From the NCBI GenBank assembly GCA_951406725.2, contig OX597815.1, positions 60,450,001-60,514,000 of the forward strand: a stretch of DNA of 64,000 bases, read 5' to 3'. This document shows, piece after piece, positions 1-64,000 of this stretch (positions are counted from its first letter, which is position 1; each line of letters starts with the position of its first letter). The notes below the pieces were generated by a model. It searched no databases. It was not told where the DNA came from and saw only the letters and a list, made by a program, of their open reading frames with translations. This DNA is from Octopus vulgaris (lineage: Eukaryota). Both the position numbers and the translations under genes were made by a program.

Positions 1-780
1 AGAATTAATCATTGTTTCATTTGCAGGCCCTACCATGTAGCCATTGTATTTTGTTAACAGGGTTGACAAGGAGTTCACTACTAGGATGAAAAGAATTACA
101 AATAAGTTTTCACCTTGAAACACTCTTGTCGACGCTTTAATTCTCTCAGTGATTACAGAGGCAGCTTCAGTTCGTAATGATAATTCAGTAGACCATGTTT
201 TTGTCAGCCACCTGGCGGCTATCTGAACCTTAGATATTATTATCCATGAGTGAGGAACAGTCAAATACAATTGGTAGACTCCAGTGCCGATGCTTCGCTT
301 CATTAAGTCAGTTTTGTTGATGAGGTGCTGTTCGGCACCGCTTAATCTCCTTTCTTTCCTCCACATTGTATATTTGGTCGGGACCCTGAAAGAATTCATT
401 CAAGCAACCGGTCTGTGTACAGCTTAACATAACAATTTATGGGGTAGCAGTTTTTGGTCACATGTATCTGCAGGGTTTTCGCTCCTTGTGTCTTCCCTAT
501 AGCTAACGCCTAGTTTGACCGTTCACTGTTCTTTAGAACGAGTTAACAAGGGCTTCTCTGTGGAAGGTGACATTCTCGGACCAATAACCTATTATCACGT
601 CTCTCCCAGGTAATTTTCCGTTCGATAGATTTGCAACAACAGTCAGAAGAGTCTCACTTTTGATATCGTAAGTTTTAGGAGAGCTTATGCAGTGTTCCTT
701 TTGTAGCTTATTGAATCACATTATCTCATGGTTTTGATGTTTGCTTACGCACCAAAATGACTCCAGAACGTTCTATCTGG
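1..780 (-). pseudogene. Highly decayed R4/Dong-like LINE reverse transcriptase fragment
   Basis: Minus strand near 50-145 reads TERIKASTRVFQGENLFVILFILVVNSLSTLL, resembling IKRGIFQGDSLSPLLF in the neighbouring Dong RTs; an RPV-like remnant of YRPITCL lies near 405-420. Confidence 0.5.
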
Positions 781-798
781 GATCGGACATATGTTGCC

Positions 799-1146
799 TT
801 GCCATAATAAAACTCAGGGTTGCGGATGTTGTGGCGGAAGACTGCTCCGGCATCTCGTCAGTTATTAAGACAAACAAAAATGCAATGAGAATGACCGTTA
901 AATAAAGGGAAATTACCCGAATAGGGAGAAAGTAAAAATATTTGAAGAAGGTAAACCCACGCTCATAGAATTTATGAGCGTGTTTGTCTTAATATCGGTC
1001 ATCGTTATAGTGTTTTCCCTTTATTTAACGGTCATTTTCATAGCATTTTTGTTTGTCTTAATAACTGACGAGATGCCGGAGCAGACTTCCGCCCCGACAT
1101 CTGAAACTCTGAGTTTTATTATGGCAACCGACTAATTGTCACGTAT
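799..1146. mobile_element. Fold-back PLE pseudo-LTR remnant (arms ~799-911 and ~1014-1127)
   Basis: Arms are reverse complements; small central hairpin cacgctcata-gaatt-tatgagcgtg; right arm is similar to the 3' pLTR at 15620-15765. Confidence 0.75.
1059..1121 (+). ncRNA. Minimal type I hammerhead ribozyme
   Basis: TAATAA-CTGACGA-GATG..CATC-t-GAAA-CTC(T)GAG-TT-TTATTA; stems I, II and III all pair; predicted GUU cleavage triplet. Confidence 0.7.
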
Positions 1147-1220
1147 TATATATCTTCATCCTGTAATGAATTTCAGACACATATTATATATCTCCATCCT
1201 GTAATGAATTCCACAGCTTT

Positions 1221-2490
1221 ATGCGCCATGTTAGGTTGTGTGCGCTTTTCCGCGTCACTCCACCCGCATCTAACGAGGAGGACTGCTTCACTGACTTGAG
1301 CCGCCGACCATCCCAGTGGACGCCTGCTCCTGTCCAGTTCCAAGTAGTTGATCTTTTCGCGGATGCCTGCCAGCGCGCTGTGAACCAGTTCAACTTCTCC
1401 AGGCGTCCCTGTCGTCTCAACATCTCCCCAGCCGAACTCTTGGCTCTTCGCTCCCTCCGACGCCGCACTGACATCGTTATAAAACCGGCCGACAAGGGTG
1501 GAGCCGTGGTAGTATGGCGCGTGGACCTCTATAAGGCCGAAGCTCTCCGCCAACTTCACGACACCTCCTTCTACTGGCCACTGCCCTCTGACCTCACGCC
1601 CAGCTACCAACAGATGGCATCCTCCACCAAACATGACCTCATCTCATCATCCCGTCTCCCCCACACCGCCTCCAACCTCATTGTCCGAGCCCCCCGAACC
1701 CCCACCGTTTTCCTTCCTCCCCAAATCCCCAAACCTAACAACCCTGGCCGCCCCATCGTCTCCGCTTGTAACCGCCCCACCGAGCTTATCTCCAAATATC
1801 TCGACCGTGTCCTTACACCCCTAGTGGCTTCTCTCCCTTCTCCCATCCATGACACCAACCATGCTCTTCGTCTATTCAACTCTTTCTCCTTCCCTCCTGG
1901 CCCCTCTAAATTTCTCTTCAATCTCGACATCCAGAGCCTTTACACTGTGATCCCTCACCACGAGGGGCTGCGTGCACTGAAACACTTCCTGGACCTCCGA
2001 CCCAATCCCCAACCCGACACCTCCACACTCGGTCGTCTGCGGGTGATTTCTACCAGCAACCCTCGGGAGTGGCGAAGGGAACGAGAATGGGCCCCAACTA
2101 TGCGAACCTGTTCGCTGGCTATGTTGAGGCCCAAATATTCTCAAGTTTCACTGGTCCCACTCCCAAACTATATGGCCGTTATATTGACGACTGTATCGGT
2201 GCCACCTCACTCTACCGTGATCATCTAGACTCCTTCCTCTCTTTTGTCAAATCTTTCCATCCAGCCCTCCATTTCTCATGCACTATCTCTGACACCTCTA
2301 TCTCCTTTCTTGACATTTCAGTCAGCATTCCTCACTCCACTCTTACCACCTCCTCCCACTACAAACACACAGACTCACAATCATACCTACACTTCTCCTC
2401 CTCCCACCCCAAACACACCAAGCTTTCCATCCCCTATTCCCAATTCCTCCGTCTACGCAGGCTCTGTAGTGACGACCATGACTTTGAGAC
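1221..2490 (+). pseudogene. Penelope-like (Neptune-type) RT, frameshifted and 3'-truncated
   Basis: IKPADKGGAVVV, PGRPIVS, LDIQSLYTVIPH, GTRMGPNYANLF, RYIDD and FLDI motifs; C-rich; 2270-2490 closely matches 59672-59894. Confidence 0.9.
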
Positions 2491-4900
2491 CAAATTTCAT
2501 ATCTATTTCTTTGGTAAATCCACGAACTGTCTTTAATAATGTTTCCAGCTGTTTGTCATTTGCAGCGTATAGTTTTAGGTCATCCATATATAAAAGATGG
2601 CTGATCGTTTTGCCGTAACATTTATATCCGCATCCAGTTCTATTTAGCATATCAGATAGGGGTGACAGTGCCAAGCAGAAAAGGAGTGGAGAGAGCGTGT
2701 CTCCCTGGAATATTCCTCTTCTAATGGGGATGGCTTTGGTTTTCATGAGTCCCTTTTTTGTTTGGAGCTGTAGCGCTGTTTGCCATTTATTCATAGAGTG
2801 CCCTATGAATTTTATGATTGTTGGTGCTACTTTGTTAATGGCTAGTGTTTCGAGGATCCATGTGTGGGGGATGCTATCAAACGCCTTTTTATAGTCGATC
2901 CAGGCCATACTGAGGCTTTTCTTCTTTCTGTGGCTGTCTTCAGTTATGGCTTTATTAATCATTAGTTGATCTTTACAGCCATATGAGCCTTTGCGGCATC
3001 CTTTCTGCTCTTCTGGGAACAGTTTGTTTTCGTCCAGGTGCTTGTTCAACCTTTGCGATATCGCTGCAGTAAATACCTTGAACATTCTAGGGAGACAGGT
3101 TATTGGTCTGTAGTTTTCTGGTTTTGCTGTCTCATTTGATTTGGGAATTAAGATGGTTTTCCCCTTCGTGAGCCATTCAGGCATTGTCTCTGGCTCTGCT
3201 AGTATGTTGTTAAAGTTTTCAGCCAGCTTTTTGTGCATTCCTGTTAGATATTTCAACCAGAAGTTGGGGATCTTGTCATACCCAAGTGCCTTCCAGTTGC
3301 TTAGTCTTTGCAGTGCCTGGGTGACCTCTTCAGTTGTTATGGGGGTCCAAAGTTGTTCAGATGCCGAGTTTGTTATTTTGATACTCCTTTTTTTGGTTGT
3401 TCGTTTGCCGACCATATTTCTCTCGAGCATTCTTCCACTTCTCCTGCCGTTGGTGCTGCAGTGATTTCTATTTTATTGTTGCCAAGATCTTGGTAGAACT
3501 TTTTGGGGTTGGAGTTGAACTTTTTGTTTTGTTCAAAGAAGCGCTGGCGTTTCTCGTACCGGCGGATCCTTTGTGCTTTGGCAAGGATATCTTGCTTCAG
3601 CTTTTCTTTTATCTCAGGTAAATCTTTTTCTGTCATGTTATATTTGCGGAGTATTTTTATTTATTTTTGTTGCTCAGTAGCGATGATTGTCTGCTGATTT
3701 CATTAAGAATCGACAGATCTTTTCTCATTTTTTGTATTTTGTTTTTGATGTTATTTATCCACAGGGTTTGTTTGGGTGGTGGTACTCCTGTTTGGATGGG
3801 TTTGAGTGAGTATCCAGCTTCTTTTGTGGCTGCAGTGGCTGCTGCGTATACTAAGTCATTTAGCTAAGTGATATCGCTTTTGTTTCAGTGGCTATTAGTT
3901 CCGTGATGGCTAGGTTTATGCTGTTTATAATTGGTGTTGTTGTTTCGTCTATTTTGATTCTTGGGAGGTATGGTCGGTGGTTCATTCTGAGCTCTGTGGT
4001 TTTCAGTTCTTTGATTATTTTACTTTTATATTATCATAATCATTAGGCTCCCCTTCGCTGTTTACATCGTGTTTGTTGGGAATGTTTCGTTTGTGTTCGT
4101 GTTTTACTATTTCAGTGTTTATATTATTGGGCATTGTTGTGTGGCTTCTATCTACATTTTCCTGGTATATTTTTTCTTTTAGATGTTCTGTTTCTATTTC
4201 TGATATTTTTTTTGCGTTGAGAATGTATCTTCGTACGTTAGCTAATTTATTAGGGTTCATTGCTGTATCCAAGTCTATATTTATGTTGTTTTCCATCCAT
4301 ATTTTATATGTATGTGTTGTTTTTTCATGTTTTGGGTAGAGCATTGCTGTGAAGTATGCGTGTAAGATAGAAATGTATTCCTCACATGTCCATTTATGTC
4401 TATTGGGTTTTATTTGCGGGACATGAGGAACAACGCCCGGCCCATTATTTTGACGGTCGTCATTTTCGTAGGGTACCGGTCCGTTCATTTCTGTTGTCAC
4501 ATTATTTCGCACGTGTAGTTTTTCGTACATTTTTTGTTGTAATTTTAAAGTACGTACCGCTCGATTGTTATTCTTGGGTTGAATAATATCGGTCGCATTT
4601 AATTTCTTCGTAGTTCCTTTGTACATGGTGTTTGGGGTCGGGGATGATCTGGTGTTGATGGATCGTAATGTATCACGCATGTTTACATGTGTTGTGTTAG
4701 AGGTGGAGATGATATCGAGTCAAAATACATCATTTCGTTTCGAAAATAGTAATAAATTTCAATTAGTATTACTTACTCGGATACAGTCCAATCCTTTGTT
4801 AGTAAATCTTTGGCTCCATACGATGTCCTTGTTTTCGATGTTTGTGGATAGATTTCGGAGCTCTGTTTTTTTCCTTCTTACATCTTAAACGTCTCCCGGT

Positions 4901-4901
<1 letters not shown>
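2486..4901 (-). mobile_element. R4/Dong-like LINE, family A, 3'-truncated and disrupted (ORF pieces 4015-4680, 3373-3636, 2453-3430)
   Basis: Myb-like N-terminus (RHKWTCEEY..NKLANVRR); RT motifs YRPITCL, WIDYKKAFDS, GIFQGDTLSPLLF, HLLYMDDLKL; 5' end abuts (TAA)n. Confidence 0.9.
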
Positions 4902-4949
<48 letters not shown>

Positions 4950-4950
4950 C
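4902..4950. repeat. (TAT/ATA)n microsatellite separating two Dong-like LINEs
   Basis: Direct reading. Confidence 0.95.
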
Positions 4951-7900
4951 ATTGTCATTTACTTTTAATCTGCATGTTTGATGCAATCACCTGCCGGGGC
5001 ACACCCAGCGCCCTAGGGCAAGTGAAGGTTAAGAGTTGTTGAAATATAGCTGAAAGCTTGGGGAGGGGAAGTAGAGATATATCTCCATGTAATGCAAACA
5101 CAAACATTTACGTTGATAGGGTTTTTCTAAGGATGTGGGCAGTACTTGTTAGCACAATCTTTTGGATTTCCTTGAGACATGGTTTTCCAGGGATATTGTC
5201 TAGGTGTTTCTGACATCCCCTTTTTATCATACCTAGGGCACCTACAACAACAGGAACAGTTTTTGTTTTAAGATTCCACATCCTCTGTATTTCGATTTCC
5301 AGGTCCTTATATTTACTAAGTTTGTCAAATTCCTTGACAGATACATTTTAATCAGTGGGGACGCTTACTTCTATTAGTCTGCAGGTATTTTCTTCCCTGT
5401 CTTTAACAATTATGTCTGGTCGATTAGCCTTGATCGTTCTGTCAGTGTTGACTGGAAAATCCCAGAGGATGGTGACATCTTTACCTTCAACAACTGGCTG
5501 AGGATGGTGTTCATACCAGTTAGCAGGAGTGTTGGATTTGTAGTGTTTACATATCTTCCAATGTATATACTGTCCTACCCTATCGTGGCGATTTTTGTAT
5601 TCGTTTGGTGTCAGCACAGGACATCCCGAAACGAGATGGTCTATCGTTTCGTCAAATGTGTCGCAGAATCTGCATTTAGGGTCAGTACCGTTTCGGAGAA
5701 CGTTAGCCTGGTAATTTCTGGTAAACAAGCTTTGATCTTGTGCTGCCATTATGAAACCTTCAGTCTCTGCTTTCAATCCAGAGCTCTTCAGCCACTGATG
5801 GGTTGTTGCTTGGTCTACATCAGCATTTTGGCTTCGGAGAATATATTGTCCATGCAGGGGCTTCTGGCTCCACCGCCTCTCAATTTGATTCTGCCCGTTC
5901 TTTTTTGCAGTCTGCTTGATTCGCTTTGCTTGCTTGGTAGCAGTGGTTTCCGGCTCTTCATCTGATTCAAGGTTAATGTCTAGATCCCTTTCGAACTTAT
6001 AAGCTTCCTTCACAATAGAATGTAGCTTTTTGCTGCTTTCGTGTTCGCACACAAGTCGCAGCATCCAGTCCTTTGTACTAGATAGGTACCTGTTCATTCC
6101 TACAGTAGAGGTCTTATAGCACAGCTCTAATTGCATCATTCCTCTCCCCCCGCTGCTTCTAGGTAGGTACAAGCGGTCTACATCTGCCTTAGGGTGGTGC
6201 ATGCTCTTGGATGTCAGTAACTTTCTTGTCTTCCTGTCCAAGCGTTGGAGTTCCGTAAGGTTCCAGTTAATGATGTTAAAACTGTACTGGACTACTGGAA
6301 GTGCCAGGGTGTTAATGCAATTTTTGGAGTTGAGTTCAGTCTTCAGTACAATTCTCCTATAGTATTCCTTTCTTATTTTTTCCTTCATAGTAGCATGATG
6401 TATACCATCTCCTTCGTTGATTCCTAGGTATTTGTAACTTTCCTGTGGGTCAAGTTCCTTGATGGTAGTGTCAATATCTAATTTAACAGAAGCTGTTTGC
6501 CTGAGCTTGCCTCTTACAAAAGTTGCTTTAGCACACTTATCAAGGCCAAAATCCATTCCGATATCATTGCTAAACTCTTTAACAGTTGTTAGCAGCCCTT
6601 CTAGCTCTTGGTCATTCCTGGCAAACAGCTTTAGGTCGTCCATATAGAAAAGGTGGTTTATTAACTTACTAAAAACTTTGTACCCATATCTGGTACTATC
6701 CAATTCGTTTGAGAGTGGGATCAGTGCCATGCAAAAAAGTAATGGAGAGAGGGAGTCACCTTGAAAGATGCCTCGTTTGATGTTGATGCTGTTGGACTGG
6801 CTCATCCCATTACTATGGCTTAGAAAGAGACGTGTGTTCCACATGGTCATGCTATTCTCTAAGAATTTTGAGACGACAGGAGAGATCTTGTATATCTCAA
6901 GGGCCTTGAGTATCCATTTATGTGGGGCACTGTCATACGCTTTCCTGTAGTCTATCCATGCCATACTCAGGTTTTTGTTTTTGCTCCGGCAATTCTCTAC
7001 AATCATTCTGTTTATGAGCAATTGGTCTTTGCACCCATAAGAGTTTCTTTTACAACCTTTTTGAGCTTGTGGAAGGATAGAATTTTGTTCAAGGAAAGCG
7101 TACATTCTCTCCGTTATTACGGATGTGAGGATTTTGTAGGTGGTGTTGAGACATGTTATTGGCCGGTAATTCTTTCGGTTTTTTGTGTCTTCGGTTTTAG
7201 GTAATAGGTAGGTGGTTCCTTCAGTCAGCCAAGCAGGTATTTGCTCTGGGTTCTGAATGACATCAGACAGAGATGCAGCGAGATGTTCGTGTACCTCTGT
7301 CAAACAATTCAGCCAGAAGTTAGGGATCCGATCCAGTCCTGGGGTTTTCCATTTATGAGCCTTCCTAAGGACACACCTTAGCTCCTCTATTCCTATTGCT
7401 TCCCATTTCTGTTCTTCAAGTTCATCCAGTCTCTCTTTCTCACGTTCTATCCAGTCAGCCTCAGCATTAAACTCTTTTTCGTTGCTCCATACCTTCTTCC
7501 AGAACTCCTCCACTTCCTCAATCTTAGGTGGATCTTCTATGTGTATTTTATTTTTTTGACAATTTCCCTATAAAATTTCTTTGCATCTGTCTTAAAAAAT
7601 TTATTTTGTCGATAAAATTTGTTTCTTTTGTCACACCTTCTAAGCCGTTGAGCTTTCAACTGTATCCGTTGTTTCAACAGTTCCTTAGTTGCAGGGAGGT
7701 TTATGAGATCTTTGATTTTATATTTTTGCTTGATTTTTCTAGCTTTTCTCGGCTTAATATTCACTCCTCTAGCAAGCTCATCGAGAACATCCGCCCGCAG
7801 AGATTCAATCTCTTTTTGTATCGCTACTTTCCACTTAGGAGGTTCATTGACATGCCTGGCCTTTTTCTTTGTCATCTTAATACCTAGTTGGGTAGTTACT

Positions 7901-9542
7901 ACTTTAGCAGTGGAATAAATGAGATTATTTAAGGTTGTCAAATCATTCCCCTTATTTCTTAAGATCTGTCCTAGGGCAACGTTATATGTCATGATTGTGT
8001 TGTTATTTCTTGTGCCATTTGAAAACTTTGGTAGTGGTTCTCTATTAACCATGTCAGTGAGCTCAATCTTGCCGAGTTCTCTCATAATGTCCACTTTTGC
8101 TTCCATAATCTTTTCTCTATTATTTACCTCAAATTCTATGTCATATCTATTTTGGTTTTCTTGAGGAAGGTCTACGTTCTCCTCTTTTTTCAAATCTCTC
8201 GTCTTCGCTATTCTTTGTTTAACTTCTCCATTGGGAAGTTGATTTGCCGCTTGTACACTGGCTTCTGAGCTACTGTTACCTATTTCGTCTACATTGTTGC
8301 TGTTTTCTTTTGGTCTACCATGAGCTATTAGTGTCCTAATTTTGTCAATTTCAGCGTCAGTTAGTCTTTTGTTTTTAATTATATCTCTGCGTACATTACT
8401 TAATTTATTTGCGTCTATATATCTACGTACGTCATTGCCTACTGAATTTCTCCATGAGATGTATGTTTGTACACTGAGGTTATTGTTTGGGTTTAGTTGG
8501 GCTGTATAAAAAGCTTTCAACACATCTCTATAGTCCTCTCTGGTCCATTTTATACGTTTTGCTTTAGGTGGTGTTTTTGGTGGTGTCACTACAAGTCCAG
8601 AGTTAGAAGTATTCTGGTTCTGGTCACCTGGTAGATCGTCTTTTTGGGAGTTTGTTCCAGCAGCAAACTTTTCGACCCCAGTCTGGTTCCCTACTGGGTA
8701 ACGCGGTCCTTGTTGTCCCGGGCGATGACCGATCCGGCATGATTTTTGGCTTGTTTTCATTAAATGATTGACGGCGACATCAGAGGGGTCCATTTTTTCA
8801 GAGTCAACTTTTTGACAAGACGCCGCCTCTGTGACGGTGACGTTAGAGGAAGGGGCTGTTTGTACAGGGTCAATTTTTTGACAAAACACCGCTTCTGAAT
8901 TCTCCGAATTAATATATTGTTCATATCGAACTCGCATAAGACTTACAGATCGAAATTCGCCTCTATTTATTTTGGTAGTCATGTTTCCGGGCATAACTGT
9001 TCAGTGACTTTCTAAATTCAGTGACCAATTTGCTCTTTTTTGCGTTTGTTCGTGAAAAATCGCTTTGTTTTTGTTTTGTTTTCGTCCGCGTAACGTGGTT
9101 TTTCTTTCTGTGTGTACGTGTGAGCGCGTGTAAGCATTATTTATGCTTTATAATTAAAATGTGTACATGTATGCACAAACAGTTGCATGTATACTTTACA
9201 ATTAAAATGTCTACGTGTATGCATAAACAGTTGCATGTATACTTATTTAATTAATTAATTAATTAATCAATTTATGTACTTACTGTCTTTTAAGAGCTCT
9301 GATGTTCGCTTCTATTTCTTATGCATGTCACATGGAAATATTATGCATAAAAGAAAGAAAACCATACTATATATGGCAATAATAGTTCGGACTTTTTAGT
9401 TACTTTGCCTTAAAAGAACATTTGGAAAAGATATTTTGTGGAACCTTTCTTCCATTGCAACGATGTTGTTGGATTAAATTCGTTTTTTGGAGAGAGGCTC
9501 CCAGGGAACATCCATGTTGTTATTCAGCCCGGAGCTCTCTTC

Positions 9543-9543
<1 letters not shown>
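4951..9543 (-). mobile_element. Full-length R4/Dong-like RLE LINE, family B
   Basis: Single long disrupted ORF with 5' and 3' UTRs, bounded on both sides by (TAA)n, the known Dong target. Confidence 0.9.
5108..8994 (-). pseudogene. Dong-like ORF: Myb-like domain, RT, CCHC finger, restriction-like endonuclease
   Basis: RIKWTREDY; FYMDDLKLF; CRFC..IDHLVSGC..RHD..RPDI..IEVSVP; frameshift near 7520-7540; in-frame TAA at 5348-5350, after which the frame continues [32 protein letters not shown] to a stop at 5108. Confidence 0.9.
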
Positions 9544-9620
<77 letters not shown>

Positions 9621-9643
9621 CATTATTATTATTATTATTATTA

Positions 9644-9707
<64 letters not shown>

Positions 9708-9713
9708 TACTAC

Positions 9714-9771
<58 letters not shown>
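9544..9771. repeat. (TAT)n microsatellite
   Basis: Direct reading. Confidence 0.95.
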
Positions 9772-9772
<1 letters not shown>

Positions 9773-9913
9773 TATGTTTGACTTTTGCTTTATGTCTGTA
9801 CAAGTTGGATCCATGTCTCACCCAGAGACCTCAAGAGACAACAGGTTGGAAGTTCACGTTGTTGTTATGCCTAGTGTGCCATATAGTGTGCCATATAGTG
9901 TGCCATATATTTC

Positions 9914-10041
9914 CAACGGGAAACTCAGAGTAACAGGTTTTGTTGAATTTTCTGCTGCTTTAAATAAAGCATATTACTGTACCAGTGGTATTTGAGTACT
10001 CTTTTTTCCACCTTGTTTCACATTTTTGTGTTTACTCCGGT
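9914..10041 (+). mobile_element. Solo 3' fragment of the PLE pLTR family at 40951-44132
   Basis: caacgggaaactcagagtaacagg..tttactccgg matches the reverse complement of 40952-41080; carries the 3' half of the HHR; ends in (TA)n. Confidence 0.85.
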
Positions 10042-10050
10042 ATATATACA

Positions 10051-10131
<81 letters not shown>

Positions 10132-10359
10132 TTACATTGAGAAATATGTCTGTGTGAGTGTATATATTCACAAATACTTAGTTACAGACGGGCATACAAA
10201 CATGCACACGTAACTAAATTGATACATAAATATATTTACCAAACGCTTGCTTAGACACGCACATAGACACGCGCACACACAGATATACATACATGCATGT
10301 ATTATAACATACACGCACACACACATGCACACATATATACACATACAGACACTCACACG

Positions 10360-10398
<39 letters not shown>

Positions 10399-10921
10399 AG
10401 AGATACGGATGTGTACATATATATGTATGCGTGTGTTTGTGTGTATGCATGTAGGTGTGAAAGTTCGATTTTTTTAAATGACTGACGACTTTCTCGATAA
10501 TATCTTGGCAAGATGAAACTAAGAAAACAAAACAAAGAGAAGGAAAAAATAGATATATTTATTCAGTTGTCATTGTTCAGTAATTGTGGGTATATGAGTA
10601 TGTTTGTATATGTGTGTCTATGTATATGTACTGCATTGTTGTGTGCGTTTGCATGTGTATTTGTGTATATGTTTGTACATGTTCGTTTGTGTGGGTATTT
10701 CTGATCATGTGTGTTTGTGTGTATATACACTTTTCGTCATTGTATATGTACTTGTGTGTCTGAGGATGTTTGGTTGTTTTTCAGCTCATGTTTTTGCCCA
10801 TGTGCTGTTGTGTGAGGTATATAAATAAAAGATGAATACATAAATAAATATTTTATCGAAATACACACAGGCGCACCCGCGCGCGCACACACACACACAT
10901 ATATATGCTCACATACATGTA

Positions 10922-10968
<47 letters not shown>

Positions 10969-11167
10969 ACATATACATATGTATATGTATATGTATATGT
11001 ATACACACACACACACACACATATATATATGTATATATGTATGTATACATACATATAAACGAATTTACTCACATACATGTATATGCATTACTATACGTGT
11101 TTATATGTGCATATATTCGTACATAGAAATTTCCATACATTTATTACACACACACACGCACACGCAT

Positions 11168-11208
<41 letters not shown>

Positions 11209-11230
11209 TACACATATACATATATGCATA
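10041..11230. repeat. Compound (TA)n/(CA)n/(TATG)n microsatellite field
   Basis: Direct reading. Confidence 0.9.
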
Positions 11231-12032
11231 TGCAAGAAAGCACATGGTGCAAAACAAAAGAAAGATGATGACGCCTTGGCCAAAGAGGAAAGTGTCTGAC
11301 TTTAGCCCTATCAAACGGGTTCATCATACTACTTCTTTCGCTACAGCCACCAGACAAATGAAAATTGCCTGCCCCTCCAGGTAAAGGAGCCCGGGGTGGG
11401 TGCAATCTTCACTATGGATTCAGCTGATAGCCGGTTCCGTTTTACACGCGATAGCAGCTGTTCGACATAAACCCAGAGGTCAGCAATGCTGGGGCATTGG
11501 ACGGGTGCGTGCGGAACGTTTCATCGCTCTGAGCGCACCTCCTACTCTCGAACGAGTAGTGCTCTCCGTAGTACTGCACGAAAGATATGGGTATAAATGC
11601 AGATTAAATGATAGGCAAGGAAGAGTTTAACCAATGAGCTGAGGAGAAGAGAAAAGAAGATATCTCTTAGAATGAGAATGCATTGACAGATTGAAAGGAA
11701 CACAAAGGATGTTAAAAATAATACACCATCGTGGGCATGGCTTGGGCGAAGTGATTTGAAGCGTTTCACCGAAAGCCTGATCACTGGTGCACAACACCAG
11801 GCTCTCGCCACCAAGTCAGTGAAGAATAACATCTATAAAACTTCTTACACCCAGAAATGCAAACTCTGTGGAAAGAGCGTGGAAAATGTGACCCACTTGG
11901 TAAGTGGATGTGAGAGCCTTTGGTTCCCCTGAAGGAAGAGAGTATTACTATTTTAGCATAGTCTTTCTTCCAAAATGCATTAACCCATTCTCCCCTCGTA
12001 TGCATATGTGTGTGTGTATTTATGTAAATATG

Positions 12033-12082
<50 letters not shown>

Positions 12083-12098
12083 AAATATATATATATGT

Positions 12099-12138
<40 letters not shown>

Positions 12139-12139
<1 letters not shown>

Positions 12140-12815
12140 ATACGGGTTGCTAATTCGCAATTTTACAACCTAAAGGCAGAGATATATGTCACTAAAGTGA
12201 ATAAGGGCACTAACCAGCACCAGTATTCCTAGAAATAAGAGTAAAAATAACTCAATAACCACAAAAAACACTATCTTATTGAGCTGGAAAGAGAGACAGG
12301 TCCCATACGGTCGTAGATAGAGCCAGATCACCGATGATTTCGCATTCTGACGCTTAACGCATCTTAATGCTCATCAGTAGCTCTCACAGCGCCTAGGGTT
12401 AAATTCATCTCGCTCTCTCAGCACTAGCATTGCCAGAAATAAAAGCCAATAATGCAGATTAGTGCCCTTGTTTACTTTAGTGACGTATATATATCAGCCT
12501 TTAGGTTGTAAAATTGCAAATTAGCCACCCATATTATATATAATTCTCCCACTACCGTTTATATAATCAGCATATTATTTCAACGGAGATCTTAGAAGCT
12601 CAGAGAGCGAGATGACTTTAACTCTGGGCACGGTGAGAGCTACTGATGAGCATTAAGACGCATTAAGCATCAGAATCATCGGTGATCTGCGACTGTAGGG
12701 GGCTTGTCTCCCTTGTCAGTTCATTAAAATAGTGAATTTTGTGGCTATTAAGTTGTTTTGACTAATATTTCTAGCGATACTGGTGCTGATTAATGCCCTT
12801 GTTCATTTTAGTGAC
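12139..12815. mobile_element. Nested fold-back non-coding element, probable PLE pLTR remnant
   Basis: 12139-12215 is inverted at 12455-12535; 12190-12422 is inverted at 12598-12815; flanked by microsatellites. Confidence 0.75.
12319..12384 (-). ncRNA. Type I hammerhead ribozyme with canonical core
   Basis: Minus strand AGAGCTA-CTGATGA-GCATT..AATGC-GAAA-TCA(TCGG)TGA-TC-TGGCTCT; the inverted copy at ~12636-12690 has lost GCGAAA. Confidence 0.8.
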
Positions 12816-12879
12816 ACACAGAGACACAGAGACACACACACACACACACAACCACACACACCCACAGACACAGACATAA

Positions 12880-12924
<45 letters not shown>

Positions 12925-13170
12925 AAATTTGCCCAGAACACTACATCGGACAAACAGAAATCGCATTCAGAAAACTTATAACGGTACGCCAACAAATCAG
13001 TGAACCACATAAGAAATATATCCTTGAATGAATACATTGGTAACTGTGGAGGCCAGATCTTACCTAACTATTCTGCTTTCCTTTTCTACCCATGTAGGGA
13101 CTCAATGCCTGAACAGCAATGAAAGAATAAAAAATATATTTTATTAACAAATACAAACGAAACCTTAATG
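12925..13170 (+). pseudogene. Decayed PLE GIY-YIG endonuclease fragment
   Basis: CPEHYIGQTEIAFRKLITVRQQI, similar to the GIY-YIG region at 25560-25800. Confidence 0.65.
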
Positions 13171-13747
13171 CAGTATGCTTTAACTAACTCACAACATGGA
13201 CTATAAACTCATAATGTTCCTCCAATCGATCACACACAACTTTCTGATAAATAATAACAAAGCTGTAAGTAGCTGTAAGTAGCTGCTCTAATTGGAAACA
13301 CACAGAAATATAGTTGTTAATGTGCTTATACTAAATTTTTTGTGCGTATCAATCTGTAATTATATTTATGCTGACACACCCTCTCTCCTGTATGTATAAT
13401 TGTAAGCATGTATGAATATATGTATATATATGGGCATTTATGTAAATATATGTGAGTGTGAGAGTGTGCGTATGTGCATGTATACGTATGTGTATGTATG
13501 TGCATATGTTGTGCATGTGTATATATACATGGGTATACAGTAAATATCACATCAATGTTATAATGCTCAATTCATTAAAACTATTAACAAATTTAAATTA
13601 GTTTTACTCGTTTTTAATATTTTCAGTATCAAAGATCATAATAATACCTTTATCATAACTATAATGACACTTTTATTGTAACTTGTAATTTTTTTGATAA
13701 AAATAAATGAGTAATTTACGCTTTTTTTTCATAACGGTATACCTTCT

Positions 13748-14728
13748 TTGTGTGTGAGTGTGTGCGTGTATGTGTGTGTTATATTTCGTGATGGTTATTT
13801 TTTTGTTGTCAATTTCCTAGATGTATCCTTAGATCTAAATAAGCCTTATAGGAAGCCCAACGATGGACTTAGTTATATTAATGTAGGTTCATGCCATCCC
13901 CCTATAGTTTTTATAAATTTAATTAAAAACATTAGCAAGAAAATTTCTAGAATCTCCTCCGATAAGGACATTTTTAATAGCGTTGGCTCAGTATATAATA
14001 AGGCTCTAAAAGATAGTGGTTTTAGCGAGGAAATAACCTATATACCTGCCAACAGTCCAACAATAAAGAAGAGGAGATATAGGAATAGGAAAACCATTTG
14101 GTTCACACACCCCTATTCACTCGAGGTGACCTTCAATATAGGCAAGTATTTCTTGGCACTGATAGATAGACATTTTCCATTCAACCATACTTACAGGAAG
14201 CTCTTTAATAGACACAACTTAAAAATCAGTTTCAGTTCAACTACCAATTTTAGAAATATAATCGCACACAACACACAAAAACCACAATACGAAACCAGCT
14301 GTTCATGCAGGGATAAAAATTTGTACCCGCTAAAGGAAGCTTGCATGTCCGAGACCATCATCTACGAAGCTACCGTGGACTCTATACCCACTAAAGACAC
14401 GGTTTCGACGAAGAAATATGTGGGCCTTACAGAGGGTAATTTCAAGGTCAGGTTCAATAATCACACCTTGAGCTTTAGGCACTGGGATAAAAGGAAAACG
14501 ACCAAATTATCCAGTCATATATGGTCATTAAAAAATAAAGGTGTCAGTTACAACATCCATTGGAAGATTTTAGAAAAGTGTAAGCCCTACACCAACGGCA
14601 GTGGAAAGTGCGATCTATGTGATAGGGAAAGATGGCTCATCTGGAAAAGCAGCTTGGACCCTACTACATGTCTAAATTCAAGGACGGAACTTTTCGGATC
14701 ATGCCCACGTGTGGCCAAATATTTATGA
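13748..14728 (+). CDS. 5'-truncated PLE (probably Nematis-type): RT thumb plus GIY-YIG; 3' UTR/pLTR runs to ~15780
   Basis: VNFLDVSLDL..PYRKPND..SCHPP; CSC..C..IIYEA..KYVGLTEGNFKVRFNNH; CDLC..LNSRTE; homologous to 41868-43041; the N-terminal residues come from a microsatellite. Confidence 0.85.
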   Translation: MCVSVCVYVCVIFRDGYFFVVNFLDVSLDLNKPYRKPNDGLSYINVGSCHPPIVFINLIKNISKKISRISSDKDIFNSVGSVYNKALKDSGFSEEITYIPANSPTIKKRRYRNRKTIWFTHPYSLEVTFNIGKYFLALIDRHFPFNHTYRKLFNRHNLKISFSSTTNFRNIIAHNTQKPQYETSCSCRDKNLYPLKEACMSETIIYEATVDSIPTKDTVSTKKYVGLTEGNFKVRFNNHTLSFRHWDKRKTTKLSSHIWSLKNKGVSYNIHWKILEKCKPYTNGSGKCDLCDRERWLIWKSSLDPTTCLNSRTELFGSCPRVAKYL

Positions 14729-15674
14729 CGTTTTTGGTCCCCCCGAGACTACAGATAGAACTTGCTTTCTATATTGTGTCCACGCACAAGCTTTTTGTCA
14801 TTATACCTTTTACTTATATTTCTTATATATTTTTTATTTTGTCTATTTTATTTTTATTTATATTTCTTATACATATATCTCTTACATATTTATAGAGATT
14901 TTGGTTTATAGGTTTATTGCTTATATATTTTTTACACATAATTTTTTCTGTATTCTACCTTCCACCCTGCATTTTTCCCCGTGCATATATAGATGTGTAT
15001 ATGGAATCCTTTGTGCGCGCGTGTGAATGTGTACGTGTGTGCCGGTATGTGTGTATATAGATGTGTGCGTATGTGCGTGCATGCGAGTACGTGCGTATAT
15101 AGACGTATTTTAATCAGTGTTTTTCAACAATTTCCTGTATTTTTGCCGTTAGCCCGGGTTTTTTGTGTTAGACGTATGTATAATCCTTTTTATGCGTGCG
15201 TGTGTGTGCGTATATAGACGTGTGCGGGTATGTGCGTATATGGGCGTGTGTGTGTGCGTGCATAAGGGTATGTGCGTATATAGACGTGGTTTACTCTTTG
15301 TATACTCCCTTATGCTTTTTTCTATATTATTACCCTTAATCCTGTTTTTTCTTGTGCTTGTGTGTATGAACCTTTACGGTGCGCGCGTGTGTGTGTGTGG
15401 GTTTGTATGTATATGCATATACATTTGGCGAAAGATGCGAGTGAAGATGTGTACGTTTTCAAGTGAGGGTGGTTGAATGTATGCGCGCGCACGTGGGTGT
15501 GCGGGCGCACATGTGTAGGTATGAACAGGCGCGCTTACGCGAATAATATGAACTTTTTACCCCCTTATCTTACTTAGCGGTCATTCGAATAGCTCTTTTG
15601 TCTTAATAGCGGTCAATAACACCGTAATTTCTCTTTGTATAACGGACATTTTTCATAGCGTTTTTCCGATGGCC

Positions 15675-15737
15675 GGATAACTGAAGAGATGGTGGCGTGA
15701 ATTTCCACCTCGGCATCCGTAACTCGGAGTTTTATCT
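15675..15737 (+). ncRNA. Hammerhead motif in pLTR with GAAA mutated to GTAA
   Basis: GGATAA-CTGAAGA-GATG..CATC-c-GTAA-CTC(G)GAG-TT-TTATCT. Confidence 0.6.
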
Positions 15738-15855
15738 TGGCTAACTAATAATTGTCACATATTACATTTACAGCTAATTTCCTCTATTTATATAATATCG
15801 AGGTCTCTTTCTTTCTTTTATCATCTTACCGTTTTTATCAATATATATATATATA

Positions 15856-15964
15856 TTGGCCTGCTCGCTTAGCCAGCGGGGTGGCGTCATTTGAAGGCTC
15901 AAACAATGCGAAGCGCATTGTGACCAGCGATGTGTAGTGACATCTGATAGCCTGGTCGGTCACG

Positions 15965-15970
<6 letters not shown>
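15856..15970. repeat. Short structured interspersed repeat in (TA)n, copy 1
   Basis: Close match to 30428-30548; both copies are flanked by (TA)n. Confidence 0.8.
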
Positions 15971-16001
<31 letters not shown>

Positions 16002-16489
16002 TTTAACATACAGACAACGCATACTCCTAATGTGGAATATACTTTCAGCATATATAATAAGTTATGTTACAAAGTTACAGATCTCATTACAACTAAGCGA
16101 AGAGTAAATATTTTCTTTATGGTAGATAATATGAAACATCTTCTAAATTAGGACTGAATTTATTTGATTTCCTCTTCAAAATGAATCGCCAGCAGTAAAC
16201 TGACAAACATATATAAACGGCACTCCAATTAAATATATGAAATTCTTCAATTTATAAAATTAAAAGAATTTCAGACGTAAAGGCGATCTAATTTCCTGAA
16301 GATCCATCTAGATGTATAGCCCGTGTAAATAGTGTTGTTATTACAGAAAATTATGTGGTGAGAGAAACCTTGTCTCGTATCGTCCAGTGTCATAAATATG
16401 TACGTATGTATGTATGTATGTATGTATGTATGTATGTATGTATGTATGTATGTATGTATGTATGTATGTATGTATGTGTATATATATAT

Positions 16490-16697
16490 GCCATGATAGA
16501 TCGTTAGCTTCTACACGCATTTTTTTCTCTCCTTGTTTCTCTCCTTGTTTTTTTCTGTGTATCTTTCTGTCGAAGAGCGTAGGCGCGAAACGTAAAAGAC
16601 TTTTTCTATTTCTATTCCTGAGCGCTATACTAATACATTTGTTTGTTTGTACTCCACCTGCCTTCGTCTTTTGTTTATTTTCGTAAACTTTCCCTTA
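16490..16697 (+). mobile_element. Solo pLTR of the Neptune-type PLE, with HHR-like motif at 16562-16599
   Basis: Aligns to 61448-61646. Confidence 0.85.
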
Positions 16698-17495
16698 CAC
16701 TCACTAAAGTTATTTCTTGTGTTCTTTTCGTAAAGAAAATTTTACCTTCGCTAAACCTTATGACATCGTCATATATTCTATTCCTAAAATTGAAACCTCT
16801 TTGATTCTGAAGCTCTATGAATTTTATAAATTGAAGAATTTCATATGTGAGCAATTTTTGTCGTCTTCACATGTTTGCCAATATATTGCCTGTAAGAGAT
16901 TCTTTTCAAAGATGAAACCAAATTAGCCCAGAATATTTTTGAAGATAGCTTGTGTTTTTTGTCATAAAGAAAATATTTAGACTCTACTGAGTTCTAGTGA
17001 GATCTAGCATTGTAACAAATATTTATTGCATGATTTGAGTAGACGCCGTATCGACATTTTTACGTATTATATCCATACTAGATTGTCACCCGTCAAACAA
17101 TAACAAGAATAAACTGTCAACAATAAAATGACAAGAATACACATCAACAATAAAATGACGAGTAAAGTATTTGCCACGCTAGGTATCATAAATATTTGTG
17201 TACAGGTACAATAATGGTAATTTTGTTACATTTAAATTCCATGCTGCTTACACGCAATATTGTCAGTAATACTAATTTCTGAAGGATAAATGTAGACCTC
17301 ATTTGTATATTTGTAATCTGTAGATGTTATTTATAACAATAATATTATCGAATAACTTCTGATGTAACATTACCTAAACCCCTTGAACATGGTACTTCTG
17401 TATGACTTATAGACCAGTGACTGAATCTAGTATGAATTTACAAACGCACGCTCGCGCACGCACGTGTGTGTGTTGTGTGTGCGAGTGTGTTGTGT

Positions 17496-17531
<36 letters not shown>

Positions 17532-17663
17532 TGTGTGTGTTGTGTGTGTAGCAGTATCAGCGTCAAGCAATGAAGAATAAATGAGCTTTAAATTTGTTGA
17601 AATATTTTTGTGACATGTTTTAAAAGATGTATAAACACCATATCTGCCCAGTGAAATAGCGGA

Positions 17664-17706
17664 TTCCCTGACGCGTTTCTGGCTCTTTAGTCTTCCTCAA
17701 TGGGAA
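17664..17706 (-). ncRNA. Degenerate hammerhead motif
   Basis: Minus strand TTCCCa-tTGAGGA-A-GAC..GCC-a-GAAA-CGCG-TC-aGGGAA. Confidence 0.45.
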
Positions 17707-19684
17707 ATAGCGAAGAGATAACTTTGAACAGATTCAAAAGCTATCAACATTAGACTTGCGCTCGTAGACCGCCTGGCTGGAATAAAAATAGTAGCATTAG
17801 CACCAAGCAGTGAAGAAGAATAAACGAACTTTAGATTAGTTAAGATATAATTGTGGTATACTTCAAAATACCATTGAGGAACCGTAAGAAGCGAGAAGCG
17901 CGTCTGGGGATCTGCTGGGGGAAGCACTTTGCAGATATGGTATTTTTACATATTTTACCATGGAGAGTATTTTTTCTTTTCAGTGTCACTGTACTACAAC
18001 ATCTTAGGCTCATGCTTCATTCTGTTTCATATTTTAATTATAATCTCGGGGTTGTTCCCCCTGATTTTTTTTTTCACAAGAATAATTTAGGTAATGATTT
18101 TTTTCAACACTTAGTTATGATTTAAATTAATTTATATTTATACGTTTAAGCGATAAAGTATGTAAGCATGCACTTCACTATTAGTTATTTATGCAGCAGA
18201 GTCCCTACGTATTTCTCAATCATTCTTATTAAGATTAAAAAACAATACATCCAGTTTTAGGCCTCTTGCTGTATCAAAAGGTTTGGGAATTTGATTTTAA
18301 TATTCATTTTAGGCTCAATTTTAAAAATTTGTAATGTTTGAACCTGAAATAAATTATCATAAAAAAGAAAACATCGGAATTAACTCTATTGTCCGGTATG
18401 GGGAAAAATAGAATGGCGAGCAATGACACAGCGATACCATTTCTGACAGGAAATAACGGTTCGAATCAGTGGAAATAATCTATGTACGATGTTAGTTTCC
18501 ATCTTCAAATGTAAATGATAAATTCAGAAGAGACTAGCTCAGTACTATGATGTTACTACAACATGGCAGACACTGATTTTATTTTAATCAGGCAGGATTT
18601 TTACAGTGTGGACGACTCCAGTGAAAACACTTCTCAGGAGTATTTCAGCTTTTCCCAAAAGAAATCACTTTGGTTTTCTCTGGGGAAAAATATGCCTGTT
18701 GGTCAAGGTGTTAGTAAGTGAGTTTAATTCATTGATCATTAGTAGCTTTGGTCATTGTTTGGTTGTAATAATAAAACCTACGTAACTGATTACTGTCGCT
18801 GGCAAGGACTTCTTTCCCAGTCTTGTTTTCGGCACTAACTAGGCATCATCGTTTAATCAAAAAGTTGCAGCAACAAGGAGGATCTCTGGCAGAATCGATA
18901 GAGCGTAATATAGAACTGTTTAAATTGAATTTTTTTCCATACCTGTCCACAGTAAAGTCATATAGTTCTCTAAATTATCTTCATATTTGGAAACTTAATG
19001 TTTTATACTCCTTCTATATAATGTACTTTGATATCCAGAGTTCTAATTATTTAGAAACTGAAATAACGTTATTTAAATAATTCCATCGACATTATTATCT
19101 TATAGGAAGTTAGGGTCTTAAAATACTGCCCTTAACCAGATTTCCATTTGTTCGACAAGCCTAACCGAGTGGTTTTATATTCAAATTACACCTAGAATGC
19201 GATAACCTCACATAATCGCTTCTATTCACTGAAATTATTTCTCTACTATATATAGTAATTTCAAATTAATCTGTCACTTGCAAATACATATTGACAATTA
19301 ATCTGCAATTAACGATTGAAAAACACACTTACCTCCACCAGCAACCTTCAACTGCAACTTTAAATAATCAACATCACATCCCACCTGCTGCCATATTTGT
19401 TCTGTCCTTTTCCGTTTCCATATTTTAGTCACATGATGTGTAATATATTCATAAATGCATGAATAACCAACTAGAAAACGTTGATATAATTACATTACTA
19501 TCTTCACTAGGGGAACCTCTCTCTTATACAGTATTTAGTATTTCTTATATATTTTGTCCTTGACGTCTATTTCTTTACCGTGTTTAATATTCCTTTAAAC
19601 CATGTGTTTATACATTAAGCCTGTCATTATGTGATTTTACTAAATTAATTACCCTAATAACCAACAATACCGTTTATATAAAAA

Positions 19685-20050
19685 GACGGTGAGCTGGCAG
19701 AAACGTTAGCACGGCGGGTGACATGCTTAGCGGTATTTCGTCTGCCGCTACGTTCTGAGTTCAAATTCCGCCGAGGTCGACTCTGCGTTTCATCCTTTCA
19801 GGGTCGATGTAATCGACTTAATCCGTTTGTCTGTCCTTGTTTGTCTCCTCTGTGTTTAGCCCCTTGTGGGTAGTAAAGAAATAGGTATTTCGCCCGTCGC
19901 TATGTTTTGAGTTCAAATTGCGCCAAGGTCGACTTTAGTTTTGATCCTTTCGAACTCGATAAATTAAATACTAGTTGGGATCGATGTAATCGACTGCCCC
20001 CTTCCCCAAATTTCGGGTCATGTGCCTAGAGTAGGAAAGAGCATTATTAG
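19685..20050 (+). mobile_element. Nested tRNA-derived Nin-domain SINEs with two different tails
   Basis: A/B boxes (tggcagaaacg, gagttcaaattcc); Nin-like gtcgac..tttcatccttt..ggtcgat; first tail ends gaaata at 19883, then a second SINE body resumes at ggtatttcg. Confidence 0.8.
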
Positions 20051-20289
20051 TGTTTGTGTATATTTGTTTTATAGATATTTCGGTGTACAATATGTATATC
20101 AATCACCGCTTTCTGTTATCTTTTACATTTTCATGTTGACTAACAAATCTTAACATAAGGTCTTAGAATGTATCTTTCTTAGAATATGAGCTGTTCGAAT
20201 GGCAAAATATATTTGGAGCACTTGATATTTAACTATTCTCTGTTGCCTGATAGATTGGTTTCTATAATCGATATATTCTATAATTTCTA

Positions 20290-20700
20290 AGTTTGCTGGT
20301 GGGCATCCCATATTCTTGATATTTCTACTTTGAAATTTAATTTTTTTCGGAATCTTTTCTCTGTTTTGTCTGCAATGTTTTCTTGTCTCAGCGCAACTTT
20401 CCTCGTAACTACATTTCTTTCAGCACTTCTTGACTTCCACGATTTATCTTGCTTTGGTAAGCTTTCTTCTCTTCGAGTTCTACACAAGTAGGTCCTAGTT
20501 CTATTACAGCGTGTTTAAATAGTTCTACACTCTTTGCAAGGACATGGTTTACTGATTTTGTTGTCAAAACAGCTGTGCATAACATCTTAAGTGACACCAA
20601 AATCAAAGTATGGCCCACTATATTGTAGGCCGTTTGGAAATCAACCCACGCTATGTATGATTAAATTGCTGTAACTTGCAGTCCTTCATTCTCATTTTGT
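20290..20700 (-). pseudogene. Decayed Dong-like RT fragment
   Basis: Remnants of IAWVDF, KSVNHVLAK and ELEEKKAY; similar to the RT regions above. Confidence 0.5.
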
Positions 20701-20838
20701 CTATGATCAGAAGAAACGACTAGGAACTGAAGCTACCTTTATTGGAAATCAGTCAGTATTATTATTATCTACCGATAACATACATTGACCATCAGGGTGG
20801 AACAAATTCGTGAGTAGATGAGTTGCCCGTCTTGTATA

Positions 20839-20876
20839 TAGATCTGAAGAGAACTAACGAGTTCGAAATGCATCTA
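20839..20876 (+). ncRNA. Hammerhead-like motif, probably with a small deletion
   Basis: TAGAT-CTGAAGA-GAAC(taacga)GTTC-GAAA-TGC-ATCTA. Confidence 0.5.
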
Positions 20877-21145
20877 ACCGTTCAATAGGTGGCGCTTTGA
20901 GCTGACTATTGTCTCCGTCACTGCTTTGTGTGTTTGTGTGTATGTGTGTGTGTGTGTGCGTCTGTGTCTGTTTCTGTGTGCCTGTGTGTGTATATGTGTG
21001 CATGTATATACTTGTATCTATCTATATATCTATCTTTTCGTCTTACGTGAAAATTTTCCTCCAGGACAAACTACCGGGAAAAACCTTTACGGATTCAAAT
21101 ATCTCTCAAATATATTTCTTTACTCTGTGTTGTGCGTGTGCGTTC

Positions 21146-21225
<80 letters not shown>

Positions 21226-21837
21226 ATGTGTCTGCATGCTCAGATTACAGATTTCACAGCTTTTTACTGATTTTCTTGCAGCTTCTGGCCAATCTTCCAT
21301 TCGATCATTGCCGATGGTTGCTATAATACTCATGGCTTGCATGAAACTAGAGTAAGGAAGCGCTGATATTTTAGCTCCCATAATAGCTGCATTTACTATA
21401 GTTTAATATCTCAGAGATATTGGATATTCTTGTTTAATAACGTATCATAATATATTGTAATATTCTACAATTAGGTGTTAGTGCGTGTGTATGTACACAC
21501 CCACACGCAGGCACCCCCACACACATATACATACACATATATGTTTGTCTGTGACTGTATGTGTGCGTATAGGTGCTTTTCTCAATATTATGTATATGCA
21601 GATATACACGATAAAACTAAACTGTCAAATATTTTTTTTCTTTCCTTCCTTCCTTGCTTGCAATATTTTCCTATCCTTCATTCATTTACGTTTTCATTGT
21701 TACAAGAACATACAACGATGTCAGGAGACAATTTTATTTTACTAATATTTGTTTTGTTCATTCGCCAATTCGTTCCGAACGAGTGAACTCTAGTTGTAAT
21801 ACACACACACACGCACACACACACACGCACACACACA

Positions 21838-21893
<56 letters not shown>

Positions 21894-21949
21894 TACGCAC
21901 ACGCATATATATGCATGTTTGTATGTATGTATATACTTATGTATATAAC

Positions 21950-22450
21950 GGGAAGCTTTATGAAAATAAACAAAAGACGAAGGCAGGTTTACGGAAATAA
22001 ACAAAAGACGAAGGCAGGTGGAATACAAACAAACAATTGTATTAGTATGGCGCTCAGGAATATAAATAAAACAAGTCTTTTTCGTTTCGAGCCTACGCTC
22101 TTCAACAGAAAGATACACAGAGAAGAAACACAGAAAGAAGGAGAGAAAAAAATGCGTGCAGAGGCTAGCGAATCAACATGGCGATCTGATTTCGGCCAGA
22201 AGTCAAAGATCAAACGTGAGACGCAAGAGCGAAATTAGGGGAGATAATAGGGTTAAATGACCTCGCCCCAACATAAGAGTGTGTGTGTGTATGAGAGAGT
22301 ATTAGTGCGTATGAGAGGTCTGGACGTGTGTATATATATATGATGTGTAAAGTCGTATGGTGTAGTGTAGAGAGAGGAGATGAGGGGAGAGGGGATCTAC
22401 CTGTCTAGCTAGCAATCTCTCCCTCCTCTCTTCCTCTTCTCCCTGTCTCT
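21950..22450 (-). mobile_element. 3' region and pLTR of the Neptune-type PLE, with HHR-like motif at 22076-22113
   Basis: Reverse complement resembles ~61200-61646. Confidence 0.8.
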
Positions 22451-22491
22451 CTCTCTCTTTATGTATATACATACATACACACACACTCACA

Positions 22492-22577
<86 letters not shown>

Positions 22578-22745
22578 TATATACTCGAGTCACCCTCAAA
22601 TTCGAATCGCTGATTGTGTAAAATATGTCTGTATGTAAATCTACCTGTCTAGCTAGCAATCTCTCCCTCCTCTATTCCTCTTCTCCCTATCTCTCTCTCT
22701 CTTTATGTATATACATACATACATACATACATGCATACACACACA

Positions 22746-22807
<62 letters not shown>

Positions 22808-22814
<7 letters not shown>

Positions 22815-23118
22815 TAGAAGAAATGAGGTAATCAGATCGGATGGTTCATATTTATAGATATTTATTTATATATTACATTTTTTACATATATATCATGTCA
22901 TTCAGATCATATCATTCGGATTAGCGCTTTCTCCCAATCGAGTGGGGTTTTCAAATCAAATTAAATTTGATTTGAAAACCCCACTCGATTGGGAGAAAGC
23001 GCTAATCCGAATGATATGATCTGAATGACATGATATATATGTAAAAAATGTAATATATAAATAAATATCTATAAATATGAACCATCCGATCTGATTACCT
23101 CATTTTTTCTAATATATA
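22808..23118. repeat. 311-bp palindrome with 1-nt loop at 22963
   Basis: 155-bp arms are reverse complements with one mismatch seen (22820/23106); sits in (TA)n. Confidence 0.95.
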
Positions 23119-23143
23119 ATACATGTACATCATCTCCAAACCT

Positions 23144-23202
<59 letters not shown>

Positions 23203-23579
23203 TTATACTCGAGTCACCCTCAAATTCGAATCGCTGATTGTGTAAAATACTTCTGTAGGGAAAACAAAATTCAAATTTTGATTTAAGAGCAACTCTAATG
23301 ATGTAAACATTATCGATGTCACATACTTAATGTCTCTGTGTTGTCGAAACGCTTTTAGCCTCAGTATTTCGTCCAGGGAAAGTTCCATTAAAGACGTAAC
23401 AGCGAAATATCTATATTTGTCGTTCTGTCTCACCTCCGGGGAGTTCGTTTCGCCTGGTTTGGAGATATACTGTGTTTTTTTAACACTTTACGCTTTTAAA
23501 GAAATGTTCTCTGGATGAAATACCGCAGCTATAAAGTTTTTTCAACAACATATATACATTAAATGTATGTATGTATGTA

Positions 23580-23738
23580 TGCGCAGGCGTGGCTGAGTGG
23601 TAAGAAGCCTTCCACTCAACCACGTAGTTCCGAGTTCAGTCCCACTGCGTGGTATCTTGGGCAGGTGCTTTCTACTATAACTTCGGGCCGACCAAACCTT
23701 GTGAGTGGATTTGGTAGACGGAAACTGAAAGACGCTCG
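23580..23738 (+). mobile_element. tRNA-derived SINE (CORE-like), 5' part
   Basis: gtggctgagtggtaag..gagttcagtccc..cttgggcagg; same family as 30700 and 44177. Confidence 0.85.
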
Positions 23739-23801
23739 CTGTGCAGCTGTGCATGTATGTATGTATACATACATACATACGTACATACATACACACATAT
23801 A

Positions 23802-23835
<34 letters not shown>

Positions 23836-23836
<1 letters not shown>

Positions 23837-26188
23837 AAGGGAGGAAAATGCACAGAGTTTACATAGTTTTAATATATCTTTTATATTTTATATTTTATAA
23901 GTGAAAGGGTATTGCGTTTGTCGACCGGTTTCGCTTTCGCTATTCATGACATTGAAATATTTGTAAATTCGTGTTTTCTTAAGAAGATTTTTGTCCATGT
24001 TGTGTGAACTACAAAACGACAAAGAACTGATAATTAAAGAAGCCGACAAAAGAAGTGTCGTCGTCCTGATGGACTCAGAATACTGCAAAATCCTAGTATT
24101 ACCCATGCTAGAAAACGATATCTTCTACGAAAAAGCTGTAAACTATAAACATCAAAAAACCATGAGAAATCTTTCATCCTTAATTCTTCTACAAATAAAA
24201 AGGCTTGACAGGGAAAGAAATAGATTATATCATGAACCTTAAATGAAAACTGAGTCTTATATGTAAACCTAAAATACACAAGAGCAAGATAGTTAATAAA
24301 ACCTGCAAACAATTATCAGGCAAATACAAAAATGAGAGCCATTATAGTTGACCCAGCCTGTGAAACCCACCGCCTAAGCAATTTTCTAGACAACCTACTG
24401 AAACCCTTACTGAAATATATCAAAAGTTTCATTAGAGACGATCTAGACATGCTTGAGCACCTACCAAAAAACAATTAATAAACCGATATTATTGGTTTCC
24501 TTCGATGTCATTAATCTTTACACCAACATCCCACATGACTATGGAATAGAAGCAAAAGTTCTGGTTGGAAGTACTTCTGGAACGCATGAACCAGATTTTT
24601 ATTTTCTATTTGACGACACCTACTATCGTAAAAAATGTGAAATTGCGAGGGGCACGAAAGCAGTTCCTATTCTTGCGAACCTAATAATGGGATATTTTGA
24701 ATTTACCATGTATGAACTGTTACTGCAAAAATATGGATATCAATTTCACCATTATATAAGAGAGAACTAGAAAAGATATCTGGATGATTGCTTTATCAGT
24801 TGAAATGAGACCATTTATAAACCTTTGGAATTTAAATCAATACTAAATAATATAAGCCCTAACATTCAATTTACAATGGAATATAGCAAATAAAAGCTTC
24901 TTTTCTTAGATATTACGATAAAAAAGGTCAATAACAAAATTGTAACTGACATTTATCTTAAACCAACGGATTCGAAGCAGTATCTCCTATTTAGCTCATG
25001 CCACGCGATACACATCAAGAGAAATATCCCAGAGAGAGTTTTGCACAATAGTTTCTTATGGAAATACTTGGGACATCCGTCTTCAAGACCTCAAAGCAAC
25101 ACTAACCGAAAGGCAATATCTACCCTCACTTATAGACGATGGAGTTAAGCATGCCAAGAAATTAGGCATCAAGACACTAAGTGCAACAAAACACCACACC
25201 TCATCTCAAAACACTACCTTATATATCAACTCACAACCCTAGAAACACTGAAGTATATAACACCCTTGTACAAATTCTATCAGTGCTTACTAGGGATCAA
25301 AAACTGTACAAGATTCTGAAAACACATAAATTCATCAAATGCAAAAAGCAAAACAAACCACTGAAAAGACTTCTAACAAATGCGAAACTTTACACAACAA
25401 CCGCGAAACTAATGGTTAAAAAATGCGGACGCCCAAACTGTGGAACATGCTCCAACCTACTGGAAGTCTCAGAATCCCTATTCAAACAAGGAAAAAGGTT
25501 CACAATTAAAACTAACTTTACTTGTGCTTAAGAGAATCTAATTTATTTTATAAATTGTTCAGGTTGCAGACATAACTATATAGGACAACAAATATGACAC
25601 TGAGACGGAAAACCACACTACATAAGGAACAGATCTGGTTCCCGCATTACAGAGAGATTCCTTTAAGTGAATACATAGAGAGATGTGCAGGTAATATCCA
25701 ACCAGTCTTCACAGTTTTCCCCATTTACCAATGCAAAGAAACAATTTTCGTACAAGAAAATTTATTCATCGAAAAATACAGAACACGTCTGAATATAAAC
25801 GCATGACCAACTTTGGTCCCAGTATATATTTTAATTCATGATCACATATCTATCACTACATATTTCATTTCACTTCTTTAGCTTTTGAGTTTTTGTACAT
25901 TTATTTATACTCCACCCCGCAAAAAAGGAGTAATTATATCCGCTGTCCCGAATAATCACGATCACCAATTACCTCCGTTCAGATTTTCTACTTGTTAATT
26001 CATTCACAAACTTCCTTCCAAAGATATGAACTAAAATCTTCTTAAGAAAATACGAAATTACAATAAGTTCAATGGCATGATTAGTGAAAGCGAAACTGGT
26101 CGACAAACACAATACACTTTCACTTATAAAATATATTTAAAAATATGCTAAAACTTTGTAAACTGTGTGCATTTTCCTTCTTTTATTT
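23836..26188 (+). mobile_element. Decayed Neptune-type PLE with inverted ~150-bp terminal pLTRs
   Basis: IIKEADK, SFDVINLYTNIPH, RYLDD, CGRPNCGTC and YIGQ motifs; 23836-23991 is inverted at 26033-26188. Confidence 0.9.
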
Positions 26189-26192
26189 TATA

Positions 26193-26359
26193 CCAGCAGA
26201 GGCATCCGGCGTTACCCAGGAATGGAATTTTCCCTTATATATTGGAAGAAAAAATCAAAATATGCTGCATAGAATTTTGTTATTCGAAATTCAAATTATT
26301 GTTCAAGTAGGATACAATTTATTCTTTAATTGGAAAATCAGTTCTAAATAATAATGATG

Positions 26360-26425
<66 letters not shown>

Positions 26426-26938
26426 TTAATCGCTCTCATGCGCACACGGTAAGCTAGTTCAGCTGCTCAATGGAATTATGAGAGACCCAAAGAAAACACC
26501 TGAATGGTTAGCAAGTGGCATTACTTACCTACTCCCAAAGAATAACGAAACCAACCTTCCAAAAAACTATCGGCCTATAACGTGTCTATCCACCACGTAT
26601 AAAATCCTAACATCATAGCCATGTGTTGAGAGGGATTCTTTGGGGTTTGAATAATTCACCTCTGGAAACATGGGTGGTTTTTTCAACATCCTTAAACAAC
26701 CCTTATTCAGGGACCGTTTGAGCGGGATGGGCTACTCAACCTGAAGAAAATTCTAACTGGACCCCACCTGCAAGGTTATGTGCTGTTTATCTTGATATGA
26801 GATCACCATGTCGCGCACATATGGTTGTGATGCATGTGCCTGGTGTACCTTTATCAGACGGGTAGTCATGATGGGTATATTGGGCTTCGTATATTTTACC
26901 CCAGTGTCACTTTGATGGCATGAACTGCTCTCTCACTC

Positions 26939-27036
<98 letters not shown>

Positions 27037-28630
27037 TAGTAATAATAATAATAATAAACGAAAATACAAAATTTACCACTTTTATGAAAGGAGATAAATT
27101 CTACCACATATGTTGAAGGAAATTATGTAAGAGCTTCTGGGTAAGCAACATTCTTTGTTTACTGGTTTGAAGCATAGACAAATAACTCTTGCAAACTACC
27201 TACCCTGGAGCGACCAGCATAAAGGTAACCACAAGAAAAGCAATGCAGTAGATTTCAAAGAATGATCTTGAGCTTTATTAATAGACAATGCAAAGCAAAG
27301 TTCACTGGGAATTGTGTTCATTTGAACTCAAATGCCTGTTGGTTTGATTGGAATTCATGGAATGAAAGCCTCTTCCCCAGAATCACATCCATTGATGATG
27401 GTAGCTTCTGTCACATTAGATAGTAATGTCTTCACAATCAACATTAATATAGGAGGATCTGAATTTCTTAGAAGCATTATTAGGACTCCTACCTTCAGAA
27501 AAATTTTATGTAGAGGAGTTCCAGATGGCTCAAGAGAATTAAGAAACACTGTTGGGTAATGGACAGCTTGATTTTCATCGAGGACTGAATCAACTGACTT
27601 GTACTTCTTAATGACTGTTGGAATTTTATTCATGAATTCATGGTTAATCCTTGCAACTGTCTCATGTTTTAGAACAATAATTGCCCTTTCACACAACCAT
27701 GTATATGCATTATAATTATTACTTAAGTCTGGAAATACCATGTTCTTCAATTCAGTTGGGGATTTCCCCATGATAGCAATATGAGCCAAAATGATATCAG
27801 CATTCCCATCAAATTTTCCTTTCCCATCTCCTAATTGGAGGAGCCAGATTGAAAACTGTTTTGCATATTGGTCCTCATGTAATAAAGCTCGCATATTAGT
27901 ATTGAAGGAGAATTTCAGTACTTTATTCTACAGGAGTGAAGACTTAATGCATGCTTTTATTTCATCGGATCTTGTTTGTTTAGGAATGACTGGTAATGTC
28001 TATCTGAAGTCTCCTGATAAAACTAATGTAACTCCTCCCATAGATTTATTGTTGCCTCTGATGTCCTGTAAGGTCTTGCCAAGAGCTTCCATTACAGCTC
28101 TATGTGACATGGTGCATTCAACCCAAATGATAAGGTGGCATTGGCACAACACTTCTGCTGAACCTGAACCTTTGCTTATGTTACAAATTGGGACTGTCAT
28201 TTATAACCAGGTTTAGTGGTAATTTAAAAGCAGAATGAGCTGTTCGTCCTCCTGGGAGAATTGTGGCAGCAAAGCCTGACAATGGTACAGCAACTGCAAT
28301 TCTTTTTTGTTACCTTACCTTGGAGAAAAACAATGTTATGTTTTACCTGTGCCACCAGGAGCATCAAGACAGAAAATTCCTCTGCTTTTTTCTGGCGATT
28401 GAGGAACGCTGTGCACACGCATGCACACACACACACACACACACATGCACACACACACACACACACATGCACACACACACACACACACACACAGAGATAC
28501 ATATACATACAGTATCAAATATCAGATGAAATGGACGTGAGAGAGAGAGAGAGAGAGAGCGAGTAAAGGGGTGTGTTGTCATGCATTTTTACATACATAA
28601 ATAAATAGGTAAACTTCTTTCTTTTGTGTA

Positions 28631-28662
<32 letters not shown>

Positions 28663-28938
28663 AGAGAGAGTGTCACTTAGACATCACTCTCTCTCTCTCT
28701 CTCACATACATAGAAAACAGATGTATGCATATGTAGTTATGTATGCACGTATGCATGACAACACACACCTTCACTCACTCACACACATAAATGAATACAA
28801 ACATACATATAAAAACATACGTGTGCGTGTGTGACTGACTACAAATACATAGAGCTGAACACGGCGTGCAAAAAGAAAATAAATAAATGAATTTTACGGA
28901 AATTAGAACGAAATCAAACCTGGAGTGTGTGTGAGAGT

Positions 28939-29022
<84 letters not shown>

Positions 29023-29383
29023 TGCACACAATGAATGAGATAAACATGGAATGAAAAAATCGTATAAATAAAAGCACGTTAAAACTCTCATGTGCCGAAT
29101 ATTTAAATTTGTGAACTTCGTAAATATTTCTTTCAGTAATTTATCGTAGTTGTTTACAAATAGCGAACATTAAAATAGAGTGTCAATACCGGAAGTTGAC
29201 ATTGAGAAACCTTTTTAAAGAAGTGAATTATAAATATAAAGCAATATATTTTATTTTTAATAAAAAAAATCAAATGAGGACCCTATTATATGTCCGAGGT
29301 CAAATTATTCATGCATCACAAGTATGGAAGTAATTGGTGAAGCCGTTTTCACGTGAAAAGCGAATACACGCACATCTCTATTT

Positions 29384-29395
<12 letters not shown>
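26193..29395 (-). mobile_element. Decayed Helitron with PIF1 helicase remnant (~27130-28400)
   Basis: LDAPGGTGKT, LSGDFR, LEPSGTPLH..KVG..MLLRN; 3' hairpin CCTGGGTAACGCCGG followed by CTGG|T at 26193; 5' end merges into (TA)n. Confidence 0.8.
26430..26940 (+). mobile_element. Dong-like RT fragment (26430-26597) joined to an unrelated non-LTR-like 3' tail, between (TAA)n tracts
   Basis: PEWLASGITYLLPKNNETNLPKNYRPITCLSTTYKILTS; tail ends ctcactcaa-(TAA)n. Confidence 0.7.
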
Positions 29396-29420
<25 letters not shown>

Positions 29421-29421
<1 letters not shown>

Positions 29422-30413
29422 TAGCATTAAAGACCCGTCGTTGCCGGGTCATAGTGCTAGTGCATGTATATATGTGTATATATATGTGTGTACATATTAC
29501 ATACATCTTACATACATCTACATATATTACATACATCTACATATAAAATACAAAATACAAAGTTATATCTTGATATCGCTAGTGATAACAATACTCAAAA
29601 TATATAACAGACTGGAATTGTTAGCCCGTCACTTGTAATTTCGATCAATTGTATCTTGTCCTCCCTCTTGTATAGAAGTGTGGCTACAATCCAGCCTACC
29701 TCTATTTCTGGTGGAGAGGGGCATTTTTTATTTTTTTCCGGGACGTCCTACGTCCCAGATATAAAGGTAAAAGTAAAATATTTCCACTTTGCAAGTTCGA
29801 GTCGAGTACTCCCTTGCACGCTCCGTTGACTCGAACCTTGCTTCTATTGTGGCGAATTTACCTTTCATAGTCACACCAAGACACTTTTCGAAGGTGCTTT
29901 CTTCCATGTGTTCAAATCTTTTTTCTCTACATTGTATACTTTATAGACAATAGTCTTTTTTAAATTTAATTTTTTATTATCCATCTGAACTGTTCCATTT
30001 CTGCACGCTAATTTTATTTTTAATTTATTCCCATTCATGTGAAACCACTTATTCAAGTTCAAGTCATTGATGCAATTTTATACCAATTGCTATTTTTACT
30101 TTTGTTATGTTACGATTATATTATACTTTAGTCTGATTTTAATTAGTACTTACTACATATAATTCAATTGTTATTAATATCTCTAATTTTTATTGTTAAA
30201 GTGAAAGTATCTGACATAAAATAGAGAAATGTTTTTGTTTCACTTTTAACAAGTAATACTGAAATAGTGGAGAAAGTTGAACATTTTTTTGCCCGTGAAA
30301 CTACATGGACCCTAAGTAAGGCATGTGTAAAATTTGAATGAAATTGGTTGTGTAGTTCTCAAGTTTTAGGGAAGCACAGACAGACAGACACGTATTCTCA
30401 GTTTATATCAAGA
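29421..30413 (-). mobile_element. Non-autonomous Helitron (~1 kb)
   Basis: 5' TC after A at 30413; (GTCT)n subterminal repeat; 3' GACCCG..CGGGTC hairpin then CTAG|T at 29421. Confidence 0.75.
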
Positions 30414-30427
30414 TATATATATATATA

Positions 30428-30548
30428 TTGGCCTGCTCGCTTAGCCAGCGGGGTGGCGTCATTCGAAGGCTAAAACAATGCGAAAGCTTTGTGACCAGCG
30501 ATGTGTAACAACATTTGATGGTCTGGTCAGTCACGTGATCACGTGATA
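30428..30548. repeat. Short structured interspersed repeat in (TA)n, copy 2
   Basis: Matches 15856-15970. Confidence 0.8.
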
Positions 30549-30611
30549 TATATATATATATTGCATTATAACTCACCACGTGATCTAAATTCTCCTCCCT
30601 CCCTTTTGTTA

Positions 30612-30661
<50 letters not shown>

Positions 30662-30699
30662 TTGTTCGACTGTAACATGGTCATTGTCAAACGACTGAA

Positions 30700-31062
30700 A
30701 CAGCCACATGGTTCTGTGTCCAGTCCCACTGAGTGGCACCTTGTGCACGTGTCTTCTACTATAGCCTCGGACAGACTAAAGCCTTATGAGTGGATTTAGT
30801 AGGCGGAAACTGAAAGAAGCCCGTCGCAGTTATATCTATGTGTGTGTCTTTGTGTCTGTGTTTGTCCTCCATACCACTTGATAACTGGTGCTGTTGTTTT
30901 TGCGTCCCTAAAACTAGCGGTTTGGCAAAAGACACCGATATAATAAGTACTAGGCTTTAAAAAATAAGTCCTGGGGTCGACCTTTTCGGCTAAAAATCCA
31001 TTCAAGTTGGTGCTCCAGCATGGCTGCAGTCAAATGACTGAAATATGTAAAAGAATAAAAGA
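30700..31062 (+). mobile_element. SINE (CORE-like family), 5'-truncated
   Basis: Body and tail ggtgctccagcatggctgcagtcaaatgactgaaa match 44177-44597. Confidence 0.85.
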
Positions 31063-31105
<43 letters not shown>

Positions 31106-32169
31106 TACAGACGCATACATACATATAGAGATTTAATGTATATGTGCATAAAGGAAATTTTCTTGGAAGAAAATCTGCAGTTTCTAACTTTTCAACCAAA
31201 CATACGTTAAGTATGTTATATTTATATAAATATTTTACAGCAGTTAGAAAATCTCTACTGAGAATATATTGTCACTTAAACATGGCTGTTCCGTAGGAGC
31301 CGACAATACTGCTATCTTTAACCCCGTGAATCGACTCCTCCAGTTAGTTATTCGATGCAATCTGCACCCGATATATATTGCAAACAGGAGAGTGAACCCC
31401 TACATTCTTCTAGCCACGAGACCCCCAGACCATACGGTTTCGATATTTTTTTACAATGGAGCTGCTTTTATTGACTTATTCGAATATATAAATATGATTA
31501 TCACACTTCCTTTGCGGCTGAAGAGGTTTAATAGAAGTGAAACATGTACATTGGTTGTAGTAGTTTGCTTTAAAGACTAGATACGCTCCGAGTTGCATTA
31601 AATATATTATACAATTAATCTTCTTTGTTTTTACCATTTAACCATCTCAGAATGGTTTCTTGCACTTTTTCTATACAAACCGTTTTGGCATCATCTTTTG
31701 CCTTTCGAGATTGTCTCTACAGATATGACCAGCCTGTCTTATTTTCAGATATAGTATAATGAGGATTATAGGATCAAAGCCTTACTACTTCGTTTAAAAG
31801 CGTAGGGTATTATTTAGAGGAAGATTTCGCCACCGTTTCTAGTTATCAAAGTCATCTAAATAATCAAGTCATTATTTAGATTACTTATTTTGGTGCGCCC
31901 AAGTTTTCTTTCTGTAGTCATCGATCAATAGAGCTTCAGCAAAATCGATACAACCACCGCCAACCAGAGACAGACACTAAAGAACAACATGGAGCCTGTC
32001 CCCTCAGTCAAATCAAAATCCTCTCTCCCCATTGTTCCTTTCAGTCGATCTATCTCCCACTTTTCTTTCTTCTTTCCACCATTATTACTTTCATTCTCTC
32101 TTTGTTTTACCGCTTATCTCTAGTCTGCATCTTATCTATTTATATTCATTCCCCTTCATTCTTTATTGA

Positions 32170-32318
32170 TTACCTTCCTTCCTTCCTCCCTTCTTTCCTT
32201 CCTTCCTTCCTTCCTTCCTTCCTTTTTTCCTTCAAGTCTTTCAGTTTCTCATTCCTTCATTATATATTGTTTTTTATTCTTTTTCTGTTTCGTCTTCTAC
32301 CACATTCTTCGGTGTCCT

Positions 32319-32382
<64 letters not shown>

Positions 32383-32555
32383 TACTCTGATGGACCAATT
32401 TCTTCTTTTTCACCATTACCACCACCTGTATGCATGCATACATGTATGTATGTATGTATGTATGTATGTATGTATGTATGTATGTATGTATGTATGTATG
32501 CATGTACACATTGTATCTGTCTGTGTACACACACACACACATATATATATATATA

Positions 32556-32616
<61 letters not shown>

Positions 32617-34130
32617 CTGCTCCTTCCATACAATTTTTATTTATATCCCTTTTATAACTTGCTCTTTCACGTTTTCCTTCTCTCTTTATTTTCATTCTTT
32701 CGTTCATTTGTTGCTTTCTTCCCTGTTCTTTTTCATTCCTGAAAATAACTAACTCCCTTTTCTTTCTTTCTGCTTATGTCACCTTACCCTCTATCCAACT
32801 ATTCCACTTCCACATCCTCTACCAGTTCCTTCATCCCAAACAAAGTCTCATTTTCTTCTTCCGAGCTCCGACCCTACCATCACACATCGGAAACAATGCA
32901 TTGATCTGAATCAAATCTGTCTTGTTGGATTCCGAGCACGTACTTTGATGGTGCATGTATGGATGAGAATACGTGATATATACATATATGTGTTATATAT
33001 ATATCTGTTTACATGTTTTATATATACATTTATATTTATATTTATACATACATTCACACGCCGCATTCGTCACACTCTCTCACAGACAAGCCAGTCCTCC
33101 CCCCCCCCCCCCCGTAATATCTCTGTTCCAGGAGGAATAACCTCGCTTCCAGTAAGTCTGAATACTGAGATTCCACAGGATTGCCACGTGAAGATAATGG
33201 AAATGGAGATAATCACCGCAAGGTGTTCTCTTAGGATGTGGCTGTTGTCGTCATAGTCATCGTTATCATTATTTTATCATCATCGTCGTCATCGTCGTTG
33301 TTGTCGGTATCGTCATGATCATCATGATCATCTTGATTATGGTCATGATCATGATCACTTTCATCTTTATGGTCGTCACCATCCTTAACATCATCAACAG
33401 CAGCATTTTTCAGCATCATATCACCCTTACGCCAACTAGCCACCTCCTACTGCTCCATACCATCTCCTCTACATCATCGTTATCGTCATCATCATGATCA
33501 TAATGATGATGATCATGATCATGATCATAATCATGATGATGATGATCATCATCATCATCATCAACTGCAGCATCTTCTACCTCAACCATCCACATCCTAC
33601 TCCTCCTTACCACCGCCTCCTCCACCATCCCCCAACCGCCTCCACTTCATCATCATCATTATTATTATGACTTCATCCTCGTCATTTATTATCGTCAGCG
33701 CCATTATGAGCATAAGCCCTATCACCGTTTCTACGTCCCGTCGCTACCTCAAACCTTCTTCATCACCATAGCCAAGCGCAATCGACTTTCTCCACATCAT
33801 CATTATCATCATCATTACCATACCAACATCATAATAATTCTTTACTATCACCACTCCCATCTCTATCATCACGGTTACATTACCAAAACAACCTACCTCC
33901 TCTTTCACCATAGCTCCATCCTCACTGGCATCACCTCTACCACCACTAACAATAGCAACAACATTGCCAGCACAACCACTACCAATACCAACACCACTCT
34001 CACTACCATTCCTGCTGCTACTGCTACTAGTACTACATCCCCCCCAGCACTACCACCAATACCACCACCACCAAGAACAACAACAGCAGCAGCAACAATA
34101 ACAACAATGACGACGACCATAACAACAAAT
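32170..34130. repeat. Low-complexity field of (TTCC)n, (TTTC)n, (TATG)n, (ATC)n and (ACC)n
   Basis: Direct reading. Confidence 0.85.
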
Positions 34131-35359
34131 CTGAAAATGTAAAAACCATTTTATTCTGATATTAGTACTGAAAAATTGCAAAACTCAAGAGTTTTTCTTC
34201 GCTCTAGGTTGTCTCCCTTCATTCAAGACAAAAGTAATCGAGATATTTTACAGAACAGAGAATGACAGCGAGGAAGGTGAACGAAAAATGGATTCTGAGT
34301 ATTATGGGGAAAACAGAATGATGGAAACAAGAAAGACGACAGCAGGATAGAAGAGAGACAGTGACTGGATGCTACTTGTTGGATGATGGTAAGGGGATGG
34401 AGTAGAAAGGCAGCATAAGTAGCATAATATGGTGGGACACGGAGAAAGGAGTGACGTTATAGGTAGGGTGATGCAGGGTGGGGGCATAATGGAATTGAAG
34501 GAAAAGGATATATGTCAAGAAGAAGTGATGTAGAAGTGAGAAAAGAGATTGAAGGGAGAAGGCTAGAAATGACGATAAAGAATAAAGAGGAAGGGAGAGA
34601 GAGAGGAGGAGGAAGGAGAGAATAAAGATGGGAGACGGTAAGAGAGAATGATAGCTGTCAATGAAGAATGATATGGGGGAGGGAAATGGTTTGCAGCATA
34701 TAAGGGTAGGGAATATTTAAGTACAAATAGATCCTAAGGTATTCCTCTTTACTCAGGCATTGTGATGCAATGATAAATTGACCACTTCAGTTTTTACGAC
34801 CGTTTGCGAAGCTTAACGGGCAAACAAGTCTTCTTCAGCACCACATATCGCCATTCGTTTTGATTCTCTGACAGTTTCTTCATGAAGTTCAAATTCTTAA
34901 AATCGGTTTTCACCAGTTTGTCCTGTGCTTTTCTCAGTCTTCCACTTCCACGGTACTGACCCCTTCAAGCAGTCAGCACTACTTTACACCACTGGCACTT
35001 TTTTCCCGCGTATGCACACGCATATATGTATGTATGCATATGTATATACATACATCTACGTGCGCGGGCGTATGTGTGTGTTTATTTCTTTACTGTGTTC
35101 TTGTGTTAGGAAGAAAGAAAAGAGTGCCAAATAGGTTTTGTGGAATTAATATATTCTTGAAACTCACTCTTATGGTACAAGACTGGTAGGATTTTACATT
35201 TTAGGCTAACAACATGTAAATTCCAAAATCTTGATGCATTGGTATAGGGAGGTGATGGCCTTGCTGTTGTCTCTCACGACTCAAATTTTCCTCACAATAT
35301 GCATACATATAAACATACCTACACGTGAGCACGCACATACACATATACACACAAATATA

Positions 35360-36650
35360 CGAGGGGCGTTCAATAAGTAATGCCCCTGACCCACTTCCCA
35401 TAGCAGTAGAGCAACGAAACTTGGAACAGTTATTAGTCTTTTTCTACATAGGAACCACCCAGAGATACGCATTTCTCCCATCGTTTGATGCAGCTCTGAA
35501 GACCGTTTTTGTAGAAGACTCCAGCTTGGTCTTCCAACCACGACGTGACTTCAGAAATCAAGGCTGCATCATATGGGAAACGCTTTCCTTTCAAAAACAA
35601 CTTCATGGCTGGGAAGAGGTGAAAATCAGAGGGTGCAAGGTCAGGAGAGTAGGGGGTATGGGGGAGGAATTCATAGCCGCACGCCTGTGCTTCTGATCTG
35701 GCAACACGCGAGTTGTGGATCGGAGCGTTGTCCTGCAGGAGGAGGATGCCTTTGCTGATCTTGCCCCGCCTCTTGATTTTGATAGCTTCTCTTAATTTCC
35801 TCAAAAGTGAAGCATAATAGACTCCTGTAATTGTGGCACCCTTTGCCAGGAAATCTGTCATCACTACTCCGTCTTGGTCCCAGAAGACTGTAAGCATGAC
35901 CTTGCCAGCGGAGGGCTGCACCCTTGCCTTCTTTGGAGGAGGTGAGTCACGGTGCTTCCACTGCATTGACTGGGCTTTGGTCTCTGGATCATAGTGATGG
36001 ACCCAGGTTTTATCCTATGCAATCAGTCTTTTGAAAAATTTTGACTCATCTTCTTGGCACATCTCCAAATTCATCCTCGAGCAATCGACGCGTTTTGCTT
36101 CTGGAAAGGTGTGAGCAATCTGGGAATCCATCTGGCAGACACCTTTTGCATATGCAAATGGTCATGAATGATAGTTTCCACAGACCCGGTACTAATCTTG
36201 ACCTCATGGGCTATTTGGCGAATAGTTATGCGTCGATCTTCCAAAATGGCAGCCTCAACTTGACAGACAGATGCCTCATCAATGGCAGAAGGGGGCGACC
36301 AGATCTGGGAGCTGTTTCCACAGAGTTCCGACCATGTTTGAATTCACGAGGCCAGCGTTTTACAAGGTCATATGATGGGGCATCATCACCATAAGTTACT
36401 TTCATTTCATCAAAAGTCTCCCGTGGTGTGCGTCCTATCAAATACAAAAACCGGATCACTGCTCGACACTCAACAAGCTCCATTTCACACTTGACTCGTT
36501 TCAAACACATGTAAATCAGAAACCACAATTAATTCAGAGCTGTAATTTGCCACTTCATCTATAGAGATATAAATGATTGCACATGCAAAATTTCAGCAAG
36601 ATCAAACAACTGCAAGTGGGTCAGAGGCATTACTTATTGAACGCCCCTCG
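35360..36650 (-). mobile_element. Full-length mariner DNA transposon (1291 bp)
   Basis: 37-bp TIRs cgaggggcgttcaataagtaatgcc(c/t)ctgacccactt; TA duplication at 35358-35359 and 36651-36652. Confidence 0.95.
35433..36483 (-). pseudogene. Mariner DD34D transposase, frameshifted
   Basis: MELVECRAVIRFL HTH; GKVMLTVFWD; QDNAPIH; YSPDLAPSDFHLF. Confidence 0.92.
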
Positions 36651-37203
36651 TATACACATAAATAGTTAGATAAATAGATAAATAGATAGATAGTTGGATG
36701 GAACAAATTGTTAATAACTATTAGATCCGACCAGTATTAGCAATCATTATTTTCTAAACATTAGATTCTTCATAGACACCGACAAATACCAATGATTGAA
36801 AAAGTAGAATGAGATGCTAATGTACATTAAGACTGATTCTAAATACCTCCACGTAACAATAAAACATTTAGTTAGTAATATAAACTGAATATATCATCTT
36901 ATATATCCTCTATTTGAGCCACTTTCAACTAAGCTGCCAACTTCTATGATAATGTATGATAATATTTATCTAAAATATTGAGCAACATGTTTGATATACA
37001 ATCATGTTTTATTATTTGTCAAATATGAATCGTTCCAAGCATTTATTTATGCAAAATGGAAATATGTCAGACTAAACCAAAGTTCCTTATTAAATTTTCG
37101 TCGTGACCATCCGTCTAGTTCCTTTCGGACTACATTACTCGATGTTTCCTGGTTTACTAATACTTTATGAAATGACAAAAAGCATATGGTATAGTCACGT
37201 CTG

Positions 37204-37433
37204 GGCGGCGATCTGGTAGAATCGTTAGCACGTCGGGCGAAATGCTTAGCGGTATTTCGGCTGCCGTTACGTTCTGAGTTCAAATTCCGCCGAGGTCGAC
37301 TTTGCCTTTCATCCTTTCGGGGTCGATTAAATAAGTACCAGTTACGCACTGAGGTCGATATAATCGACTTAATCCGTTTGTCTGTCCTTGTTTGTCCTCT
37401 CTGTGAGTAGCCCCTGTGGGTAGTAAAGAAATA
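37204..37433 (+). mobile_element. Full-length tRNA-derived Nin-domain SINE with Tx1-like tail
   Basis: A/B boxes and Nin-like body; TSD ggtatagtcacgtc(Y)g at 37188-37203 and 37434-37449. Confidence 0.9.
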
Positions 37434-37812
37434 GGTATAGTCACGTCCGGAACGGCATCAATGATTGGTCTGCTTGTTCAGGAGTAACCTAGAGCAAATT
37501 CGACCTAAGTTGCACCGACCGGCCCCAGATTAAACTATGAAAAACTTGCTCAAGGAGCTGCGCAGCGGGAGGGAACCGAGAACCACAGTGTGAGGCAAAC
37601 TTTTTACCCACGGGGCAAGGCTTGTGTTTTCCATTTACAAAAACCATTTTTACAAAACCCACGCTTACGCAGTTTCAAATATGTGTGTGTTAGAATACGT
37701 GTGTGTGTTTGTGATGCATGTATGTATATGTATATGTATGTAGATGTATATATATATATGTGTGTGTGTATATATATGTATGTATATGTACGTATATATA
37801 TATGTATATGTA

Positions 37813-37846
<34 letters not shown>

Positions 37847-38457
37847 GCATACATATATTTACATATATACATATATAGCAATATATTTACATGCATAATA
37901 TACATATGCATATATATATACAGATATATACATATACCTATACATACGTTATATATTATTTATAAATGAAGTAAAGTTATGGGTGGAAAATATGATTGAA
38001 CTTTCAACGACGAACATGCATGTAAACACGTCTGCCGTTATAGACTGTTGTTCCGGTGAAGAAACGTAAACAGCACATACATACATACGTACACAGATAG
38101 TTATAAATAAATATATATATGTGTATTTGTATACATATCATATGTAAATGTGTGTGTGTGTGCATATGTGTGTGCGTGAGTGTATGTGTGTGTGTGTGTA
38201 TGTGTGTGTGCATTTGTGTGTGTATATTCCTCGTGAAAAAATATACCAACGGCTTCAACTTCTTCATAGCATGTTTATGATCAACATGTTTATACGAGAA
38301 CATGCATACCGATATACTGAAGTAGAGGATACGTATAAATATATACAGTCTGTGCATATGTGTATGTTTATATTATACGTACATGCATATATACACAGAA
38401 AATGAGAACGAGAGAAAGAGAGACAGAAGCAAAGAGTGAGAGAGAGAGAGAGAGGTA

Positions 38458-38488
<31 letters not shown>

Positions 38489-38790
38489 GCAGACAGACAC
38501 GCATATTTTTGAATCAGTTTTTTGATTATATTGAATTATATGGTTGTATCTGTGTGATTCTTTTATGACTGATTAAATTCTTTAGTTTGTAGATAGTTGT
38601 TGTTGTTTTGTATGTGTGTGCGTGTGTGCGTGCATGTGTGTATGTGTGGGTATGTGTGGGTATGTGTGTGTGAGTGTATGCAAGGTACGACTTTCTTTTA
38701 TGTGTCTGAATAAAACAGACATGTGTATACGTGTATGTCATAATGTGTCCAGTGTAAGTAAACTAACATCCAAACAAAGAATTCGAAGGT

Positions 38791-38846
<56 letters not shown>

Positions 38847-38869
38847 CTGTGTATGCGCGCGCGTATGTA

Positions 38870-39688
38870 TCTTAATCACCATCTGGCCGAGCTTGCTCAG
38901 ACATCTTTAACCCGCGTACGCCATCCATCTCTGTCCTTCACTAGTTAAAGGAGGTTTTCAGAGAAGCATCCAGAGTCTCTGGTGAGTTGAGCTACATATG
39001 TTATATTCGGACGACCAGCTTCGGTACAACCATGCCTTGGCATCCACACCAGTAGGTCACTTGCCAGTTCTTGTTTAGCTCAGCAACGTCCTTTTCCTTG
39101 TAAAGGTGGAATCAGGCATGAGATTTCCATTTGTTGGTGGGATGTGTTCTCCAAGATATGTTTAAGATTCCTCTTAACACTTGAGTGTAAGTTCCATCTA
39201 GCTCGGATTCCAGCTTTTTGTTAACCGTCCAGGCTGATACTCTCTATAAAAGGACTGACTACGCAGTTGAACGGGAAAGTTGTCTAACAGTGTTAATTTC
39301 CAGACAACATCCAGTTTGTTTAAGGCCGACAATGCTTTCGCTGTCCTTGTTTGAACATCCTTTCCAGAGCCAAAGTAAAATGAAAATATCGGAGTACTCC
39401 AGAGGGACACATTGGCACCTTATCCCTTCGTGATCACTATAGATTATTCCTCAGAACATCGCTTGACAATCTAAAAGGCCTCAGTTTCACACTCAGGAAA
39501 AAATTGATAGGGTATCCCGCTCAAAAAGTAACTGATTCAGAGTATGCTGATGTTTTAGCCTTGACACACTGTCAAACTCCATCTAATTACTTCATAGCCT
39601 AGAATTAGCTGTACATGATGTTGGACTACTTGTTGATCCTAGTGAAACGAAATTCGTTGCTCACAATCAACAAGGGTCCATCACCAAC

Positions 39689-39690
<2 letters not shown>
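38870..39690 (-). mobile_element. Decayed RTE/RTE-X-like LINE with inverted 5' segment
   Basis: Minus strand: FGSGKDVQTRTAKALSALNKLDVVWK..LASDLLVWMPRHG..GRP. Plus strand 39385-39690: GVLQ/GDTLAPY..TDSEYADVLA. Confidence 0.75.
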
Positions 39691-39759
<69 letters not shown>

Positions 39760-39945
39760 CTACAAAATTAGAAAATGGAGAAACATACTTAAATCAATAA
39801 AACATCAACCATCAGATGATACCCAATCAATACTTTATTACACCATTACATAACAGTAAAGGCATTATACAAAATATATTGTAAATATAAATAGACAAGG
39901 AAATAGAAATATAAAATATAAAATATAATATGTAATTATATCATA

Positions 39946-40054
39946 TCTGACAGCTGTTTCGGCAGTAAGGGCAATCATGCCTCATTTAACCTATAAGCCA
40001 TAAAGGCAGGTATAAATGAGACATTAACAAGGATGCCCCACGGCCTCTTCAGAG
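39946..40054 (-). ncRNA. Hammerhead ribozyme with very long stem II
   Basis: Minus strand TCT-CTGAAGA-GGC..(~80-nt hairpin)..GCC-GAAA-CAGCTG-TC-AGA. Confidence 0.7.
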
Positions 40055-40912
40055 AATTTAATTTATTATAATTGTGAAAAAAATTTTTTATCCATATACA
40101 TATAAATATATAAAATGTAAAATATAAAAACTTGTGCATAAACTCCATATTGCTACACATATATATATATACTCATTGATACAATAATGCAAGATAAACA
40201 AAACAAAATAAAACAAAATATATATCAGTATATATATTAATATTAATAAGCACAGTTATTTTACATATTTGGCTAATTATTTATTTTATTTTATTTTATC
40301 ACATTTTTAACTTAAGTATTTACAATTTATTAACTTATAATTATTTAACTTCTGTTATTTACTTATATACGATTGCATTAGTGAGTCCCCCATTTGATAT
40401 TATTTAATGCCTAATCTTGTTTATAATGGAACAGGATTTATTAAGTAAAAAAGATATATATTTATAATATAAAAATTAAACTATACTTTATAATTTAGCG
40501 TACATGCGATTATAGCAAATTACGGTGTAATCAGTAACCGTTATGTTGACTATAGAAAAAACCGGTGTTAAATACTGAGGGTACCTAGTGAAATAACATC
40601 CGATATCGTGATATCAAAGAGATCAAAACTTCGGACAACCTAGCGCTATAGTAGGATTATATAGACAAACCTCCCCAAGTAGTGACCCTGGCTAAAATAT
40701 TGGTCTACAAAAGTATTTAATGACGTTCATAAATATTATGTTTTCCCTTTCTTTCTGCGTTCTTTATTCTCTCTTTACTGTTCCCCTTTTCTTTCTCTAC
40801 CTCTCTATATATCCTAGGATATTTATATACAATCTTTTACTGGTTTCAGTCACTTGGTTGAGGCTAGATATATAATACAATATAATACAATATAATACAA
40901 TATAATATAATA

Positions 40913-40953
<41 letters not shown>

Positions 40954-41056
40954 CGGAGTAAACACATAAATGTGAAACAAGGTGGAAAAAAGAGTACTCA
41001 AATACCAGTGGTAGAGTAATATGCTTTATTTTAAGCAGCAGAAAATTCAACAAAAT

Positions 41057-41094
41057 CTGTTACTCTGAGTTTCTCGTTGCCGTTCATCAGACAG
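41057..41094 (-). ncRNA. Minimal hammerhead ribozyme in the inverted pLTR
   Basis: Mirror copy of 44062-44099. Confidence 0.7.
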
Positions 41095-41781
41095 TTTTTG
41101 CTAGAATGGAACTTATATATTAATTCAATCTATACTCTTACAAACGCTACACCTTTAAAAAGAAATGGACTTGTTTGATTGGCCCTTTAGAAAAAACGGT
41201 CAATCTTCGAGCGATAAACAAAAAGGTCAAAAATATATGTATATATATATAAAAAAACTTATAAAAATTATAAAAATTATAAAATCCGAGGAAAAAACCG
41301 AGGAAAAAACCTATTGCCGTTAATGAAGACAGTACAAATTAATGCATAGAAATTAAACCTGTTATAAATACTGCAATACATATTTATATTAAAATCCACA
41401 TATATATATCAACATACACAAAAGGATGCGCGTAAACGCCATACATACATATACAGACGTATGAATATGAATCTAAATTATACACATAAAAGCATGTGTA
41501 CATATATTCACGCAAACCGTCTCGCACGCAAGCTAAAATTCATCTATGTAGCAATTCTCATATACTGAGCAAGGAGGGGGAACGAAAGAAAGGGAAAGAG
41601 AGAAAAAGGAACGAAGGAGGGGTGGGGAAAAAACTTGTAGCGATGTTATTGGCATCTATAGAGGCCAGTATACATACACAAGTTTGAATTGATACATATA
41701 CATACCGTCGTGTGTATGCGTGCTTAAGCACATGCATACTTTCACTTACACATACACAGATACGCATGCTTACAAATACAT

Positions 41782-43041
41782 ATGCTTTGCTATACACATA
41801 CTTATATAAACATTCTAATTTTGACAACATTGCTTTTTTTTAAAAAAAACATTGCTTTTAAAAAATGTATGCTCATAGGAGCCTTTATTCTCCATAATCT
41901 AAAAATAGAATTCCCATTTATAGATGCAGGTCTATATAGGGATGACGGCCTTATAGCCACGCATAATCTAAACGGCCATGAATCAGATAGACTTAGGAAG
42001 GACCTTATAGCTTTCTTTCAAAGGATGGGCTTACGGATTACGGTAGATACTAACCTGAATAGTGTAGATTTTTTAGACGTAAATTTTAACGTAAGATCGG
42101 ATAGATTTAAACCTTTCCGTAAGCCCAATGAAAAGCTATCGTATATTAGCAAAGATTCGAACCATCCACCAGTTATCCTTAGCAACTTAGTCAGCAATGT
42201 AGGTAGAAGAATATCTTCAATTTCTTCGGACGAGGCAGCATTCCATAATGCTGCACCTTATTACGATAGCGCATTAAAGAATAGTGGATTCTCGGAGAAG
42301 ATCCAGTTCAACCAGCTTAATGCTAATAATAATGCTGCACGAAGAACTAGGACCAGGAAAGTTTTGTGGTTCAACCCGGCTTTCAATTTGGCCGTAAAGA
42401 CTAATATAGGTAAGGAATTTTTGAGATTAGTCTCTAAGCATTTTAAGCAGGGTCATAAATTCTACAGAATATTTAATAGAAGAACCCTGAAGGTTAGCTA
42501 TTCTTGTTGCAGAAATTTCGCCTCTTACATTAGCCAACATAATAGGAAGCTAATTGAGATTAGACATGGTGCCGAGCCCATTAAGAAATGTAATTGCAAA
42601 AACGAAAGCTCCTGTCCGTTAGAAGGGAAATGTCTAGTGAAAGGAGTAGTTTATAGAGCCAAGGTGCAAGTGGAAGGCTCATCGGAATACAAGACATACA
42701 CAGGGGCTTCAGAAAATTCATTTAAAACAAGATTTTATTCTCATAAGAATTCTTTTAAATACCCAGAGAATAGGAAGAAAACCAGCCTAGCAAAATATGT
42801 CTGGGAACTAAAAGAAAAGGAAGCCCCACCTTTCAACGTGACATGGAGCATTCTGGACAGGGCGGCACCATACAGGCATGGAGCTTACAAATATAATTTC
42901 AAGTGCAGGCTTTGCTTATTAGAGAAAATGCACATCTTATTCAAAGACAATAATTCTTTGAATCAAAGAAGTGAGTTAATGAACTTATGTAGGCACGCGG
43001 CTAAATTTAAGATGTCGAATATAAATATACCATTTGGATAG
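41782..43041 (+). CDS. 5'-truncated PLE RT (from motif C) plus GIY-YIG endonuclease, open frame
   Basis: GLYRDDGL, VDFLDV, SNHPP, CNC..CPLEGKC..VVYRA..YTGASENSFKTRFYSH, CRLCLLEK..LNQRSE..CRH; homology starts ~41868, and upstream codons come from the inverted pLTR. Confidence 0.9.
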   Translation: MLCYTHTYINILILTTLLFFKKNIAFKKCMLIGAFILHNLKIEFPFIDAGLYRDDGLIATHNLNGHESDRLRKDLIAFFQRMGLRITVDTNLNSVDFLDVNFNVRSDRFKPFRKPNEKLSYISKDSNHPPVILSNLVSNVGRRISSISSDEAAFHNAAPYYDSALKNSGFSEKIQFNQLNANNNAARRTRTRKVLWFNPAFNLAVKTNIGKEFLRLVSKHFKQGHKFYRIFNRRTLKVSYSCCRNFASYISQHNRKLIEIRHGAEPIKKCNCKNESSCPLEGKCLVKGVVYRAKVQVEGSSEYKTYTGASENSFKTRFYSHKNSFKYPENRKKTSLAKYVWELKEKEAPPFNVTWSILDRAAPYRHGAYKYNFKCRLCLLEKMHILFKDNNSLNQRSELMNLCRHAAKFKMSNINIPFG

Positions 43042-44061
43042 AGTATATATTTTGTATTTTGATTTTTGATTTTGATTTTGACTCTTGAGCGCTACGACGG
43101 ATCTATAGCAAAGTCTTATTGTTTCTACATATATATTAGGAAAAACCTACAAACTTTGTTTTCATGTTATTGTATTGCATAGGATTACCTTGATTATTTA
43201 TATTACCTTGATTATTTATAAATGACCCAAAATAGGATGTTATATTTTATTTTATATGTCTTTCGTATATATTTTTATTAATGCACCCATTTTTTAAAAG
43301 CAATGTTTTTTTTAAAAAAAAAGCAATGTTTTCAAAATTAGAATGTTTATATAAGTATGTGTATAGCAAAGCATATGTATTTGTAAGCATGCGTATCTGT
43401 GTATGTGTAAGTGAAAGTATGCTTGTGCTTAAGCACGCATACACACGACGGTATGTATATGTATCAATTCAAACTTGTGTATGTATACTGGCCTCTATAG
43501 ATGCCAATAACATCGCTACAAGTTTTTTCCCCACCCCTCCTTCGTTCCTTTTTCTCTCTTTCCCTTTCTTTCGTTCCCCCTCCTTGCTCAGTATATGAGA
43601 ATTGCTACATAGATGAATTTTAGCTTGCGTGCGAGACGGTTTGCGTGAATATATGTACACATGCTTTTATGTGTATAATTTAGATTCATATTCATACGTC
43701 TGTATATGTATGTATGGCGTTTACGCGCATCCTTTTGTGTATGTTGATATATATATGTGGATTTTAATATAAATATGTATTGCAGTATTTATAACAGGTT
43801 TAATTTCTATGCATTAATTTGTACTGTCTTCATTAACGGCAATAGGTTTTTTCCTCGGTTTTTTCCTCGGATTTTATAATTTTTATAATTTTTATAAGTT
43901 TTTTTATATATATATACATATATTTTTGACCTTTTTGTTTATCGCTCGGAGATTGACCGTTTTTTCTAAAGGGCCAATCAAACAAGTCCATTTCTTTTTA
44001 AAGGTGTAGCGTTTGTAAGAGTATAGATTGAATTAATATATAAGTTCCATTCTAGCAAAAA

Positions 44062-44099
44062 CTGTCTGATGAACGGCAACGAGAAACTCAGAGTAACAG
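44062..44099 (+). ncRNA. Minimal hammerhead ribozyme in the 3' pLTR
   Basis: CTGT-CTGATGA-aCG(GCAA)CGa-GAAA-CTC(A)GAG-TA-ACAG; predicted GUA triplet. Confidence 0.7.
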
Positions 44100-44131
44100 A
44101 TTTTGTTGAATTTTCTGCTGCTTAAAATAAA

Positions 44132-44176
<45 letters not shown>

Positions 44177-44177
<1 letters not shown>

Positions 44178-44389
44178 TCTTTACTCTTTTTTTACTCTTT
44201 TACATGTTTCAGTCATTTGACTGCGGCCATGCTGGAGCACCGCCTTTAATCGAGCAACTCGACCCCGGGTGTTATTCTTTTTGTAAGCCCAGTACTTATT
44301 CTATCGGTCTCTTTTTAACCGAACCGCTAAGTAACGGGGACATAAACACACTAGCAATGCTAGGGGGACAAACACAGACACACAAACAA

Positions 44390-44457
<68 letters not shown>

Positions 44458-44597
44458 GACAGGCTTCTTTCAGTTTCCGTCTACCAAATCCACTCACAAG
44501 GCATTGGTCGGCCCGGGGCTATAGCAGAAGACACTTGCCCAAGATGCCACGCAGTGGGACTGAACCCGGAACCATGTGGTTGGTTAGCAAGCTACTT
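44177..44597 (-). mobile_element. tRNA-derived SINE, 3' portion, split by the Tx1 LINE
   Basis: Joins to 50038-50077 to rebuild a complete SINE. Confidence 0.9.
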
Positions 44598-44825
44598 TAT
44601 TTCATATAATTTGCCATTTAGGCATTTACAAAGAGGGGACAAACAAGGACAGACAAATATAAAGGGTGAAGTAGCTTAACACAGTTACAATTTTCGAATG
44701 AAATTACGGATAAGATTATAAACAATGAATTTTACGAAGACAATGTTTAAAAATATTAATGATCATGTCGAAGGACGGACACCCAGCCATCCGGGTAGAA
44801 CCTTTACTTTCTGATCCGGTCACAC

Positions 44826-47800
44826 TTACCTGGTGCCAAACATACCTATCTTGCATGCCACAGGCTTCCATCTTTTCACAAACATATCTCGTGACAGACA
44901 CCTCTTCTCCAGCCTGATTTTGCTACTGAGGTGGTAACTAAAAAAGTTAATCAACCCCTGGCCGGAGACAAAGGTGCCTGTCACTATACCTTTCGTACGC
45001 GTCTTCCATACTGTTTCTTTCAGTATGGCTACTACACAGAAAAAACAAGCCTTTCTTTCCCTGTTAAGGAAAGGGGGCGGCACAATCTCGATGATAGACT
45101 CAGCTGATAGCTATACTCTTCCCATCACTGACAACAGTTGTTCAACAAAAGCTATCAGTCCCGATAACTCCGGACACTCCACGAATGCGTGCAAGACGGT
45201 CTCCCTATCCTGCTCACATCGCGGGCATGTCGGCGAGATGGCACTACCGTGCCTTGACAGCTTGTCGCGAACAGGTAAAGCCGCACGGAAACACTGCCAG
45301 GCCAGGGATTTCTGGTAATTATCCCAATACCCCGGCCCGAACGTCCTCCGGAACAGGTTGACCAACTGATTTTCATCGTAGCCCAGGCTCTCCCCCAAGG
45401 CGTCTTCGGACTTAATCTCCACTAACCCGCTATAGAAATCCGTGGTGGAACTCCTGTTGCCGGCGTTGCCCACCCGAGATAGTAGCTGGAGCGCCTGACG
45501 GCACTCCAAATGCCATTCACTCAGTTTAGGTCTCCGCTTGATCCATGCACCGATGTCCGTTAGGGATGTTAACTGGGGAAGGTAGAACCGGACGTGCGGT
45601 GACCACACCTGCTCTCCATCCAGGTAAAGCCAGAGGTGCCTCAACCTTAACGCGAGTTTTCGCATCCTCAGCCAAGGCATCCCTAGCCCACCCTTTAGCG
45701 GTTTCTGGCAGCAGACAGAGCGCTTTACAAGTGGCTTTCCTCCTTTCCACAAAAATCGGAAAAGGATTCTCTCCAACTTGTTCAGCCACAAATCGGGGCA
45801 AGGCACCACGGTCAGACGGTAGGTGATTACTGATGCTATAAACATCTGCACCACCTCCGCCTTCCCTAGCAGGGATAACGCCCGCCCAGACCAGGTCTGG
45901 GTTAGAGCGGTCACCTTGTTGGCCACCTCACTCCAATTTTTCTCAATCTGGAGGTCTGGCCCGAACCAGACTCCGAGCAGCTTAACAGGACCTTCCGTCC
46001 AACGCCCTACGACGTTATTGGACGGCATCGGCTTGCCCCTCCAGGTGCCGAGTTGCAAACCGACCGACTTGTCCTTGTTAACCTTTGCTCCTGCCACCGC
46101 CTCGTAGCTTTTGATGGCCTCTTCCACCACTGGAAGCTGGCCTTCGTCTGCCACGATGATGGAGGTGTCATCCGCATACGCCGTAGCTCCTCTTCCACAC
46201 CATAGATCATGCGGCGCGCCCCCTAGTGCCTCCAACTTCCGCAGCAAAGGCTCAAGAGCCAATACGTATAGGAGCGAGGACAGGGGACACCCTTGACGAA
46301 CTGAACGCTCGATCCTGAATGGCTTCGAAAAGGAACCGTTCACCTTGACTACAGACTCGATGTCGCTATACAAAGCAGCGATCCAACCTCGAAAGGTCGG
46401 GCCTAGACCAGCCTCTCCGAGGACCGCCGCCAAGTACCGATGGTCGACCCTATCAAATGCTTTGGACTGGTCTAAATGTACCAGTGCTCCCCCTGCGCCA
46501 GAAAGCTTCCCCACCCTCTCTAAGGAGTAGCGTATAAGGTGGAGATTGTCGTAGATCGTTCTGCCGGGGATAGCGCACGTTTGCGCTTCCCCGACAAGTT
46601 TGTCCACGACCCGCGCCAACCTTTTTGCTAGCACCTTGGCCAGAATCTTTAACTCTGTGTTTAACAGAGTTATGGGCCTGAAGTTCCCTATCTCGTCCCC
46701 CTTGTTCGGGTCCTTCCTGATCAACGTCACCGCCCCCCGGCTCGCAGACTTGGGAATTCTCCCATTCTACTGCCAGTTGGCGTAGACGCTAGCCAGCAGG
46801 TGCCCGAACAAGTCTGGCATACTTTTGTAAAATTCATAGGGCAGACCATCGAGACCCGGCGATTTCTCCCCAGGGCACTTGCCCAACACCTCGATTACTT
46901 CATCGGCTGTGATTGGCCCTTCACAGCACTCAGCCTCTCGTGTCGAGAGGCGCGGGCCACCAGACAGGAAGTCCCTAACGGCCTCACCATGATCCAGCGT
47001 CCTGCACCTCCCGAACAACTCGGCGAAGTGCTTGTGAAGTGCCTCACACATCTCGTCCCGCTCCTTGATCGTGCATCCGTTTTCATCAACAAGTGACCCA
47101 ATTGTGGCATCGTTTCCACGCTGTGTTTCTATCGTACGGGCCCATCCGGCAACATTAATTCCCTCACGGCCCAATGCTCGTACTCTAGCCCGAACTCTAC
47201 ATTCCTCATGTTTGGTTTTGAGGTGACGGTCTAATGCCGTTCTCGCCGCTAAAATGTGAGATGCAGAGCCCAACCTCAACGCCTCCTCTAAGTTCTTAAC
47301 TAGTTGCCCTTCTATTCTAGCCCTATCTAGTCTTAGTTGTTTACTAAATCTAATGGACTCGAATCGAATGGCTCTTTTGAGGGCGAACCACCACCGGTTA
47401 TTAACCACGGCTCCGGTTAACGCCCTCTGCACTAACACCTTAATCCGGCTACGGTATGCCTCACGTGTCAAAATAGACTTGTTCAGCTTCCAGTAGCCGG
47501 TTCCTATCTTAAGTGTGCTATCTATGTCCAGTCTACACGTGACCATTCTATGGTCAGTATAGGGCACCTGGACGAGCTGTGGACAACTAAAACTAGACTT
47601 ATCTCTAGTTCTTATCACTATCCTGTCTAGATAAGACTTGAACCTTCCGTCGCCACTCATCCAGGTCCACTCTGGGACGTTCGGATGGTCAAGTCTGTAA
47701 CGATCTGCTAGCTGAAACCACTTAAGCAGATCCACGAGACGTGAGTTCACTTTCCTATAGATCGAGCCAACGCTATCGATGTGTACGTCAACGATAGCAT

Positions 47801-48227
47801 TAAAGTCCCCTAATATCACTAAAGTCTTCGACGTCACGAGAAAGCCCTCTAGGCGCCGATAAAAATCAGTTTGGAAACCTCTAGCACAAGGTGCATAGAG
47901 TCCGATCAACCTGAAGGCCTTACTGTTGTATGTCACATCAAGGACGACCAGCCCACCTTCTGGGTCTACATAGACTGTACTTGTCTGTAGAGCCAAGTCT
48001 TTACGGATCAGTACCACTACGCCCCCTCGCCCTCCGGTCTGGCCAGGAGACATGATTTTCTCGTAGCCATTCAGGAGAGGCGAGAAGGTTTGTAGGCTGT
48101 CCAGCTTGGTCTCTGTAGCAACCATCACATGTATATCATGTGATCTGAGGTCGTCGAGGAAACAAGCCTGCTTCCACTTCGAACTCAGACCACGCACATT
48201 TAAACAACCAAGGTTAAGCGAAGCCAT
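44826..48227 (-). pseudogene. Tx1 ORF2 (APE endonuclease, RT, zinc finger) in one frame with two premature TAG stops (46767, 45111)
   Basis: LNVRGL, ETK, GDFN, SYLDR, TDH; FRPITLLN, LDQSKAFDRV, VRQGCPLS, YADD; CPRC..ETVLHAFVEC; the three ORF pieces are in the same frame. Confidence 0.92.
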
Positions 48228-48244
48228 TACAAAAAGTAAAAGTT

Positions 48245-49672
48245 CTACTTACATTTCGTTGGAGAGGTGGGGGCTGACCTCACCACACGTTTGTGGGCCC
48301 CTTCTTTCTCCTCTTTCTTCAGATAGTCCGGCAAGTTCGCGATATGCCGGATGGCGTTTGGGTGTCTGTCTTTTAATTGTTTGAACGTTGTTTCTGCAAT
48401 CCACGCGTGTCTATTTCGATCTTTGTATTTGTTGTACAGTCTTGCTGACTGATGCTGAACCACAATATCGTTTATGTATTTGTCTTGTGTGTCGAATTCA
48501 ATTAATATGAGTTCATTTTCTTTTTTGTCTTCTTTTTCTGGGCCAGTTGAGCGGGATTTTTTTTTCCGTGTCTGTGGTGTGTCTTTGTTTTTATTATTTT
48601 TTGTAGGGGATGTGGACGGGGATGATGCACGAATTCTTTTACGAACTGGTGTAAATCCCCCCTCTGATACCTCCATGGTATCGTCTGGGGTAGCAATAGT
48701 TTGTTCGGTAGGCGCCGCAGTTTTTAGGGGGTTGGGAGGTTTTAATAATGTAGGGGTTTGTGAGTGCGAGGGCTGGGTTTTTTCTTCAGTCTGTTTTGGG
48801 GTTGGCACCGTAACAGCAGGAGTGGGATTTTTTGTTTTTGTAGGGGTAGGTGAGTTTGCAAGGGTAGGGACTTTTTTGTTATCTGAGGGGCCTGGTGTCT
48901 GCGGTTTCTTTTGCTTGTCTGGACAGTCTACACGAATGTGGCCCTTTTTGCCGCAGGCGTAACAGGTGGGTTTTCGGCCTTCGACCTGTACCCTGAGGGC
49001 TACGTTCTCGCCCACGAGCACCCTCTCAGGAAGGAGCTGCAGGTCCTCCGCTGTTCCTTGAATTAATATATTAATGTTACGCCCGAGCCAAAATAGAGGG
49101 GCAGAGCATGTTACTTCTAGTATTTTAATTTTGTCCGCCCTTTTATATAACAGGGCGGCCACTACCTCTACCGGATCTACTTCCGGCGGGGCTTCTACAA
49201 TCCTGACCCGGGACGTCCTGCGTCCCTTATAGCTCGGGAAAAGTACCACCTCCTTGGTTTTTAGGGGGTTCACAGAATGCCCGCGGGCCATTTCTTCCCC
49301 CGAGAAGCGGACATCCACAGTTCCATATGCCCGTTCCCTGGCGACGTACACGATGTCCTTCCAAATCGGGGACAGGCATTTCTCGATGGTGTTTTTTTCA
49401 AAGTGTTTGAACCTTCTGCTTTGTGGACAGAAGGTTTTAAACACTACGGTCCGCTTCTCGGTCTCCACGATACTGGCGGAGGGTGATATTTTAACATCAC
49501 CACCCTCCTCTTGCATTCTTTTAAATAGCTCGACGAGCTGATTGACGTTGATGTCAATGTTCTCGGTAGCCACTGCGGCTACCGCAGAAAATTTTTTAAC
49601 ATTGCTCTCCTCAAGAGCACTACTTTCGTGAATAATTTCAACAGACATTATTCTATTGAAATTAGACAACAC
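48245..49672 (-). CDS. Tx1 ORF1 nucleic-acid-binding protein
   Basis: CCHC knuckle CYACGKKGHIRVDC followed by a Pro/Thr/Lys-rich tail; lies directly upstream of ORF2. Confidence 0.85.
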   Translation of the reverse strand: MLSNFNRIMSVEIIHESSALEESNVKKFSAVAAVATENIDINVNQLVELFKRMQEEGGDVKISPSASIVETEKRTVVFKTFCPQSRRFKHFEKNTIEKCLSPIWKDIVYVARERAYGTVDVRFSGEEMARGHSVNPLKTKEVVLFPSYKGRRTSRVRIVEAPPEVDPVEVVAALLYKRADKIKILEVTCSAPLFWLGRNINILIQGTAEDLQLLPERVLVGENVALRVQVEGRKPTCYACGKKGHIRVDCPDKQKKPQTPGPSDNKKVPTLANSPTPTKTKNPTPAVTVPTPKQTEEKTQPSHSQTPTLLKPPNPLKTAAPTEQTIATPDDTMEVSEGGFTPVRKRIRASSPSTSPTKNNKNKDTPQTRKKKSRSTGPEKEDKKENELILIEFDTQDKYINDIVVQHQSARLYNKYKDRNRHAWIAETTFKQLKDRHPNAIRHIANLPDYLKKEEKEGAHKRVVRSAPTSPTKCK

Positions 49673-50037
49673 AAAAATTACGAATATTGGTTTCCCACAA
49701 AACTGGGAAACCTATAGAAAGTTTTTCTTCCAAAGTAGTTCAAAAAAGCAGTTCAAAAATTCCAATTCCCACCCCCATTCGGGGGAGGGGCACGAAAATA
49801 GTCTGGCAGGACTATATATAGTCACGTAAATAAAAAGCCACAATGGCTAACAGTTCAACGGTAAGAAATTATCCAATTATTCCCCGGTAAAACCGGAGAA
49901 CAAGACAGTTCAGCAACGTTTAAAGACAAATTTTCAGTAGTAGAAATTCAACAATTAACAACACAGCAAAATTCTTACAGGGAAGAAAACGCGTCCAAAC
50001 AGTAGTACGGTAAGCAAAGTCACTCTTCAGTCAGTGA

Positions 50038-50072
50038 GGTTAGCAAGCTACTTACCACACAGCCACTCCTGC

Positions 50073-50077
<5 letters not shown>
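50038..50077 (-). mobile_element. 5' head (A box) of the SINE split by Tx1
   Basis: Minus strand aggtgcaggagtggctgtgtggtaagtagcttgctaacc. Confidence 0.88.
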
Positions 50078-50168
<91 letters not shown>

Positions 50169-50621
50169 TTTTACTGGCTTCAATCACTTGATTGCAGCCA
50201 AACGTATGTATTTGCTGATAGTTTTTTTGTTACTCATAGTTCTTTTTACTGTTTTTAGTCCTTATCACAGAGATTCTTCATATATCTATCCTTATACACA
50301 CTTTTTAAAATTTATCTTATTCTAATTCTGGTCTCCTGAATTTATATCTCCTGAATTTCATTTCCTGCGTACGTATATGCATTTTCATTGGTCACACTTT
50401 TCTATGTATAGATATGAATGTAAATGCTTTCCCAAATAAATTGCACTTCATGTTTGAAGTTCAGAATAGGCTATAAGGTTGGGCTCAAGCACTCAACTAT
50501 GAGAAAAGGCAAGAAAGCGATTTTTAAACTTCTACCTTTTATATTTACTTCTTCCTTTTCCTTTTCTCGCTTTTTCTTTCATCCTATCGTCCTGATTTTA
50601 GCTTGTTATCGCATGTGGGCA

Positions 50622-50694
50622 GTGCCTGAAGATTGCGCTAAGACACTAGACGTGTTGAAAAATACCTTCATCACATGAAACTAATTAGTAGCTC
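50622..50694 (+). ncRNA. Hammerhead motif, aged
   Basis: GTGC-CTGAAGA-tTG..CAT-GAAA-CTAATTAG-TA-GCtC with palindromic stem III. Confidence 0.55.
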
Positions 50695-50766
50695 ATAAAA
50701 ACATACATTGTGTTTATTAAACATTTATCTCTCACCAAATGGAGAACGTTTGTAATCTGCACAGAG

Positions 50767-50811
<45 letters not shown>

Positions 50812-50959
50812 GGAGATGTGTTTTTTGTGGGGTTGTTGGGGGGAAAATGTAGCTAAAAGATTAAATGGAATTATCTTGCCGCCATAATACTATAATTTTA
50901 TATCTAGTAAAATATGTTTTCTTACAATTCTCTAAATATTTTCCAGACAAGCAGATATT

Positions 50960-51620
50960 TAAGGACAGACCGAAATATTTTAGTAAAGTCCTCAGTCGAA
51001 GTGGATATACAGAAATAGTGAAATACAATAATAATGATAATACAAATGCAGCGGTCAGTATATGTAGAAAGAGATCTGGTGTGTGATTTCATCCGACGCT
51101 TATCAAGACATGTAGCCACCTTACTTCAACATTTTCCTTTTAAGATAAATGATATAAAAAACAATATTTCACTACATACAAATTGCCTAAACATTAAGTA
51201 AGTTGAACTTGTCTAAATTTAGTATCACCCACTTTGAAACTTCATTAAATCTACAGTTGCCCACTGTAAGGCGAAGCCACACTGTGATATTGTTTTAATG
51301 CGTCACTGTTAACATTGATTTGATATCAAGGTTTTACCGAGAATTCACATCCAATTAATCCAAAGTTAGGCTTCAACAACACAAATACTTTTAGAAACCA
51401 GAATGTGAAGGTAGATACGTTCCTTTCGAATTGTACTAATACACTGAAGTCAACACATCCTTTGGCTTAAGGTAGAAAATTTTATGCTTTGTAAAACTTT
51501 TTACTGCCAATAGCAATCTGTGTACTTCCAGGGCCTCTGAAATCAACGATTTCAAAGAATTTCTAACTTCCAGCTACTTAATTGCTATTCAGAATTTGTT
51601 ATATCATGCGGATATAAAAC
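50960..51620 (+). pseudogene. Heavily decayed PLE fragment
   Basis: KVLSRSGYTEIVKY..RKRSGV*FHP resembles SALKNSGFSEKIQF..RKVLWFNP. Confidence 0.5.
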
Positions 51621-52989
51621 TCGCAGAATAGTAAATTACTTTAAACTTATCATTACAAATAGATGTCTCACCAATATTACTCATATCCATGAAACTTGAG
51701 CAACACTTCCAATGAAGCTGAGCCAGCTCATTGGTTATCATAATGATAGAAAAACAAAAGAAATAATTATTTTTCCATTGATATTAGATGTACTTGTTAT
51801 AAAAATATAGTTACCAAAAGCAACTGCCTCAGTGAGTAAATTTTTTGGCAATTTTTTCCAACATACTCTTTGAGCATCTTTTTATCTTGATGTAAAGCAT
51901 ATTTGTTTAATATACTTGTTAATAGTAATTACTCTAATAAACATTCTAGCAAGAAAATCAAAAAGAAATTCTAACCTAATATATTACATAATAATGTTTA
52001 TTAAACTTATTGCCTACTACCATGATATCTTACAATTTTTTGCCTCTTCTAGCCTATTTAATAGTAAATTTATCGTATCATCATATTTACTCTTTACACT
52101 ATATTACACCAGCATCGTTCTTCATTTCCCCATTCCCTCGATACAATCACCAAACTTTCTCATTTAACTGCAGGAACTTAAATTTTATTGTATTTCCCAA
52201 TTGAAAATTTATTTAAATGCCTTCTCTATCCGTAGGCTGCCGTGTTTTTTTTTTAATATTGCCTTTATAAAAACATATGGACTGCACACATGTAAATGTG
52301 AAACTTTATAGTACATATAGCATACACATACACTCACTCACACGCCCGCATACACACATCTAGGTATATGAATGAGTTACTATCTATGACTATTTTCCCT
52401 TGTTAATGATTAATAATGTTTACCTCTATCTTCATGTGTGTATATGTTAAGTGTGTGTGTGTGTTTATGTGCGTGTACATATGCATGTGCACGTGCGTGT
52501 ATATAAGTGTGTGTGTATGTGTGTGTGTGTATGTGTGTGTGTATGTGTGTGTGTGTGACTCTGTGTGTGTATGTCTGTGTGTATACTACAGCGCCAATTG
52601 AGCTAAGATTAAATAATTATAGAGAATTCCACGATTTAGCCACGTTGTGAAATTTATTTCTATGACTATATTTTAGGTAGTTTAGCATCAGCATCGAACA
52701 TTTTTCTTTCAAAACAATCCTATCCAATTACATTGGAATAAAAATGGACTATTCTAGAACAAGCTGAAGCTTTAAAACCTGGATTCTCCTCTTCAAATTT
52801 GCATTGGAAGCTATTTAGGGAAAGAGTGTTTTTTTAATGAAATTTCAATACACGCGCATATTATATCTAAATTAACTAATAAAACACAAAAACTTATAGT
52901 CCTCAACACTAGCAAGAATAGAAATAGTAACACCAATAACAACAACAACAACAACAATAACAATAATAAAAATTATAAAATGAAAGTAA

Positions 52990-53880
52990 CTAAGCACAGT
53001 ATAGATAATATTAATAACACTAATCATGACAGCAACAACAACAAAAAATATTAACGCAAAATAAAATGATAAATATAAATAAGTATAAACATAATATTTA
53101 TCACTCGCACAGCAATAAACACGTGTCGTATGGTAGGAATACCGAAAATACCAAAAATATTAATTGGCTTATATTCCCGTATGCTGTGCAAATTAAACAT
53201 AACTCAGTCAAATCTATATTCAAAATTATTAATAAACACTTTGATAAGAATAACAGATATTCGAAATTATTAACAGTAAAACAATAAAGATAGGTTATAG
53301 TCTTGCCCATAACTTAGCTAGCACTATTTCCTCCTTAAATAAAAAAAACTCGATGCTTACATAATAATAACAATAAAAATAATAAAAATAACAACTATTA
53401 CAACCACCTCAAACCTAGTAAAGATAATACCAACTATAATATTACTCTAAATCACAATACACTCCATAATAATAATAATTCACCTATAAATACTAATCTA
53501 GTAGTAAATAACTTCAGAAATAAAAATAATTGCGCTCTTAATAACGCATGTCAAAGAAAAAGTGTAATATATCAGTGTACAGTCACAACACAATATAATA
53601 AACATATATATAGGAGCCACCCAAAACGAAATGAAGAGAAGATTAGCCGCGTACCTACACACTTTCAGAAATAGAAATAAGATTAGCTTGACCGGATTAA
53701 GTAAATGCATTTGGGATCTTAAAGATAAAGATATTAGCTCACTTCGGTGCCATCGTACAATGTAAAAAATAATAAATGTCACTCGTGCATTAATGAACAC
53801 TTTTTCATATTAATGGCCAGACTATCATTGATTAACTTAAGGGAAGAACGAAACATGCTTACTTGCACATAGGTAAGCAT
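52990..53880 (+). pseudogene. Decayed PLE linker plus GIY-YIG with Asn-rich expansions
   Basis: INWLIFPY..IINKHFDKNNRYSKL; IYIGATQNEMKRRLAAYLHTFRN..LSKCIWDLKDK near 53605-53730. Confidence 0.75.
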
Positions 53881-54704
53881 GTTTTCTCTAGATATAATTA
53901 ATATTAGGGATTCCATATGCATCTTCTCCACTAATGGTACCCATAGCTCTTCACCTTAGTAATAGTAGAATTTGATTCTAAGCGTTAGCATAATTTACCT
54001 TTCAACAGTTTTGTTTGATAAATTAACTTATTTAGGTCCCATTTAGGTAGTTCAGCATTAATATTCTTACACTAAACCCCTCCGAGTTAAAAAAAAACCC
54101 ATCTCCAACACATAACAATTTCATTATATGACTTCATTATATTACTTCTCAATACAATCTCTTCACCCTCTTATAAATACATATTGACCCTTCTCTTAAT
54201 TCTTAGCACAAATTTATACTATAGCGTGCACACGTACAACACCCTACAACACCTCTCCCTTAATAGTACCATTGGTCCTTCACCTTAATAGTGAAGGAAT
54301 TTGTCTTTATTTTGTAACACAATTTACCTTTTATTCATATTGAATGTTTCATTGTCTCACTTCAATATATTTCAAGAGCCCTTTTAGTTAATCCAGCAAT
54401 TATCAACTTTTAATAAATACAGACCCCTCTCTAGTGTACTTACTCATTGCAATGCCTCCCCCACACAGCGCTTAACATTTTAATACCAACTTTTTTACTC
54501 TTATTTAGTTATGTACTTGCTTGCACTTCTTTTACAATTTGCACTTAACTATGTGTTATTATGTGCATTAATCTATGCATAGGAGACCACTTGTGGATGC
54601 ATGCGTATGTGTCTGCTCATATATGGAATTAATATATATATTGAGATAATGAGTATGTATGTATGTTTGTGCATGTGTGTGCTTGTGTGTCTGCATGTGT
54701 GTGC

Positions 54705-54756
<52 letters not shown>

Positions 54757-54839
54757 ATATATAAATGAATTTAAATAACGATCGTTTGTGATCTTTTAGC
54801 ATATTGGTTATCCACTTAGTGGTTATCCCTAAACATACG

Positions 54840-54880
<41 letters not shown>

Positions 54881-55929
54881 ATATATATATATATATACAC
54901 ACATATGTGCAGACGTATGTATATGTGTCCATTTATTTGTGTATGTATGAACATATTTTAGTGGGAATTTGCATCTGTAAACATATTTTTGCAAGTACAT
55001 CACTTTAAACTTATTAATTCATTAAATATGGATCTATATATTGCAACTTATTTAACTGTTCGGTTGGTTGACTGGTTAATTGATTGTTTAGTCAAAATAT
55101 TATTTGATTAATTAATTAGTTCACTGATTTGGTGGGCTTACTGATTAATTAAGGAATTGATTGGTGGCTGCATAAATTTCCAACTTGGTATTACTTTCCG
55201 ATCACTTGTTAATCCATTTATTATCTCCCCTTAACCATCAATATTTCTAAATGTCCAATTGGAAAATTTCATTGATATTTTCATATTTCTATTTTTATTT
55301 TTATTGACTTAAATGGCTTTAGGTCCCTTCTCCCTTTAACCATCAAAATTCTTAAATGCCCAACTGGAAAATTTTCTAATTTTTATTATCTTATTAGTCT
55401 TATTTTATTTTATTTTATTTATATTTTTATACTTTTATATTCTTATTTTTAGATTGAATTAAACAGCTTTGGGTCCCTAATAGCATATACCATTCATTTA
55501 TTTTAACCCGGAGAATAACGGTTTATTAATAGCCAGTCATTTTGTTTTAAAATACTAACTGACCAATTATATCTGGCGGTGGCCCCTGGTCTACTTACAT
55601 TAGGTGGATTGACTGAAATGCCTACTAGTGATAAGGGAAAAATTATATTAAACCGATAAGCAAGTTATAACAAATACTATTACTAGTACTATAAATATAA
55701 TTATTATTACTAACACTAGAGTGTATTTTTACTCCTATTTCCGCAAAGAGCAATTTTTTCTAACCTACGTCCCCTCCGTACATAAGAATATCCCACCACA
55801 TACCCCTTTTATTTCAAATTTTGGTGATTTACTTATCGTCCAATGACTTTACAAGCAACATGACATGACTTTCACCATATTCAACCTTTCCTTCTTCTTT
55901 TCTTGTCTCTTCTTTTTATTTATTCATTT

Positions 55930-56050
55930 TCCACTCTGATGAAGCTCCATGATTCAAATCGGTTTTATTACCAACTATGACATATATTCTCTTAGCATCA
56001 TAATGGTAATTCCAAAGAACATTGGCAGCAGAAACAGCTGTTATATGGGA
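55930..56050 (+). ncRNA. Degenerate long-stem-II hammerhead motif
   Basis: CTGATGA-A-GCT..AGC-a-GAAA-CAGCTG-TT; same stem III as 39946-40054; stem I pairs poorly. Confidence 0.4.
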
Positions 56051-56165
56051 TGCAGTCTTTTTATAAACGATCAATAAATAATGATTGATGCAAATCAATT
56101 GTTGTTCATCAATGTTATCTACATTTTATGATTTCTTTATAGATGTCTATATGTGTGTTTGTGTA

Positions 56166-56211
<46 letters not shown>

Positions 56212-56603
56212 TGTGTGTGTATACGAGTTTATGTGTGTATATATATATCGTATAAAGAAATATGTCGTAAGTTCATTTCTTTATAAATTGTTTATATTGT
56301 GAGACAAAGTCAGATGCATTTCTAGCCACTAGCAATACATACACACGTCAAACACTTAACATCTGCTGGGCTTCGGCACCCGCATATGCGTCCTCATATG
56401 AGCAGGACATGTTGCGGTGCTACTTAAGAGCTCAAATGTACATATATGTATGTATGCATGCATGTATGTATGTATGTATGTATGTATGTATGTATGTATG
56501 TATGTATGTATGTATGTATATCTCTGTATGTATTTACACAAAAACGCACTCTCATTCATACACATACTTTTATACAAGCATATATGCATACATGCATATA
56601 TGC

Positions 56604-56634
<31 letters not shown>

Positions 56635-57015
56635 CATACACATACATACATACATTCATACATACATACATACATACATACATACATACATACATACATA
56701 CGTACATACATACATTCATACATACATACATACATACATACATACATACATACATACATACATACATACATACATACATACATACGTACATGCATACATA
56801 CATACGTACATACATATACATGCCTGTGTGTATGCCTGTTTGTATACGTTTTGTTTGTATCTCTAAGTGTATTTGTGCGTGCGTGTGTGTGTGTGTGTAT
56901 AGACGCGTGGCATTACACATCAAATTTCAAGCGGGATGAGATAAAGAGATAGAGAGGAAGAGCCAAGGAGAAAGAAAAAGAGAGAGGGGGAGGACAGATT
57001 CCGATAATACTTAAA

Positions 57016-57330
57016 AACTGGCACTCTGTCGGTTACGACGACAAGGGTTCCAATTGATCCGATCAATGGAACAGCCTGCTTATGAAATTAGCATGTAAGT
57101 GGCTGACCACTCAACAGCCACGTGTATCCTTTAGCGTAGTTCTTAAGGAGATTCAGTGTGGCAAGGCCGGCCCGCTGAATTACAGGTACTACTCATTTTT
57201 GCGAGCTGAGTGGACAGGGGCAACGTGAAATAAAGTGTCTTGCTCAAGGACACAACGTATCGCCGGGAATTGAACTCACGACCTTATGAACGTGAGCCGA
57301 AAACCCTAATCACTAAGCCTTTCGCCTTAT
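57016..57330 (-). mobile_element. tRNA-derived CORE-like SINE, second family
   Basis: Minus strand ggcttagtgattagg..gtgagttcaattccc..gtgtccttgagcaagacac. Confidence 0.75.
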
Positions 57331-57337
57331 ATGTGTA

Positions 57338-57409
<72 letters not shown>

Positions 57410-57681
57410 ATATACACATATATAAATATTTGTATATATATTATGTATATATGTGCGTGTGTATCCGCGTATGTGTATGTGCGTGAGCCTACCATAGCAG
57501 CTTTACGATAATTCAACCTCCTCAGATTCCTAGTATACATAAAGGATCACGTAAGAAAGATAGACGGGAACTCTGAACATATATATATACACCGAACTTC
57601 AATTATATACAAAACAAAATCACATCTGCTCGCATGGTATTTTTATATAAGCTTAAAAATTATGGCGATTACCGTGCAGTA

Positions 57682-58023
57682 ACTAAGGAAAATAGTCTAA
57701 TAAAGGGGCATATAAGCCCACGACAGAAAAAAGAAGGCTTTCCTATCAGCTTGGGAGTCGAACCCACATCCCTTTGTTAACGCAACCAAGTGTGTTACCT
57801 TCACATCAGCGAATTAGCGTCCCTCTTTCTGTCAAAAACAAATATGAACTAATATATAGTTCTTAAATTTGGCAGAAAGGGGAGGCTGATTCGCTGGTGT
57901 AAAGATAACACACTTGGTCGCGTTAACAAAGGGATGTGAGTTCGACTCCAACGCGAATAGAAGAGCCTTCTTTTTTTTCTGTCTAGGGCTTATATGTCCC
58001 TTTATTAGACTACTTTCCTTAGT
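57682..58023. repeat. Fold-back element with a tRNA-like unit in each arm
   Basis: Arms 57682-57835 and 57868-58023; B box gttcgactcc at 57940-57949; attcgc/gcgaat acceptor-like pairing. Confidence 0.8.
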
Positions 58024-58029
58024 CATTGT

Positions 58030-58430
58030 GGGGATTCTGGGTGAGTCCAGGAAGAGATTTCGCTGCAAAAGGCCAGAGGCCTTCCACTCGTGTAGGCTAT
58101 GCCTACACCAAAACAATGTACTAGTCCACAATTCCATTCTCGTAACCAACTACTTGACAGAGATAGGCATCAAAACTGTCCTTCACCCTCCCAACAGTCC
58201 AGACATTGCTCCCAGTGACTTTTGACTGTTCCCTAAGCGGAAAGAGAACTTCAGAGGTAGTCATTTTGAAGAAATTGAGAAGATGAAGAAGGCTGTGACA
58301 AGGGTCCTAGACACCTTCACTTTGGAGGACGTCCATGAAGTGGTTGGAGCGCTGCAAGTGCATTGAAGTTAGAAGATCCCACATTGAAGGCGATTAGAGT
58401 TTTGTACGTCTTTGAAATTAATATATGACT
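58030..58430 (+). pseudogene. Mariner transposase C-terminal fragment
   Basis: LHQNN..HPPNSPDIAPSDF*LFPK. Confidence 0.8.
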
Positions 58431-59614
58431 CTCCACAAAATGTTTCAAAACTTCTTGGATTCAAAACATCTTGTATATATACGTGTACATATGTGACAAT
58501 ATTACCGAGTGTAACCTTTATTTTTAACGCAGTAAAGTGTGATTTAATGAAAATTTGGCTATTACTTGTAGCAAGTCGAGCGACAGTATATAGATACGCA
58601 ACGTTTGCTCTATTACATTTTTTAAAAATTGATGTCTCATATAACTTACCTGTTCTAGATAGAAACAAAGAAATTGTTTCTTATTATTTATGAGAATTAT
58701 TACACATTTTACAATATCTAACCAGTAAAATGTTTTTCCACATTTAAGAATCTGTAGATTACTTAATCATCACACAAATTTTACTACTTTAGTAAGACCT
58801 AGCAATACAAAGAATCAGTCATGACACATTCTTCGGCACATTCCAGCTTATCTGATGACCTCAATATTCAGTTTTGTTATGTGTACTAGATACCCTAATT
58901 TCAGATTCCGGGTACTTTGAGTTGAACATACAACATACAGTAAAGTCCCAGTTTTACCGTCTATCTACGTAAGGAATAAAATCACTGCATTGAGATAACT
59001 AGGGTTTGTGGTAACATTTTAACTTATAATCCCTTTAAAGGAAGTCTGCCTTTGGACGATTCGAACCTTGCACAAATAGTACAGTGTATTTAGGTCTTAA
59101 AACAGAAATGTTTCCATACATCCTGAACTCTATAAAGGTTAAAATAGAAGCTAGCTGACTTTAGATACTTGTTGAATCCTGTACAAAATTTGAACAGTTA
59201 TAATCAACCATTTGTTCACACATAGCAAGTCGAACTGCAGAAATGATTTCAACAATTCTTGTTGATATACATTGGAAGAGTTAGACTCTACCAGGCCAAG
59301 TTATACAAGACATAATCTCCAATGGTACCCCTACACACTGCAATACGGAGGGTTATGTTACATCGCAAGGTAAACTGAGTTAGTACCACGAACTGAAAAA
59401 ATGGGTGAGGGTCTGTAGTCAATATGAAATGCAGTGGAAATATAAACTAAAGAAATATTTATCATAGTATGCAATAGACTCTAATGACTTCAAAAGAGAC
59501 ACTATTCCACGAGGATTATACCGCGGACATATAAATATAGAGAATACATAAATAGGGATAGATAAACATAGATAGATTGATTGATTGATAGGCACGCAAA
59601 GACAAACACACAAC

Positions 59615-59656
<42 letters not shown>

Positions 59657-60181
59657 CATACATACATATATATCCACTTCTCCTGCACTATCTCTGACAC
59701 ATCTGTCTCCTTTCTTGACATTTCGGTCAGCATTCATCACTCCACTCTTACCACCTCCATCCACTACAAACACACAGACTCACACTCATACCTAAACTTC
59801 TCCTCCTCCCACCCCAAACACACCAAGCTTTCCATCCCCTATTCCCAATTCCTCCGTCTACGCAGGTTTCTAGTGACGACCATGACTTTGAGACTCAGTC
59901 TCAACTCATGGCTCGCACCTTCATCCTACGTGGATATCCCCTCACCACTATCCACACCGCCCTTGCCAGAGCACGTTCCGTGGACCGTGCATCTGGTTCC
60001 CCCCCGAACCCGCCCTGCAGCCTCCCGCCTCCCTTTCCTCTCACCTACCCCCACCACCCTACCTCTCCAACGCACCATTCTCCGAGCTTTCCGGCATCTC
60101 CAGTCCGACCCGTCCACTTCACACATCTTCCCTAACCGACCCCTCCCCTCCTTCAAATGAGCCCACAACCTACGAGACCTT

Positions 60182-60637
60182 TTGGTCCACAGCTTCTTCC
60201 CCAACACTACCTCTCAACCTGGCTCGTTCCCCTGCTCCCGCCGACGCTGTCGCACTTGCCCTTACCTCTCCAACACCACCCTCCTCACCGGCACCTATCA
60301 TCGACCCTATCGCATCATCGACTCTTTCACCTGCACCTCCACCAATATCATCTATTGCATCTCCTGCTCTCTCTGCCATTCCCTGTACATCGGACAAACG
60401 GGACGCCGCTTGGCTGACCGGTTCGCGGAACACCTCCGAGACATCCGCCTCGGCAATGACACCCCGGTCTCACGCCATTTCCGCTCCACCGGTCACTCCT
60501 TGCAACACCTGTCTGTGTTCGGATTTTCCTTGCACAGAGGCCATCCGGACTCCCGTTTGCGCCGTGAACAGGGATTAATCTTCTCTCTTCGCTCTTTTAC
60601 GCCATTTGGGCTCAACTCCCCTCCCCTCTTCATCTAA
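60182..60637 (+). CDS. PLE Cys-rich linker plus GIY-YIG endonuclease (fragment of a disrupted ORF)
   Basis: CSRRRCRTC..FTCTSTNIIYCISCSLC..YIGQTGRRLADRFAEH..GLN. Confidence 0.88.
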   Translation: MVHSFFPNTTSQPGSFPCSRRRCRTCPYLSNTTLLTGTYHRPYRIIDSFTCTSTNIIYCISCSLCHSLYIGQTGRRLADRFAEHLRDIRLGNDTPVSRHFRSTGHSLQHLSVFGFSLHRGHPDSRLRREQGLIFSLRSFTPFGLNSPPLFI

Positions 60638-61519
60638 CCTTCTTCCCGACTCCTACTTCTCTTCACTCCTACATCTTTTCACCCCTACTCTCTTTCCCTC
60701 TTCTCTCTTACTCTCTTTCTCCCTTCTCTTTCTCTCTGCTCCCTCACTTTCCTTCTCTCCTCTCTCCCCCTCCCTCTTCCTTCTTCCCACTCAACTCTCC
60801 TCTCTTGCCCCGACTCCTACTTCTCTTCACCCCTACTCTCTTTCCCTCTTCTCTCTTTCTCTTTCTCTCTTCCTTCCTACACTCTTCCTCTTTCTCTCTT
60901 TCTCTCCCCTCTTTGCCGCTTCCCTCTTTCTCTCTTTCTCTCTTCTCTCCTCCTCTCTCTCCTCACATACCCACCTCTCCCCATAAGCCTACCCACCTCT
61001 ACACATTCCCCTCTCCCCATAAGCCTACCCACCTCTACACATTCCCCTCTCCCCATAAGCCTACCCACCTCTACACATTCCTACTCCATCATCCCTATCC
61101 TTCACATCCTCCCATCCTATCCCACAACCCTCCCCCCACATACTCCACCTCTACCCCCACCCGTGCTTTCCCCACTCTCGCCTCCCAACAACATCACACC
61201 ACGCCACACTACACCATAGAACATTACACATCACATACAACATTACACATCACATCACAACACACCATTCCCACATTTTTACACCTACACATACATACAC
61301 GCACACGTCCAGACCACCAGCCCTCTTGCACACGCACATACATACTCTCTTATACACACACACACACCTTCGTATTGGGGATCATCTTTACTTTGTTATC
61401 TCCCCTACTTTCCTTCTCGTGTGTGACCCTTCTGTCCGAGTCTGACGCCATGATAGATCGTTAGCCACTACACACATTTTTTTCTCTCCTTGTTTCTTTC
61501 CTTGTTTTTTTCTGTGTCC

Positions 61520-61555
61520 CTTTCTGTAGAAGAGCGTAGGCTCGAAACGTAAAAG
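61520..61555 (+). ncRNA. Minimal hammerhead variant with CUGUNGA core
   Basis: CTTT-CTGTAGA-A-GAGC(GTAG)GCTC-GAAA-CG-TA-AAAG. Confidence 0.6.
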
Positions 61556-61794
61556 ACTTTTTCTATTTCTGAGCGTTATACTAATACATCTGTTTGTTTT
61601 GTACACCACCTGTCTTCGTCCTTTGTTTTTTTCGTAAACTCTCCTTATATATATATATAATCTCCTTATTTCAATATATATATATAATCACCTTATTTTT
61701 AATTATATGGATAATACCATACTAAATTCTGGTGCTTTCAACTTAAGTACCATATTCATCTGAATCTAAATTTTACTGAACTTATCTACCATAC

Positions 61795-61833
<39 letters not shown>

Positions 61834-61837
61834 ACTC

Positions 61838-62153
61838 ACAACTTATAAATAAGGGCAAAAGAAAAAATTCCCATGCCAAATATGCCGAGAAATAGACTTT
61901 AAATCGTCAATAACCATAAATAATTCATCACTAAAAACACGCGTCTCATAGCAAGCTGACAGAAATTTCTAGAACACATTCCCTTATTACCGAATCGGTC
62001 CGATTTCTGAGTTGATTCATAAAGACTTTTCTCGTCATTGACGAATTAAAGTCTATTTCTTGGCATATTTGGCATGGGAAATTTTTCTTTTGCCCTTATT
62101 TGTAAGTTGTTTATAATTTTCGCCTTTAAAGGTGTTTTCTAATATGCTGGCCA
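61838..62153. repeat. Fold-back element, copy 1 (arms 61838-61911 and 62037-62111)
   Basis: Inverted arms; follows (TA)n. Confidence 0.85.
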
Positions 62154-62775
62154 CTGATAACATTTTTTGAAAATTTTATCCTATATAACGATAATATGTA
62201 GCAACTGGTTAAGAAGTCAAGCGTTTCTTATGTCGGTGGTCACCAAGTGTAACGATTTATATGTAGCAAATAAATAAGAGGAGAAAAATATTAATTGATA
62301 GTTATGGCCTTTAATTTTGTCATTACAATACAATGTAAGATGCAATTTCTCGGAGTTGTTGCAGCTCACACATAATTTGCAGTTCTGTTATCCATTCTGT
62401 ACATTATTAAGTTCATTTTTTGTACACTGCTAGAAGATGGATGCAAGAAAGAGAGGGAAGAGTAAATAATTTAGACAAGTAGAGAAAGTTATGCACCACC
62501 GTGCATAATGCGAATTTTTCTGTCGGTGCCAAACGAAAGGAGATAAGACTGAATTTGGGTTCTGTATTTATATATTCTCTTATTCTCGGATCAGGCCTAA
62601 CAAAGGATTTTTCGTTTGTTATCTGTCTTGACTTAGATCCGACTGGAGAAGGTTATACGCTAACAGCTGAATCACAAACTTCCTTGGGCAAATGCCAAGA
62701 ACAATGGAAAGGAACTCGCAGAATAATTTGGATTGCGTTTCAAGTCTTGGCTAAGAATCTAGGAAGCTTTTCACT

Positions 62776-62809
<34 letters not shown>

Positions 62810-62840
62810 GTGTATCAAATATATATATATATACATACAT

Positions 62841-62981
<141 letters not shown>

Positions 62982-62995
62982 TTAGATAAAACTTA

Positions 62996-63287
62996 GAAAA
63001 ATTCCCATGCCAAATATGCCGAGAAATAGACTTTAAATCGTCAATAACCATAAATAATTCATCACTAAAAACACGCGTCTCATAGCAAGCTGACAGAAAT
63101 TTCTAGAACACATTCCCATATTACCGAATCGGTCCGATTTCTGAGTTGATTCATAAAGACTTTTCTCGTCATTGACGATTTAAAGTCTATTTCTTGGCAT
63201 ATTTGGCATGGGAAATTTTTCTTTTGCCCTTATTTGTAAGTTGTTTATAATTTTCGCCTTTAAAGGTGTTTTCTAATATGCTGGCCA
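62996..63287. repeat. Fold-back element, copy 2
   Basis: Near-identical direct copy of 61861-62153; follows (TA)n. Confidence 0.85.
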
Positions 63288-64000
63288 TACGTATTTATAT
63301 ATAAGTTCATTTGGAATGATCCCGACATATATAGCCTATATCCTCTTTATAAAGAGCGTTCGGCTTCTTTATATGAACAACATTCGCGTGCATCGAGTAA
63401 CTTGTATGGATCACAACTCAACTGAATGGGGATATGAGAAGCTTTTCTCTTTCTTGTTCCCATTCTCATCCTATATCTCTCCCTGTCTCCGACTTATCCC
63501 TTTGTGTTTCCTTTCATATCTTCCTTTGTCACACACTTTATACATGTATATAGGCTTGCGAACATGCATTTTATGGACGGTTTAGTACGTACACATAAAT
63601 ATCAAATTATGCTTTATATGTTTATTTTAATATATATTATAATTTTCTATCGAATGAAAAATAGCAAAAAATATCAACATCAACAGCAGCGGCAGCTGTA
63701 GAACCACGACGCCACCACCAACAATAACAACAACAACCACTAAAACCACTTTTAATGTAGTTAGATGTATGATAATAACAGTGTTCTTATTTAGATATGG
63801 TATAATAGGTGTATAGATAGAAAACAACAGTGTAGTTAGAGATGTGTGAGTATAACAGTGTAGTTAGATGAGTGATAATTGCATGTGTAGTTGAATGTAT
63901 GAGAATAACGGTGTAGTTAAATGTGTGAGAATAACAGTGTAGTTAGATGATAACTGATAGTAGTAGTGTACTTATTTATTTGAGAATAAATGTTGTTAGA

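What the first reader, a model, noticed from the sequence alone, without database searches (positions are those of the whole stretch)
44598..44657. Tx1 LINE and a Nin-domain SINE share the same 3' tail: candidate Tx1-mobilised SINE
Seen: the Tx1 3' end reads TTTGTCTGTCCTTGTTTGTCCCCTCT..TGCC(taaat)GGCA..GAAATA. The SINE at 37377-37433 ends TTTGTCTGTCCTTGTTTGTCCTCTCT..GCCC(ctgt)GGGT..GAAATA (25/26 identity, then a small stem-loop at the same place and the same terminus). The SINE ending at 19883 has the same tail. Neither has a poly(A) tail, and TSD lengths agree (16 bp for Tx1, ~14-17 bp for the SINE). Known: SINEs borrow partner-LINE tails, usually from L2, CR1 or RTE; Tx1 partners are uncommon. 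Inference: this Tx1 family, or a close relative, recognises its tail stringently and mobilises this SINE subfamily.
Basis: partly seen in the sequence, partly recalled or inferred. Interest (0 to 1): 0.8.

Follow-up and report, generated by a model that had tools for sequence, protein, structure and literature searches.

The report
Octopus SINE carries Tx1 retrotransposon tail
In this probably octopus genome, a very common short repeat ends in the same roughly 60-letter tail as a family of Tx1-type jumping genes that land at one fixed spot, so the repeat is likely copied by enzymes of that lineage, a tail-sharing partnership I did not find described for this group.

Summary
Observation confirmed and extended. 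A 5,440-bp Tx1-type LINE (50037-44598, minus strand, 16-bp TSD, no poly(A)) shares its last ~60 nt with a tRNA-like SINE: a 26-nt block (25/26 in both window copies), a 4-bp/5-nt-loop hairpin in register and the terminus GAAATA. Public-run contigs show that the block belongs to the LINE family's 3' UTR and survives in diverged relatives, so it is no junction accident. The LINE sits at one fixed base in the head of a different SINE; the tail-sharing SINE instead nests at one fixed base in its own head. The partner is therefore likely this Tx1 lineage, more probably a sister subfamily than this one. Corrections: the 'Nin-domain' label failed a motif test; only one SINE TSD (14 bp) is measurable; some Tx1 relatives lack the block, so 'stringent' recognition is inferred. 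The LINE's UTR also holds 9 nt antisense to its landing site. This scan noted the same system earlier on other DNA of this genome. Not found in the papers searched; Repbase/Dfam not checked. New variant of a known kind.

The parts
44598..50037 (-). Full-length Tx1-type non-LTR retrotransposon, 5,440 bp, no poly(A)
   Evidence: TSD boundaries; ORFs; Pfam
48245..49648 (-). ORF1, 467 aa, zinc knuckle
   Evidence: zf-CCHC E 2.2e-5, above curated cut-off
44826..48227 (-). ORF2: APE-type endonuclease, reverse transcriptase, zf-RVT; two in-frame stops (46769-46767, 45113-45111), so this copy is dead
44598..44825 (-). 3' UTR, 228 nt
   Evidence: spanned from 44632 to 44893 by one high-depth contig with 3 differences (record 10)
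44669..44677 (-). 9 nt antisense to the first 9 nt of the element's own TSD
   Evidence: 2 of 3000 UTR shuffles reach 9 nt; predicted to pair with read-through target sequence; similar letters in relatives' tails (table 7)
44632..44657 (-). 26-nt pyrimidine/G block shared with the SINE
44612..44624 (-). 4-bp hairpin with 5-nt loop
   Evidence: stem kept and loop varied in relatives
44598..44603 (-). Terminal GAAATA shared with the SINE
44582..44597 (-). 3' TSD copy, 16 bp
50038..50053 (-). 5' TSD copy, 16 bp
50038..50075 (-). 5' part (A-box side) of the host SINE head, split by the LINE
   Evidence: an uninterrupted relative lies near 23583-23820
44178..44597 (-). Rest of the host SINE (a second family, probably CORE-type; end approximate)
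   Evidence: CORE label inferred from a short motif named in PMC5786205
37202..37433 (+). Complete copy of the tail-sharing SINE
37188..37201 (+). 5' TSD of that SINE copy, 14 bp
37434..37447 (+). 3' TSD of that SINE copy, 14 bp
19686..19883 (+). Second copy of the tail-sharing SINE (32-nt internal deletion), nested at the family's fixed head site
19884..20048 (+). Remainder of a copy of the sister SINE subfamily: same head and body, different tail ending in ATT repeats
   Evidence: alternative continuation seen in 1055, 1480, 1285 and 12 contigs ('behind 37343')

Best explanation
The SINE and the Tx1-type LINE share their last ~60 bases (block, hairpin, GAAATA end, no poly(A)), and the SINE is likely copied in trans by ORF2 protein of this Tx1 lineage, more likely from a sister subfamily than from the one in this window. 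Shown: the shared tail, its presence across both families, TSDs of 16 and 14 bp, a fixed landing base for the LINE in another SINE's head and for the SINE in its own head, and a sister SINE subfamily with the same body but another tail. Inferred: a SINE acquired the tail by template switch or recombination just after the body's last hairpin; ORF2 binds the block and hairpin instead of poly(A), nicks a purine-GTA site and primes reverse transcription at GAAATA; the endonuclease that serves the SINE prefers the SINE's own head site, which is why copies nest.
For: Window. LINE family (4 of 4 runs laid): a 262-nt contig of depth 1555 runs from the ORF2 end through the block with 3 differences (the unique flank of the SINE locus has depth 20 in that run; the same ratio is roughly 55-80 in three runs, a rough guide and no copy number); 7 of 15 listed joints are contigs that match the ORF2 end, have an unalignable UTR and rejoin at the block, 4 of the 7 including LINE-specific letters upstream of it; the hairpin stem is kept while the loop varies, and one group (7 contigs, agreement 0.66) has the SINE's own loop CTTGT. 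SINE family: the majority letter at 37398 makes the block 26/26; the SINE tail ending GAAATA is joined to head position 37251 in 861, 988, 502 and 25 contigs. Landing sites of LINE, dispersed SINE and nested SINE all start with purines then GTA. Tail-sharing as the mark of a partner LINE: PMC3747384 section 7.
Against: No activity assay; all RNA steps are inferred. Tx1 relatives without the block exist (loose ends behind 44624 in 8, 14, 12 and 1 contigs; joints 44604-44781, 44606-44887, 44635-44692), so the block is not needed by every member. Hairpin folding is weak (z -1.7 for the LINE tail, -0.14 and -0.01 for the SINE tails). No listed row shows the SINE tail at this LINE's exact site, nor a LINE tail at the SINE's nesting site (both lists are cut: 395 and 1244 loose ends hidden), so the sister subfamily is not seen in my data. 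Three of the 7 joints have sides of 20-30 letters, which the tool warns can come from repeats. The one window copy of the other SINE tail also has a 4-pair/5-nt-loop hairpin (by eye), so the hairpin may not be Tx1-specific. TSD and age comparisons rest on one LINE and one SINE copy.
Confidence: 0.68

Rival explanations
1. The subfamily in this window is itself the main partner; its endonuclease is only loosely specific, and the LINE's own site fidelity comes from its RNA, so passengers without the antisense piece scatter or nest elsewhere.
For: The block is 26/26 to the SINE majority; the LINE has a 9-nt antisense piece and the SINE has only its terminal 6 nt antisense to its nesting site; landing sites share purine-GTA.
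Against: No listed contig puts the SINE tail at this LINE's exact site (one ambiguous joint, 44594-44633); the SINE's loop matches another subfamily better; the SINE's depth exceeds this subfamily's by orders of magnitude. Earlier notes report a Tx1 family at the SINE's own site (unchecked by me).
Confidence: 0.14
2. The transfer went the other way: a Tx1 ancestor picked up a piece of this very abundant SINE, and the SINE is moved by a different LINE.
For: The SINE vastly outnumbers the LINE; the block is near-identical while its neighbours diverge; some Tx1 relatives lack it; a 20/26 version lies in the host SINE.
Against: The block sits at the same distance from the same terminus in both; it is kept in relatives whose remaining UTR no longer aligns; hairpin and terminus are shared too; the SINE's long TSD and fixed nesting base fit a Tx1-type enzyme (PMC4494074); the SINE exists with two tails, which fits a tail gained by the SINE.
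Confidence: 0.14
3. Chance: low-complexity convergence, or a SINE scrap at the junction of this one LINE copy.
For: The block is a 10-nt unit twice; its first 21 nt occur by chance twice in metagenome contigs and twice in prokaryote genomes.
Against: Shuffles reach 7 mismatches at best against 1 observed; the block is contiguous with ORF2 in the family contig and in diverged relatives.
Confidence: 0.02

Closest known systems
Crocodilian Tx1-Mar LINEs and SINEU (Kojima 2015, PMC4494074; parts 1 and 3 of 5, section 19 and passages read)
   Same: Tx1-clade LINEs that prefer a site in another transposon and are proposed to move SINEs; 16-bp TSD; tandem insertions.
   Different: SINEU has snRNA heads and poly(A) tails; the partner was inferred from shared targets, and no LINE sharing the SINEU-1 3' end was found. 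Here the 3' end is shared, there is no poly(A), and the targets are SINE heads.
Maize/sorghum ZmSINE2/3 with LINE1-1_ZM; Chlamydomonas SINEX-3_CR with L1-1_CR (Ohshima 2012 PMC3472496, passages; Ohshima 2013 PMC3747384, section 7 and Table 1)
   Same: SINEs sharing a short structured 3' end with an L1-group LINE; taken as stringent recognition.
   Different: Plants and algae, L1 not Tx1, no fixed landing site described in what I read; Table 1 lists 58 pairs, 3 with L1-clade tails and none labelled Tx1.
Classical stringent pairs (UnaSINE/UnaL2; bivalve SINEs with CR1, CR1-Zenon, L2, Nimb; PMC3747384, PMC11481361 passages)
   Same: tRNA-type head, swappable LINE-derived tail with a small hairpin.
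   Different: Other clades; Tx1 is not mentioned in the main text of PMC11481361.
Octopus L1-Tx1 and SINE families in repeat annotations (PMC13282606, PMC8967140; passages)
   Same: L1-Tx1 (13 recently active families) and very abundant SINEs are counted in Octopus vulgaris.
   Different: No partner, tail or target is described in the passages or the supplement rows seen.

Membership tests
Tx1 clade (L1 group) non-LTR retrotransposon | ORF2 with APE endonuclease, RT and C-terminal zinc motif | tested here: met
   Pfam Exo_endo_phos, RVT_1, zf-RVT; best solved relatives are L1 ORF2p
Tx1 clade (L1 group) non-LTR retrotransposon | Separate ORF1 with zinc knuckle (feature recalled, from no call) | tested here: met
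   zf-CCHC, no other family
Tx1 clade (L1 group) non-LTR retrotransposon | RT phylogeny groups with curated Tx1 elements rather than L1 | tested here: inconclusive
   218 bits to Takifugu proteins auto-labelled 'Transposon TX1' against 124 bits to human L1 over the same region; the tree held no L1 or curated Tx1 row and left the deep fork open
Tx1 clade (L1 group) non-LTR retrotransposon | Target-sequence preference (many members; PMC4494074) | tested here: met
   Three different tails join the same base in one run (records 17-19) and two further joints do so; fraction of on-target copies not measured
SINE/LINE partner pair, stringent type | Shared 3' terminal sequence, family-wide | tested here: met
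SINE/LINE partner pair, stringent type | Conserved 3' stem-loop with compensatory changes | tested here: inconclusive
   2 of 4 pairs change on both sides, 48 of 500 shuffles as high; weak folding energy; stem kept in relatives
SINE/LINE partner pair, stringent type | Matching TSD lengths, targets and ages | tested here: inconclusive
   16 vs 14 bp from one copy each; landing sites differ beyond purine-GTA; ages not measured, no genome held
SINE/LINE partner pair, stringent type | Tail-dependent mobilisation in trans | not testable with these tools
   needs a retrotransposition assay
Nin-DC (Deu) SINE superfamily | Nin domain in the body | tested here: not met
   Two 12-13 nt motifs read from Lottia/Littorina Nin sequences in the supplement of PMC4758252 have no match in either SINE copy at 2 mismatches; a motif test, not a profile search
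MetaSINE superfamily | Meta domain right after the tRNA head | tested here: not met
   One 13-nt motif from bivalve MetaSINEs (PMC4824008 supplement) has no match in the SINE; weak test
tRNA-derived SINE | Head with A and B boxes, derived from a tRNA | tested here: inconclusive
   B-box-like GTTCAAAT visible; ARAGORN 0 genes and no tRNA match in Rfam for 37150-50200; no run of four T in the copy

The most novel reading that the evidence does not exclude
Octopus Tx1 elements use their RNA tail both as the handle for ORF2 and as a short guide: the antisense piece pairs with the landing site (the displaced DNA strand, or its read-through copy) and fixes where the LINE inserts, while SINEs that took the handle without the guide scatter or nest in themselves. 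That would be RNA-assisted target choice in an L1 relative, with one lineage splitting into subfamilies that each own a SINE head.
Probability: 0.15. Interest if true: 0.88.

Novelty: new variant of a known kind. Interest (0 to 1): 0.6.

Why it matters
SINEs fill about a tenth of the Octopus vulgaris genome (PMC13282606, passage) and no partner LINE is named for them in the papers I saw. A tail shared with a Tx1 element would name the engine of one large family and give an animal example of tail-based, poly(A)-free RNA selection in the L1 group, which bears on whether L1's relaxed poly(A) recognition is derived (the question posed in PMC3472496). Natural subfamilies that differ in block, loop, antisense piece and landing site make recognition and targeting directly testable.

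Tried and rejected
No whole genome was held, so consensus, TSD distributions, target logos and ages could not be made. Scans for the first 21 nt of the block: 0 stretches in viral contigs, 2 in metagenome contigs (both read and judged chance), 2 in prokaryote MAGs (not read). No RNA holder was listed on record; only four DNA-like or unlabelled runs of the 24 listed were laid. Rfam gave only sub-threshold microsatellite matches. The ESM Atlas returned unnamed RT clusters. The fraction of SINE copies that nest cannot be taken: the reference copy differs from the majority just before its end, which favours contigs that run on into GGTAT. Nin and Meta labels rejected on motifs. Ends of one R4/Dong-like and one Penelope element were read and lack the block; the whole-window scan found it nowhere else within 5 mismatches. 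A sequence look-up in earlier findings returned nothing. Supplement file 1 of PMC4758252 and of PMC4824008 could not be searched and alignments in figures are not held; they may bear on the domain label. Repbase, Dfam, SINEBase, Ohshima and Okada 1994, Kojima and Fujiwara 2004 and Piskurek and Jackson 2011 were not seen.

Full report
1. Observation. The flagged stretch is the 3' end of an element on the minus strand. Its 26-nt block (44657-44632) matches two SINE copies at 25 of 26 letters; the best of 2000 shuffles of each SINE had 7 mismatches. Aligned over the last 60 nt, 41 LINE positions are the same in all three sequences. A 4-bp hairpin with a 5-nt loop (4 nt in one SINE copy) lies in register, with two pairs changed on both sides, and all three end in GAAATA with no poly(A). 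The hairpin evidence from three sequences is weak on its own: 48 of 500 shuffles score as high and folding z-scores are -1.7, -0.14 and -0.01. TSDs are 16 bp for the LINE and 14 bp for the SINE at 37202-37433; the SINE ending at 19883 has none that can be measured.

2. The LINE. It spans 50037-44598. ORF1 (467 aa) has a zinc knuckle; ORF2 has endonuclease, RT and zf-RVT domains and two in-frame stops. The closest named relative is an Argonauta hians protein at 62% identity (120 of 311 hits listed), which with the repeat landscape points to an octopod (inference). The RT region scores 218 bits against Takifugu proteins labelled 'Transposon TX1' and 124 against human L1. I file it as Tx1-type; a tree with curated references was not possible.

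3. The tail is family-wide. Contigs of four public runs were laid on 44570-45020. In one run a 262-nt contig of depth 1555 runs from the ORF2 end through the block with 3 differences, against depth 20 for a unique flank; two other runs give similar ratios (roughly 55-80, no true copy number). Seven of 15 listed joints are contigs that match the ORF2 end, do not align in the middle of the UTR and rejoin at the block; four of these include LINE-specific letters upstream of the block, so they are not SINE copies lying nearby. Relatives keep the hairpin stem and vary the loop; one group has the SINE's loop. Against a strict requirement, other relatives keep hairpin and terminus but lack the block. 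Only 21 of 416 loose-end rows were shown.

4. The LINE is site-specific. It splits the tRNA-like head of a second SINE family, probably CORE-type. In one run three different tails join that same base (records 17-19), and two joints from diverged copies do as well. No listed row shows this tail at another flank. I had this reading before consulting earlier notes; they agree.

5. The SINE. 255,592 to 439,173 contigs were laid on it in three runs and 3,856 in the fourth. The majority or near-majority letter at 37398 makes its block 26/26 to the LINE's. Its tail is joined to one base of its own head (37251) in 861, 988, 502 and 25 contigs; the copy at 19686-19883 is such a case. A sister subfamily shares head and body but continues with another tail (1055, 1480, 1285, 12 contigs; window copy 19884-20048), which marks a tail exchange just after the body's last hairpin. 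The body stays unassigned. Only 24 loose-end rows were shown, 1244 hidden.

6. Which partner. Shared 3' ends are the accepted mark of a partner LINE (PMC3747384). But this LINE and the SINE land at different fixed sites, alike only in purines followed by GTA, and no listed contig places the SINE tail at this LINE's exact site. The simplest reading is one Tx1 lineage with several subfamilies, of which a sister serves the SINE. Earlier notes of this scan describe such a sister at the SINE's head; I could not check that. Reverse capture of the block by the LINE remains possible.

7. An antisense piece. Here 44677-44669 is the exact reverse complement of the first 9 nt of the TSD; 2 of 3000 UTR shuffles reach that length. 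It is predicted to pair with read-through target sequence (z -1.4). Similar letters occur in relatives' tails at the same place (12 contigs, agreement 0.61) and much closer to the hairpin in relatives lacking the block (read by eye). The junction of tail and target also spells AATAAA, so transcripts would plausibly run into the target. Whether the piece pairs within the RNA or with target DNA, or matters at all, is untested. That it changes when the site changes I did not test.

8. Comparison. Ohshima's table of 58 pairs has three L1-clade tails and none labelled Tx1. Crocodilian SINEU is assigned to Tx1-Mar by shared targets, has poly(A), and no LINE sharing the SINEU-1 end was found. Bivalve surveys name CR1, CR1-Zenon, L2 and Nimb partners. 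Octopus annotations count L1-Tx1 and SINE families without pairing them. Searches for the claim; passages of PMC5804259, PMC5786205, PMC7245038 and PMC10294476 added nothing. The library lacks most subscription papers, and Repbase and Dfam were not available, so 'not described' is provisional.

9. Verdict. A real, family-level shared tail; a Tx1-lineage partnership is likely (about 0.8 for the lineage, 0.68 for the sister-subfamily form). New variant of a known kind; interest 0.6. The scan has noted the same system before on other DNA of this genome.

Noticed in passing
window 41019-44137: Penelope-like element (RT end and GIY-YIG-like C-terminus by eye, ORF 41728-43041; no Pfam hit) flanked by 847-nt inverted repeats, 99% complementary, directly beside the host SINE.
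   Followed up: no
window 44361-44386 (minus): The host SINE carries a 20/26 version of the shared block mid-body, just after its microsatellite, and further short modules resembling the tail-sharing SINE's body; it may be a composite holding an old tail.
   Followed up: partly
window 20015-20048: The other SINE tail also has a 4-pair hairpin with a 5-nt loop one letter from CTTGT, then ATT repeats; the two tails may be related.
   Followed up: no
window 37428-37433 and 37253-37258: The SINE's terminal GAAATA is the reverse complement of letters 3-8 of its own nesting site; post hoc, 6 nt only.
   Followed up: partly
loose ends behind 37415: Some SINE ends appear to continue with a partial repeat of the terminal unit (AGAA after GAAATA) in all four runs.
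   Followed up: no
loose end behind 44599: Two contigs show an unrelated T-rich 3' end joined at the LINE's landing site: another element may use the same site.
   Followed up: no
window 2453-3472 and 5348-9000 (minus): Two R4/Dong-like RT elements (label by recall of the C-terminal motif); used as outgroup only.
   Followed up: partly
window 22808-23118: Near-perfect 155-nt palindrome with 1 nt between the arms.
   Followed up: no
window 35433-36528 (minus): Mariner-like transposase fragments (by eye).
   Followed up: no
protein P0252: A 58% identical piece is filed under a Herbaspirillum MAG, probably host DNA in a bacterial bin.
   Followed up: no
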